A stretch of 64,000 nucleotides of DNA from NCBI RefSeq assembly GCF_030144855.1, contig NC_082709.1, forward strand, positions 24,056,001 to 24,120,000, given 5' to 3'. Both the position numbers and the translations under genes were made by a program. Numbering within the stretch: the stretch's first letter is position 1; the number at the start of each line of letters is the position of its first letter. This document shows, piece by piece, positions 1 through 64,000 of this stretch. The DNA is from Hypanus sabinus (lineage: Eukaryota). The notes under the pieces are model-generated. The model was not told the origin of the DNA. It made no database searches and saw nothing but the letters and a program-made list of their open reading frames with translations.

Positions 1-552
1 TTGGCTCAAGGGATGACTTTCCATAGATTTCAGCAAGGTAGCTGCTCTAATTATGAAACCCTGAGCCCAAATTAGGTCGTCTGCGAATATTTTAGCACCG
101 GGTTCCCCACAAACATTCCGTGTGCTAAACAAGTTCAGAGGCGGCACCCATCTGTCTGCACTCCAGGCCACTACCAACAGCACTTCTCACCAGCTGGTTA
201 CCCGAGGCCAACCAGTGATCCCTGGCGCGAGGGTATCATTGCGTTTAGGCGACTGATGACCTTGCGTGGGTTCAAGTTCAACAGTAAGCATGACAGGGAA
301 TGAAGGAAGGTGCAGCTGCCTCATATCACTTCCTCACAGCCCGGTGGTTGGGGACCACTGAATTACACTGTGTAGTGCAGGGGAGCTACATGCATGCGCA
401 CTGGGCAGAAAGAACGGAAATAAAACCCCACAACCCAGAAACAATCTCTCAACAGTATTTGTGGGGTTTTTTTCTTTTTTTTCACTCGGGATCTACTGGG
501 AAAGTCTCAAAGATTGACCAGTCGGTCGTGATCGACTGGTTGGCAACCACTA
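1..552. mobile_element. Right part of a non-autonomous hAT-like DNA transposon (truncated by the window start)
   Basis: Ends in ...GATCGACTGGTTGGCAACCACTA, resembling the reverse complement of a hAT/Charlie-type CAGTGGTCGCCAAC terminus; CpG-richer than its flank; no credible ORF. Confidence 0.45.
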
Positions 553-1534
553 CGTTATAGTATATTACAGCCAAGGCCAGAGGTCTGTAATTCTTACTCC
601 CTTTAAACATTAAATTCAATGGAAAATTTATTGTACTACGATGTAAAATGCATTTGGAAATAAATAAAAGTAAAATCCAAATTCAGGAAAACCAGGTGGT
701 GGGATTATTGGAATTTTATTTTATTTTTACTGATGTTCAGTTCCACTCCAACAATGTGGCACCTCACCTCAAAATTGCAGCAAGGTACTAAGACAATGAC
801 ACCGCCTTGTTTGAAACTTGTCTGCACTGAGATAGTATTTTTTTTAAAAGACTTTTAGTATTCAGCTTGCGTGCCTCTTTAGGCAAATGGAAGATGAGGA
901 CAACTCTTGGTGGGCATTTGAATTTGTGGAGGATGTTCCACAGTCCCTCCCAATTAATAGAATTATTTTCAGTTTAAGATGGTGCTGGTGAAATACAGTG
1001 ACAGCTAGCTGGCAGCAAACAAAACTACTAACTACTCTATTGGTCACATCTTTTCTGGTAACAATCACTGCAATCAATAGCCTGTAACTTCCCTTTCAGT
1101 GTTAAACTTTTGAACTGCCTGTACAACCAGGCATTTTTATGCTGTGAACTGAAGCCTCAAAGATGCAGGATGGTTGCAGAGTTAGGGCTAAAGCAGGCAA
1201 AGGAGCACAGGCCCAGGAGCGGGCAACGGGATAATGAATAGTCATTGCTGGAGCAGACTTGAAGCTGATTCAAATTGGCAGAACTGAAGCAAGGCAGATT
1301 CGAAGTGGCAGGGCCTAGGTCTGAGAGCAAGGAACAAGCCAATTTTTGACCTACTTATGCACTAGGCCAGATTGAAAAGGTCAGAAACGTGCTAAATCGA
1401 GGCAGTGGATCCCAGGTCCAAGAGCTTTTCAAAGCACTTTTTCTTGAAATTATCACAGTATGTGCCTCCATATAATGTTCAATTTCAAACTACTCTGTAA
1501 AAAAAAATTTCCTTACAGTTTGCAGAATTAATTA

Positions 1535-1990
1535 ATAAAATTGTTTCCTTGGATACATAAGCAGAGGTACAGAGTATTAAAAGAAAGAAGTCAGACTGAA
1601 CATTTACAAAGTAAGTACTGAATGGGTTTCTGCTAAAGTTATGTATCAAATTCTAGGTACTGCATTTTACAAAATGTGTCAGTATCTTCTAGAAGCCGTA
1701 GCAAATATTTCCTACAATTATACCATTGTTGAAGATCTTCGGTGATATTGGATGAATAGAAAAACTTTAATGGTTGTTCTAAATAATAGAATGAAGGTCT
1801 TCAAACTCACAATAAATACAAAATACATCCACTGGCTAAAGGATCAGTGACTAGGGGACTCAGATTTATCGTCAACCTCAATTCAGCAACAGATTTTTTT
1901 TCAATTTTCTTCTGGTTGTTGCAGTAAAAATACTGTTTAAAATTGATGGAAGCAGATCCAATGGAAATTCACCCAAGGAACTGAATATAT
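1535..1990 (+). mobile_element. Old, heavily decayed CR1 LINE 3' fragment
   Basis: ATAAGCAGAGGTACAGAGTATTAAAAGAAAGAAGTC resembles the CR1 ORF2 'ISRGIEYKSKEV' segment. Confidence 0.4.
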
Positions 1991-1994
1991 AAAG

Positions 1995-2710
1995 GACTGA
2001 AGGATGAATACAAGGTCCTGGTGCAAGCTGAATCATTTGCAGCTCAACATCAGTAAGACAAAGGAGATGGTGATGGACTTCAGGAAGACTAAGCCTGTAC
2101 TACTCCCTGTTACTACTGATGGTGAGGCTATTATTGTGGTGTGGACCTGGATGACAGACTTGAGTGGAGCACCAGAGGCTTTACACAAGAAGGGCCAGAG
2201 TCATCTCTACTTCCAGAGGAGACTGAGGTCCTTTGGAGTATGCAGGCCTCTCCTTCACATGTTCTACCAGTCTGTTATGCAGTGGTGTGCTGGGACAACA
2301 GCATCAACACAAGAGACACCAACAGGCTCAATAAATAGATTGGAAAGTCTGGCTCCGTTATAGCAGTCAAATGGACACAACTGGAGGCTATGATAAAATG
2401 AAGAACTCTATGGAAAATCCTGACAATTCTAGACTATGTTTCTCACCCTCTGCATGCCACCTTGGCTGAACAGAGGAGCACTTTTCGTGACTAAGACAAC
2501 TGCACTGCTCCGAAGAGTGCTATATGAGGTCATTCTTACTCTCAGCCATTAGGCTCTATAATGAGTCAACCTATAGCCCCTACTGTTGACTGTTCAAGAT
2601 AACTTATTTTTTATTCTTTCTTACTTCTCTTCTATTTGTATATCTGTGCACTTGTAATGCTACTGTGACACTGTAATTTCCTTTGGGTTCAATAAAGTAC
2701 CTATCTACCT
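1995..2710 (+). mobile_element. Rex1/Babar-type LINE 3' fragment
   Basis: ORF 2004-2363 WCKLNHLQLNISKTKEMVMDFRK is the typical post-RT motif; ends in AATAAAGTACCTATCTACCT tail. Confidence 0.8.
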
Positions 2711-2730
2711 ACTGTATATACTTCTAATTA

Positions 2731-3005
2731 AGGGTGGCACAGTAGCATAGTTGTTAGCACAATGCTTTACAGTACAGACGACCTGGGATCAATTCCCAAC
2801 GCTGCCTGTAAGAGGCTGTACATTCTCCCCATGATGGCATGGGTTTCCTCTGGGTGTTCCGGTTTCCTCCGACAGTCCAAAGACGTACCGGGCGGTAAGT
2901 TAATTGGTCATTGTGAACTGACCTGCAATTAGACTGGAATTAAACTAGGGGATTGCTGGGCGGTGTGGCTCAAAGAGCCTAGTCCATGCTGTATCTAAGC
3001 AAACA
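2731..3005 (+). mobile_element. tRNA-derived V-SINE (HE1-like)
   Basis: tRNA-like head with A/B-box-like motifs (TGGCACAGTAGC; GGATCAATTCCC), V-domain core TTCTCCCCATGATGGCATGGGTTTCCTCTGGGTGTTCCGGTTTCCTCC; related copies at 28135 and 49420. Confidence 0.8.
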
Positions 3006-3715
3006 GACAAATAGATAGTTGGATAAAGGAATGGGTGAGCCCAAGTAAAGAGTAGAAAAATAGAGTTGTGCAATAAAACTCCAATAATCCAGACTATTAG
3101 ATACAATTCCCTTAAATCTCCAAAAAACTTCAAATTTATTTTTTTATTTTAAGTAGTTAGGCAGTAAACTAAAATCTTCTTATAAACCCATTTAGTTTCA
3201 AGGAAATGGCAGCAACTAGTACCTGGGTGTACAAGAGTGTTTGAGGGAAATGGCACCCAGATACATTGGGACCTGCGGAATGCCGGATTAGTGAAATGCC
3301 AAATAACAGAAGGATCACATTAAGCAATAGCTAACCACCTCATCATACCTTTAAAATATCATGCAAGTCAGTACAAGTTAGATAATAATGAACCAGAAAT
3401 ATTAAACAAGTAGCAAGTGAAATTTTGATAAAGTAATATACTGTACAGACACATAAAATAAAGGGTACAGATAAATGTACAGGAATTAACTTGTACAGAA
3501 CAGTTGAGCACTTCTGCTTCTAAAGTGAGACGTTTAGTAAACCTTCAGGCAAAGTTGCATGTTTGCAAGTGTGGGATTGTCAGGATCATCAACATCTTCA
3601 TCTTGAAAAATAAGTGAAGCATCAGGAACTGGTGCTGAAATTGGCACAACAGTTTCTTCAAAAACTGTTGATGTTGGTGGCAGCACATCTGGGTGAGCAG
3701 AAGAAGTCAAAGAAT

Positions 3716-3883
3716 GGAGGTCTTCTATATGCCACATTTCACGCGACCGCCAGGCAACCGAGGATTCAGTGCTGAGCTCTTCCCTCTTCACTTGCAGTTA
3801 CTGAGGAATCCTCGTTAGTTTCTTTTCCACCGCTTCGTTAAATGCTTAAATTCAGCGGGTTGGCCACGACTGATCTGAGGGTC
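3716..3883 (-). pseudogene. Dispersed 5' fragment (about 170 nt) of 28S rRNA
   Basis: Minus strand reads GACCCTCAGATCAGTCGTGGCCAACCCGCTGAATTTAAGCAT...GCGGTGGAAAAGAAACTAACGAGGATTCCTCAGTAACTGCAAGTGAAGAGGGAAGAGCTCAGCACTGAATCC, the conserved eukaryotic LSU 5' end with substitutions. Confidence 0.93.
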
Positions 3884-4040
3884 ATAGGCAGAAGAGAACG
3901 GAGCACCGACCAGACAACGCCGGAGGGCAGTGCATGACTGCCGGCAGGCGGGCGAGAAGGTGGACCGACCCAGTGCGCGCCAGCTCTCCCGCCGCTGGCG
4001 GATGAGACAGGCAGGTGCCGGGCAGCCGCAGCTCACGCAA
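3884..4040 (-). other. Probable ITS2 3' remnant adjoining the 28S fragment
   Basis: GC/CpG-rich block directly 5' of the 28S start on the same strand, where ITS2 lies in the rDNA unit; identity inferred from position and composition. Confidence 0.55.
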
Positions 4041-4260
4041 ATGATATTAATAAATGTAGGAAAACAAGCAGGAATCGCCTGTCTGTGCTTACAAGAGCGG
4101 GCCAACATGTGAACAGATCTAGCGCAACCAAAACAATGCGCAGCAGATTGGTACGGTGGCCCAGGAAATTTGACATTACAGCTGCGCGGAAAATTTGAAA
4201 TTAGTGCCGGATTATCGAAGGAACCAAATTACAGATAATCAGATTAGTGAAGGTCAACTG

Positions 4261-4716
4261 TACTATATTCTGCCATCATATTTGACCTACCAAAATGAAC
4301 CTCTCCACACTTATCTGGGTTGATCTCCATCTGCCACTTCTCAGCCCAGTTTTACATCCTAGAAGTGTCCTGCTGTAACCTCTGACAGCCCTCCACACTA
4401 TCCACAACACCCCGAACCTTTGTGCCATCAGCAAACTTACTAACCCATCCCTGCACTTCCTCATCCAGGTTATTTATAAAAATCACAAAGAGTAAGGGTC
4501 CCAGAACAGATCCCTGCGGCACACCACTAATCACCAACCTCCATACAGAATATGACCAGCCTACAACCACCCTTTGCCTTCTGTGGGCAAGCCATTTCTG
4601 GATCCACAAAGCAATGTCCCCTTGGATCCCATGCCTCCTTACCTTCTCAATAATCCTTGCAAGGGGTACCTTATCAAATGCCTTGCTGAAAACCATATAC
4701 ACTACATCTACCACTT
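4261..4716 (-). mobile_element. CR1 LINE reverse transcriptase fragment
   Basis: ORF 4352-4726: VDVVYMVFSKAFDKVP...SGVPQGSVLGPLLFVIFINNL...KFADGTK. Confidence 0.9.
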
Positions 4717-4724
4717 CCTTCATC

Positions 4725-5108
4725 AATGAGATACGCCTCTACCAAAGATCCAAGGCGCTCCTTCCCTCCATTGGCCTGCAAGTCACCCTCGAACAAGGTG
4801 TAGCACCTACCTAGCACCCCCCACACCCCCCCCCCGGACCAGATCACGCAAAGCCATGGCAGCAGGTGGTGGATGGTCATATGAACAGCTGGTGGATATC
4901 ACAAGTCCTGGTTATGCAACCACTGATGCCAAGCAGACAATCTCTGAAGAGTATTGATAATGACTGGGGCTACCCATCTTGTATAGGCACTGCTCCGAAG
5001 AAGGCGATGGCAAACCACTTCTATACAAAAATTTGCCAAGAACAATCATGGTCACGGATAGACCATGATCGCCTATGTTATTCAACACAGTGCTTAACGA
5101 TGATGATT
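4725..5108 (+). mobile_element. SINE-like repeat with RTE-type motif
   Basis: GAAGGCGATGGCAAACCACTTC resembles the motif of RTE/BovB-associated SINEs; ends in (TGA)n. Confidence 0.45.
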
Positions 5109-5291
5109 GTGTTATACAACTGCAATCAATAAACATTTTATAAAACTGAGTGCTTTGTCCTTTCTCGTCCACAAAAATTTTACAGTAACTTTTAATTGAG
5201 ACATTTAACTGGGAAAGTAAACCTTCCATAACAGGAAAGCCCAATAAACCTTGGTCATATATACTGGGTGTTTAAATACTTTTCCTATATA

Positions 5292-5824
5292 CAGCATTGT
5301 GCAAAAGTCTTAAACACAAATACATAGCTAGGGTGCCTAAGACTTTTGCACAGTACTGTAGTAACTTAAGTATTGTACTGTACTCCATGAAAAAAAAACA
5401 AATTTCATGACATGAGCGGTGATTAAATTTACTTCTGATACTAGTCCCTATTGTGGACTGAGAGTGGGAAGGAGGTAGGGAGACAGGAATTGTGGTTGGT
5501 AAAAGGGGAAGGGTGAGGGGAGAGAGCGGGAAGCACCAGAGAGACATTCTGTAACGATCAATAAACCAATTATTTGCTATCAAATTACCTTGCCTGCTGT
5601 CTCAAGGTTGGGTGAGTCTACACCCGTGCCAACCCCACCACTGGCACTTCTCTGCCACCAACCTGCCCTATACCCCTCCCACGGCAGCCCACCCTTGCCA
5701 TTCCCAACATCCTTTGCTAGATTTTCAAACTAGCTCTCCATTCCACATTAACAAACACAGTGCTTTGCAAAGGTCTTAGACATCCTAGCTATATATATGG
5801 GCCTAAAACTTCTGCACAGTACTG
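5292..5824. mobile_element. Composite Tc1/mariner-type element bounded by two inverted 67-bp hairpin MITEs
   Basis: 5292-5358 and 5758-5824 each match CAGTACTGTGCAAAAGTCTTAGGCAC-spacer-GTGCCTAAGACTTTTGCACAGTACTG; spacers are in opposite orientation; TA at 5290-5291 and 5825-5826. Confidence 0.75.
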
Positions 5825-7109
5825 TAGGTGCCAGCAATAACTCTGAAACACAAGCCTTTACTGAAAGACTTCTTAATGAGAACCAATTCATCATATTCAT
5901 CATTTGATATCATACAGAATCAATGACTGAACAGAACTCTACCTGTTGTTTTCAGCACATTTTCTCAACAAACTCTTGAACTCAGAATGCGATAATACAA
6001 TATTCCTCACTTTACCACGCTCTTAGTCCATTTTTCTCAGTAATTTATTGCCTTCCAAGCCTTTATTTGTGATTTTTCAATTTTCAAATTCAATATTCTA
6101 TTGGGTTAGGTAACATTGCTCACATGAGCAAATTGCTTATTCTCCAAAGTTCACTTTTAAGAACACAAGACAGAGGATTGGAACATATCTGTGATCAAAT
6201 CATTGGCCTCGTTCACTTAACTGTTTTATTCCCTCAATTCCCCTTACATTCTAAACTCAATGTTAGCCTTAGATATACAATGAATATTTCTCTCAATAAT
6301 CTCAAGTCATATATGTTTCTTCAGAAATGCTTTGTTTCTAAATTTGAGTGTAATTCAGGCTGACAGACTAATAAAGAGAGCATTGCACAGTTATAGGTAC
6401 TGTCTTTCTGAAGGATATCAAAACAAGGCACATATCAAACAATTCCAAAAGTCTCAATACCAACATATAATTCTCAAGTAGCAAAACTGATAAGATTATC
6501 TGATAATTTATTCCCTCACCTTGGACAATCTGATTATTCTGTTTCTGTGTTACAACAGTTATCGATTTCTAATCTACCTAATTAACGGAAATGCACTGTC
6601 ATCTGCAGATCTGTCAACTACAATATGCAGTAAAACTTCTCCCCATTTAGCCTCTCATATGTTGACTTCAATTCAACATGTAATTTATATACAATTCCTT
6701 TTGTTCATCTCTTCCCATTCCTACAATTTCCTCTAGTCCAAATTGATATATACTGTGTGACCAACCCAGTAATGTTTATTACCAAGTCCATCGATATTTA
6801 CCTCAAGATTGCTATCTTTTGCCAAATCTACAATACCTTCAAACTTCTGTTACTTCAGAACTTCACTTTTTTTTAAAAAAAAGCTTTGAACATCCATAGG
6901 TCTGTGCCTCCAACCTGTTTAACTGCAGACCATTTGTTAACCAAAACACAGCAGATTGTTTTTTTTTAAATGTTAAAAAGCATTTTAAAAAATGATCTTC
7001 TCCAACAAGAGAGAGTCTAACCATCCACCTTCGGCACTCACTGTGACACACAGTGAATCACAGTGACACAGCACTGAACTCCAACACCCTGAGCTCCCAC
7101 ATTGACATG

Positions 7110-7498
7110 TGAATTGCTATGCTACCATCACTCTACTATAGGAAGAAGTTAATAAACTGGAAAGAGTGCAGAAAAAAAAATCACACATGGATGTAACAGG
7201 GTTCAAGAGATCAAGTTACACAGGGAGGACATATAGTTTGGGACTTTATTCCTTCATGCATAGGTGACTGATGGGTGATCTTAAAATCACAAAGGAATAG
7301 GCAGAATGAATCCATTCAGTCTTTCTCTCAGGGTTGCAGAATCAAGAACCAGATATAGTTCATGAACTCAGCAGGTTGTGCAGCATCCGTTGAAATGAGC
7401 AGTCAACATTTCAACAGATGCTGCACGTCCTGCTGAGTTCATCCAGCTTGTTTGTACGTGTTGATTTGACCACAGCATCTGCAATGTACTTTGTGTTT
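7110..7498 (+). mobile_element. Decayed CR1 3' fragment with an inserted Penelope-type hairpin (7356-7498)
   Basis: AAACTGGAAAGAGTGCAGAAAA CR1 motif; AACTCAGCAGG...CCTGCTGAGTT inverted repeat flanked by ACCAGATA direct repeats. Confidence 0.6.
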
Positions 7499-7511
7499 AC
7501 CAGATAAAACA

Positions 7512-9040
7512 TAGCACCTTGAAAAAGTATTCAGCCCCCATGACTATATTTCACATTTTACTGCCTCGTTTTCTAAATTTAAGATGTATTGAAGTAGGAT
7601 ATTTTGAGCTAATCAACAAAACATTGTGCATATCAAATCAAAAGAAACATTTCAAAACTTGTCAACAGGTTTGTATTTTGTAATTACTATGCTAACTTTC
7701 CTCAAGTGCAATACTGTATATTACCTTACCAACACACCCAATTTGCTGATGTAGAAAATAGGTGGATCACCTATTTTCCACCAATTAATAAGAATAAATA
7801 TTCCCTCTGTAAGGTCCAATGGTATGGTAGATTTTCAACAGACCAAACCAAAATGAACACACAAGAGCATTCAAGACAAGTCAGAGAAATGATAATAGAG
7901 AAGCACAAATCTGGGGAAGGGTACAACACCATCTCAAAGACACTGAATGCACCTCAGAGCTCAGGGAGTCCATTGCAAAACTACAGTCACTCTACTGAGA
8001 CTAGGCTGCCCCTCTAAATGTAGTCACCAGAGAAGAATGGCACTTGTAAGAGAGGCTACTGTGACTCCAACGGTCACTAAGTGAGCTGCAGAAGTCAGTG
8101 GCTGCACCTGGAGATGAAGATCATAGCTGCACAATCTCTAAGGCCTTGCACAAAAAGGGTATTTACGGAAGAAAAGCAATGAAGAACCCCTGGCTAAAAA
8201 AAAAGCCTATACTTCTCCATTAACACTTTGCAAAGCGCCACTTAGAAGATACTGTAAAGATGTGGAAGGTCTGACTAGCAGTCGGATTAGACTAAAGTTG
8301 AACATTTTGTCCCTCAACAATAAGCACTATGTGTGGTATAAGTCTAATACTATGCCTCAGACAGGTAACACCAACCCTTCTGTAAAATATCTGAAGGTAG
8401 CATCATGCTACCGGGATGCTTTTCAGAAGCAGGGACTAGAAATCTGGTCAGCATTGATGAGAGGATGTATGCTACAAAACACAGAGAGATCGTGAAATAA
8501 AAACCTACAAGCCTCTATGAAAAAACTCAAACTGGGGAGAAAGTTTGTCTTTCAGTAAGGTAAGGACCCATGTAGTAGCTTCAAATGAAGAAAATTGATG
8601 TCCTTGAGTGCCCTAATCAGAGTCCTGACCTTAACCCAATTGAAAGTCTCTGGCAAGACCTCAGGATTACTGTTCACCGCGCTCCCCACCTAAATGGGCA
8701 CAGCTTGAGCAACTTTGGAAGGAATGGGCAAATCTTACCATCACATTATGCAAAGCTAATAGAGACTTATCCAAGTAGACTACTGGCTGTAATAGCTGCA
8801 AAAAGAAGTTTAACTACGTACTGAGCAAAGGGGGATGAATACTTTTGAACTGCTGACATTTGAGTTTTTGAATTTTTAGTTTTTTATGCTTTACAATTTT
8901 CCATTTTTGGGGTCTACTGTGGAAAAAAAGGAGCATGTAATTCAAAATAAAAATTCTCAGTAAAATTGATCAAAATCCCTTGTTGTAATACTCATTTATG
9001 TGAACAAAGTTAGGTGCTGAATACTTTTACAAAGGCACTG
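7512..9040 (+). mobile_element. Near full-length defective Tc1-family transposon
   Basis: Terminal inverted repeats (GCACCTTGAAAAAGTATTCAGC / GCTGAATACTTTTACAAAGGCACTG-TA); frameshifted transposase 7853-8824 with MNTQEHSRQVREMIIEKHKSGEGYNTISKTL (HTH) and CPNQSPDLNPIE (third catalytic motif). Confidence 0.92.
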
Positions 9041-9089
9041 TAGGTTTAAAGTGAAAGATTTAATAGGAATCCAAGGGGCTTTAGTTAAA

Positions 9090-11035
9090 TGACTTTAAAG
9101 CAGATGACTGTGTTCCCAAAGATCATTCAGTCTTCCTCAACCAGAAGCCCTGCATGAACCAATAGATTAGAAATCTGCTGAGGGCTGGATCGGTGATGTT
9201 CAGGATAGACAATCCAGGAAAATATATTTAAAAATTTCAGGTATGACATCTGGAAAGCCATCTCACATGGAAAGTGGCAATTCTGTATTAAACTTGAATT
9301 ACGGTGAGATGCCTGACAACTGTGACAGGACTTGAATGCCATCATCTCCTACAAAACAAAATCAAACATCAAGGTTTCACTCCAACATGAGCATAATACC
9401 TTTTATACTTGCTTTGATCGACAGAATATGAAGATACTTTCACGATCATTTACAAGCACCAATGGTCCTGTGATTTCAGTCTCTGAGGCCTTCATGAAAG
9501 CATCCTTCAGGAAGGTGAATCCACAGAAAGCACCTGGCTCCAGCGTATCTGTCTGACTATTGAACACCTGTACTGGACGGAGTTTTTCTGGCCATCTTCA
9601 ACCTCTCACTTTAATAGTCCGAGGTACCCACCTGCTCAACAGACTTCATTCATACTAGTGCCTAAGAATGTAGTAACGTACCTCAATGACTATCATACAG
9701 TAGCACTTACATTTACTGTAATAACTGATTTTGAGAGACTGGTCACAAAGCGCATCAATTTCTGCCTGAAGAGTCACCTGGATCTGCCCCAATTTGCCTA
9801 CCGTCATAACAGGTCAACAGCAAATGCCATTTCATTGATTCTTTACTCACCTCTGGAATAGCTGGACAATACAAAAGGATACTCTTTGTTGACTATAGCT
9901 CACTATTCAACATCATCATTCCCTCAAAACTCATCACTAAGCTCCAAGAACTAGGCCTTGATACCTCCCTATGTAACTGGTCTCTTGCTTTCATCATTTG
10001 CAGACGCCAGTCATTATGGATTACCTGTTAATAACATCTGCTCCATAATAACTATCAGCACAAGTACACCACAAAGCTTGAGTGCTTCACCCCCAGTTTG
10101 ACTCACTTTACAGCTATGACTGGGCAGCTTAGTACAGCTTCAATACCATACTTAAGATTGCCGACAACACTGTAGCTGGCCAAATCAAAGGTGATGGAGA
10201 GATTTGAATGGTGCCACAACAACAACCTCTTACTCAACATCAGCAAAACCAAAGAGCTGATGATCAATTCCAGGAGGAAGAAGCCAGAGGTCCATGAAGC
10301 AGTCCTCATTAGGGGATTGGAAGTGGAAAAACTAGATAACTTTAAGTTCCTTGACGTTCCTATTTCAGAGGATCTGTCCCAGGACCTGCACGTAAGTGCC
10401 ATCACAAAGAAGGCATGACAATACCTCTACTTTCCTTGATACTTGCATAGATCTGGCATGTCACAAAAATGTTGACAAGTTTCTAAACATGGAAAGTGGA
10501 GAGCATCCTAGCTCACTACATCATAGCCTGGAAAAGACTACAGAAAGTGGTGGATACAGCCCAGTCATTCACAGGCAAAGCCTTCCCCACCATTGAGCAC
10601 ATTTACATGGAGCACTGTCAGAAGAAAACAGCATTCATCAAGGACCTCCAGCATTCAGACCATGCTCTCTTCCCACTGCTACCATTGGGCAGGAGGTACG
10701 GGAGCCTTAGATCCCACAGCACCTGTTTCAGGAACAGTTTTAACCCTAGAACCATAGGCTCATAAATCAGTGAGGATAACTTCCCTCACCACACCTTGAA
10801 ACTGATTCCACGACTTAGACTCACTTTCAAGAACTCTACAACTCATGCTCTCAGTATTATTTATTATTTTTGGAATAATAAAAATTGCACAATTTGCCTT
10901 CTTTTGCACATTGGTTGTTTGCTTATCTACACATTTTTAATAAATTCTAATTTTTTTTTTAAACTTTCCTGTAGATACCTGTAAGAAAATGAATCTCAAG
11001 GTAGACATACGTATTCTAATAAATTTTACTTTGAC
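9090..11035 (+). mobile_element. 5'-truncated Rex1/Babar-type LINE
   Basis: Fragmented ORF2: [55 protein letters not shown]; AATAAA tail near 11018. Confidence 0.85.
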
Positions 11036-11044
11036 TTTAAAGGG

Positions 11045-11756
11045 GTAAAGGGGAAACAATTTGGAAGCACAGAGGAAGAAGTATTCTGAAGGAAAGATGA
11101 CATGACCATGGCTAAAAAGGAAGTCAAAGTCAACATAAAAACCAAAGGTAGGGTATACAATAGAGCAAAAATTAGTGAGAAGTTAGAGGATTGGGAAGCT
11201 TTTAAATACCAACAGAAGGCAACTAATGGAATATGAAAGTAAGCCAGCCAAGAATATTAAAGAGGAGACCAGAAGTTTCTTCAGATAAGGTGTAAAAGAG
11301 AGGTAAGAGTGATTATCAGACTATTGTACTGGAAAATGATGCTGGAGAGGCAGTAATGAGGGATAAGGAAATGGCAGAAGAACTGCATGAGTATTTTTGC
11401 ATCTGTTGTCACTGTGGAAGACACTGCAGTATGCTGGAAGCCCTAGATATCAGGGGTCACAAAGTGTGTGAAGTTACCAATACTAGGGAGAAGGTGCTTG
11501 CAAAACTGAAAGGTCTGAAGATAAGTCACCTGGACCAGATGGTGTATTCCCCAAGATTCTGAAAGAGAAGGCTGAAGAGATTGTGGAGGCATTAGTAATG
11601 AACTTTCAAGAACAACTTGATTCTGAAACAATTCCAGAAGACTGGAAAGTGCAAATGCCACTCCACCCTTCAAGAAGGGAGAGAGGCAGAAGAAAGGAAA
11701 CTATAGGCCAGTTAGTCTGACTTCAGTGGTTGGGAAGATGTTGGGGTTGATTATTT
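11045..11756 (+). mobile_element. CR1 LINE ORF2 fragment
   Basis: MRDKEMAEELHEYF..., GGAAACTATAGGCCAGTTAGTCTGACTTCAGTGG (GNYRPVSLTSV). Confidence 0.85.
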
Positions 11757-13190
11757 AGACCATAAGACCATATAGAGCAGAATTAGGCTACACTGCTTCA
11801 CCAGCCAATCATGGCTGATCCCTTTTTCCTCTAACTCAACCCCATTTCCCAGCCTTCTCCCCATAACCTTCAATGCCATGTCCAATCAAGAATCTATTAA
11901 TCTCTGCCTTAAATACACCCAAACACCTAGCCTCCACAGCTACACGTGGCAACAAATTCCACAAATTCACCACCCACTGGCTGAAGAAATTTCTCCACTT
12001 CTCTATATGGAATGAGTGCCCCTCTATCTTGAGGCTGTGCCCCCTTGTCCTGGACTCTCCCCCCCATGGGTAACATCCTTTCCATATCTGCTCTGTCTAC
12101 ATTCAAAAGGTTTAAATGAGCTTCCCCTTCATCCTTCTAAATTCCAGTAAATACAAACCCAGAGCTATTAAACGTTCCTCGTATGGTAACCCTTTCATTC
12201 CTGGAATCATCCTTGTGAACCTCCTCTGGACCCTCTCCAATGTCAGCACATTCCTAAGATGAGGAGCCCAAAACTGTTCACATACTCAAAGTGAGGCCTC
12301 ATCGATGCCTTATAAAGCTTCAGCATCACATCCTTGCTCTTGTATTCTAGACCTCTTGAAATTAATGCTAACATTGCCTTCCTCACCACCGACTCAACCT
12401 GTAAGTTAACCTTTAGGGTGTTTTGCACAAGGACTCCCAAGTCCCTTTGCTTCTCAGACTTTTGGATTTTCTCCCCATTTAGAAAGTAGTCCGCACATTT
12501 ATTTCTACTACCAAAGTGCATGACCGTGCATTTTCCAACATTGTATTTCATTTGCCACTTTCTTGCCCATTCTCCTAATCTGTCTAAGTCCTTCTGCATC
12601 CTACCTGTTTCCTCAACACTACCTGACCCTCCACCAATCTTCGTATCATCTGCAAACATGGCAACAAAGCCACCTATTTCAACATCTAAATCATTTATAT
12701 ACAGCTTAAAAAGTTGTCCCAACACTGACCCCTGCAGAACAGCACTAGTCACTGGCAGCCAACCAGAAAAGGATCCTTTTATTCGTACTCACTGCCTCCT
12801 GCCAATCAGCCAATGCTCTAACCATTTTAGTATCTTTGCTGTAATACCTTGGCCCCTTAACATGGTAAGCAGCCTCATGTGGGGCACCTTGTCAAAGGCC
12901 TTCTGAAAGTCCAAATATACAACATCCACTGCATCACCTTTATCTATCCTACTTGTAATCTCCTCAAAGAATTCCAATAGGTTCATCAGGCAGGATTTTA
13001 CCTAAAGGAAACCATGCTGATTTTGTCCCATCTTGTCCAGCGTCACCAAGTACTCCATCACCTTATCTTTAACAATTGACTCTAACATCTTCCCAACCAC
13101 TGAAGTCAGACTAACTGGTCTATAATTTCCTCTCTGTTGCCTTCCTCCTTCTCTAGCACCATGCCAGAGTCGAATGATTTTTGAAAGATC
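11757..13190 (-). mobile_element. CR1 LINE 3' half (RT domain to tail)
   Basis: ORFs 13002-13250, 12789-12986, 12243-12752: NYRPVSLTSVVGK, VYLDFQKAFDKVPH, QGSVLG, MFADDTK. Confidence 0.92.
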
Positions 13191-14189
13191 AACAGCTCCC
13201 AGCAAATCAACACCATCCAGAACACAGCAGCCCATGAACCACCTAAACACTCATTCCCTCCACCACCAACACAATTAACAAATTACATTACAGTTACTGA
13301 TCCAAATTACTCTACCACTACCTTACTGCAAGACCCTGGAATTCTTTCCCTTAACTCTTCTCTCCATCAAGCCACTTCTTTGGGAAGTATAGCTTTAATC
13401 TAGGTTTTAGAATATATGGCAGTGTCATTGTGTGCTTGATAATGCTCTTAATAACATCTGCACGGTTTTAAAGACTATAAAACATAGCAGAATTAAGCTG
13501 TTCAGCCCACCCAGTCTGCTCAATATTGATGCAACAGTACAATATTGTACATAACGTTAGTGAATATTCCTCAATGGAAATCTAGTCTAAAACTAATTCT
13601 TAAACGTGCGTCATAATGCACCTTTCCCCACCTTCAAATCCTCCATCTGGGTGAATGCAGTTTTGCTTATTTTGCTCGGGGCAGTACAGTATTTTGGAAA
13701 CTACTGCCCCTGATCAAAATGTCAAATCTGCCTGGTCATTGGCATGTGACAGTACAGTATCCAAAACTTCGAGTAAGCAAACTGTTCAGGCCTATGATAT
13801 ACATATACAATGCGCGGAATTCAATAAATTGAGGTTTCTGCGAGAAGGATTCGACCACGAATTTAATGTTTAGGCAAAGCTCTACCAGTAGCTCTGACAA
13901 TTTAAGATTCGAAGCGGCTTTTGTGGATCATTATATACAATTACAAAATCAGGAGGGTTATTGGGACTTAAATGTTGTGACTTTTGTATGATTTCACAGA
14001 GATTTACGTCAAGTTTACACTAACATTCAAACCAGATTAAATGGAATCCTAAAATCAAGGAATCAAACGTATAAAATCATTCTGTAAGTCTTCGGGAGAG
14101 CAGCAGTCACGTCCTGTTTTGTACCCGGTCCTCTGCGTTACTGGGAAACGCAAGGAGTTTACAAACAAGTGCAGCTGCTGCTGGAAGGT

Positions 14190-15020
14190 CAGTGACTACC
14201 CAGCGAATACGGACCAGGACCAGGACCACTTCAAGCCAAGGCCAGAGTCCGCAGCCCTGGAAACGGAGATCACCGGAGAGAGGAGCCGCGTCTGTGGTCG
14301 GTCACTCACCCGCTGTCCCGCATCACGCTGCTGTCCCCGCAATCGCAGGCCCCGCCCGCTTGACTCCGAAACATGTTGAAATCGTGGCCCGTGTGCTCCC
14401 CGGCGTTGAAACACTCGGCGCACAAGGACATGCACGGCGAGATCCCGCACGTCCGACACCGGTACGCCACGAAGTTGGCCGTCCACACCAAACCGCACAG
14501 GGTGGCGTTGTCATAGGCGCGCACCATTTTACAGAAGTCATCGAAGCTCTCGCCGCCGGCCATCAGGCACTTGCACCACTCGATCACTTCGGCCTCGGCC
14601 ACCGGCCTCTTGGGGCTCAACACACTGTCCAGCAGCTCACCGAGCAACTGGGCTCCTTTACCGTCCGACCGAGAGCACTCAGCCTTCAGCGAAGCAGCCA
14701 CACTCCGCTTGTCCCGGCGTAGCAACGGCACCGCCATGACGGCCGCCCCCCACCCCTCCCCCCTGGCTGGCTGATCCCTGACTTATTTTGTTCTTTGACC
14801 AGCGTCGCGCCCGCTCTCGCGAGATCCCGCGCCGCGCCGCGCCGCGCCGCCTCCGTTCCCGACTCGGCCCGGCCGCCGCCGTTTGAAGAGGCGTGATGGT
14901 GCGTGAGGTTCTGCAGATCCTGCACACCTGCCCTCCAAATAATTCCTCTCGCTCCAGGCCCCCTGAGTTTCTCCAGCGTTTTCTTTGAAGCGCCTGCTGC
15001 ATATCCTACGGCGGTGAACC
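14190..15020 (-). promoter_or_regulatory. CpG island / UBR3 promoter and 5' UTR
   Basis: High CpG density in an otherwise CpG-depleted window; perfect TCTCGCGAGA palindrome 14815-14824; (CCGCG)n run 14827-14850. Confidence 0.8.
14310..14737 (-). CDS. UBR3: E3 ubiquitin ligase UBR3, first coding exon (UBR-box zinc finger); rest of the gene lies to the left, no further exon recognised in the window
   Basis: LCGLVWTANFVAYRCRTCGISPCMSLCAECF..GEHTGHDFNMFRSQAGGACDCGD is the UBR3 UBR box; good Kozak GCCGTCATGG; donor GG|GTGAGT at 14309. Confidence 0.97.
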
Positions 15021-16572
15021 TTCTGAGGATTTGAGTTGTCCGGCTTTCACATGAAGATTGCAATAGATTAAGAAATGTGTATTGGGCTCCACATCAACCG
15101 AAAGTGTCTGTATACGGGAAATGGATAAAATTAAACATATGCATACGGAACTCTTCCTGTGGATTCTGTAGTGGTGCTTTGGTGTTGCTGTTGGATGAAG
15201 CAGAGAAAGAGCTGTCGACAAAATACCCAATTTGAAGGCTTTCAACTAACAGAGAAAGGTATAATAACGTATCATGTAAATTACGACATATAGTTACACG
15301 TACTTAAAGAAACAGTGTTGTACTGATGTACATGATGACGGCATTTGATACAAACCATCAACTATCTATATATCATCAGTTGACTACTAGCTTGAAAATA
15401 TAGAAACAATTATTTACAAAAGCATATTTTAATTGAAATGTACACTTATTTAGGTTCTTTCCCAACTGCAAACCAAATCTTTAACCTATATTGAACATCA
15501 TTACTGTATTTACCCGGGAACTGACTATTCATTTGGATCACTTCTTCAGGCTGACAGCTTAATATTTGATGCCACTTCCTGTCACCAGTGCCGTATTGAA
15601 AAGTTTAAAGCCCTAGCATAGTTTTGAACATAAACCCCAAAATGGGTTTATATATTTTGTCAGCTATCTTGTATCTACATTTATAGATCTATTCCATACA
15701 TGAATGAATAACTACAAACTCCACTCTGGGTGCTCAATACCGGGATCTTTTATCAATCCTGAAGTTTTACAAATTAAAACTTCTGACAACTTTCCCTTTT
15801 TGAATCAGTTCCAAGGCTCCCAAGTTTGAAATGTTTTCAGCCTGTCTTGTTGAAATCTGTTCAGCAAGAAGTTTTGGCTGGATGACTATCTGGGTGTCTT
15901 TGCTATTACCTAGCTCACGCTGGTGCTGCGCGGGAGGGGGAACTTTGGGGTTCTCAGGTTTAACTGTCGTGCATTCTTTGGGGCTCTTCTATTTTCGTGG
16001 ATGTTTTGCGAAGAAAGGGCATTTCAGGATGTATATTGTATACTTTTCTCTGACATTCAATTGGACCTTTGAACCTTTGAGTGGTTAATCCATCTTGGCT
16101 TCCTCCTGAAATCCCCACCGTCACATAAACCAGCTGTTGACTGATTCAATTCACTCTGCATGATATTAATAATAATCAGCTAAGATTATATGACTGAGGA
16201 AAAGCCAACAGCATTTTGGCACTAGAAATGAAGTGACTTGAAGAATCCATTCACTGACGTGCTTATTGCTGGTTTTTATTGTTTTTATTTTTGATTATTT
16301 CAGCTCTTTACTGCATTATTTTCATAGCAGATGCTGTGAAGGCAGCAAAGTGGAAAAATCCGGTAAACTCTCAGAAGGGAAGAATGAGTGACAAATGTAT
16401 AAAAACATATGTCTGATTACAGGAAAACTAATTGCATATTGATTCAAATAAATGAATCTAGAAATAATGTAAGTGAATCTACTATTAGTATTTACATGGT
16501 ATTGAAATTAAGTTGCTTAACATTTTGAGTCAAGTTTTATCTCACATTTGCTGAATTCCCTATAGAAATATA

Positions 16573-17108
16573 CACTCAGTAGCAAGTTTATAGTTCCTCC
16601 TGTACCTAATAAAGTGGCCACTAAATGTATGTTCATGGTCTTCTGCTGCTGTAGCCCATCCACTAAAAGGTTTGAAGTTTTGTGCACTCAGAGATGCTCT
16701 TCTGCACATCACTGTTGTAATGTGTGGTTATTTGAGTTACTGTTGCCTTCCTGACAGCTTGAACCGGTTGGGCCATTCTCCTCTGGGCTCTCTCATTAAC
16801 AAGGCATTTTCACCCAAAGGAATGCTGCACACTGGATGTTTGTTTTTTCTTGACACTGTTGGGCATGAAAATCCCAGAGGAGCAGCGGTTTCTGAGATAC
16901 TGAACCGAGGCCATCTGGCACCTACAATCATTCCATGGTCCAAGTCACTTAGATCACATTTCCTCCCTATTCTGATGTTTGGTCTGAATAACAACTGACC
17001 ATATCTGGGTGTTTTTATGCATTGAGTTGCTACCACATGACTGGCTGAGTAGATATTCACATTAAAAAGCAGGTGTACAAGTGGACCAAATAAAGTGGCC
17101 ACTGAGTG
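16573..17108 (-). mobile_element. Internally deleted Tc1-family element retaining the transposase N-terminus
   Basis: TIR CACTCAGTGGCCACTTTATT at the ends; ORF 16737-17126 GRKCDLSDLDHGMIVGARWPRFSISETAAPLGFSCPTVSR is a Tc1 HTH domain. Confidence 0.85.
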
Positions 17109-17379
17109 TCTATGCATAATACACATGTATCAGATTTCCTTCCTACTGCTCCAAGGACTATGACCCAATCAAAACACAAGTATTTATTAATTTTATTAAT
17201 AGGCACACTTATTTTGCAACCCTATTCTGCGGGGGAGCTCAGGAACTGAGGTTGCTGAATCATTGCCCTGAGGAAAGGTTGAGAAGGCTCCTCTTGTGAA
17301 ACATTTTGCATACTTTTTTGTGATTTCCCCTGAAAGTCATTAGAAGATCATATTATTTATATCATTTCATCAAAAAAAC

Positions 17380-18030
17380 ATTATTATCAAAGGCCTAGGC
17401 CTTTGTCGCTGTACACAAACCTGAGATTAATTTTCTTGCAGGCATTCAGTGTAAGTGCAAAGAAATGCAATAGAATCAACGAAAGTCTACACCCAACAAG
17501 ACGGACAAACACTAATGTGCAAAAGACAACAAGCTATGCAAATACAAAAAGAGAAATAAGATAATAACAATTAAATAAGCAATAAATATCCAAAACATGA
17601 GATGAAGAATGCTTGAGAGTAAGTCCACAGGATTTGGGAACAGTTGAGTGATGGGGTGAGTGAAGTTATCCTCCATGGTTCAAGAGCCTATGGTTCAGGT
17701 GGTAATAACTGTTCTTGAATCTAATGGTTTGGATCTTGAGGCACATCTTCCTGACTGCAGCAGTGAGAAAAGAACAAGGCCTGGGCGGTGAGGTTCCTCG
17801 ATGATGAATGCTGCTTTCTTGCAACAGTGTTCAATAGATGTCCACAGTGGTAGGGAGCACATTACCCGTGATGGACTGGGCTGTATCTACTACTTTTTGT
17901 AGGCTTTTCCGTTCATGGCATTGATGTTTCCATACCAGGCCATGATGCAACCAATCAATGTATCTCCACCACACGTCTGTAGAATTTGTCAAAGTTTTAG
18001 ATGACATGCTGAATCTTTGCAAACTTCAGA
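17380..18030 (-). mobile_element. Rex1/Babar-type LINE 3' fragment
   Basis: RKSLQKVVDTAQSITG motif shared with the copy at 10496-10765. Confidence 0.75.
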
Positions 18031-18109
18031 TGTTTTTGCTGAACAGATTAGGCTATTTTCTTTTCTTTCCTTACTTACAATTCAGCAGTAGCAGTTTAAT
18101 CTCTTTAGA

Positions 18110-18660
18110 AACATGAGAAAGTCAGCAGACGCTGGAACTCCAAAGCAACAGACACAAAATGCTAGAGGAACTCAGCAGGTCTGATAGTGTCTATGGAAAT
18201 GAATAAACAACTGATGTTTTGGGATGAGACCCTTCTTCAAAACTGAAAAGGAAGGGGTGAAAAGTGAAGCCAGGTGGGCAGGAAAGATAAAGGGCTGGAG
18301 AAGAAGAAATCTGATAGGAGAGGAGAATGGACCATTTGAGAAAGGAAATGAGGAGGAGGCCCAGGGGGAGGTGATAGGCAGTTGAGAAGAGGCTGAGAGG
18401 ACAGAGTGAGGAATAGGAGGGGGAGGGACTTGTTTTTTGCTAGAAGGAGAAATTGATATTCATGCCATCAGGTTGGAAGCTACCCTAAAGTGTTGCTCCT
18501 CAACCATGAGCATGGCCTCATATTGGCACAAGAGGAGACCATATACCGACATGTCAGAACACGAATGGGAATCAGAATTAAAATGTTTGGCCACCAGGAA
18601 GTTCCATTTTTGGCAGATGGAGCAGAGGTGCTCATTGAAGCAATTCCCCAATTTATGACT
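18110..18660 (-). mobile_element. Penelope-like element 3' fragment (GIY-YIG endonuclease C-terminus plus terminal repeat)
   Basis: KLGNCFNEHLCSI...VAKHFNSDSHSCSDMSVYGLL..EEQH; terminal repeat CAAAATGCTAGAGGAACTCAGCAGG. Confidence 0.8.
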
Positions 18661-19429
18661 GGCACCTGTATATACAGTAACTCCCATCAGCATCTTTTTA
18701 CCTTTGCAAAAACCTATACATAATTGCTGAGTAAAAATCCAAGTTTATTATCATTGACATTTATCATGAAATTTCTTGTTTTGTGGCAGCAGTACAGTGT
18801 AATACATAAAATGTAATATAAATTATGTATTATTTATACATAAGTAAAATAAGTAGTAAAAAAGGGAGCAAAATCAAAAATAGTGAGGTAGTGTTCATGG
18901 ACCATTCAGAAATCAGATGGTGCAGGAGAAGTAGCTGTTCCTAAAGCATTGGGTGTAGATCTTCACCACCAACCCCTCCTTCCTAATAGTAGCAGTGAGT
19001 AAAGAAGTCCTGACATATAGAACTTCATCCCAAAGATAAATGATTACAGGGAAGGGAAGGAATAGAACTTCAGGCTGTCCAAAGAAATGCTTGTTATTAT
19101 CTATCTAATGTTGAGTCCCATTCACCTATTACCCATGTGGCTCTTGACTTGTAAAGGACACTAGAAATGGTTTTGCTAAACAAAGGGTGATATATTTGTA
19201 AATTGTAGTTGTAATCTCCTCCAGGCTTACAACCTTCTGGTGAGATCTGTATTTTTGTCTGCTTAAATATTTAAATATTCCACTTTTGACAGAAATACCT
19301 TCAGCTTTAAAGGCCTTAGATTTTAGAATCTCCTCCCTAAAGCTCTTTGTACCTTTACCACTTTGTTCTACTTTAAGATGTTCTTGCTCGTTTACTACTC
19401 TTTCAGGTATCTGCTCCAGGTTATTTTAA

Positions 19430-20985
19430 GGCTTACTGTTACTGGACAATAGCAATACCTATGTCAGATTGCTATTCATTGATTACAGCTCAGTGTTCAA
19501 CCATCACACCCTCAGTTCTAATCAACAAGCTCCAAGACCTGGGTCTTTCTACCTCCCTCTGCAACTGGATCCTTGACTTCCTTATCCAGAAACCAGAGAC
19601 ATCAAAAATAAAATCTCTTTCTCGCTGACAATTAACTCTGGCACACCTCAAGGATACCTGCTGAGCCCACTGCTCTACTCTCCCTACAGCCACAATAACT
19701 GTGGCTAGGCACAGCTTAAATACCATCCGTAAATGTGCTGACAATACAACCAGCATGAACATCCAACTCACAGACCTCCATTGATAACCCAGCCCCCCAC
19801 TTACCCCCATCCCTATCTATTATTTTAGTCTGGTTCTCTTTCTCTCTCTTTTCCCCCCTCACTATAATCTCCACCCAGCCCTAATTTTCTTTCTCTTTTA
19901 TTTCCCATAATTCTCCACCTTCCCCGTAGCCCATTTCCCTCCAGTCTATCACTTCCCAGCTCTCTGCTTCATCCCTCCCCCCACTTCTTATCCCCTCTCC
20001 ACCATCCCATGTTACTTCACTCCTGCTGAAGGGTTTCGGCCCGAAACGTCGTCACTAACTCCTCCCATTGATGCTGTCTGGCCTGCTGAGTTCTGCCAGC
20101 ATTTTGTGTTTTTTTAAAAATTTCTGACAATACAACTATTGTTTGCAGAATTTCAGATGGTGGTGAGGAAGCATACAGGAGTGAGATAGATCAGCTGGTT
20201 GAATGGCAGCAACAGGCTTGCACTCAACATCAGTAAGACCAAGGAATTGATTGTGGAATTCCAGAAGGGAATGTCAAGGAAAAACACACTACTCCTCACC
20301 AAGGGATCAGCAATGGAAAGGGAGAGCAGTTTCAAGTTCCTGGTTGTCAACGTCTCTGAAGATCTATCCTAGTATTGATACATATTGATACAATTACAAA
20401 GAAGTCACAACAGTGGTTATATTTCATTAAGGGTTTGAGGAGTCTTGGTGAGTCACCAAAGACTCTCACAAAATTTTTTACAGGTGTACCATGGAGAGCA
20501 TTCTAACTGGTTGCATTATCATCATCCGGTATGGAGGAGCCACTGCACTGGACTGTAAATAGCTACAGTAGTTTGCAAACTCAACCAGCCCCACCATGGG
20601 CACTAACCTCTCCAGCATTAAGGACATCTTCAAAAGGTGATGCCTCAAAAAGCTGTCAACTCTTCCCATTGCTAGCATCAAGGAGGAGGTAAAGAGCATG
20701 CCTCTTCTCTTGACTACCATCAAGGAGAATGTACAAGAGGCCAAAGTCACACACTCAGTGGATCAGCTTCTTCCCCACTGCCATCAGATTTCTGAATGAA
20801 CAATGAGCCCGTGGACCCTAACTCGCTTTTTTTCTTTTTTTGCTCGTTTTTAGCATTACTTAATACCATTTTTATATTTTTACTGTAACTTATAGCTACA
20901 GTTTTTATTATGCATTGCAATGTACTACTTCCACAAAACATCACATTTCACAAAATATACCATTGATATTAAATGATTCTGATTC
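19430..20985 (+). mobile_element. Rex1/Babar-type LINE interrupted by a Penelope-like insertion (19751-20123)
   Basis: RT motifs on both sides; 13-bp direct repeat CTGACAATACAAC at 19738-19750 and 20124-20136 flanks the insert. Confidence 0.8.
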
Positions 20986-21529
20986 CAAAAATTTCATTTG
21001 TTGAGCTTTCTGTGACTTACCCCTTCTACCTATGTTATTTTTGTTTTTTGAAGATTTTTATTTATTCATTTTCAGGTGATCAAGGCCAGCATCTAATGCA
21101 CATCCTAATCGTCCTTGAAAAAGTGGTGGTGAGCCATGGTCTTAGATCACTGCAGGTATTGTGTTCATAAGGTGCTGGTGCACAAATCTGATTGAGTAAA
21201 TACAATGAATTTTATAGGTTATGTACATTGTAGCTACTTAGTTGGTAGTGAAAGGAATAATGTTTAGGGTGATTGATGGGATGGCTGTCAAGTGGGCTGC
21301 CTTGTCCTGAATGTTCAGCTTCTTGAAAATGCACACATTTCTGACTTACACTTTGTTGCTGGTGTGCTTAGGATAAATAGATTCTGGAATACTGAGTATG
21401 TCCTTTCTTGCAACGTGGAAGGAAGCCTATCAGTCTTGTTGCAAAAGTCATGGGGATTTTTATATGCAGGTAAATTGGGGAAATCAGATTGGCACTGGAT
21501 TCCAAGAGAGAGAATTTGAAGAATACCTA

Positions 21530-21795
21530 TGAGATGTAAAAGAGTAAAAGAGAGGCAAGTGTAGATATTAGACTGCTGGAAAATGATGCTGGAGAGGTAG
21601 TACTGGGGTACGAGGAAATGGCAGATAAACTGATTAAATATTTTGCATCAGATTTCACTGTGGAAGACACTGGCAGTATTCCAGAAGTTCAAGAGTGTCA
21701 GGGGGTAGAAGTGAGTGCAATTACAGTGTTACTAGGAAGAAGTGCTTGGGAAATTTAAAGGTCTAAATACAGATAAGTCACCTGGGCCAGATAGA
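21530..21795 (+). mobile_element. CR1 ORF2 fragment
   Basis: Clearly similar to 11290-11540 (CTGGAAAATGATGCTGGAGAGG...GAAATGGCAGA). Confidence 0.75.
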
Positions 21796-22824
21796 CTACA
21801 CTCCCATCCACCTATTTGATGAATCCAAAGGAGCAGTAGAGACTGATACAGTTTGGCACCAGCAGCAGCGCTGGAATTGCCAGTGCGCATTCAACTCAAT
21901 ATAGGACTGCCTCAAGGACTCCAGCTCTGGATTTTTCCCATGAGGTTTACTTCCAAAGCCTTCCCCTTGAGTGGATATAGCCGCCAGGCAGTGGAGGTTT
22001 GAGATCAGAGATTTCCTTCTCCAGGATGAGCTGCCAATCATAGCTGAGAAGCCCCATCTGTCCAAAGGTCTTAGGAATACACTTAACATTTAACACCATA
22101 TTTGATGAGGTGAGTCCTTCCAATGGGGTCCAATGTTTTCTCACTAATACGTACAATGTTATATATTTGTGTTCTTGATCACCTGACATTTACCTTCTCC
22201 AGTGCAAAGAACTGGAATTTCACTTACATAGCTCCTAACAAAGTAGTGGTTATGCATTTGCTCTGATGAATAAAATAATATAAAACCCATTTGAGAGTCT
22301 GTCAAAAATTCACCATCTGAATGTTTATTATTGGGAGGTTTTTAACACCCTCCCAGGACAACACACTAAGTTCATGTTCAGGATATTTTCAACCTCAAAA
22401 GTCCAAATCGAAAGGCTATTACTCACAAAATAACCACACTTACTAAAACTGTGCTACTAAAAGGGCAATCACTCTGTTTTTTATCCTTGCATTTGTGACT
22501 TCTGTGATCTCAAATACAGGCTTACTCATGCTTCACTTCTGTAATTCAAGACCACAGCCACTCTCAGTTTCCTAATTGCAGGACTATTCTAGATCACTGC
22601 TGCTGATCTGAGCCACTTTTCAATTTGGTGCTTGCTGCTACATTACCTAACTCAATAGTCAAGAAGAGATAACACCATCAACTTGCTCCATATGAGTAGG
22701 GGAAGGGTATACAGTCAATTGCGTGCTTAGCAGCCTTCAGTGAGGTGAAGTGCTTTACTTAAGTAGTAAACTCTGGAACTTCCAGCTGGGAGTATTTGGC
22801 TGCATTTCTGGAGGGATACCACCC

Positions 22825-23975
22825 AGTCAAAAGGGTAAATAATTTCAAGTTTCTGGGTGTCAATGTCTCTGCAGATCTATCCTGGGCCCAGCACATCAAT
22901 GCAGTTACAAAGAAGGCACAACAGCAGTTATATTTCATTGGGAGTTTGAGCAGATTTGGTACGTCACCAAAAACACTTGCAAATTTCTACATGAGTACCC
23001 GTGGAGAGCACTCTGGCTGCATCACTATCCGGTATGGTGGGAGGAGGAGGGCACTACAGAACAGGATCGAAATAAGCAGTGAAAAGTTGTGCCTTCCTGA
23101 CATCCAGGATGTCTTCAAGAAGCAATGCCTCAAAAAGCGGCATCCATCATTAAGGATGCCCATCATCCAGGACTTGCCTTCTTCTCATTGCTACCATCTC
23201 TGAGGAGGGACTGGAGTCTGAAGGCATACACTCAACAATTCAGGAATAGCTTCTTCCCCTCTCCCAGCAGATTTCTGAATGGACATTGAAGCCATAAACA
23301 TCACCTCACTTTTTGCACCATGTATTTAACTTTATATATACATTACAGCTATGTAAGACCTTACTTAGACCCCCACTTGGAATACTGTGTTCAGTTCTGG
23401 TCACTACACAACAGGAAGGATGTGGATGCTATAGAGAGAGTGCAGAGGAGGTTCACAAGGATGTTGCCTGGATTGGAGAGCATGCCTTATGAGAATAGGT
23501 TGAGTGAACTTGGCCTTTTCTCCTTGGAGTGATGGAGGATGAGAGGTGTATAAGATGATGAGAGGCATTGATTGTGTGGATAACCAGAGGTGTTTTTCCC
23601 AGGGCTGAAATGACTAACACAAGAGAGCACAGTTTTAAGGTGCTTGGAAGGGGGACGTCAGAGATAAGTTTTTCACACAGAGAATGGTGGGTGAGTGAAT
23701 GCTCTACCAGTGTCTTTTAAGAGACACTTGGGTACATGGAGCTAAGAAAAACAGAGGGCTATGCAGTAGGGAAATTCTAGGCAGTTTCTAGAGTAGGTTA
23801 CATGGTCGGCACAACAATGTGGCCCATAATGTACTATAGATATGTATGTGTGTCTATATATCTATATAGACACACACAGTAATTAAAAATTTTTATTATG
23901 TATTACAATGCACTGTTGCCACATAACAACAAATTTCACTACATTTGTCAGTGATATTAAACCTCATTCTAATTC
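22825..23975 (+). mobile_element. Rex1/Babar LINE 3' end with a nested CR1 3' fragment (about 23348-23840)
   Basis: VKRVNNFKFLGVNVSADLSW (Rex); [30 protein letters not shown] (CR1). Confidence 0.8.
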
Positions 23976-24339
23976 TGGCTTCTTTGATAGCTTTCACATG
24001 CAGAAAAAACAGGCACTGTTAAGCACTGTTCTTAACCAGCTTGGTATAATCCACCATAGAAGGGTTTCTCCGCGTACCCCGGAAGCACTCTCCCACCCGA
24101 ATCCATATTTGTTCTTCCCCCATTGATTCAGTTGCAGATTTCCTCCAAGTGCAAGAGTTTTATTTATGTTGTACCATATCTCCTTAAAAGCTCACTGAAA
24201 GGACTGTCTTTGTCAAGTTAATTGCGACAGCGTGAGCTTGCACACAAAAATCAAACAACGCTGCTTGGCGAACCCCACCATTGCAATTTTGATCTTTATA
24301 GAACTTGAACATGTTGGTGATCTGCTTAACCTAATTTAA

Positions 24340-24526
24340 AGGCATTACAACAATTTCCAGTGTGTACCCGGTTTTAAAGTAACGCTTAGCGCATGCTCAT
24401 TAAGGACAGTAGTGCGGAAGTCGGAAATGTGAAATAAAATTTAAAAATAACAACGCCAGTAATTTTCATTGCAGGTCATCGACTAGTTCTTCTTCTTTGC
24501 CTCACGCAAATGCCGCCGGAACACAC
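24340..24526 (+). promoter_or_regulatory. Probable METTL5 housekeeping promoter
   Basis: GCGCATGC (NRF1-like) 24389-24396; tandem ETS-like GCGGAAGT/CGGAAAT 24414-24428; local CpG enrichment upstream of the first coding exon. Confidence 0.55.
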
Positions 24527-24887
<361 letters not shown>

Positions 24888-25199
24888 TAAATCGTTACTC
24901 TGGAATGGTCATTAAATCCCCATGTATTTATTTTCTTTAATAATGAGTGATGCCGCCGGTAATTGGCTATCCATCTTGGGGGCCTTACGTAGTTTAATCT
25001 CCCACGTGTCTATTGCTGTGCACAAAGCACATCTGATTGACCCTTCAGGCCTAAGTCGCAATGTACAGTATATTCATGCGTTGTGCCATTACTATACAAG
25101 TGTATTGATAAAGCACGAAAAGGTGGGAAGTAGGAAGGAATTGGCCATGTATCCTGATAAACAAAATGCAAATTAGAATTTTATTTATTTATACTTTAT

Positions 25200-25415
25200 T
25201 AGGAATTTAGTATGGCAACAAATACACTCAAAAACTTGTATAGTTGTACCATGGAGAGCATTCTGACAGGCTGCATCACTGTCTGGTATGGAGGGGCTAC
25301 TGCACAGGACCCAAAGAAACTGCAGAAGGTTGTAAATCTAGTCAGCTCCATATTGGGCAGTAGCCCTCAAAGTACCCAGGACATCTTTAGGGAGCGGTGT
25401 CTCAGAAAGGTGTTT
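25200..25415 (+). mobile_element. Rex1/Babar LINE fragment (METTL5 intron 1)
   Basis: LYSCTMESILTGCITVWYG...KKLQKVV. Confidence 0.75.
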
Positions 25416-26374
25416 TGACCCATACAGTACTTAAAATGGAAAGGAGTACAGCATAATGTGCCTGATGCAGGCAAATGGGATTAGCATCACTATCAGCATA
25501 GACAATTTGGGCCAAAGAGCCCATTTTGTGCTTTATAGCTGTGTAATTCTTTATCAACATGCAGTGCTAGTTACCCAATTTTTATCTTAATCAGAAGAAG
25601 CTGCACATAATTATGCTTTTGGAAGGGTGTTACTGCTGCCCACTGAAGTCCAAGAGTTTAAAATAGTCTGGTCAAGCCCAGTGATGGAGGCTAAGCCCTC
25701 AACACTTTTGCATCAATGATTGCCTTCCAACAACTATTGTCCATTTGTATGATGTATGCTTCAAGACTGGTGTATTTTCCCTTTTATGCCATGCTCAGTC
25801 ATTCAGTCAGTTGTTTCTTCTGAAATTCAAACGTCTTGAACATAGTTCATCTATGCGCGCATTGTGGGTGAGAACAGAATGGTTCTGACAAGATTAAATA
25901 TAAACATCTTCAAATCAGGCCATTGCCTACACATTTTATTCCCAAATTCATGCACATTCCAGCAGCTTATTATCTTCCACTGTACTTTTAGTTCTCTATC
26001 TGCCTTTCTCAGCAATATAATTAGTGATGGGCTAACTTTCAGCTGCCTCATTACTCACTCAAACTTCTTCCCTAACTCCTTTTTATCTCTTGTGTCTGTT
26101 TCTTTTTCCTGAAGTTTTGAGTCACCTCCATCAATAGCTCAGTATTTATGACCTATTGGTTTCCATACACAATTCATCCTTTCATTTAATAGTGCATTAT
26201 CTCAACCCAATCAGTTTTGACGATGTACTGTTACTGGACAACTCCAGAAATGAAGAAGTGTGTTTTGATGATGTACAGCTCTGAATTCCAACTGTCCATG
26301 TGAAGTTATCTGGCTATAAACTATTGTTAGTAATAGCTAAAAGAAATCCCAGATAAAAACAATGGTTGTGCATG

Positions 26375-27150
26375 TTAGAAACATAGAAAACCTACAGCAC
26401 AATACAGGCCCGTCAGCCCACAATGCTGTACCGAATACATACTTACTTTAGAAATTACCTAGGGCTACCCATAGCCCTCTACTTTTCTAAACTCCATGTA
26501 CCTATCCAGGAGTCTCTTAAAATGCCTTATCATATCCAGCTCCACCACCGTCAGCGGCAGCCACTCACCACACTGTGTAAAAAAGCTTACCCCTGACATC
26601 TCCTCTGTACCTACTTCCAAGCACCTTAAAACTGTGTCCTGTCATGTTAGCCATTTCAGCCCTGGGAAAAAGCCTCTGACTATCCAGACAATCAATGTTT
26701 CTTATGATCTTATACACCTCTCATCCTCTGTCGCTTGAAGGAGAAAAGGCCAAGTTCACTCAACCTATTCTCATAAGGCATGCTCCCCAATCCAGGCAAC
26801 ATCCTTGTAGATCTCTGCACTCTATCTATAGTTTCCACATCCTTCCTGTAGTGAGGTGACCAGAATTGAGCATAGTACTCCAAGTGGGGTCTGACCAGAA
26901 TCCTTTATAGCTTAAACATTACCTCTCGGTTCTTAAACGCAATCCTATGAAGTCCAATGCTCTGTATGACTTCTTAACCACAGAATCAACCTGTACAGCA
27001 GCTTTGAGTGTCCTATGGACTCGGACCCCAAGATCCCTCTGATCCTCCCAAGTGTCTTATCATTAATACTATATACCATTATATTTGACCTACCAAAATG
27101 AACCACCTCACGCTTATCTGGGTTGAACTCCATCTGCCACTTCTCTCATA
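26375..27150 (-). mobile_element. CR1 LINE 3' end (METTL5 intron 1)
   Basis: MEFNPDKREVVHFGRSN; tail seen as TAGAAACATAGAAA on plus. Confidence 0.85.
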
Positions 27151-28134
27151 TCTGGACTTTTCAGGTGGTAATCAGGCTTCTACAAGACTTGCCTCTCCAT
27201 TTCACTCAGTGGAAAGTGGGAATGTTATTCATAGTAAACTACAATAATCCTTTATCTGATCATTCAGCTGTTTGGTAGTTCCAGTGGTTCTGGCTCAGGG
27301 TATGCTGATTCCCATGCTCTCATAAAATGCACTAGAGCTCTGGTCCTGAAACCTGCTTCAGCCTGCTTCCTATATTCTCTTTAACTCTGCCTTTGCAACA
27401 TTTCCTGTGCTCCTTTTAAGATTATTTTGGTCCCATTGCCCACACTCCATTTAAACTTGCCAGAACTATTTAGAGCACTCGCTTGAATTGGTTTCACTTG
27501 AAAAATTATTATACTATTCTGTAATATCTTTTAAAAAGGAAGTGAATTAAAAGCATGTTAGAGTATTAATTGGAATAATAAAGAACTCTGGAAAATCTCA
27601 GTTTAGCACCAAAATCCTGAGCACACCAGATTAAAAGAATTTTATTGTATAAATTAGCATTGGTCTTACTGGTACTGATCCGAAATGTAGCTTGGAACAA
27701 AATGACAGTGGCTGAGGTGGCTGAGCATTTGGGTGAAATAATCCAATCTAAATGACAGTTCGGTATCTTTATATATAATTACAGTTCATAGTAGAAATGA
27801 TTTTGACTCAGTAAATACAGTTCCCACCCACCCCTCAAAAATAACCAAAACAGAAACAAGCACCTAACCTAAGAGGATTGCCTGAAGGTAGTTCTTTTCA
27901 CTTTTCAATATGATTGAATTGAATTCATGCAATCAATGTCACACCAATTAATTCATAGGGAACGTAAGCGGTAGAGGCTCATATTTTTCAACATTGCCAT
28001 GTTCTGACTCCTCACTTGGCTTGTCCCTAGATCCTTGAAGTCTTTTTACACCCTCCACACTCATCCCACCTGGGTGAGTATCAACAAGCTTAGATTTATC
28101 ATGTTTGATCCCTTCAGCCAAATTATTGATGTTT

Positions 28135-28400
28135 GGAGCAGCACAGTAGTGTAGTGGTTAGCACAATGCTTTACAGTACCAGAGACATGGGTTCAATTCC
28201 TGCCACTGCCCGTATGGATTTTGTTTGTTCTCCCCGTGACTGCGTGGGTTTCCTTCAGATTTTCCGGTTTCCTGCCACAGTCCAAAGACTTATCGGACAG
28301 TATGTTAATTGGTCTTTGTAAATAGTCCCATGATTAGTCCCATAAATTGGAGGGGAGCATTTGCTGGGCAGAAGGGCCTGGTCTGTGCTGCATCTCAATA
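28135..28400 (+). mobile_element. HE1-like V-SINE
   Basis: Aligns by eye with 2731-3005; B-box GGTTCAATTCC. Confidence 0.8.
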
Positions 28401-28682
28401 ATTAATTAATAAGTAAAAATGATTATTGTAATTAGTTGGGCACCAAGCAACGTTCCCTCTCAAAGCCACAACCTGTCAACTTCAAAAGGTTAATTTTATC
28501 CTACTCTTTGTTTTCAATTTCATAACCGATTTTCAGTCCATGATAGGGTATTAGCCCTTTAAATCATGCTTAATTTCACTATGTCTCAAGCATGGCTATA
28601 CCAGAAGGTCCACTATTTTGCCTCACACAAACACAATATAATCACAGTGGAGAAACTGCATAAACTTTAAATACTTCAATAA

Positions 28683-28826
<144 letters not shown>

Positions 28827-29362
28827 TAAGTGGACTGCAAAATATAGGAGTGAAATATTTAGAGTAAAGTAAGAATTTGTGGACTTGTATGCAAATGCAT
28901 AGCTTTGGCTTCAAAATCTAATGTAACATCTCAAATCTAATGAATCTATACTATTTTCACTTTGCAGTTTTTTCATTGATGTTATTCATTTTTAAAGGAT
29001 AGCCTCAATTTTCTGCAAGAGTCAATGTCTTACAGTTAAATGTCATGTTTAGTAGTGATATTACAGGCATTGATTCATGCTCTCTGTAATTTAGCTTCTA
29101 TTATTCCGGCCTGGTTAAAATAATTTGTATTGAATTTACAACATTAACACATTTTCACACTATCCTTAAAAGCTTCACACCCAGTTGCAGTCATCGATGT
29201 AGATAAATGCAGCCAATTTGCAGTCAAACTCATTCTACAAGATCAAACTTCCTACCTTTCTGGTCTCCTAAGGCAGAGAAAATTTTAAATTAACTTTTCA
29301 TTTGAAAGGCCCTTTCTGACAATGGGTGACATTCAAAACAAAGACTTTCACTGTATCTTAGT

Positions 29363-29850
29363 ACAGTCAGCCGTCCTTATCAGCGCAGATTCAACCAACC
29401 GCGGATCGGAAAAACCCGGAAGTTCTCTCTCCAGCACNNNNNNNNNNNNNNNNNNNNNNNNNNNNNNNNNNNNNNNNNNNNNNNNNNNNNNNNNNNNNNN
29501 NNNNNNNNNNNNNNNNNNNNNNNNNNNNNNNNNNNNNNNNNNNNNNNNNNNNNNNNNNNNNNNNNNNNNNNNNNCCCCGAGTTATGAATGAGTTCCATTC
29601 CTGAGTCCGTCTTTAATTCAGATTTGAAGTCGGAACAGGTACATCCAGTATTATTTAGCGTCAGTCAGTCAAACGTTTTTCTTAGTATATAGTGCATATT
29701 TACCTTTCTATGCATATAAAACACTTAAGAAACATACGTATTTCAATAATTTAACCACTGCGTTGCTTAGTAATAATTGTAGCTTTCATTGGGGCAGGGC
29801 CTTTCACATGCTCCATTAAAATTGTTCCGATCGTTGACCAACTGTAGCCT
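29363..29850. mobile_element. Tigger-like MITE fragments on both sides of an assembly gap
   Basis: TA-CAGTCAGCCGTCCTTATC terminus and GATTCAACCAACCGCGGATCG motif. Confidence 0.45.
29438..29574. other. Assembly gap (N run)
   Basis: Run of n. Confidence 1.
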
Positions 29851-30349
29851 TAAATGAGATGGGGCAGACTCAAGCGGCTAAGTAACCACCTTTGTCAAGT
29901 ATAATTCAGTGGTTCTGTGCTTTGAGTCAACTCTCAGTCTCATGAGCTGCAAAGTGTCCACAACAAATGGGCTATCCGGAGTCTCTATCAGGAAGAGACT
30001 CTTGGCTTTTCTATCAAACTAATTCTTGTTTTTGTCAATGGCTGGGGACTGAGGAACTAATTAATAGCAAATCCAAGGAGCTTTTGGATTGGAAGCTACA
30101 CATTTCCTTGAGGGGGGAAAAAGCTGTACAAGCTCCCAGTGACAGATTCCCAGCAAAACAACTTAAAAAAATAATGGTGATGGTGGAGAGAGGACACAGG
30201 TGGTTGAGCAACCCACAGATAACTAATGACATGAGCAGGTTGTTTTGTGCTGCAAACCTCTTGCAGCCTAATTATCCCAAGCCACCCAGAGCTGGGAAGG
30301 GTAGTGAACTCATGAGATAAAAGTAACTACCAGCACCTTTTTGGAAAAT

Positions 30350-31800
30350 GATTGTGAAGGCGTCTCGAACTTCAACTCTGTTATGAGTGATCCTTGACCC
30401 TATCCTCAGTAATGTTATTGAATTACTGCTGATGAAGATTAGAAGATTGGATCACAATTCAAAAATAACAAGTTTCAGTTACAAATTCATAGCCTCATCA
30501 TCGACATCTAGGAAGTTGAAGATAGCCTAGGAGACCTTGGATTTATAATCATGAGCATCTCTCAAAAAAGGAAGTCCGACTGTGGTAAGCACAGGTGTTC
30601 TTTGCTTTCTCGCACAGGAAGCCCAAAGGGCTGCTTTCCAACCACAGGGTGGGTTCTGTCAATCCAGAGGCATTGTGCACATGATCTTCATCATGTGACA
30701 ACTTATAGAAAATGTCGGGTGTAACACTGACCACCATGCATGCCTTTTCTCATCTCACCGAAGCCTTTGACTACATCAGTCAGTAGAGATTATGGGATAG
30801 CCTCCAAAATCATCTTTCCACTGAAATTTGTCTCATATTACACATGCTTTATGAATCAAGCAAGCCACTATATTAACTGATAGATCTACAGTTGCTCCAT
30901 TCTGTACACTGACCAGCATCCATGAAGACCGAATCATTGCCCCAACACTTCCTTCAACCCTTCATGCTGTACTGTTGTATTTCTTTTCCAACAAACTTGC
31001 TACCAGAAAGATCACTGTTCTCAAAGGAAGCTAGTCAATGTAAGGCAACAACACTCATGAAACAAAGATACCCAAATTTTAGGAGTCCAGAGGTTGGATG
31101 CAGACAAGCTTTGTATTATTGTATCCTAACAGGATGAGCTCCAAGTCGGCATTGGTGCTTTCACTAAAGGATCCAAAACGATGGACCTGGTGTAACATCC
31201 AGAAGGACAACATCCTCTACTATTCCACACCAGTTGTGCCACACTCTCCTCCCAACATTGAGGTTCATTGTGGATCATTTCCCAAATCTCAGGAGCCACT
31301 TCCCAGTGAAGAAATTCACCAGTCTTCAATGTGTCAACACAGTCTCTGGTTGATTGTGGAAAGATTGAGGCTTAGACACCATGAAGCTCGTGATCTCTAG
31401 GCAGCAGTGATCCTGGCTGTCCTTTCTGTTTTGTGTCACCTGGCCCACCTTTAGCAGACACCTTAAGACACTGGGAGAGTACCACAAATACTACATAATC
31501 TATCATATTCATTGGAAGAATAAGTAAACCATTGTCACTGACCTCTCTGAGGCCCATTATTTTTGCCCCATCAGATATCACAGACACTCTATTTGAGCTC
31601 TGTCATGGGCAGAGATTATCGTGTTGACAGGAATAGATTCAAGGGAAGCTTTCTGAGGAGAAGACAACATCTACAATAATTCAACAGTAATCCCTGAACC
31701 ATTATTGCTGCATGTGGAGAGGAGCACTGTGGATGGTATTGAGAATCTCAAGATGGTGCATCTCGAATACACAGATATTCTCCACCTCACAAACTATCTG
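30350..31800 (+). mobile_element. Very old RTE-like LINE remnant (METTL5 intron 2)
   Basis: GCCTTTGACTACATCAGTCAGTAGAGATTATGG resembles the RTE 'KAFDTVSREGLW' motif; otherwise highly decayed. Confidence 0.4.
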
Positions 31801-32364
31801 TACTGTCAATTACCACCTAATTGCAAGCTGTGGTATAAAATTTATTAAACATCAATCATACTTCAAGTTAATTTTCTAAATAGTTAACTGCTGATGCTCT
31901 TACTTATTTTGCATTCCATTTTGTTAGACTCCATTTACCTAACCCAATTGTATAATTTATCTAAGTTCATGTGTATGGTAACATCAGTAGTGCAGTGGGA
32001 AGAAGAGGAAGAGGACAAGCTACTGAGAAAATTTTAGTCACAAGGTTCATCTTTTGATATATATCATTGAAAAAGATGAACAAGTGTTGTATGTTTACAT
32101 CCCATCTAGAGCTGATGTGAATTTTGGTTGATGAATTAAAGGATGCTTGTTGATTCATGTGAGCACACAGTGATTTTTGTTTATTCATTAATGTTTGGGA
32201 TTTGAGTGCAGCTGGCAAAGCCAGCATACCTTCCCCATCCCCAGCTGGACTAATAGCAATATGTTCTTACCTTGAACCATTGCAGGCTTTTTGATGAAGC
32301 TGTTCCCACTGAAGAGCTCTATGATTTAAACTGAGTAATAATGAAAAAGCTGGAGGTATATTTA

Positions 32365-33078
32365 AGACCATATGACATAGGAGCAGAACTAGGCATTCAG
32401 CCCATCAAGTCCACTCTGCCATTCCATCATGGCTGATCCAGGATCCCATTCAACTCCATACACCTGCCCTCTTACCATATCCCTTGATGCCCTGACCAAT
32501 CAGAAATCTATCAGCTCTGTTGATAGTTTCACCCATGGACTTGGCCTCCACCACAGTCTGTGGCAGAGCATTCCACAGATTCACTACTCTCTAGCTAAAT
32601 AAAATTCTTCCTTACCTCTGTTCTAAAAGGTTGCCCCTCAATTTTGAGGCTGTGCCTCTAGTTCTGGATCCTCCCCCCAGAGGAAACATCCTCTCCACAT
32701 CCACCTTATCTAGTCCTTTCAACATTTGGTAGGTTTCAATGAGATCCCCCCTGTATTCTTCTAAATTCCAGTGAGTACAGGCACAAAGCTGTCAAATGCT
32801 TCCCATATGTTAAACCCTTCATTTCCCAGAATCATCCTTGTGAACTTCCTCTGGATGTTCTCCAATGACAATACATCCTTTCTGAGATATGGGGCCCAAA
32901 GCTGTTAACAATACTCATGCAGCCTGACCAGTGCCTTATAAAGTCTCAGCATTATCTCCTTGTGTTTATATTCTATTCCCCTTGAATTAAATGCCAACAT
33001 TGCATTTGGCTTCTTTACCACAGACTCAACTTGTGAATGAACCTTCTGGGAGTCTTGCACAAGAACTTTCAAGTCCCC
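32365..33078 (-). mobile_element. CR1 LINE 3' end
   Basis: Colinear with 11757-12445. Confidence 0.85.
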
Positions 33079-33584
33079 TTAAGTGGAGTTGGTATGCAAT
33101 TTGGAAAGGAATCTACAGGTTACATGTGCCTGATCCTTAGTGGTAGAGAACGTGAGCTTAGACAGAGGTATCAGAGTATCATGGATAAATAACTACTGCA
33201 TATTTGTAGATGCTACATGGAAGGCATTCCCTGCTAGGGTGGAGGTAATGAATATTTTGAATGGTGGATAAGGTGGTAGTCCATTAATTGTACTTGTGAC
33301 AGTTGGTATAATTTAAAACTGAAAGATAAACCCAAAAAAGGAATACGAGAGGTGATTGATAAGTTTGTGGCCTAATGTAACTGGAGATGCAGTTCAACTC
33401 TTTGAGTGATTATACAGGAAGTTTGAAGTTAACTTCTGTGGTATTTCTGTTTCAGATAATTGAAAATTGCAAATAAGCAGTGTCTGAGAAAGTGGACCTT
33501 AGGCCAGGAACCTATCAATCACCCCTCGTATGGTTACAGAGGCACAACACAGAAACCCCAGTCACATTAAATGGACAGGATTGA

Positions 33585-33968
<384 letters not shown>

Positions 33969-34961
33969 TGAAGATGAGTTAAGCTTTTGAGTTTCTGAGT
34001 TGCAACTTAGAACCAGATACTCAGGCACTTCACAGGTTGCACTATAAGAAAATCATTTGATTACCTCAGAATAACACATGTATCATATGGTTTCATTGTT
34101 AATTATTGTTGTTGCTTATTATGCAAACAATTTCAGGCACTTTAAACAAATGAAAATCTGGAGGAACCAGATCTGCAAACAATTTCCAAATCCATTTTTA
34201 TCAGTAAATTTCAATTGCATGGCAATTAACAATGGCAGAAGCAAGAAATAAAGCCTCATAATAAATCTGTATTCTCCCTTCGAGTTCAGAGCTCAAATTC
34301 AAATCCATATTAGAATTATGTACCCAGCAAGAATCCTCAGTAAAACATTACAAAAGCAAAATAATCCAGACACTAGAAATCTAAATCACAAAATATTGAG
34401 AATTCTTGGAGGCAACGGCAGCATCTGTGCAGAGATGAACAGTTCACATAAACTACTCTCACCACAAGTATATTATCTGTTGTTTCCACCATCTTGTATC
34501 TTTTTTTCCAAATTTTTTTAGGGTGATAATGCAATACTGGTTCAAAGAAAGAGTAGTAAAGTTTTGTCACTCTCATTAAGATAGCCAAACTTTGATAAGG
34601 ACATTTAGTTGCAAGTACACATCAGGTTCTATATGTTACTGAAATCTAAATATGAATTTTAAAATTATGCAAAAATACTTGCATTTTACATTAACTTCTG
34701 TAATCTCTGGAAGCCTTAAGTACACATGATGTGTACCCACTCTGGTAATGGAGGGAAAGGTGGCTGACAGTCTGTGCAAGATCCCACGGACATGAAATAA
34801 CCAAGTTTTAAAATAATACTACATACATTGATCAGAGCGTCAGTCCCCAGAGTTTCTTTAAACAGTGACACTACAATGATTGGGAAAATGGGGTTTCAGT
34901 TTAATTAAACATCCACCAATTCAGAGTCCATCGTCATTGCATTGAAATATCAAACTATATA

Positions 34962-35932
34962 CAGTGGATTCCAATTAATTAGGACCAAGTCACTTTGCCA
35001 ATCAAGTGGCTGCCCCAATTAGCTGAAGTTTCAAGTAAGTAGTTAAGGTATAAAAAACAGACTGAGTAACAAATTATATATTTAAGTGAAATACAGGACA
35101 AAGTAGAACACTACCAATACTACTACAGTACTATAAAACTGTGTATTAGTTCCTAATATTATTAACGGAGGAATTCATCCAGTGTTCGCAATGCCAGCAC
35201 CTAGAGCAGATAATGGACTGCATTGATACAATACTTCTGAGGAATGCATCCTCCAAATCTTCATTTTCATTGTGACGTTCAAGATGATTGTTGATACCCT
35301 CAAATTTTTTGTAGTGCCTAACTTGTTGAAGTAGTGAAATCATTTCATTTTCACTCCCAGCCATTTCTGGCATCTCCAAGCCTGAATGCTTGAAGGAGCA
35401 GCGAGCAAAAGAATTCCAGCTTGTCTTACTGCTTAGTTCTCACCAACAATCAGTGACAAAGTTTACAGCTTTTTAAACACAAGCAAACTCATGCAACTGA
35501 AGCTATTTAAAAACTTTAACACTTTAAGCATGTTGTAGTGTCTAATGGCCACATGAGTGCCCATGACTGACACTAGTTAGAAACTATTTGCCAATGGTAT
35601 CCTGCCCCGATTAAGCCACTTGTATCCCAAATAAGTTAAGGGAATTTTCTCAAAAAGCTTTTGTTCTTTAGGAAATAAAAAACACAAAATGTTGGCAGAA
35701 CTCAGCAGGCCAGACAGCATCTATGGAAGGAGGTAATAACGACGTTTTGGGCTGAAACACTCCCCGAAACGTTGTTATTACCTCCTCCCATAGATGCTGT
35801 CTGGCCTGCTGAGTTCTGCCAGCATTTTGTGTTTTTTATTTATTTCCAGCATCTGCAGATTCACTCGTGTTGCCTTTGTTCTTTAGGAGTTGTCCCTAAT
35901 AAGTGGCTGTCCTGATTAACCAGAACCCACTG
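34962..35932 (-). mobile_element. Non-autonomous Tigger-like DNA transposon with nested Penelope hairpin
   Basis: TA-CAGTGGATTCCAATTAATTAGGA ... CCTGATTAACCAGAACCCACTG-TA inverted termini; acidic transposase-tail-like remnant 35146-35379. Confidence 0.75.
35674..35874. repeat. Penelope-derived palindrome (about 79-bp arms) with 14-bp target-site duplication
   Basis: Arms 35673-35751 and 35763-35841 are near-perfect reverse complements; TTTGTTCTTTAGGA at 35660-35673 and 35875-35888. Confidence 0.9.
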
Positions 35933-36346
35933 TATTCTTAAGCTTAATTGAAATATTTTCCCAACTTCATGCTTTTGGTAGTAAAAAATGCTACCGTGGC
36001 AAGTGCTATCATTCAAGGTAATTAAACCACAGTGCCATATTGCCTGGTATAGCAGGTGTTCTACCACTATTTATTGCTTAAATACCCAGGAACACATTGA
36101 CTGTTCATGACATTTGTTTGTTTGAACGTATCCACATCTAGTGGCCACGTAGTACTTGTAAAAGTAATAAAGTGGCCTTGAGCTGCTTTGAGATATTCTG
36201 AGTATATTGGAGTTGCTATATAACAACTTTACAGTTGAATTCATGCTGAACTTATTAATGCTGCAGAATTATAGTAATAAATACAATTAAGCTATTTCAT
36301 CTAATTTTTGCGGTATTGAGAGATGACTCAGAATGCTGCTCTTCTC

Positions 36347-36348
<2 letters not shown>

Positions 36349-36384
<36 letters not shown>

Positions 36385-36405
36385 TGCGTGCGTGCGTGTG
36401 TGTGT
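36349..36405. repeat. (TG)n/(CGTG)n microsatellite
   Basis: Alternating purine-pyrimidine tract. Confidence 0.97.
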
Positions 36406-36629
36406 TTAATTTTAAAACTATGAAGAATTGGAATGTAAAAGCATGGATGGTATATGGTGACCGACTGATACTAGCATCATCAGTTTGTCAGTTAATTTAT
36501 ATCATTATCTATGACCACTTCAGATTCTGGTTATTTACAAGTATTTCCTTTGTGAGCTAACCTGCTTGAGGGAGCAAGTAAAAGAGACTCAAGTAAATTA
36601 AGTCCTACATCAAGCAAGCAAAATATTGA

Positions 36630-36827
<198 letters not shown>

Positions 36828-37199
36828 TAGATGGGTTTTATATTGATCATTAGTTTAGAAAATTATTTAGATAAATGACTCTCTTACTTACAATTTTGGA
36901 CTCCAGAAATGAAGAACACTGTCCAACATTGCCTGAGCACTTCTATCTGGTCACCTCATGCACTTTCCTGAAGAATATATTCATGCCATTATTTTGATAT
37001 TAATTGTTCATCTCCAAGTCCTTGACCTGGTGCTCTCTACTTGACATCTCTATGAGCAGGTGAATTGTACTGGTTCAAGAAGATGGTCACCATCTCTTTT
37101 AAGGGTAAATACGACCAGTTACCAGTAATACCAGCAATATCCTTACCCCAATTAAGCAAAATTTTCTTATGGTTGTCAACCTCCATATCCTCCAACCTC

Positions 37200-37745
37200 C
37201 ATAAGAAAGCATGTTGGCCTTCATAACAAGGGGAGTTGAGTATAGGAGTAAAGAGGTCCTTCTGCAGTTGTACAGGGCCCTGGTGAGACCACGCTTGGAG
37301 TATTGTGTTCAGTTTTGGTCTCCAAATTTGAGGAAGGACATTCTTGCTTTTAAGGGAGTGCAGCATCGGTTCATGAGGTTAATTCCCGGGATGGCAGGAC
37401 TGTCCTATGTTGAAAGATTGGAGCCAATGAGCTTGTACACACTGGAATTTAGAAGGATGAGAGGGGATCTGATTGAAACATATAAGATTATTAAGGGATT
37501 GGACACGCTAGAGGCAGGAAAAATGTTCCCAATGTTGGGGGAGTCCAGAACCAGAGGCCACAGTTTAAGAATAAGGGATAAGCCATTTAGAACAGAGTTG
37601 AGGAAAAACTCAGAGATGAAAAAGATGTGGATCTCTGGATGCTTTCAAGAAAGAGTTAGGCAGAGCTCTTAGCAGAGTCAAGGGATATGGGGAGCAGGCA
37701 GGAATGGGTTACTGATTGTGGATGATTAGCCATGATCACATTGAA
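37200..37745 (+). mobile_element. CR1 LINE 3' fragment, relatively young
   Basis: 153-aa open stretch [38 protein letters not shown]. Confidence 0.92.
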
Positions 37746-38299
37746 TGATATATCCTTTTTATAACAAGAGTTCAGAGCAATGCTTTCCTGAAAGTATGTT
37801 CAAATCAAATTTACATTTGATTGAATTACATTTTTCATATAATTTTTTCACATAGATATTTCCAATGCAGAATCTGTGCAGACTTGGGTTGTCTACCAAA
37901 TCAAATGCTCAAAAGCCAGTCTTGAGAGATGAGATGGTTTACTTCTGTTCCCATTTCCTATATACCCTAGAAGGTGAAATCTTGAATATTTCTGTTTCAC
38001 TCTCAATCACCCAAACCTTCCCAGGATTGAGATAAAAGTCAGCAGACATGAATGAATGTACAACTTTGAAATTGGTTTGATTTGCAGGTTAGATACATTT
38101 ACCAATGAAATTACTACAGAAGCTTGTTACAAAAATGGCTTACTGTCTTAAGACATCGCAAGTGAAATAGAAGGAAATAGTCAGGATCTGCTTTTCTCAT
38201 TTGGGTATATAAGAAATGAGAACAGAAGTAAGCCATCTAGACTCTCAAGACAGCATGGCCTTTGAGCAAGATCATGATTGTATTAACATCATTACATTT

Positions 38300-40190
38300 T
38301 AAGATAGTTATTTATAAGGATAAAATTGGATCTTGCTGGAAGGTACAATGTTATGGGAGGGTAGATTATGACAGGAAAGGATAGGAACTAAGGGCATTTA
38401 TTGGGAGCAGCTGCTGATGGAAAAGTCCAAGACTGACGTGGGATTTGTTTAAAGACGAGCTGATTGGAGTTCAAGAGAGTTATATTCTGGTAAGGATGAA
38501 AATGGAAACCTTGGATGACAAGAGGTCCTAAATTTAATCTGGAAAAAAAAGGAAGCATACAGAAAGTTTATAAAGCTAAAATTAGACTGAGCCCTTATGG
38601 AATATTAATATAGCAGGAAAGTGATGAAGTTGGTGATTAGGAAGGTCAAAAAGGGCCATGAACTGTCAAGGATCAAGGACAATCCTGAAGCTAGATAATG
38701 TTAAGAAGATAGCTAAGGAGAGGGTAGGTCCACTCAAGGATAAAAGGGAATTTGTGGTTGGAGTCAGAACAAGTGCTTGAGGTATTAAATGAGTACTTTG
38801 TAGCAGTATTTATCAAGAATTTGAAGGATTCTGATGGCAGAGTGGGACATGCGAATGTACTAGGACATTTTGAGATTGAGGAGGAGGTAGTGCTGGATTG
38901 CCTGAAAATCATTAACATGAATAAATCCCCAGGATATTGAAATAAGCGAATGAGGATCTTGCTGGGACTTTGACAAGGATGCTTGTCTCCTCACTAGCAA
39001 CAGTCAAAGTCATAGTTAACTGAAAAGTAGCAAATATTTCTTTGCTCAGGAAAAGAAGTAGAAATGATCCAGGTAATTGTAGGCCTGTGAGCATCACATC
39101 AGTGATAAGGAAGCTATTAGAGAGGATAGTGAGGGGTAGGATATATGCACAGTTGTAAAGGTATGGCCTGCTTAGGGACAGTCAACATGGGTTTGTACAG
39201 GGCCAGTAATTTATGAACTTGAGTGTTTTTTTGTGGAGGTGATGAAGGAGCTTATTGAGACTAAGCCAATGGATGTTATCTATGTGGACTTTAGTAAAGC
39301 ATCTGATAGAGTACTTCTTAGTAGGTTGATTCAGAAAATAAAGATGCATGGGATCCAGGGTGAATTGCAAGCTTGGATTCAGAATTGGCTTGCCCAAAGA
39401 CAAAGAGAAGGAATGGAATTCAGGCTGTTATTCAGGCTGGAGGTCTGTGACCAGTAATATTCCATAAGGTTCAGTTTTGGGACCTCTGTGATAAATATTG
39501 GTGATTTGGATGAAATTGTAAATGGGTGGATTAGCAAGCTTACTGGTAACAGCAAGATTGGTGTAGTTGTGGACGAAGTATCAAAGACTACAGTGAGATA
39601 TAGATCAGTTACAGACACAGGCAGATGGAGTTTCATCTGGGGAAGAGTCAGATGCTGCATTTTGGGAGGTCAAATGAAAGTTTGCAGTTAATGGTAGACC
39701 CCTTAACAGCATTGAGGTACAGAGGAATCTTGGGGTCAAGGTCCATAGTTCACTGAAAGTAGATATGCAAGTGGATAAGCTGGTAAAGAAGATGTACAGC
39801 ATGCATATCTTAATTGGTAGGGATGTTGCAGCTATTAAAAAAAAACTTAAATCAAACTTAATTTGGAGCATCACATACAGTTCTGATTGCCCCATTGGAT
39901 GTGGAGAAGATCAGAAGAGGTTTACTAGGGAGGCTGCCTGGATTAGTGTGTATGAGCAAAATGGCAAGACCAACTTGGGTTATTTTCCCTAGAGCATCAG
40001 AAGCTAAGGGGAAACCTGACAAGAGCATTTTAAAATTATGAGAAGCATAGATAGGGTAGATAGTCAGTCTTTTCCCCAGCGTTGAAATATTGAACACCGA
40101 AGGACATTTTTTTAAGGTTTGAGGGGTAAAGTTTAAAGGCAACTTGATGGGCAGGATCTTTTTTTGGGCAGGGAGTGGGTTACCAGGGGT
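38300..40190 (+). mobile_element. Long decayed CR1 LINE (METTL5 intron 4)
   Basis: EVLNEYF, NKSPG, DVIYVDFSKASDRV, HGIQGELQAWIQNWL motifs in order. Confidence 0.85.
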
Positions 40191-40356
40191 AGTTCACATA
40201 ATGCTATTGAAGCAGCACATTAGATTACCACCTTTGGGAATGACATATAAAGAGTAAAGTCATCGCTGGTAGTTGAGAAAAGCTGTTACACTTATTGTTT
40301 ATTAAAAAGTTATGCTTTTTTAAAGTGTGCCAGTTAAACATTAATTTCCTTTGTAG

Positions 40357-40408
40357 CATATTAAGAAGAAGGCTGATGAATGGAAAGTAAAGATGGAAGT
40401 AATTGCTG
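40357..40408 (+). CDS. METTL5: METTL5 coding exon 5
   Basis: HIKKKADEWKVKMEVIA; TTGTAG / GTAAGT. Confidence 0.94.
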
Positions 40409-40624
40409 GTAAGTCCATTTACAAGATAAATACATTTTCACTACTGCAACTGTGGTTCATAAAGACTGGATTCCAGTTAATTGGGGTAGCTGGTTACTTG
40501 GAACAACTCTTAAAGAAAATAACAATTTCTGATTAATATTGTGATTGTAACTGTTTATTAACCAAATACTGGTGTGTACATATCTATGAGGATTTCAAAA
40601 TATTATCCAATATCAAGAGTTCTT

Positions 40625-40850
40625 CTCACAACGTTATCAGGCACCAAGATAGCATGTGATGTTTCTTGTATACACATTACACTGCTCTCCGGTTGATAAA
40701 AACATTCACTGCTAGATTTGATAGTAAAGATTAATATTATTTATCTTTTTATTATGGGAATTTAAATTGAGAGACGATACTACATGCTGTGTGCCAACAA
40801 AATATTATGCATGCTATCTTGGGCACACGTGCCATAGGTTCCCCAACACG
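40625..40850. mobile_element. hAT-like MITE
   Basis: Internal inverted pair CCAAGATAGCATG / CATGCTATCTTGG and terminus GCACACGTGCCATAGGTTCCCCAACAC. Confidence 0.5.
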
Positions 40851-41069
40851 CATCTTTCTTCAATATATTGATTTGGCCTCTACATCATTCTACACTAGGA
40901 AATTAAATTTCACCACCTTCTGAAGTCTTGCATCTTATCCACATTTCCAGAAAGTTTGCATGTCTAGTTCTCGATCCTTAGGCAGGGAAACATCCTCCTG
41001 CATCCATTTGGGCAGCTATGTTAAAGGTTTGCACATTTCAATTAAATCGTTTCTTTTAAATTATCATTA

Positions 41070-41330
41070 CACAACACACACTAAATGTTGAAGGAACTCA
41101 GGGCAGGCAGTATCTATAGAAATGCAGACAGTTGATATTTTGGGCCGTCCTCAGGAACAAGGAGGAAGGGGAAATATGCCAGAATATAAAAAGGTGGTGG
41201 AGGAGGGGAAGGTGATAGGTGAATACAGGTGGAGTGGGAAAGATCAAGGGCTGAAGAAGGAATCTGATAGGAAAGTGAACAGGAGAAAGGGAAGGAGAGA
41301 CCCAGGGAGTATAAGCAGGTGAGAAGAGGT
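41070..41330 (-). mobile_element. Penelope-like terminal repeat fragment
   Basis: Similar to 18150-18400. Confidence 0.6.
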
Positions 41331-41443
41331 ACTCAGGCTTTCTTTGTATAGACCAAAACTGCACATATTTCATCATGGCCCTTCTGCAATGCTTCCGTTA
41401 AACTGTGTATCAAAACTGAAATCTGCTACTTTTTATTTAACAG

Positions 41444-41493
41444 AACTTAGGTATGACTTGCCAGCATCATATAAATTCCACAAGAGGAAATCA
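41444..41493 (+). CDS. METTL5: METTL5 coding exon 6
   Basis: ELRYDLPASYKFHKRKS; AACAG / GTAAGT. Confidence 0.95.
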
Positions 41494-41514
41494 GTAAGTA
41501 GAATCTATATTAAT

Positions 41515-42620
41515 TGCTAGTTTTATTAAAAGTTATCAAGTAATGATTTCAATGAGATGTAGGTGGCATGATTAGCAATGTCTACAGATGACACCAAAAT
41601 TGATGATGAATGTTGTCCAAGGTCACAACGTAATATTGATCAACAGAAAGTGGACTAAAAAAAGTCAGATGGAATGTAACTTTGGCAAGTGATGTGTTTT
41701 TGGAAATTAAAGGAAGGTAGGGCATACAAATTTAATGGCAAGGCCCTCAGGTGAATTATAGACCAGAGACCCAGGGATACAAATACAGTTTCCTAAAAAT
41801 GGTTAAATACAGAGCTGCCATTGTGAAGGCATTTGACATGCTTTGAATTCCACCTAGTGTCAGAGAGGGTGACAGGCCCACATTCAGATTGTGCCTAATT
41901 TGCCAGGCCTATGCTTTCCTGAGTGATCACAGCATTTAAACCTTAAGGCACTGGAGCAGAATTAGGCCATTCAGCCCGTCTGTTCCACTATGACTAATTT
42001 ATAATTCCCCTCAACCCCATAATCTTTGATGCCCTTACTTTAAATATACCTAATGCCTTGGCCTCCATAGCCATTGGTGACAATGAATTCTACAGCTTCA
42101 CCATCCTAAGAGAAATTTCTCATTTGTTATAAATGGACATCCTAATATTCTGAGGCTGTGCCTTCTGGTTCTAGCCTCCCCTATTATAGGAAACCTCCTC
42201 TCCATATCCACTCTGACTAGGCCTTTCAATATTCAATGGGTTTCAGTAAGATCACCCCATTAGTACAAAGGTGGTAGAATGGTGTAAAACATTGGTTAAA
42301 CTACACATGGATTATTGAGATTAACCCAGAGTGTGCAGACCACTCAACTTTGACTGGATAGGCCGGGACTGTTTTCCCTGGCATGGGAAAGACTTGAGGG
42401 CAATTTTAGAGAGATTTTTAAAATCATGAAGGGTAGTATTCTCCTCTGGCTAGGGGGAGTCTGAAATCAGGACAGCATAGAAGAGAAATTAAAGGGGATC
42501 TGAGGGCAGTTTCTTCCCAGAGTGGTGGGTATAAGGCACAAGCTGCCATCTATGACAGAGGAAGCAATCAGCATATTTGAGACACATGGACAGATACAAG
42601 GATATGAAAGATTTTGATTA
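41515..42620. mobile_element. Decayed CR1 (plus) with nested CR1 3' end (minus, about 41945-42260) in METTL5 intron 6
   Basis: ACAGATGACACCAAAATTG (ADDTK); GGAGCAGAATTAGGCCATTCAGCCC tail. Confidence 0.65.
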
Positions 42621-43275
42621 AAACAGGCAGCCTAGATTAATTACCTGAAAGGCTGATTCCTTGTCATATCAGGAGTTCTAAATCAATAAATGAAATTTTA
42701 ATTTTAGATCCAAGCACACATTTCAAGGAACTCAAAGTACAAAAATTGTTACAATTTCTAGATTGATAATTACCCTCATTTTCCACCTTCCCTCAAATTT
42801 AGCAACAAATTCTCAAAGCAATTTGCAAATTATCAAACTATTTGGGTTGATGAAAATTACCATGGTTTTATTCAACTTGGTTTCTTAATCTAATGTACTA
42901 ACAACAATGCACAACTATTTGCAATTCCTACCCATTCCAAAGCATAAAGATTTAATACACATTTAGATTGTGTTTCTTTGTCCATTTTTGATCCAATTAA
43001 AGATGGTAGATAAAACTACAGATTGGTATCAAATCCATTGCATGTGCCGAGCTGAGATTTGCATACTAGCAGTATTGTATTTTTATAAATAAAAATGTTA
43101 ATCTTTACTACTTGAATTACACAATATTTAGTTCCCACCATATATCCATATAGGAAACTAATATTGCATTACACCAAAATATATGTTTTAACAAAGTTTT
43201 TATAAAAACATCCACACTTAAGCATGCAATTAAGGCATCTTCAAATTTACAGCAGTGCACTTGTTTAAATTGCAG

Positions 43276-43317
43276 ATTGACATTGAAGTGGACTTCATTC
43301 GGTTCTCAGCTAAATAA
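43276..43317 (+). CDS. METTL5: METTL5 last coding exon
   Basis: TGCAG acceptor; IDIEVDFIRFSAK-stop; the seven exons join to a 208-aa ORF. Confidence 0.94.
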   Translation: MDIEVDFIRFSAK

Positions 43318-43318
43318 A
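43313..43318 (+). terminator. Candidate METTL5 polyadenylation signal AATAAA overlapping the stop codon (alternative ATTAAA at 43352)
   Basis: GCT AAA TAA A contains AATAAA. Confidence 0.5.
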
Positions 43319-43421
43319 TCCATTGAAGAATGCAATGTCGAGGCTGTCTGAATTAAACAGTGAAGACTCCTTGGATGGGACATGTGCTCAACTTGTTCTT
43401 TTTATACAACACAAAACAATC

Positions 43422-43522
43422 TCATTGATCACCAGATTCATTTTCTGTTTTTGGCTGTTTTGCTGCAGGTTCATTCACAGATTCAGTTTCTTCAAGTGTT
43501 CGCTTCTTTGGACTTGTAGCTG
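43422..43522 (-). CDS. SSB: SSB / La autoantigen last coding exon (NLS region)
   Basis: ATSPKKRTLEETESVNEPAAKQPKTENESGDQ-stop, matching the La C-terminus; TAGCAG tandem acceptor. Confidence 0.93.
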
Positions 43523-44101
43523 CTAAATTAGATGGAGGAGTTTGATTAGTTTAAAACAGATTTGCAGTAGAGAACAAGTATTTTAAACTGGACCGATAAC
43601 TCAAATTGTACTTAGGGTAAAAATATCCTGATCTTTATAAAGTATCAGGGTCATGTTCTTACAATTAACTTTTAATGTCGTCCCAATAGAAACTCAAGTT
43701 TGCTCATATTTAAGAACAGGAGCATATTTACTGAGTAAAATGTGTTAGTAATATATGAAGTGGAACTTCCCACAAGTACATTAAATATTTTACAAGGTGA
43801 TACTAAATAACCAAAATATTCTGATAGAAGCAGATGCTTTTTCTATCTGCATTGCTAAGATCTGGACTGTTGGGAAGCTGCACATTTAACGGATGAGCCT
43901 GCTCAACCTGTCATGTGCAACATAATTCTTCAATTGGCAGGTTAACAATTTAGTTGTAAATACATTGAAGATGAATATTGAGATATTAATTCCCCAAGAT
44001 TGCAATGTAATTCTAACTCTGATTGGGCATGTGCATTCACCACATTAATAGTTCCAAATGCTGGTTTAACTATCACTTACAGTTCAAGTTTGTCAACTTA
44101 C

Positions 44102-44230
44102 CAGCCTCTCCAGTTTCCTGCGCTTCGTCACTGTCTTCATCCTCAAATGTTGTTTTCTTGCCTTGAAACTGAACCCTTTGTGGTCCGCAGCCTCCTTTAC
44201 TACTTCTTCCTTTACCCCGACCTTTTCGCG
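44102..44230 (-). CDS. SSB: SSB coding exon 10 (short basic motif, acidic tract)
   Basis: RKGRGKGRSSKGGCGPQRVQFQGKKTTFEDEDSDE. Confidence 0.93.
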
Positions 44231-44326
44231 CTGCACAGTGTATTTGCAAAATAAAGCAGCATTTTGAGTATTATGATACTAAGTTGCAAAGTAAAGCAGG
44301 TGACAACCCGAGTTATAAAGCCTTAC

Positions 44327-44513
44327 CTTTGGCTCTATGTCTGTTCAGAGATTCCTGTTGGTCTTCTATTATCTTCTTTAAAATTGACTTTTCCTCTTCA
44401 CCATCAACCGTTTCCCAAGTCACTTCTTTGTCTCTCAAAAGCAATTTTCCATCATGAGCTGCTTTTGCCTTTTCAAGTATTTCTTTTGCATTTGTTTTGA
44501 AAAGGATATTTCC
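44327..44513 (-). CDS. SSB: SSB coding exon 9 (RRM2)
   Basis: [17 protein letters not shown]...KEVTWE...[13 protein letters not shown]. Confidence 0.95.
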
Positions 44514-44587
44514 CTAAATCCAAAATGAATCTTTATAGGATATATAAAAAAAACTTAATTTTTGAAATTATTGAAACAAAAATTTAC

Positions 44588-44728
44588 CTCTTTAGCACCC
44601 CTTATAAAATCTATCCACTGTATTTCACCATGAGTGGAGAATATTTCATGAATATCTTCCCTGCATGTCTGATCGGTCAAATCACCAGCAAACTTCAGCA
44701 AGCACCCAGTTCTTTCTTCAAAAGATTT
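44588..44728 (-). CDS. SSB: SSB coding exon 8 (RRM2)
   Basis: [47 protein letters not shown]. Confidence 0.96.
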
Positions 44729-45289
44729 CTTTAAAAATAAATTCAGAAGTTTTCTTTAAAAAGCAGCAACATGTTATGATCTTCATCCCATTGTCTCTTC
44801 CAAGCATAACTCCAGATTTTGATACTTCAACTCTGACATTATGCACATTCCTGTTATTTTTTCCTCCATCATTGGTGGGATGCACCCAGTTATCTGAGCA
44901 TTAGAATTCACATTCTTTTAATATATTCCTCAAAACTTTGCTCTGCATTAAAACTTGTAACTTCGGTAGCTCTAAAACACTTGTGCTGTGATTGCACCTC
45001 TTAACATATCCCATTGAAATCAGCTGGATGCGGCTTTACTAAACACTGTAGCAACTCGCTTCAACTAGGAAAACAACTTCATTGTATTGAAAATTTCAGG
45101 TAAAACTTTTCCACTGTTTAAGCTTTTTGACTAATTCAAGCTATCCATACAGTTCAAGGCAGCTTGATCTGGTCAAATGCCTAATAAGTGGAAAATTTTC
45201 CTAGCACTCAATTTATTAATAATTCAAAACTGTTTCCAACATCCTTTCTAAATGTGTTAGTGAAGGCAAGCGAGGTTTTGTGTACTTAC

Positions 45290-45329
45290 CTTGCCCAGCA
45301 CATCTTCAGTATTTTTCTGTTCTTTATCA
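45290..45329 (-). CDS. SSB: SSB coding exon 7 (linker)
   Basis: DKEQKNTEDVLGK; TCTTAG / GTAAGT; 40 nt restores phase 0. Confidence 0.85.
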
Positions 45330-45782
45330 CTAAGATAAAACAATACCAATTTCAACCAAGGGAATTTGCATAACAAGGATAATTCAGATATTTTGGCAAA
45401 TCTACTATGCAGACAATGGATTATTGTCAGTCAAATCTTTAATGTGAGAAGAGGAAAACAAATGTAATAATTCCCTGCAATTTTTTCACCACTTAAATTT
45501 GAAAAAAAAAGGAAAACTAAAGTATGTTCAAACTAGATGCAGTGCTTTCAGTTTTCCAAGACAAAAGGATACAGATTAACTGCCAATAGGTAGATTTGAC
45601 TTAATTATTAAATTAAATTTTTAAATTTAAATTTAATTTCTAAAAATATTTCTTGAAACTAAATTTCATAATCATCCCATTTTTTTTGCAGCCTTCCCCC
45701 CCCCATCAATTTAAAGATGCAATTACAAGCTACTCATTAACAAAATTGGAATAGTATATAATTAGTTGTTGAATTTACTTAC

Positions 45783-45842
45783 ATTTTAGATTTTGCTTTA
45801 TACTGCTTTCTGTCTTCGGCTTTTTTCTGAAAATAAGCATCT
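45783..45842 (-). CDS. SSB: SSB coding exon 6
   Basis: DAYFQKKAEDRKQYKAKSK. Confidence 0.92.
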
Positions 45843-46299
45843 CTTTAAGAAGAAAAATAAACATTCTTAAATTCATTAAAATGCTAAATTCTGATCTTGT
45901 AGATGTAATTATTTGAAAAGCCCCACTGAATTTAAATAGCTGTAACAGTGTAATGGTAAATTAATGGGTTTTGTAACAACAAAAAATGCCCATTTCTTAG
46001 CACCTCTGAACAAAGATATTTGAAAACAGTAATGCTGACAGCAGCTATATCTGGCCTTTGACTCGAATGGAAATTTAATCTCAAATTAAATCCTCTCCTC
46101 CTATGTGCCCCCACCACGTGAACAAAATCAAAAAGGATGGAATATTTTCTGCATTATGAGATCATGCCTACTTTCAGAATTAAAAGCTAGCACTTGCTTT
46201 CAACCATTTCCTGTGCGCCCCCACCCCAAAGTTACATAAGTAGAACTTGTATTCTCATTCAGACATTCTCCTATCACTTTATCAAAACTTTTGACTTAC

Positions 46300-46400
46300 T
46301 TGAAAAGTACAATCATTTCAGTTTCTTTATACTTCCACCCTGGAGCTTCTACAAATTTTGTAGCCGAATCTAGACTGTCAAAGACGACAAATACCGATCC
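46300..46400 (-). CDS. SSB: SSB coding exon 5 (RRM1)
   Basis: GSVFVVFDSLDSATKFVEAPGWKYKETEMIVLF. Confidence 0.96.
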
Positions 46401-46503
46401 CTGTTCCAAAATAGTGGGAATAACTAAGTTAATTTTGTCATTTCCTGGCTTTGGATATTTTTGAAGGTGAAGGAGGGAAGGAGAAGGGGAGATAAATACA
46501 GAC

Positions 46504-46611
46504 CTTAAACTGCTTCTGCAATGTTCTTCTCATTTGTATATTTTCCACAGGTCCATTTTCATCAAACCAGTCCTTAATCTCATCAAGTGTTGCACTTGTA
46601 GGAAAGCCTTT
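46504..46611 (-). CDS. SSB: SSB coding exon 4 (RRM1)
   Basis: [36 protein letters not shown]. Confidence 0.96.
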
Positions 46612-47166
46612 CTGTTTAAAATGTTTAAAAGGTTAACCTTTTGGTAAAGACACAAGAATGTATTTTTTTAATGTATTTCAAATTCAAGAGGTTTCCTCTC
46701 AAAATTAAAATATTCATTATATTTGTGAAAGACTAACATTTACACCAACAATAAATGAAACCCATCAATGAAAGTTGCCACGAATTAGGTAAAATACTTT
46801 CAAGTAAGCCATTCGAGCAAATTACAAAATTATTTTGTCAAAGTACATTTTTATGCACCCATTGGTGGCACATTTCAAATCTGTAATTAATTAGAACAAA
46901 AACATCCTCCTCACCTCCAGCTACACAGATAACATCCACTGAGTGATACCAACACTAAAATCAGACGGCCAGACTCTGAATGGAGACACTGACGTAACAG
47001 ACAACAGCTCTAATCATTTAGTTATTTCCAAATTTCATAATGCACTTAAGGTTTGTACTCTCAACATTACCTTTTTTCCAAAAGTTACTTTTCCGTCGAG
47101 TAATATTCATGATTAAGATTATAATCGTGTACTTTTAACAAAGTTAGATTCATCAGGAATACTTAC

Positions 47167-47338
47167 GACATAGACAGATCTGGCTTTAATAGAGTTTTTA
47201 TACTCCTCAAATTCGGGAAGAGGCTTGTTAGGAGAACGGCGGATTTTGGATTTGTCCTCACTGATTTCTAAAAGTCCACTTTTGGATTTCTTGAGACCTT
47301 CTACTATTACAGTGAAATCTGTTGTTAGACGACTTAAC
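47167..47338 (-). CDS. SSB: SSB coding exon 3 (La motif)
   Basis: [42 protein letters not shown]...RSVYV. Confidence 0.97.
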
Positions 47339-47410
47339 CTGCAAGACATTTTCAAGATTCAGAGATAATTTACATCACTACTTGCTTTAGCCAACAGCAA
47401 TTTTCCTTAC

Positions 47411-47514
47411 CTGTTAAACTTAATCATGGTTTCTAGGGGTATCCAGCCATCATCCAACTTGATCTGTTCTTTGAGAAATTTATCTCTTGGCAAATTGTGA
47501 TCGCCAAAGTAATA
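47411..47514 (-). CDS. SSB: SSB coding exon 2 (La motif)
   Basis: [34 protein letters not shown]. Confidence 0.97.
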
Positions 47515-49138
47515 CTGCACAAACACAAAGTACAGAAACCGTCAAAATGCACTTCCTAGGAAAAGTTGCTGCCCCATCTGCTACCCAAATAAAACCATGA
47601 CAAGCTTAAAATTTCAAGTACTATTTTAAATCTTTAACCCTAAGAAATGTAATTGTGACCCATGAACAGCATCACAGGCATTTACTGAGAAAAATCAATT
47701 AAAAATATAATTAGAAAACTTCGACGTTAACACTTTGGAATTGTTAAAAATTTAGAGCAACAGGTTGTAAACTAAAACCAAATCCGCATTCAACCCATCC
47801 TTAAGCACAAGTAGAAGTAGAATTCCATGTAATTCTCTAACCTAAAGGGAATTCACCGCATCAAGAAAATGAAATTTCTCATTTGCACGTCTGATCTGAA
47901 CCCGTGGCAGAATCAAATATTTCAACCAAGAAACAACTGACTTGTTACAAGCAGCGAAAAGTATTGGAAAAAATTACAAAATTTTTCCTCCATTACTCAG
48001 AACCAGAAAAGTTTAAGACTTCTGAAGTAGATTTGCCACATAGTAACTTTTGGGAAACTGAAATAAAAAGTTTTGGAAATAACATTCAATAGGTCTTCAA
48101 CTGCTTTTCTCTTCACAGATGCAGACTGGCTTGTCAAATGTTTTCAGCATTTTCTGACTCGTTTTGAAATGGCCATTGGTTTCTTCACATGTTGTTCAAC
48201 ACCCCCCCCCCCCCCCCCACAGGCAACCTGGCACACCTACTGGATAATTTTGATGCAAATTTAAAGTGCCTTCTACCAGATAAGCCTTTAAAGATGATAT
48301 TCGGACAGGCCATAATCAAATAAATTAAAAGCACACAAAATAATAAAACAATATTAGGAAGACAGATTAGGGCTTTATGTTTAGGGATTCTGTTAAACTA
48401 ACTAACATATGCAGATTTAGATAAGTGGGCTGGGAATGAACATTATTTTTTATACTTGTTAAGATACAGAACAAAAATGCGGAAGACAGCAGAATCACAC
48501 AAGGTTCAGGTCGATAATGGAGAATGGAAAAACACGGCAAATAAACTGATGGGGACACTTATGTCAGTGGACAAATTAGTCACGACGAGGGATGAAGATT
48601 AGGACAGAAGAACTGGTTTCAACTCAATCTTCAATGGAAGTGTTTGAGAAGTTTGAAAAAAATACAGCACGTTTGATACTGAGAACATCACACGTGAACT
48701 GACCATTGGAACAAAACAAAATCAAGAGGATATATCAATAGGGGTCTTGGTCTGGATCAGCAACACAAACCCAGGACCTGCACATGAAAGAATACACCCT
48801 AGGTATGGAAGTCAACACAAGCTGATAGCCCAATAAATACTACAGCCTACATCACTTGTTTTCTGCTACAGTGTACTGCGGTTCTAGTAACAAGGAGAGC
48901 GAAAAGCAAAATGAGCAGAGTAGATAGGAAGCTAACTCTTGATAGCCGAAGAGCAGCTACATATTTACCCAGCCAAATTACAAACGAGAATCTGCAGAAC
49001 TTAAGTTTGAGAAAAATACCAATTTTTTTTTAAAGTTTCTAAATTGGAAAAAAAATCAATGAAATTTCTATCCAACATCAAACTTAAGTCACCCTTTATT
49101 CACATCAAATCATCCAAATGCATTTCAGTATTACGTAC

Positions 49139-49204
49139 TTCAATCTGTTCACATATTTTCTTCTCAAGTGGAGTCATTTCTTGTGCTACTCCATTTTCTG
49201 CCAT
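49139..49204 (-). CDS. SSB: SSB first coding exon (exon begins at 49214 with 10 nt of 5' UTR)
   Basis: MAENGVAQEMTPLEKKICEQIE; acceptor TACAG before 49214; donor GTACGT. Confidence 0.95.
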
Positions 49205-49419
49205 TTTGGCAAACCTGTACAACATAAAATGCATAATGCAAGAGATTCAAGATTAATGTCATTTCCAGTACACAAGTGTAAATAAACTAAATAATTTACT
49301 CCAGATCTGATGCAGCACAAATAAGACACAAGATAGCTTACATAAATTGGCTGCATGTCTACTAAGTGAGACAAGGCACACTGTACACAAGATGACTGAC
49401 AGGAAATTTACTTATTTAC

Positions 49420-49655
49420 TGAGACAGCATGGAATCGGCCTTTCTGGCCCTTTGAGCCATGCTGCCCAGCAACCCCAGATTTAACCCTAATGTAACCACA
49501 GGATGGTTTACAATGACCAATTAACCTACCAACCAGTACATCTTTGGACTGTGAGAGGAAACCCATGCAAACCCCTTACAGACAGCAGCAGGTATTGAAC
49601 CTGGGTCACTGAAACTGTAAAGTGTTGTGCGAACCACCACATTACCATACTGCAA
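49420..49655 (-). mobile_element. HE1-like V-SINE nested in a LINE tail (SSB intron 1)
   Basis: CTTTGGACTGTGAGAGGAAACC and ATTGAACCTGGGTC are the reverse complement of the core and B-box at 2731-3005. Confidence 0.7.
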
Positions 49656-50296
49656 GTATTGATGATTAGGGGAGGGTTACTGGGTGGAGGCGTGGATCAG
49701 CCATATTGCTGGGGTCTACTGGTCCTAGTAGCCGCCTCCCTGGTAGGAGTAGGACAGTCCATGTGCAGGGTAGGCGGGTGGTTCAAATTAAAGATTAAGC
49801 AATTTCCAATGAAATAACATGTTCCTTTACAGTGACTTGACTTTAGTATACACTTAGGAAATTATGTGTCATCAAAGGGCATAATTGTGCCTAGGTAGTT
49901 AACCATTGTACATGTAAAGTAACATTAATATTTAATATGAATAATTACACATTAAAATATTTGTACTTATGTAAGGGTTTCAGAACTTCAGACAGACCAA
50001 ACTGCTTTGCAGCAAAAACTGAACTACCATACTGAAGTTAGTAACTCCAGTGGTTGGCTAACCATCACAAAATAAATACAATCCATTTCTGACAATTAGG
50101 TCAGGATATGTAAAACAATAATCGCTTTCCCACTGATTTGACACATTTGACAGCCACAGCTGATTTTAATTACATCAAATTTGTGTCCAAGCATGCCATT
50201 TGGTACCCTTTGAGTTGCAGGCATTCCTAAATAGAAACCAAGATTACTAAACTGGATTTCCATCAGGATTTGCTCTTCCTGGATTTTAAAATTAGA

Positions 50297-50578
50297 CATT
50301 AACAGGGCATAGTTTTAAGGTGCTTGGAAGTAGGTACAAGAGGAGATGTCAGGGGTAAGTTTTTTTTAAAAACGCAGTGGTAAGTGTGTGGAATGGGCTG
50401 CCGGTGGTGAAGGCGGAAACGATAGGGTCTTTTAGGAGAGTCCTGGATAGGTACATGGAGCTTAGAAAAACAGAGGGCTATTGGTAAGCCTAGGTAGTTG
50501 TAAGGCAAGGACATGTTTGGCACAGATTTGTGGACTGAAGGGTCTGTATTGTGCTGTAGACTTTCTAATGTTTCTAAC
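50297..50578 (+). mobile_element. CR1 3' UTR fragment
   Basis: Reverse complement of 26375-26650. Confidence 0.8.
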
Positions 50579-51349
50579 TTATGCTTACAATTTTCTTAAA
50601 ATTCTCCTACATCCAAGAACCATTGTCCTCTGACAGAGGTGCAGTAAATAGTTCTCCTCTCAAAACCAGCATGATTAAGCGTTAAGATGGTTTAACCTAT
50701 ACAGTACACCCATAGCGTAATGTCAAATTCAAATATGAAATCACTTCCAACTAAGCAAAATCTATTTTGACGTTGGCAATTGTATACTGGAAAGGAAAGC
50801 AAATTGGAATTAAAAATTCATAAATTAGCCCCATAATCGACTCATGACCATGTTCAATCTGGTGGCAAATATTTCGAAACAAATCTCAATGGCTCATAGG
50901 CAAAGACTCTGGATGCTGGTGATCTGAAGATATAATCGATTATCGACGATTATCCTTGAGTCTTAATGACTTTTGTTCCTCAGCACAAATACAGCCCAAC
51001 CATTTTCGTGGATTTAATGCAGTATAGGTGTTAAGATGCCAAGCGTCTTTCCCCTCCTTAAGGAAAACATCATTTGCTAAGCTTCAAGATGTATTAAAAC
51101 CGAAGTCCAAACGATGGTTTCCAACATTAACATTAGAAATACTATGTTATTAGGAAATTATATTCTGCTTTTTCTTGCGTAAGAAAAAGGGCTTCGAGGC
51201 CTGTTGAATCATACCATAACTGCGAACAGAACTGACGCAAATGTGTATTTATTCCTGATTAAACACGTAGACCTAATTTACAATCTAGATTCAATGAAAA
51301 TCCTGTTCTGAAAAGTGTTGTAAGCAGACAGTGAAAATGAAATTCAGTC

Positions 51350-51840
51350 CGCTTCATTGACCATGCTCCGCTGCGCCGAGCCACGGCCGCGCAACCACGC
51401 GGTCACCAGGCTGCCTGTAGGCATGGAGATCACCGAGCTGAGCCGGCCACCCCAACTGGGTAGCCCTCACCAACGCCGGGGACGGAGATGGGCCGACCCA
51501 CTGACCAGCACACGCCGAGAAAAGGGCTGCAAGAGACCTCCCTCTTTCCACCCCACCCGCGCCTCCTGGACACAAAGACCCACACCGCGGCCTGCAGAAA
51601 GTTTCATCGGCATCACCTCCCTACCTGGGGCAACAATCCGCCGGAGCCGCCGCGCAAACCCAGCAGCCCCTCGACCGCCGCTACTTAAAGCCTCCACCGA
51701 CTGGCTCACGCTTGCACACTGCGTCTTGACGCAATCACGGCGCCGGCAATGAACCCCGGGTTTGCGCAGGCGCCCAGAGTCTCAGCTGGGGGATGTCCTG
51801 GTCGGTCAGAGAGACCTTCAGCCACGTGATTTCCGTTGTG
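51350..51840 (-). promoter_or_regulatory. CpG island with SSB promoter and probable non-coding exon 1 (donor CAG|GTAGGG, exon end 51625)
   Basis: CpG-rich; TGACGCAAT 51727-51735, TGCGCAGGCGC (NRF1-like) 51763-51773, CACGTG 51823-51828; 2.4 kb upstream of the ATG exon, which has its own acceptor. Confidence 0.75.
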
Positions 51841-51999
51841 TGTGTAAAGGTTTCACAGGGCAACCCAGCATCATAAACCAAAGACTGAACAGTCCCAACA
51901 TAGAACTGTACAACTAATAGAAAACAACAAAAGCGAAGGGAAACTAAATTCAAAATGATGTAATTATTAGCAGTGTTCACTTTTCCTTAAATTTGCCCG

Positions 52000-52340
52000 T
52001 CAGTGCAAAGCAGCATCCATCATCAAGGACCTCCACCATCCTTGTCCATGCTCTCGTCAGGAAGAAGGTAAGGGAGCCTTAGGTAAGTCTTCAGGAGCAG
52101 TTATTACACTTCAACCATCAGGCTCCTGAACCAGTGTGGACATCTTCACTCACCACAAAACTAAACTCTCAAGGACTCTACAACTTACGTTCTCAGTTTT
52201 ATTTATTATTACTTCTTTTTGGATTTGCACTATTTGCGTATAGTTTTTCATTGATACTATTGTACTTCTGTTCTACTGAATGCCTGCAAGAAAGCGAATC
52301 TCAGGAAAATTGGTGATCTATATATATTTTGATAATAAAT
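52000..52340 (+). mobile_element. Rex1/Babar LINE 3' tail
   Basis: AAAGCAGCATCCATCATCAAGGACCTCCACCATCC similar to 10625-10660. Confidence 0.7.
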
Positions 52341-53202
52341 TGACTAAGAACTTTGAGTGTGAAAGACCCCAAGCACACTGAATAACACCACATTCAAGAG
52401 AAAATAATGTTTTTTTATTATTTTCATACAGTGCAAGCATGTTTTTTTTCTCTAGAGCCATCTGCTGGCATGGACAAGATTTCAGAAGTCCAGAGCTGGA
52501 TGAATTAGGCAGAGGCCCACATGATTTAAGGCCTCCATTTTCCTAGGCTAAGCCAATGGCAAAGCTAATATATTAATTAATAATTATCAATATTACCTGA
52601 TTTCATTGGCATTGATTGAACTATATAAATAAGATATGCATTTAGACAGCTTCATTCACAAGAAGCAGTTTTGGACAACGCAAGCCGGGAGAAGCAAGCT
52701 GTTAGAAGACTATTGTCTCTTTGAGAAGACAGACCCTTGACCTCACAATCTTTGTCATGGTCCTTATTGTCTGCCTACATTGCACTTTTTTTTAACAGTA
52801 ATGCTTTATTCTGCATTTTCTTTGCACTACCTCAATACTGATGTGATGAAATGATCATATGTAAAACAAAGTTTTTCACTGTACGTTTGACAATAACAAA
52901 CCAATTTAACATCCTTCATCAGACAGTAACTTGCTTCAAGGAGAGCTCTCAAAGCTGAAAACAAAAAGAGAAGGGATGAAAGGAGAAAACCGCCTTGTCA
53001 TACATCTTTTGCACATTGGTTGTTTGTCCATCATTGTAGTTTTTCACTGATTCCCATTGAATTTCTTTGTACCTACTGTGAATGCTCACAAGGAAATGAA
53101 TCTCAGGGTAGTATAAGGCAACATAAATTTACTTTGAATTTTGGTGACATTGATGCAATTTCAAAAAAGGCACACCAGCAGCCATACTTAATTACACAAG
53201 TA

Positions 53203-53722
53203 CCTGAAAGAATTGAATTGGTTTTAATGACTGTAGTATTGGGAATTCTGATAGGATTTTCTTACATTAGCTAAGATATGACACTTGAATGGTGTATGCA
53301 AAATTATTTTTTCTTTCTCCTTGGGGGATAATGTTAAAATCAAGTGTGTTATATAGTTTTTATTAAAACAAAACCAGTACACATCTCTCAAGATACCTAA
53401 TTGCATGTTCCATTTTGAAAACCACGTTGCAATCTTCAAAATGTGAGCATTAAGCACATTATTTCAAAAAGTAAATCCAATTCCTGAAAGTCTGAAAAGG
53501 CTAAGACTTTAGAAAGTATAAGAAGTCCAAAGGAACAGAATGAACAGAAAAGCTCGCGGAATCATAGAATTTGAAAGAAAACCCTGCAATAAGTATAGAC
53601 CTACAGAGAATGTGGGTGAAGCAAACAAATGAATAATAAAACTAAATTGGTTATAAAGATAAAAGTGAAAAATTCCTATCAGAATTCCCAATACTACAGT
53701 CATTAAAACCAATTCTTTCAGG
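53203..53722. mobile_element. Unclassified TA-flanked inverted-repeat element (MITE-like)
   Basis: About 55-bp arms CCTGAAAGAATTG(AATTG)GTTTTAATGACTGTAGTATTGGGAATTCTGATAGGA at both ends in inverted orientation, TA outside each. Confidence 0.7.
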
Positions 53723-56700
53723 TATTTTTAAACACATTGCTTGTTGCCAATCCCCAGTTATCACTTGTGAGCACACATGTACAAACACACATTCTGATCA
53801 GTAGTTTTTGCTTGTGAATTTTTACTCAGTATTGTTTAGTTCCAATTCATCAGGGATAAAGAAAGCTCTCGTCATCCATCCATTTGTGTGCACACCAGAA
53901 TTATGTATCACAAGTCTCAACAGAAATCAATAAAGCTGCTTCGATAATTTGTAAGGTATGTGAAAATGTTGAGATCCAATTTTGATGTTCTGTAGCATGA
54001 GAGTATGATTTTTTTTCCTGATCTGAGGACACAATTTTGGTTCGGAATGTTGTTTTCTTCAATTGTGTGCATGATCTGTATTTTTTTTCTCTTTGACTTG
54101 CTCATCAAGTACTGGTCTTGTATTTTGTTATGCAACACATACAAAATGCTGGAGGAATTCAGCAGGCCAGGCAGCTTCTATGGAAAAAAAGTACAGGTGA
54201 CTTTTTGGGCCAAAACCCTTTTTTGCATTTTGTGTGTGTTGTTCAGATTTCCAGCATCTGCATATTTTCTCTTGTTTCTATTTTATTGTTATTCTTCCTT
54301 TTCTTTAATTGAGTTCTTTCAGGTTTCCTGGTTTGTGGCTACCTGTGAGCAAGCAAATCTTAAGGTTGTATAATTTATACATCTTTGATGATAAATGTGC
54401 AGTACTTGAATCTTGAATCCTACATATTTTCAGAAATACAAATGATTTTCAAGCCAAACACTTAGTTTATATAAGAAAATAGTCTGATATTCATACCAAA
54501 CAGGTTCACCTCTGAAGCATATTGCTATGAGTGTAGATTTGAATAAAAATAGTTTTAAGGCATGTAATCAGCATGGAATTAACTCTGCACAAATTGGACC
54601 AGCAGAGGAAAACTAGGAATGAAAAAAATAGAAAATATAAGAATGTTACAATACTCAAAAAAAAGCTGCCCAGTAATTTAAAAGGAACTTTAAATTAAAA
54701 GTGGTTAATAGGGTACATAATGGAAAGTGATTCTGTGCAAAGGAATTCAAAGGAAGCAGCCAAATCTGAGATATTAATAAATCCAAGAGGAAGTTCAGGG
54801 GAAGTTATTTAGTGCTGAGTGCCTGGAACTAATTAATCATCAGGTGTAATTGAGCCAAATAAGTTAAATTTATTTATGTGAAAGCTAGATTTATTATTGA
54901 AGGGCAAGAGAATGGAAGAATACATTGACAGGGTGACATGAATAAGACTTTATGAATATAAACTTCACTGAAGACCTGTGAATCAAATTGCAGCAGTGTT
55001 GTACTAAAATAGAATGTGCATGCCACAATATGAGGCATACATCCAAGGTTGCGATGAAGCTATTTCACTGGCTAAGATGTAGGAAAGTTTGCTCATCCTT
55101 CTGTTGGGTCATTGCTTCATGCATGCCGGAAATATAAACAAGGTACTATACAGTTCTCAAAGCCAAATGCCCTAGATGTAAGTTCAAGTAATCACACCGG
55201 TGCTAACATTTACAGCTTGCTCTTATTAGTGAGCTAGTAAACATGCTTTTGAAGTGGTCAAATCAGTGTTGGAACTTTTTAAACTGTCTATTGTTATTTT
55301 AGTTTTCAAATTTTAGATTGTTTTCACTACACAAAGCGTGACACAATAGGCAAAGTGTGATAGAAGAGTAAAATGGTGCAAATATTGAAATTTAAAAAAA
55401 ATTAAAAAAGTTAGCGATACCCAGCAGGTCAGGTATATGTGGGTTGGGAAACAGTTAACATTTCAGATCGATGATCTTCAATCGCACCTCTGGTCATCAA
55501 CAGTTAACTCTATTTGTCTGGCCTCAAATGCTACCTGATCTGCTGAACACGTCCACACTGTTTCTGTTTTTACTGATCCAGTGTGAGAATTACTTTTGAA
55601 TAATAATGTATTTTCTGCCTCACACTAGTCTTTAAAATAGGGCAATAAAATTACTTTTTTTTAAACATCATGTACTGGACAATCAAACAGCAAAATATCA
55701 TAGAGGAAAATAGGAATAGGAATGTAGAGAAAGCAGAATAGGCTGGAGAAAGTAGGGAAAAGAAAAGTGGGGGGGGGGTTAAAGAAAAAGAGTTGGAGGA
55801 AATGGAAGAGATAAATGGCAGTTGATGAGTGCAGTATAGGAAAGGCATCAGAAGGCTCTGGAAGAAAAAATAGAGTGAATAAAGAAAGATCATAGAAGTG
55901 TAGAATCAAGTGAATAAAGGAGAAGGATTTTGATGGGAATGTCAGGATGAGTGTTGGTAAGCTTTAGAATATCACTTTGGTGGACAGTAAGCTGCAGGAA
56001 AATTATCCAACTCTTCTGGGGATAGAAATGTTGAAAGACAGGGTAGTTCAGCCCTGTTGATATTCAATATTCCTCAGTGTTCTCCGGTGAATAATTTGCC
56101 ACACCTCAAACCTCTGATACCAAAGGAGATTCCAAATAAAAGTAGAGTGCTTGAAAGGAAACCTTATAAGGTGCTCATAAAATAAATGGCTGGTGTTAAC
56201 TTTCTTTTTAATGTAGCCTTCTTAGGTTCATGAGAAGAGTCGAATGGAAATATATCTCTTTCATTAGCATCAATAATCTGGAGATCAGTCAGAAACTAAA
56301 ATATGACTAGTTGAACAACTTTCCTGATCAGATTCATTTGAATTCATATATTTTATCTCCATATACTGTGTGTTGTTGTTTGAATTTCCAGCATCTGCAG
56401 ATTTCCTTGTGTTTGCCCATGTTGTATTTGCCTGCTCCAGCAGTCTGGCTGAAATAAGATACCAGACATCAGGCTTTGGGGGTACCGCTAAACTCTTGCA
56501 GGTTGCTTTTATTGTTGCTCACGTTGCCTTTTCAGCCTTACTGCTTTAAAAGCCTCTGTGCCTCAGTGACCATTTCAAGCATTGCTTAGCAGCCTCTGTG
56601 CATTTCAACGAAACCAAAGTCGGTGAGGTGTTTTTCAATTGTTAGCAAAGTGTATGTCCTACTAAATCAGAGATTATTTTTAATCTGCACATAAAAATTG

Positions 56701-57519
56701 GCCTAGAAATTCTCGTGTATTCTAAGTGAGTGTATAAAATGTTTGTTTCAGCAGTTTGCCAATGACTATTATGGGCCCACTTCTCCAAATTTCAGTGGAC
56801 CTGAGGTATCATTGAAAGGACATTGCACATTTTTGTGAGCATCAGGTCAGTGATTAGGCAAGTAGTTGGAGGCAAGGGTTTGCGGTCAGGCAAGATTGGA
56901 GAAAAAACGTGTGGATTTGATGTTGATGGCAACCTCATCTTGAGAAGGTGGTGATCAAGTTAATGGTTGAGGAGGTTGGGGAAGAGTCAGTAAATGCAGT
57001 TAAGTGGCCTGGAAGGTGGGAGAATGAAGAACAGTTAAATGGCCAAGTGGTGGAGTTGGGAATGTCTGTGTTTCAGGGTATCAGTGATGTTGGCCAAGCA
57101 GGGTATGGAGACAAGTCAGGAAAAGAGATCAACACCTCGGAAAGGAGATTAAGCATTTGGGTATTGTTCGATAGAGTGTGTGGAGAGGTTAAATCCAATT
57201 GTGGGTTAATCTTTGTGGGATTCCAATTTATTGTCATATTGAACAGATATAATTATCCTGGAAATAACCAATGATATTTGCCTTTAGGACAACGTGGTCT
57301 AATTTTCCCAGTGGAACTCTCAGTTCGGCTAGTGGCTTAATCGCTCATTGGCTAACGTGCCCCGTTATCCCTAGTCATAACCCAAGCATTGCTGCTACAG
57401 AGAAACCATTACCTTAGCAGTGAAACTCTACAGCATGTTACACTAGCAATATTCCAAAAGCATAGATTGAAAAATTATGGAACTTCATATACACATGATA
57501 CAATTTCCAAGCAGATCTC

Positions 57520-59130
57520 CATTTAAAACTCAGGATTACTGCAGAACATTCTGAGCCACAGATGACGTGCCGCAGAACAAGAGGATAGCTAATGTTCTGT
57601 CGTTTAGAAAAGGTTCAAACAATAAACCATGAAATTATAGGCCAATGAGCCTGATGTCAGTTTTGGGTAAATTACTGAGTGACAGGATATGTAATTATTT
57701 GGTTAGACAGGGCTGATTTGGAATAGTCAGCTGGGCTTTGTGTATGGCAGGTCATGTCCAACCTATCTTCGAGAGTGTTGCAAGGGTTAGGGTGACCAAA
57801 AGGTTGATGGAGGGAAGGTGGGGGACGTGTACATGGACCTTAGCAAGATCTTTAACAAAGTCCCACATGGGAGGCGGGACTAAAAGATTAAGCTGCTTGG
57901 CATTCAGAATGAATTAGTCAAATGGGTTCTATGTTAGCTTAAATGGAAAGCCAGAGTAGTCGTAGACAGTTGTCTCTCCGACTGGAGGCCTGTGATTACT
58001 GATGTGTCGCAGGGTTTGATGATGGTTGCTTATCTTCTATGTTAAGGTATTCANNNNNNNNNNNNNNNNNNNNNNNNNNNNNNNNNNNNNNNNNNNNNNN
58101 NNNNNNNNNNNNNNNNNNNNNNNNNNNNNNNNNNNNNNNNNNNNNNNNNNNNNNNNNNNNNNNNNNNNNNNNNNNNNNNNNNNNNNNNAAATGATTTAGA
58201 TGATAATGTGGTAAACTAGATCAGCATACTAACAGGTGACTCCATGTTTGAGGGCATAGTGGACAGTGAGGAAGGCTATCAAAGCATTGTCTGGTTCAGC
58301 TGGAAATATAGGCTAAAAAATAGTAGATGGAATTTAATGCAGACGTCTGTGGGGTGTTGCACATTGGGAGGATAAACCAGGTTAAGATTTACACAATGAA
58401 TGGTAGGGCACTGAGGTATCTGGTAGAACAAAGAGACCTGTGAATACAGATCCATAATTCCTTGAAAGTAGCATCTCAGATAGACTGGGTCAGAAAGAGA
58501 GCTTGTGGAACATTGGCCTTGACCAATCAAGGCATTGCGTGCAGGAGTTGAGATGTTATGTTGAAGTTGAATGAGATATCAGTGAGGCCAAATTTAGAGT
58601 GGTGTGTGCATTCCACATCACCTCCCTACAGGAAATACATCAATAAGCTTGAAAGGGTACAGAGAAAATTCATGGATGTTGCCAGGACTTGAGGGTCTGG
58701 GTCACAGGGTTGGGTTGAATAGGTTAGGACTTTATTCCCTTAAGTGCAGGAGAATGAGGATAGATGTGAAAGGGGTATACCAAGTTTTGAAGGGTGTAGA
58801 TAAGGTCAATGCATGCAGGCTTTTCCTCTCAGATTGGGTGAGACTAGAACTAGAGGTCATAGGTGTAGGGTGAAAGGTAAGATATTTAGGGGGAATCTGA
58901 GGGGCAATTTCTTCACTCAGAGGTTGGTGCGAGTGTGGAACAAGCTGCCAGTGGAAATAGTAGATGTGGGTTCAATTATAACATTTAAGAGAAGTTTGGA
59001 TAGGTAAATAGATGAGAGAAGTATGCAGGGCTATGGTCAGGGTGCAGGTAGATGTAACTGGGCAGTAAACCAGGCTGATATAGTCTAAATAAGCCAAAGG
59101 GCCTGTTTCTGCAATGTAGTACTCTATGAC
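57520..59130 (+). mobile_element. Decayed CR1 LINE spanning the second assembly gap
   Basis: AATTATAGGCCAATGAGCCTG (NYRP), GACCTTAGCAAGATCTTTAACAAAGTCCCACATGG, RTRGHRCRVKG..FFTQRLVRVWNKLP. Confidence 0.85.
58054..58188. other. Assembly gap (N run)
   Basis: Run of n. Confidence 1.
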
Positions 59131-60097
59131 TCTAAATGGTTGGAAGTATATTTTAATAACAACATTCAAATATATAATTGCTGTTGGATTCTTTATAAAC
59201 ATAATATTGGTAAATCTTTTAATATTGAAATGTCATAAAATGTAATAAAATGTTTGAATACTTATTTTAGAATGTTTTTGTAATTCTAACAAAAGTTTGT
59301 TACTAATTTAATTTTTTGTTTAAAATTTAAAAGTGAATATGATAGAAAGAGAAACAAAAGCTGCTTTGGATTTATCCATCAACTTACAGCCACTCTCAGT
59401 AGAGTTTCTGTTGTTATTGGCACATTCTATAGATCCATGATCCTGTCAGAGCAGAAAGTAACCATTTGTATGGCAGAATCATGGACTGTTATTACACCAT
59501 CAGAGGATTATGTCTTCCGCAACACACTGTACTTCTGATATTGGCAAGATTTAAGTACAATTAATTCAATGATGTGATCATGATGTCCACCAGGAAATTG
59601 TAGATTTAAAGAACTTGAGCTGTATTTGTTGCACCGGCATTCTTTCTACTTAGAAGTTCTCAGACCCTTCATTTATGAAATGTGTTCTGGAGAGGGTATT
59701 CCACAATCTTGTACCCAAGGCAGAGTGCAAACTGCGACATTTTCAGGAAACTACAAGCACAGTACTCCTAATTACCTGTGAACACCACCCCACATTAAGA
59801 GTACTAAAACAGAGAATCATATTTGATTTCCTTTGTTCACTTTAATAGTGAGATTAAACATTATTTGACATCATACCTTTCTTTAAAAGCTAGAGTAGGC
59901 CATATGGCCTTTCAAACATGTGCTGCCATTCAAAAAGATACATTTATTTTAATCAACTCCAGATTCTTATTCTATCACAATTTCTCTTATTCCAATTCCA
60001 TTTTCAAGTTTGTGATTTATCATTAACAGCATACTAGTAACATTCTCTGCATCATCTGTTTGCTCAAAATCATTTTAGGTTATAAACAGAACATTAT

Positions 60098-60414
60098 TTA
60101 GGCTTGTATATCATATACACTTACACAGCCATGTGAACGCATGGGACCAGGCAAATTCCCTATTATTTCCCAAGTATCTTTCTCGGGATCATATTTTTCA
60201 ATACTCTGCAGATAACTTCCCTTAGAATATGAGTATCCACCTGTAACATAAATGCAGCCATTCATCACCAATGCACCACATTCCATTCGTCTTTCATTCA
60301 TTTGGGTTATCTGTTTCCATTCATTCTTTTCTATGTCGTAACAATCAGTGATAGTTGTCTGTCCACCAACAAAGTAGATCTTGTTATATAAACCCACGGA
60401 GCACAGCCCATACT
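60098..60414 (-). CDS. KLHL23: Kelch-like protein 23, last coding exon (final Kelch repeats)
   Basis: EYGLCSVGLYNKIYFVGGQTTITDCYD...ERRMECGALVMNGCIYVTGGYSYSKGSYLQSIEKYDP...MRSHGCVSVY; TTTTTCTCTTCTAG acceptor; expected syntenic position next to SSB. Confidence 0.95.
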
Positions 60415-61334
60415 CTAGAAGAGAAAAATAGAACAACTGAATTATAAATATTCTTATAATAAGAACTGCATACATTCACTATTTCAACTTCTTTCCTGAC
60501 TCACAGTTCCTAAATTAAGGTCCTAAAATTTGCTGTTATTATATTTTAAAAAAAGCAATTCCAACATAGCCATTTTCATTTGTTTTCTCTACTGCAAACT
60601 TCATGAAGAGAAATTTAAGGTATTTCAGAAGTATTCAGTAAGAGTCTATAATTAACATTACACTGGTTGTAACTGTCTCTACCTTCTCATAACACTGCAC
60701 TAAAACTTCACGCAAAATCACTTCCCACTGTAATTTGAGTATAGTGTTTTGCTCAGCACTACTATTAAAACAGTGGACAAAGGGCACTACTTTCAAAGAA
60801 TGAAGTTCTCTGTGCAGGTAGTAGAATCAATTTCAATACACGTGAGCAAAATGTAGAAAACTGGAGAACACATTACAGGTATTTCTTAAGTAAGAGTGCA
60901 ATCAGTTACTTATTCCTGAACTCTTCCCCCACCCCAGAGTACTCCACATTACCATAAATCTAACCATATTATTTTCTTCAATTCTTCATGAATGCTTTTG
61001 AGCCTCGACTTTCTGTGAAACTAAACATTTTCCCATTCCTAATGTTCCAATTGCCTGTGGCTTCGCCTCTCTGGATTATTTCTAATGCTTCTGCTTCAGA
61101 CATTAGAATTTTCAGTCTCTTGCTGTAATTTGTCCTCACTGTTTTGAGTTCAGTGAATCCATGCCCAATGAAACATTGCTCATGGGATCTCTGGAACTCT
61201 TGAATCACTTCTAGTATGCAACACATTACTCTCTCAAAGGACCCAGCTCCATCTATTTGATTCAAGCCATTCAGTAAACAGAGAAATTCTGTAAACATAA
61301 TCCTTATGTAGTCATTACAGAAGCAGGGGCAATA

Positions 61335-61620
61335 CTCAAGGAGCTGGAGGTACTCTGTGGGTCAGGTAGCATCTATGGAAGGAAATGAACAATCAACATT
61401 TCAAATCAAAACCTCTCATTTGGACTGAAAGAGGGAATATAGCAAAATAAAAAAGGTGTATGAAAGAGGTCAATAAGACTGGAGGATTTGCGTGTGAATG
61501 TCTTCCTCACCTGAAAAGGCTTTTTTAGGGCTCTGAGTGGTGGTGAGGGAGGGCATATAGGGACAGTTGTTACCCCTCTTATGTTTACGCGGGAAAGTGC
61601 CAGGGTCAGGTGAGAAGGTG
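61335..61620 (-). mobile_element. Penelope-like fragment
   Basis: Terminal repeat (GGTCAGGTAGCATCTATGGAAGG) and PGTFPRKHKRGNNCPY motif preceding the GIY-YIG domain. Confidence 0.6.
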
Positions 61621-62279
61621 GAAGGATGGCTTATGTACAAACTACATTCCAAATAAATTTTACTTAATTTCTTCATCAAGCTAATGTGTAGATGGTATCC
61701 AAGTCTGTCAGTTCTATATTGTCCCCCTTTCCTCCGAAACAAATGGGGACTGCTTTCTCATCAGCAGCTATTTTTCTTAAGGGACATGCATTATGCCCCT
61801 TTCTGAAGCAGTTTTGCCCCATGTCATCTTGCAAAGGAACTCCAAGGAGCAAAGTCTGTTCCATGGTTTATCCCTACACAGTTTACAGCCTTCCCACTTT
61901 TGGCATCAATGTAACCCATTGGTTTCCCACCAAACACACATGTAACATCTGCATTACATTGCAATGAAAATAAATCAATGTCTATGTTAGTTCTGATACT
62001 AATTACATAGTAATTTTCTATTACTATTACATCTCCAAACTAGTGCTTATTCCTTTGAATGTTAGGTCCAGTGTGTCAAACAATCTACCTGAATTCTCTC
62101 ATTTACCAACCCAAGAACTAAACATCCAACAGCACCTGAACAAAATAGAGTTGAGAATTGCAAATTAATGCCTATGTCTTTAATCTGACCACATTTTTGC
62201 TGAGAGTTTCCACTGGTGCCTTTTTGCTCAGAACAAAGTTGTAGCTCAGGGAAAATTGTTTGAACCACATTCACAGCAG

Positions 62280-62569
62280 CTTGTAGAATAAGTACTAGTA
62301 TGGATGTATAAAACAGTTTTGCATGTTCATTGCAGTACATATTAATAAAATTATAAATTACAATAAGTAGATATAAAAATACATTAAATAAATAGTGCAA
62401 AATGAGAGAGGGAAAACACTGAGGAAGTGTTCGTGGATTCAGCGTCCATTCCGAAATCTGATGGCAGAGGGAAAGAAACTGTTCTTGAAATATCAAGTGA
62501 GTGACTTTAGGCTCCTGTACTTCCTCCTTGATGGTAGCTATGAGAAGAGGGAATGTCCTGGGTGATTGG
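62280..62569 (-). mobile_element. Rex1/Babar LINE 3' tail interrupted by the LTR element
   Basis: GTCCATTCCGAAATCTGATGGCAGAGGG is the reverse complement of the tail at 20775-20800. Confidence 0.7.
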
Positions 62570-62767
62570 TGTTGTGTATTTAATATTTCAATAATATTTG
62601 AGTAATATTGAATATATATTGATTGCTTAAGCATTCTTGTTCATTTAAATAATTCATTACAGGTTATATGTCATCACTAAAAGTGGAGAACAAAATAAAA
62701 CTTACATTACTGGTTCTGTTCTTTTCCTTTGAATTAGTTTAATGGTTCAAAGCTACAAAACATAACA
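62570..62767 (+). mobile_element. 5' LTR (198 bp) of a Gypsy-type retrotransposon, followed by a primer binding site
   Basis: TGTTGTG...CATAACA inverted termini, internal AATAAA at 62694, PBS-like TGACGATGAGG at 62769-62779. Confidence 0.8.
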
Positions 62768-62992
62768 GTGACGATGAGGTATTTTTAAAATGAAGCTGGG
62801 ACAGCTACCGACCTATTGAAATGCAGTGAGACATTTGAGCTAATGAAAAAGCACAGAAAGGAACAGCGTGTAGAAAACAGTGCAACAGATGCAGAGACAG
62901 TCGAGTTAACAAAAAGGTAGAAACAGAAGAATTCATAGATTCATAAGTAGTGAGTACCGGGTAATAATAAACATAAATTAAAAAGAGTAGAA

Positions 62993-63294
62993 ATGGCTGG
63001 CTGTATTGACATGTTCAATTGCTCAATAGGTAACTGGCTCATTTATACTAAGCTAACTGAACATTACTTTGAATCAAGTAAAACAGCCAGTGAGAAACAA
63101 GTACCAATTTTGCTGAGTGCATTGGTTTTAAAGGCATACAATTGCTTCAAAGTTTATCTGCTCCAACCAAACCAGCTGAAATGAGCCTTGCTGATATTGT
63201 GAAAGTAATTCAGGAATATGTAGAACCAAAACCATTGTTGGTTGCAGAATGCTTCAGGTTTCATAAGCAGAATCAAAAGGAAGAGGAGTCCATT
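62993..63294 (+). pseudogene. Gypsy gag N-terminal remnant (frameshifted)
   Basis: MAGCIDMFNCSIGNWLIYTKLTEHYFE...KQVPILLSAL then MSLADIVKVIQEYVEPKPLLVAECFRFHKQNQKEEESI, matching the gag motif P..I.ERF.F..R.Q..GES. Confidence 0.8.
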
Positions 63295-63782
63295 TGGCTT
63301 TTATGAGTATAAAGAACCATAATCTACAATGTATGCATGATATTAAGGTTATTGCATGAGGTTCAAGTGGGAGACAAAAAACTGCTTGTAAAAGTAGATG
63401 CAAAGACAAAAACCAAGCTGGATGAATGGACGGCCAAAAAGAAAGAAGTCAATGGAGATTTAAAAACAGAGGAGTCATCAGATGATGTTGTGGATGAAGA
63501 AACTAGCAGGAGAGATCAGATCGTAGGAGTAATAGAAGGATTAACAGTTCACTCTAGTGAACTATATGCCCCTACCTAAGATCAAGATGCACATCCTAGA
63601 AAGAAGGAAGGCAAGAAAAAGAAAGATAAGAAGTTGAAAAGATAGAGAGAAAGAACATGAGTGTGGAAGAAGGAATGTGGGAAAGAAAACATGGGATAAA
63701 AAGAGAGAAAAAGCTGAGACAAGGAGAGAAGCAACAATCTAAGTAGATCCAGAGTGAAAAGCCGTGAAAAGGAAAAGAAACG
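63291..63782 (+). pseudogene. RBM25: Processed RBM25 fragment (RRM C-terminal half to RE/RD-rich region) inside the LTR element
   Basis: FGFYEYKEP*STMYA..LRLLHEVQVGDKKLLVKVDAKTKTKLDEWTAKKK...DEETSRRDQIV..IEGL..HSSELYAPT*DQDAHPRKK versus RBM25 FGFCEYKEPESTLRALRLLHDLQIGEKKLLVKVDAKTKAQLDEWKAKKK...DEETKRRDQMIKGAIEVLIREYSSELNAPSQESDSHPRKK; contains stops and frameshifts. Confidence 0.9.
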
Positions 63783-63969
63783 CTTCCAGGGCTATCAGAA
63801 CCAGTTCCTGCAGTATCAGCATCAACTCCTGCAACCACCACAGAGGAGATCCAAACCTGAGATTGTTTCACAGCCACATGTCTCACCTGCCAAGCAGAGT
63901 GATCCTCCTTGTCAGGAAAGATATTATCCCACAAGAGTAAGACATCCTCCAGAACGATTAAGTCTTTAG
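63783..63969 (+). pseudogene. Gypsy pol C-terminal tail remnant
   Basis: P/S/T-rich linker ending ERYYPTRVRHPPERLSL-stop, the R-Y-P-x-R-x-R-x-P-P-x-R-L ending typical of these pol proteins. Confidence 0.75.
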
Positions 63970-64000
63970 GCCTGAATAGGACAAATTAAAATTTACTATG

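What the first reader, a model, noticed from the sequence alone, without database searches (positions are those of the whole stretch)
3264..4260. DNA transposon carrying an ITS2-28S rDNA junction fragment
About 170 nt of recognisable 28S 5' end plus about 150 nt of GC-rich probable ITS2 sit inside a roughly 1-kb element with a CAGTTGACCTTCACTAATC terminus, a TA flank and repeated subterminal TGCCGGATTA motifs at both ends, in UBR3 intron 1. If the GC-rich block is ITS2, the donor was rDNA or pre-rRNA rather than mature 28S. Inference: a Pack-type non-autonomous Tigger/pogo element that took up rDNA by gap repair and may have dispersed it. It differs from SINEs derived from the 28S 3' end and from R2/Pokey elements, which insert into rDNA. 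The fragment is sense to UBR3 transcription and includes the segment that pairs with 5.8S. Dispersed copies would also contain the conserved ACCCGCTGAATTTAAGC LSU primer site and could confound ITS2/28S barcoding. The left TIR is missing and the CR1 abutting the right TA does not continue on the left, which suggests a later deletion.
Basis: partly seen in the sequence, partly recalled or inferred. Interest (0 to 1): 0.75.

Follow-up and report, generated by a model that had tools for sequence, protein, structure and literature searches.

The report
rDNA piece carried by jumping-gene family
This is one old copy of a roughly 1-kb repeat, present at hundreds of sites in this ray genome and its relatives, that carries the first ~170 bases of the 28S ribosomal RNA gene plus the spacer before it; it is a tidy case of a mobile element spreading host DNA, not a new mechanism.

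Summary
On the minus strand, 3883-3715 is the 5' end of 28S rRNA from its first base (Rfam, E 1e-14). It is preceded by 157 nt of 68% GC sequence (4040-3884), which is by position the end of ITS2. Both lie inside a 997-bp unit (3264-4260). That unit ends in CAGTTGACCTTCACTAATC next to a TA, at the exact point where a LINE reverse-transcriptase remnant is interrupted.

Contigs from four related organisms show that the whole unit, rDNA junctions included, is a repeat family. Its summed depth is hundreds of times that of the unique flank. Paralogous contigs 10-18% diverged bridge the junctions. The same insertion sits at the orthologous locus in three relatives, so this is not a one-off rDNA insertion.

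Three points remain unproven:
- The Tigger/pogo label. Only one clean terminus exists, the left end is at best a 64% inverted match, no transposase remnant was found and no parent element was found.
- The ITS2 identity, because no reference sequence was available.
- Gap repair as the capture route.

The scan has already noted the same family at five or more other sites of this genome. Verdict: a real, multicopy Pack-type DNA-transposon-like family with rDNA cargo, of moderate interest.

The parts
3262..3263 (.). TA next to the left end; possible target-site duplicate
   Evidence: Read. It matches the TA at 4261-4262. Weak on its own (a 1 in 16 chance).
3264..3290 (+). Putative degenerate left terminal inverted repeat (CATTGGGACC...CCGGATTA)
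   Evidence: An alignment anchored at the ends, against the reverse complement of 4224-4260, scores 1 against -8.5 +/- 3.1 for shuffles; 13 of 2000 shuffles reach it. A free local inverted alignment is not significant (397 of 1000). Family depth starts in the bin 3269-3335.
3281..3322 (+). Subterminal 42-nt block with three TAATCYGG-like motifs; a direct copy of 4205-4246
   Evidence: 74% identity over 43 columns; 0 of 1000 shuffles reach the score.
3296..3714 (-). AT-rich, CpG-poor half of the element, origin unknown. It holds a 60-codon open stretch (3716-3537) with no relatives
   Evidence: GC is 33-42% and CpG o/e 0-0.14. It is part of the family: depth 13,000-22,000 against 19 in the unique flank, with contigs at 3335-3703, 3409-3670 and 3329-3603. 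Pfam gives nothing. phmmer against 1.8 billion proteins gives only 3 spurious repeat-protein hits.
3715..3883 (-). 28S rRNA gene, positions 1 to ~160 (5' end), decayed
   Evidence: Rfam RF02543: 69.5 bits, E 6e-15; model position 1 lies at 3883. Majority letters of the laid contigs at 3829, 3836, 3839, 3841, 3863, 3869 and 3879 restore the canonical 28S reading.
3884..4040 (-). GC-rich block contiguous with 28S position 1; probable 3' end of ITS2
   Evidence: 68% GC and its position upstream of 28S base 1. Contigs bridge it to 28S (records 27, 28) and to the element arm (records 4-6, 10, 18, 27-30). No reference ITS2 was available. Its fold is no better than shuffles.
4041..4260 (-). Right arm (5' arm on the minus strand). 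It contains the terminus CAGTTGACCTTCACTAATC (4260-4242), the 42-nt motif block (4246-4205) and a 25-nt tandem pair (4152-4201)
   Evidence: The family majority differs from this copy at 4202 (C) and 4227 (G).
4261..4262 (.). TA at the insertion point inside the LINE
   Evidence: 190-329 LINE contigs per run continue leftwards of 4261 with one shared consensus ending ...CCATTAA. This gives the empty site ...CATTAA|TACTATAT. The LINE copy at 27067-27145 in this window reads the same.
4261..4729 (-). LINE (CR1-like) reverse-transcriptase remnant that hosts the insertion; it has no continuation on the left
   Evidence: 88% identical to 27067-27145. The peptide MEINPDKCGEVHFGRSN.. matches an RVT_1 ORF at 12246-12752. 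Depth is about 1-3 million. The left flank 3001-3268 has unique depth and no LINE similarity at the DNA or protein level.

Best explanation
3264-4260 is one old copy of a ~1-kb non-autonomous, cut-and-paste-type repeat family, most likely of the Tc1/mariner superfamily and pogo/Tigger-like. Its interior holds ~325 bp copied once from the host rDNA unit: the last ~157 bp of ITS2 plus the first ~169 bp of 28S.

The likely history has four steps:
1. An element lost its interior. The break was patched by copying from rDNA, or possibly from pre-rRNA, by template switching during repair. This step is inferred.
2. The chimera kept ends that a transposase supplied in trans could use, and it was amplified to hundreds of copies in an ancestor of at least four related organisms. 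Multicopy status and shared junctions are shown; transposase mobilisation is inferred.
3. This copy landed at a TA inside a LINE in a UBR3 intron. The exact interruption is shown.
4. Later the LINE's continuation on the left was lost. This happened either by a deletion flush with the element, or by recombination between two nearby copies. The loss is shown; the route is inferred.

The copy is now neutral, decaying intronic DNA. No function is indicated.
For: rDNA identity and exact start.

Family status:
- Summed contig depth over 3269-4206 is 7,000-22,000 in X15, against 19 in the adjoining unique flank. The ratios are similar in X16, X19 and X1.
- Single-copy-depth contigs 10-18% diverged from this copy bridge the GC-block/arm junction at 4040 (records 4, 5, 6, 10, 18, 27-30).
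- Other contigs bridge the 28S/ITS2 junction (records 27, 28) and the 28S/AT-half junction (record 3). In addition, 24-29 contigs per run span 3715.

Orthology: contigs about 98% identical run from the unique left flank into the element up to 3331 in three organisms (records 9, 17, 25).

Insertion signature:
- The LINE consensus continues past 4261 in 190-329 contigs per run, giving the empty site CATTAA|TA.
- The terminus begins CAGT and TA is present on both sides.
- The anchored inverted match of the two ends is reached by 13 of 2000 shuffles.

Precedent: Pack-TIRs exist in animals, with TcMariner the second commonest carrier (PMC8277862). Pokey carries IGS- and ITS-derived repeats (PMC4912750). 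MER6 is a mariner MITE with foreign cargo (PMC6887750).
Against: - Only one terminus is clean. The inverted match of the left end is 18 of 28 columns, and the free local inverted alignment is not significant.
- The best similarity between the two ends is a 42-nt block in DIRECT orientation, which a simple TIR model does not predict.
- No transposase remnant and no autonomous partner were found.
- The family's true termini and TA duplications could not be read from other copies, because read laying gives no consensus at the ends and the right end is swamped by LINE depth.
- The LINE is missing on the left, so the two flanks do not reconstitute an empty site.
- ITS2 identity rests on position only.
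Confidence: 0.7

Rival explanations
1. The unit is a dispersed repeat with rDNA cargo, but it is not a Tc1/mariner/pogo TIR element. It could be a fragment of a larger composite repeat, or an element moved by another route (retroposition of a chimeric transcript, another DNA-transposon class, or segmental copying). On this view the CAGT/TA end is coincidental, or belongs to only one component.
For: - There is no significant free inverted match between the ends, and the strongest end-to-end similarity is direct.
- No transposase trace was found.
- CpG o/e differs sharply between the halves: about 0.9 for 3715-4260 against about 0.1 for 3296-3714. This hints at parts of different origin.
- The flanks do not rebuild an empty site.
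Against: - The LINE is interrupted exactly at a TA beside a CAGT terminus, with the empty-site consensus known.
- TA is present at both ends, and the anchored TIR alignment is reached by only 13 of 2000 shuffles.
- Family depth starts and stops at the proposed ends.
- There is no poly-A or LINE-type tail. There is no 8-bp, TTAA or 3-bp duplication, and there are no Helitron or LTR ends.
- Contigs run across 3500 and 3715, so the two halves travel together.
Confidence: 0.2
2. The GC-rich block 3884-4040 is not ITS2. It would then be element sequence, or other GC-rich DNA joined to a 28S fragment that happens to start at base 1. In that case mature 28S rRNA could have been the donor.
For: No ITS2 reference could be aligned. 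The block folds no better than shuffles (z 0.55). One contig, identical in two organisms, leaves the element after 3967, and another replaces 3922-3935, so homology to whatever the source was is patchy.
Against: The block abuts 28S base 1 without a break and is GC-rich like vertebrate spacers. Contigs carry it joined to a more canonical 28S 5' end (loose ends at 3880). A junction placed exactly at base 1 by chance is less likely than a contiguous copy of rDNA.
Confidence: 0.15
3. The rDNA piece is a one-off insertion into this copy only, for example filler at a local break.
For: None after testing.
Against: Nine listed paralogous contigs from four organisms span the 4040 junction and two span 3883/3884, at 5-18% divergence. 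Earlier first-stage notes list the same architecture at five other places in this genome; those notes are unchecked.
Confidence: 0.02

Closest known systems
Pack-TIR / Pack-TYPE elements (Pack-MULE in plants; animal Pack-TIRs of Tan et al. 2021, PMC8277862)
   Same: A non-autonomous DNA-transposon frame whose interior is replaced by a few hundred bp of host DNA. The cargo (~325 bp) is close to the reported median of 224-305 bp. Template switching during repair is the accepted origin, and TcMariner is the second commonest carrier in animals.
   Different: The cargo is rDNA (spacer plus the start of 28S), not a gene fragment; that paper never mentions rRNA (0 occurrences). Reported animal multicopy Pack-TIRs have a handful of copies, whereas here depth suggests hundreds. 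The parental TE and microhomology at the breakpoints were not available here.
Pokey (piggyBac superfamily, Daphnia)
   Same: A DNA transposon that carries sequence derived from rDNA spacers, both IGS and ITS (PMC4912750).
   Different: Pokey is autonomous, uses TTAA sites and inserts INTO 28S. This unit is non-autonomous, sits at a TA in a LINE within a gene intron, and carries a 28S-ITS2 junction rather than spacer repeats.
MER6/MER6A (mariner-derived MITE carrying a V-SINE domain)
   Same: Tc1/mariner-type ends flank a foreign, highly conserved sequence that spread by riding the MITE's amplification (PMC6887750).
   Different: MER6's cargo is a SINE core. Its parent mariner element was identified, whereas no parent was identified here.
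SINE28 and other rRNA-derived retroposons
   Same: Dispersed copies of part of the large-subunit rRNA gene outside the rDNA arrays.
   Different: SINE28 derives from the 3' end of 28S, is Pol III-transcribed and is retroposed (PMC4994717). Here the piece is the 5' end plus upstream spacer, embedded between non-rDNA arms, with no tail.
Tigger2-type pogo elements
   Same: The first ~10 bases of the terminus (CAGTTGACC) and the TA target resemble Tigger2. This is recalled from memory and was not tested.
   Different: No pogo transposase, no CENP-B-like domain remnant and no second clean TIR were found.

Membership tests
Tc1/mariner superfamily (pogo/Tigger group) | TA target-site duplication flanking the element | tested here: inconclusive
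   TA is at 3262-3263 and 4261-4262. The right TA is the LINE's own target TA. The left flank is not the LINE, so duplication of a single site cannot be shown.
Tc1/mariner superfamily (pogo/Tigger group) | Terminal inverted repeats, typically starting CAGT/CAGG | tested here: inconclusive
   The right end is a clean CAGTTGACC.... The left end CATTGGGACC... matches in 18 of 28 columns when anchored (13 of 2000 shuffles), but the local inverted alignment is not significant.
Tc1/mariner superfamily (pogo/Tigger group) | A DDE transposase with a CENP-B-like DNA-binding domain, in the element or in an autonomous partner with the same ends | tested here: not met
   No Pfam hit on the element's ORFs. 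The 60-codon open stretch has no real relatives among 1.8 billion proteins. No other copy of the terminus exists in the 64-kb window. A partner elsewhere in the genome could not be searched, so a non-autonomous member is not excluded.
Pack-TIR / Pack-TYPE | An internal segment copied from an identifiable host (non-TE) sequence | tested here: met
   28S positions 1 to ~160 identified by Rfam.
Pack-TIR / Pack-TYPE | TE sequence on both sides of the cargo, shared with a cargo-free parent TE | not testable with these tools
   Both arms are part of the repeat family. No cargo-free parent could be looked for without the genome assembly.
Pack-TIR / Pack-TYPE | Multicopy: the same cargo with the same junctions at several loci | tested here: met
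   Paralogous contigs bridge the junctions in four organisms, and depth is hundreds of times the unique depth.
rDNA-specific elements (R1/R2, Pokey) | The element is inserted at a fixed site inside the rRNA gene | tested here: not met
   Here the topology is reversed: an rDNA piece lies inside the element, which lies in a LINE in a UBR3 intron.
rRNA-derived SINE (SINE28 type) | Derived from the 28S 3' end, retroposed, with a 3' tail | tested here: not met
   The piece is the 5' end plus upstream spacer, and neither end has an A-rich or LINE-type tail.

The most novel reading that the evidence does not exclude
The capture may not be a random patch. Two unrelated DNA-transposon families in this genome each carry one end of 28S together with the adjoining transcribed spacer: this family, and a hAT family with the 28S 3' end plus 3' ETS that is known only from earlier unchecked scan notes. 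The cargo here starts ~157 nt upstream of 28S base 1, roughly where a 5'-extended pre-28S processing intermediate would begin. This leaves open that pre-rRNA intermediates served as repair templates (RNA-templated break repair in or near the nucleolus), or that these elements were repeatedly active inside rDNA arrays.
Probability: 0.08. Interest if true: 0.65.

Novelty: new member of a known kind. Interest (0 to 1): 0.35.

Why it matters
It shows that a vertebrate (ray) genome holds hundreds of scattered, decayed look-alikes of the ITS2-28S junction, moved there by a mobile element.

- For annotation: rRNA hits in introns are not rDNA orphons.
- For read mapping and rRNA depletion: such copies can attract rRNA-like reads.
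- As an example: it is an unusually high-copy animal Pack-type element with non-coding cargo.
- For dating: the frozen ITS2 copies could date the capture and give an ancestral spacer sequence.

It does not point to a new mechanism or to a function for this copy. The risk to ITS2/28S barcoding is small, because the unit lacks 5.8S and the primer-site region is decayed in this copy.

Tried and rejected
- Transposase remnant. The open stretch 3716-3537 (60 codons) looked like an acidic transposase tail. Pfam found nothing. phmmer over 1.8 billion proteins returned three repeat-protein hits (LVIVD, AAA_12, Big_3_5) that are compositional. Rejected as evidence.
- Left TIR at 3501 (CAGTTGAGC, inverted-repeat pairs I6 and I7). 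Rejected, because family contigs run straight across 3500 and no TA precedes it.
- LINE continuing on the left, which I suspected by eye. There is no DNA similarity to the LINE copy at 26880-27070 (866 of 1000 shuffles as good), no protein similarity to the RT ORF, and only unique depth.
- ITS2 support from folding. The block is no more stable than shuffles, so this is uninformative.
- 28S extending beyond 3715. Rfam posterior probabilities fall to 0.2-0.3, so it is left open between about 3715 and 3680.
- Other superfamilies. There is no 8-bp (hAT), TTAA (piggyBac) or 3-bp (PIF) duplication, no Helitron TC...CTRR ends, no LTR TG...CA ends, and no long IR/DR arms.
- Fetching other copies. The exact 22-mer of the terminus gave 0 hits in JGI metagenome contigs. 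The findings look-up by sequence was blank. No other copy exists in the window.
- Literature. No paper was found describing a Tigger or Tc1-type element with 28S/ITS2 cargo.

Full report
**What is in the sequence**

I read the region on the minus strand. From right to left it contains:
- a terminus CAGTTGACCTTCACTAATC (4260-4242), unique in the window;
- a 220-bp arm (to 4041) with a 25-nt tandem pair (4152-4201);
- a 157-nt block of 68% GC (4040-3884);
- the 5' end of 28S rRNA;
- an AT-rich, CpG-poor stretch (3714-3296);
- a short left end (3295-3264).

Rfam's eukaryotic LSU model matches 3859-3781 at 69.5 bits, E 6e-15. On a narrower stretch the alignment starts at model position 1 at 3883 and stays credible to about 3715. 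So the first ~169 nt of 28S are present, starting at its first base, and the GC-rich block lies where ITS2 lies in an rDNA unit.

**Gene context**

A UBR-box exon (zf-UBR, E 3e-18) lies at 14306-14737 on the minus strand. The element is therefore downstream in a UBR3 intron, and its 28S piece is sense to UBR3. I did not check that no exon lies between them.

**Is it private to this copy or a family feature?**

I laid Logan contigs of four runs from four coded organisms on 2800-4800 at 80% likeness. All of these runs are contigs, so depth is not a copy number.
- The left flank 3001-3268 has single-copy depth (19, 17 and 6).
- From 3269 to 4206 the summed depth is 7,000-22,000 in X15, with similar ratios in the other runs. 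This covers the AT-rich half, the 28S part, the GC block and the right arm.
- Contigs of single-copy depth that differ from this copy by 10-18% bridge the GC-block/arm junction at 4040: records 4, 5, 6, 10, 18, 28, 29 and 30. Record 27 also bridges it, at 5% divergence, and may be the ortholog.
- Records 27 and 28 also bridge the 28S/ITS2 junction.
- Record 3 (3494-3767), and 24-29 contigs per run at 3715, bridge the 28S/AT-half junction.
- The majority letters at 3829, 3836, 3839, 3841, 3863, 3869 and 3879 restore the canonical 28S reading, so this copy carries private decay.

The rDNA piece with its junctions is therefore a property of a repeat family in at least four related organisms. This removes the 'one-off insertion' rival. 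Changes are dominated by transitions, as expected for old neutral DNA.

**This insertion**

Contigs about 98% identical to the window run from the unique left flank into the element, up to 3331, in three organisms (records 9, 17 and 25). They share a 27-nt indel after 3091. The insertion is thus orthologous and older than their split.

On the right, 190-329 LINE contigs per run align from 4261 and continue leftwards with one consensus ending CCATTAA. This gives the empty site CATTAA|TACTATAT. The window's own second copy reads the same. The right flank is the end of an RT domain. The element therefore interrupts a LINE exactly at a TA.

The LINE does not resume on the left. There is only unique depth, no DNA similarity and no protein similarity. 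Either a deletion flush with the element's left end or recombination between two nearby same-orientation copies would produce this. I cannot tell which.

**What kind of element?**

In favour of a Tc1/mariner-type (pogo/Tigger-like) element:
- a CAGT terminus;
- TA on both sides (3262-3263 and 4261-4262);
- a family boundary that falls between 3264 and about 3295;
- a length (997 bp) like the 964-1034 letters that earlier first-stage notes give for other copies (unchecked);
- an end-anchored inverted alignment of 3264-3300 with 4260-4224, reached by only 13 of 2000 shuffles.

Against it:
- that alignment is 18 of 28 columns over the first ~27 nt;
- the free local inverted alignment is not significant (397 of 1000);
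- the strongest similarity between the ends is a 42-nt block with three TAATCYGG-like motifs in DIRECT orientation (3281-3322 versus 4205-4246, 74%, 0 of 1000 shuffles).

Subterminal motifs in both orientations are known in some TIR elements such as Ac (my own knowledge), so the direct block is odd but not fatal.

No transposase trace exists. Pfam is blank. The 60-codon open stretch finds only compositional hits among 1.8 billion proteins. The resemblance of the first ten bases to Tigger2 is from memory and untested. I therefore file the family as 'probably Tc1/mariner superfamily, non-autonomous', not as a proven Tigger.

**ITS2**

I had no reference ITS2 for the species.

In favour:
- unbroken contiguity with 28S base 1;
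- spacer-like GC content;
- contigs that join the block to a more canonical 28S start (loose ends at 3880).

Unclear:
- One high-depth contig (8,821 in X15, 2,008 in X1) lies on 3909-3936 with 14 nt replaced.
- Another contig, identical in two organisms, departs after 3967.
- These may be the true rDNA or collapsed family unitigs.

The RNA fold is no better than shuffles. I rate ITS2 as probable, about 0.8. If it is ITS2, mature 28S rRNA cannot have been the donor. rDNA and pre-rRNA cannot be told apart.

**Mechanism**

Shown:
- a chimeric arm-rDNA-arm unit;
- multicopy status with shared junctions;
- insertion at a TA.

Inferred:
- an internally deleted element was patched from rDNA by template switching during break repair;
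- it was then amplified by a transposase supplied in trans.

This is the Pack-TIR route described for animals. TcMariner is the second commonest carrier there, and multicopy cases are rare and small (PMC8277862). Two DNA-transposon precedents are Pokey, which carries IGS- and ITS-derived repeats (PMC4912750), and MER6, a mariner MITE with SINE cargo (PMC6887750). SINE28 differs: it comes from the 28S 3' end and is retroposed (PMC4994717).

**Unexplained**

CpG o/e is about 0.9 over 3715-4260 but about 0.1 over 3296-3714. The two halves therefore differ in original composition or in history.

**Prior notes and limits**

The scan had already noted the same architecture at five other places of this genome. 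One follow-up there reached the same 'cut-and-paste family with rDNA cargo' reading. I used these notes as leads only; the family status above rests. They also say the genome is a stingray's, which I did not verify.

The genome assembly itself could not be searched, so the family consensus, its termini, the parent element and the ITS2 alignment remain to be done.

**Verdict**

This is a real, correctly described feature. It is a multicopy Pack-type element with rDNA cargo. The superfamily and the ITS2 label are probable, not proven. The mechanism is ordinary, the cargo and copy number are unusual, and the interest is moderate.

Noticed in passing
window 7361-7443: An ~80-nt near-perfect hairpin that scores below threshold against several unrelated Rfam hairpin families on both strands (mir-5856 at 40.9 bits, psbJ 3'UTR). 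It is probably a palindromic MITE-like repeat and not a microRNA.
   Followed up: no
window 2800-2933 (also 28141-28322 and 49446-49563): A very high-copy short repeat just left of the unique flank. Summed contig depth is about 250,000 in X15, with two more copies at 77-79% identity in the window. It looks SINE-like.
   Followed up: no
window 3091/3092: Three related organisms carry 27 extra bases here relative to the window (GAAACTTAGATGGTGCCAGATTTGCGG). This is either an indel that distinguishes the window's genome from its relatives, or a deletion in the window.
   Followed up: no
window 3296-3714 versus 3715-4260: There is a sharp CpG contrast inside one repeat unit: o/e 0-0.14 against 0.83-0.93, with a window mean of 0.28. 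It is not explained by a single insertion age.
   Followed up: partly
window 14306-14737 (minus): The first coding exon of UBR3, with the UBR box (zf-UBR E 3e-18), sits in the window's GC peak.
   Followed up: partly
window 16737-17126 (minus) and 12243-12752 (minus): A Tc1-like transposase N-terminal remnant (by eye) and a LINE RT ORF (RVT_1, E 2e-6). Both are further transposable-element debris in the same intron.
   Followed up: partly
window 4729-4840: The LINE homology ends near 4729. LINE contigs leave this copy at 4711 and their consensus stays similar to it up to about 4728. What follows is different sequence with a C-rich run at about 4820-4837. Its identity was not examined.
   Followed up: no

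Follow-up and report, generated by a model that had tools for sequence, protein, structure and literature searches.

A decayed Gypsy LTR retrotransposon copy from a non-autonomous family carrying spliced RBM25 sequence, and its probable origin by template switching

We describe here an LTR retrotransposon that begins within the window (the whole 64,000-nucleotide stretch of DNA analyzed) and that is very probably a decayed member of a non-autonomous Gypsy family in which spliced RBM25 sequence replaces reverse transcriptase (RT), RNase H, and integrase; the family likely stems from a single capture by two template switches, likely followed by copying in trans by RT-bearing relatives. Double template switching with a spliced host mRNA had been proposed in an earlier sequence-only reading, and it is supported by the spliced state of the RBM25 piece, by breakpoints shared among copies, and by common words at both junctions, to which we add the many dispersed copies with target duplications and the relatives that carry RT and match the hybrids in LTR, gag, and protease. 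The RBM25 piece is most likely a passenger, and the process is the already known one of LTR-mediated retroposition, of which only the scale is unusual here.

The element occupies positions 62570 to 64981 of the forward (+) strand, to which all of its features given below refer, so that its 3' part lies beyond the window end at 64000 (extended coordinates continue the window numbering past 64000), and it has two LTRs, a primer-binding site (PBS), a polypurine tract (PPT), and a target duplication of 5 bp in which one position differs. The 5' LTR (62570–62767) has the 198-nt length, TG...CA ends, and AATAAA (at 62694) originally described, although the 7-bp inverted ends claimed for it (TGTTGTG...CATAACA) match at only 6 of 7 positions. 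The PBS, TGACGATGAGG (62769–62779), is an 11-mer with the stated two mismatches from the word proposed earlier; we presume its primer to be tRNA-Ser(GCT), following that assignment, and no tRNA gene was found within the 64-kb window. The broken 5' third of gag, from a single-ORF Gypsy element (K02A2.6-like), starts at an ATG at 62993 and extends to 63290, with ~99 codons where about 100 had been read. It abuts a 5-nt word, CATTT (63291–63295), at which comparison with full-length family copies places a private deletion of ~1.2 kb. The spliced RBM25 fragment of 490 nt (63291–63780), identified by protein matches, begins at the first base of exon 6 (exon numbers are our own) and ends with the 3' capture junction word (63771–63780), which exon 10 of RBM25 shares with the pol tail and which carries one change in the window copy relative to the form in relatives. 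A pol C-terminal tail, recognized by comparison with relatives as lying downstream of integrase (63781–63969), is followed by a 3' untranslated stretch that starts at 63970–64000 and continues to the PPT (extended 64073–64086) and the 3' LTR (extended 64087–64981). The sense orientation of the RBM25-like stretch, the switch back into the pol end, the loss of protease, RT, RNase H, and integrase, and the out-of-frame arrangement of gag and RBM25 in this copy were all read correctly at the outset, as was the expectation of a PPT and 3' LTR past 64000 and of a target duplication, for which ATTGG at 62565–62569 and ATGGG at extended 64982–64986 match at 4 of 5 positions. The 3' LTR is interrupted by a later insertion of ~650 nt (extended 64275–64925), a repeat unrelated to the element and present at many other loci.

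The hallmarks of Gypsy/Ty3 elements (TG...CA LTRs, PBS, PPT, and a 4-6-bp target duplication) are thus present, and they recur in the family. The family LTR is ~245 nt long (236-248), with the window 5' LTR ~50 nt shorter. The two window LTRs show 24 differences over 145 aligned bases, and the LTR pairs of five other copies in which both ends were found are 16-20% divergent, with target duplications matching at 5, 5, 4, 4, and 3 of 5 positions. With 5' and 3' LTR ends pooled, 16 of the 58 scored precede a word with three or fewer mismatches from the originally proposed PBS word.

RBM25 sequence is readily recognized in the insert, for which 139 proteins match at E<=0.001; all informative names among the 120 listed are RBM25 or RRM proteins, the best listed match has 80% identity, and the reading frame at 63313-63576 matches RBM25 proteins. 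The nearest protein match points to a cartilaginous fish as the source of the genome, of whose contig C18 the window is part. The host RBM25 gene, on contig C16, has GT-AG introns and includes a C-terminal part absent from the element. Exon-exon joins predicted in the insert were confirmed against its exon map and splice sites: the window copy joins exons 6 and 7 (63456/63457) and exons 9 and 10 (63752/63753), which in the host gene lie 3.3 kb and 1.1 kb apart, and a family-type deletion takes out exon 8 and leaves parts of exon 9. Fuller family copies join exon 3, a 48-nt exon, and exons 4, 5, 6, 7, 8, 9, and 10 without introns, such that the captured piece is a 1.07-kb segment internal to the mRNA, from the end of exon 3 to early exon 10. 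The 48-nt exon is in frame (contig C16 113706119-113706166), is present in 87 of 116 copies and skipped in none, and was part of the captured transcript; among the 120 listed RBM25-like proteins its peptide occurs in one, from sevengill shark, and in none of the others. Pfam searches of the six window frames yielded nothing useful, PDB and Rfam searches gave no match, and a genome-wide search with the Pfam PWI domain recovered other PWI genes and not RBM25.

Full-length family copies contain gag with its zinc knuckle, protease, and then ~290 nt more RBM25 than the window copy, and among the sampled loci 63/116 cover more than 800 nt of gag-protease and 14/116 none. The proposal that the gag-pol core had been replaced thus holds for RT, RNase H, and integrase, but gag, zinc knuckle, and protease are kept. 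The 5' switch lies at a 7-nt word, TGCCACA, common to the RT-bearing relatives and the end of host RBM25 exon 3: RT-type relatives match the hybrids up to this word and then proceed towards RT, and the hybrids proceed as RBM25. Of 30 RT-type relatives, 26 could be aligned here, and 15 of these have the word unchanged; RBM25 starts at mRNA position 160-170 in 82 of the 116 distinct copies, earlier in 1 and later in 33. The 3' switch lies at a 9-10-nt word, GAGAAGAAA, common to RBM25 exon 10 and integrase-end relatives, 10 of 20 of which carry it unaltered. Two breakpoints picked at random have 7 or 9 letters in common with frequencies of 7e-4 and 8e-5, the second of which is an underestimate because the 3' word is of low complexity and the words lie in decayed copies. 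Pol does not resume at its departure point, with ~2.6 kb gone. The sequence features of LTR-mediated retrocopies that were examined are all present here, namely an intronless mRNA piece between two element halves, common words of 7 and 9-10 nt, no poly(A) or separate target duplication around the host piece, and shared breakpoints.

The 5' join is in codon phase with gag-protease, although not with the gag N-terminus: the net offset is zero in 36 of 60 copies (p 2e-5 against one third), with 15/60 and 9/60 off by one, either way, and six copies read open across the junction. The commonest codon is never a stop in 297 gag-protease and 205 RBM25 columns. At the 3' junction, RBM25 and the pol tail are in different frames.

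A search of the 4.04-Gb genome with a 500-nt insert query gave 2,465 first-look candidates; 116 distinct copies were analyzed, 11 duplicate or near-duplicate loci having been set aside. Exact matches to a 17-nt word across an exon join number 169 (control 2), and for the 5' junction word there are 217 in its hybrid form, at least one of these in an RT-type copy, and 502 in its RT-type form (controls 0), by which count hybrids would make up about 30% of the Gypsy family copies retaining the junction region. With the exon-join and junction words intact in 6/47 and 9/116 sampled copies, respectively, extrapolation from the exact-word counts gives ~1,300 (650-3,500) and ~2,800 (1,500-6,000) copies, figures that lean low because the samples were chosen by similarity; we thus estimate the hybrid family at about one to three thousand copies (roughly 1,300-2,800). 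The suggestion that this is an amplified non-autonomous family is supported by these many dispersed copies sharing breakpoints, with target duplications.

A fish polyprotein segment used as query recovered the RT-bearing relatives, which have their LTR, gag, and protease in common with the hybrids. The closest proteins include K02A2.6-like polyproteins of 1,150-1,320 aa with RT, RNase H, and integrase, to which the genomic relatives are colinear, and the parent lineage has the order protease-RT-RNase H-integrase. No intact helper was found among 14 RT-type relatives read at length, all of which are fragmented, many without part of integrase. Several RT-bearing relatives lack part of integrase, with breakpoints that look similar in some copies, and the RT-bearing side of the family may include further non-autonomous subfamilies without host sequence.

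One deletion running from exon 7 to exon 9 is common to 48 of the 116 copies (29 continue in exon 7, and 39 are ambiguous or without anchor), and the hybrid itself was therefore re-copied. The deletions of the shorter subfamilies are located in the purine-rich RBM25 part. No diagnostic substitutions were found for them (0 columns at p<1e-4), so some common deletions could be recurrent, and a candidate two-base mark in exon 7 turned out to be the edge of a deletion. Three very similar hybrid copies on contig C1 all have one 900-nt insertion in the RBM25 part, and we infer that they reflect segmental duplication rather than new transposition.

We propose that RBM25 mRNA was packaged together with element RNA, and that reverse transcriptase would have crossed to it at one common word and returned at the other, exchanging ~2.6 kb of RT-RNase H-integrase for 1.07 kb of host exons, a swap that likely occurred only once. 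The hybrid retained all cis signals (LTRs, PBS, and PPT) and a frame open from gag through protease into RBM25, and it multiplied in one old burst, likely copied in trans by enzymes of RT-bearing relatives and perhaps helped by its shorter length; shorter subfamilies arose by deletion in the purine-rich RBM25 part, the copies decayed neutrally, and the window copy later lost 1.2 kb between two CATTT words. Very similar junctions would be expected from recombination at the DNA level between element cDNA and RBM25 cDNA.

The copies are considerably decayed. Divergence from the commonest codon per column has a median of 11% (8-17%, 100 copies), and within 615 nt each copy has on average 2 stops and 4 frameshifts, only one in 100 copies having neither. 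The tree is star-like (terminal branches 10.7, internal 0.85). Of 294 gag-protease columns, 273 have one and the same commonest codon in hybrids and RT-type copies, which argues for one burst with a helper lineage alongside.

An alternative is that an in-frame Gag-protease-RBM25(RRM) product aided the element, whether in packaging, in export, or in the control of splicing, and was selected during the burst. In its favor, the in-frame capture retained the RRM (Pfam RRM_1, E 6e-8), hybrids reach the share of the family given above, the common deletions fall 3' of the RRM, and no common stops occur within it. However, the prior chance of an in-frame capture is one in three, only 1.3 common stops were to be expected, the deletion of the commonest subfamily shifts the RBM25 frame, and the deletions cluster in repetitive sequence. 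Moreover, variants present in at least 12% of copies are mostly transitions, and the amino-acid-changing share is equal among common and rare transitions (p 0.24 for gag-protease, 0.83 for the RRM, and 0.24 for the rest; 0.06, 0.82, and 0.08 with all changes pooled), in a test that has little power in a star-like family. There is therefore no evidence of selection on the fusion protein; an apparent deficit of amino-acid changes among common variants vanished with correct frames and with transitions counted apart, and the intact frame under purifying selection that marks a functional retrogene or transduced oncogene was not found. We consider a selected fusion very unlikely. It is very unlikely, too, that the in-frame RRM let an enzyme-less element out-compete others for helper particles and that the thousand-plus RBM25-derived insertions, some antisense in introns, came to supply, across the lineage, small or antisense RNA that acts on RBM25 as an essential splicing factor.

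Insertion of a LINE-made RBM25 retrocopy into a Gypsy copy, with both sides trimmed by deletions before the hybrid was amplified, is very unlikely. LINE fragments are abundant around hybrid loci and deletions at short common words are frequent in the family, but the piece is internal, from the end of exon 3 to the start of exon 10, and thus lacks the mRNA 3' end at which LINE copying starts. In agreement with the initial description, it has no intron, and neither poly(A) nor a target duplication of its own was found at the junctions examined; both ends fall on common words, and two further deletions would be needed.

The sequence-only reading had placed RBM25 directly against gag and taken CATTT as the capture junction defining the family, a version that is hardly credible because, in spite of the 5-nt common word and the coincidence of the join with an exon's first base, an additional 1.2 kb separates these words in other copies and the join was found in no other family copy. 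In two full-length copies the words lie 1172 and 1201 nt apart, and missing from the window copy are the rest of gag, the protease, the 5' capture junction, and the first 290 nt of the captured RBM25. Only the window copy spans a 201-nt CATTT junction query among 40 scored matches (one apparent exception is plain gag), none of 12 other matches in a pattern search for the join is a family copy, and no bridging contig piece occurs among 32 listed of about 130,000 pieces. The join falls exactly on the first base of RBM25 exon 6, which we take as coincidence; splicing was considered as its origin and rejected, since the gag sequence left in this copy is not followed by a GT donor. A later deletion of ~1.2 kb at a 5-nt word, found in the window copy only, accounts for the CATTT join.

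At sites where host and sevengill shark RBM25 differ, the copies have the host state at 6 and the shark state at 2, and these few sites suggest that capture followed the split from the sevengill shark lineage. Contigs 96-98% identical to the window copy are present in sequencing runs of three organisms (one possibly the same species), some of them spanning the 3' junction, and paralogues are ~75-82% identical; the window insertion therefore predates the divergence of those organisms. Dating with the mutation rate given for the epaulette shark in PMC10587355, 7e-10 per generation, yields an impossible ~1e8 generations, and we give no age in years.

Acutely transforming retroviruses have host exons fused in frame behind gag, have lost replication genes, and need a helper, and in classic oncogene transduction the 5' join usually results from read-through with splicing or from a deletion. 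The hybrid family is similar in its in-frame host exons behind gag sequences, lost replication genes, and need of a helper, but differs in that no envelope was seen, and there is no infection and no sign of advantage from the host part; the likeness to oncogene transduction originally drawn thus fits in mechanism, but not in selection on the captured frame, of which none was found. LTR-mediated retrocopies are a known class in animals, and those described by Tan et al. 2016 (PMC5131818) likewise have partial spliced mRNA in sense orientation between discontinuous halves of an LTR element, short common words at switch points, and further rounds of retroposition. Maize Bs1, as summarized there, is an LTR element with host exons from three donor genes, one to five copies, and a reported protein product; the hybrid family resembles it in having host exons within an LTR element and the same switch points in all copies, and differs in having one donor, thousands of copies, and being known from sequence alone. 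Crocodilian ERVs captured KIT-ligand and nectin3 mRNA, with nine intact KIT-ligand frames under purifying selection (PMC4299795). Both they and the hybrids are vertebrate LTR lineages that multiplied carrying captured host mRNA, but the ERVs are of the retroviral class, and the hybrid family is Gypsy, with decayed frames and no selection found.

The hybrid copy number is far above the few copies of these cases as described in the accounts consulted. The family is an unusually clear vertebrate fossil of LTR-mediated capture, in that a single genome still contains the donor gene, the parent element, and the two switch words, and the copies preserve an old RBM25 transcript with the 48-nt exon. 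We found no literature on this RBM25-carrying family and, judged by the titles and abstracts listed, no closer case of the mechanism; most subscription journals and the repeat libraries Dfam and Repbase were outside the search, so a library entry is possible. More than a thousand RBM25-like fragments spell trouble for gene annotation and read mapping, and the insertions could serve as phylogenetic markers.

The window copy sits within a BTB-BACK-kelch gene, in an intron and antisense to the gene, as had been noted, between a large exon (extended 69941-71224) and the last exon (60098-60475, − strand). We presume this gene to be KLHL23 from its synteny with UBR3 and METTL5, probably represented here by a UBR-box gene exon (14306-14782, − strand) and a methyltransferase gene exon (33585-33971, + strand). 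A frame at 3815-4228 apparently overlaps what we take to be an rRNA-like fragment. A second, independent hybrid copy, at contig C18:24132280, lies in the same orientation ~12 kb past the window end, just upstream of the large exon of the kelch gene; its RBM25 part is 76% identical to that of the window copy.
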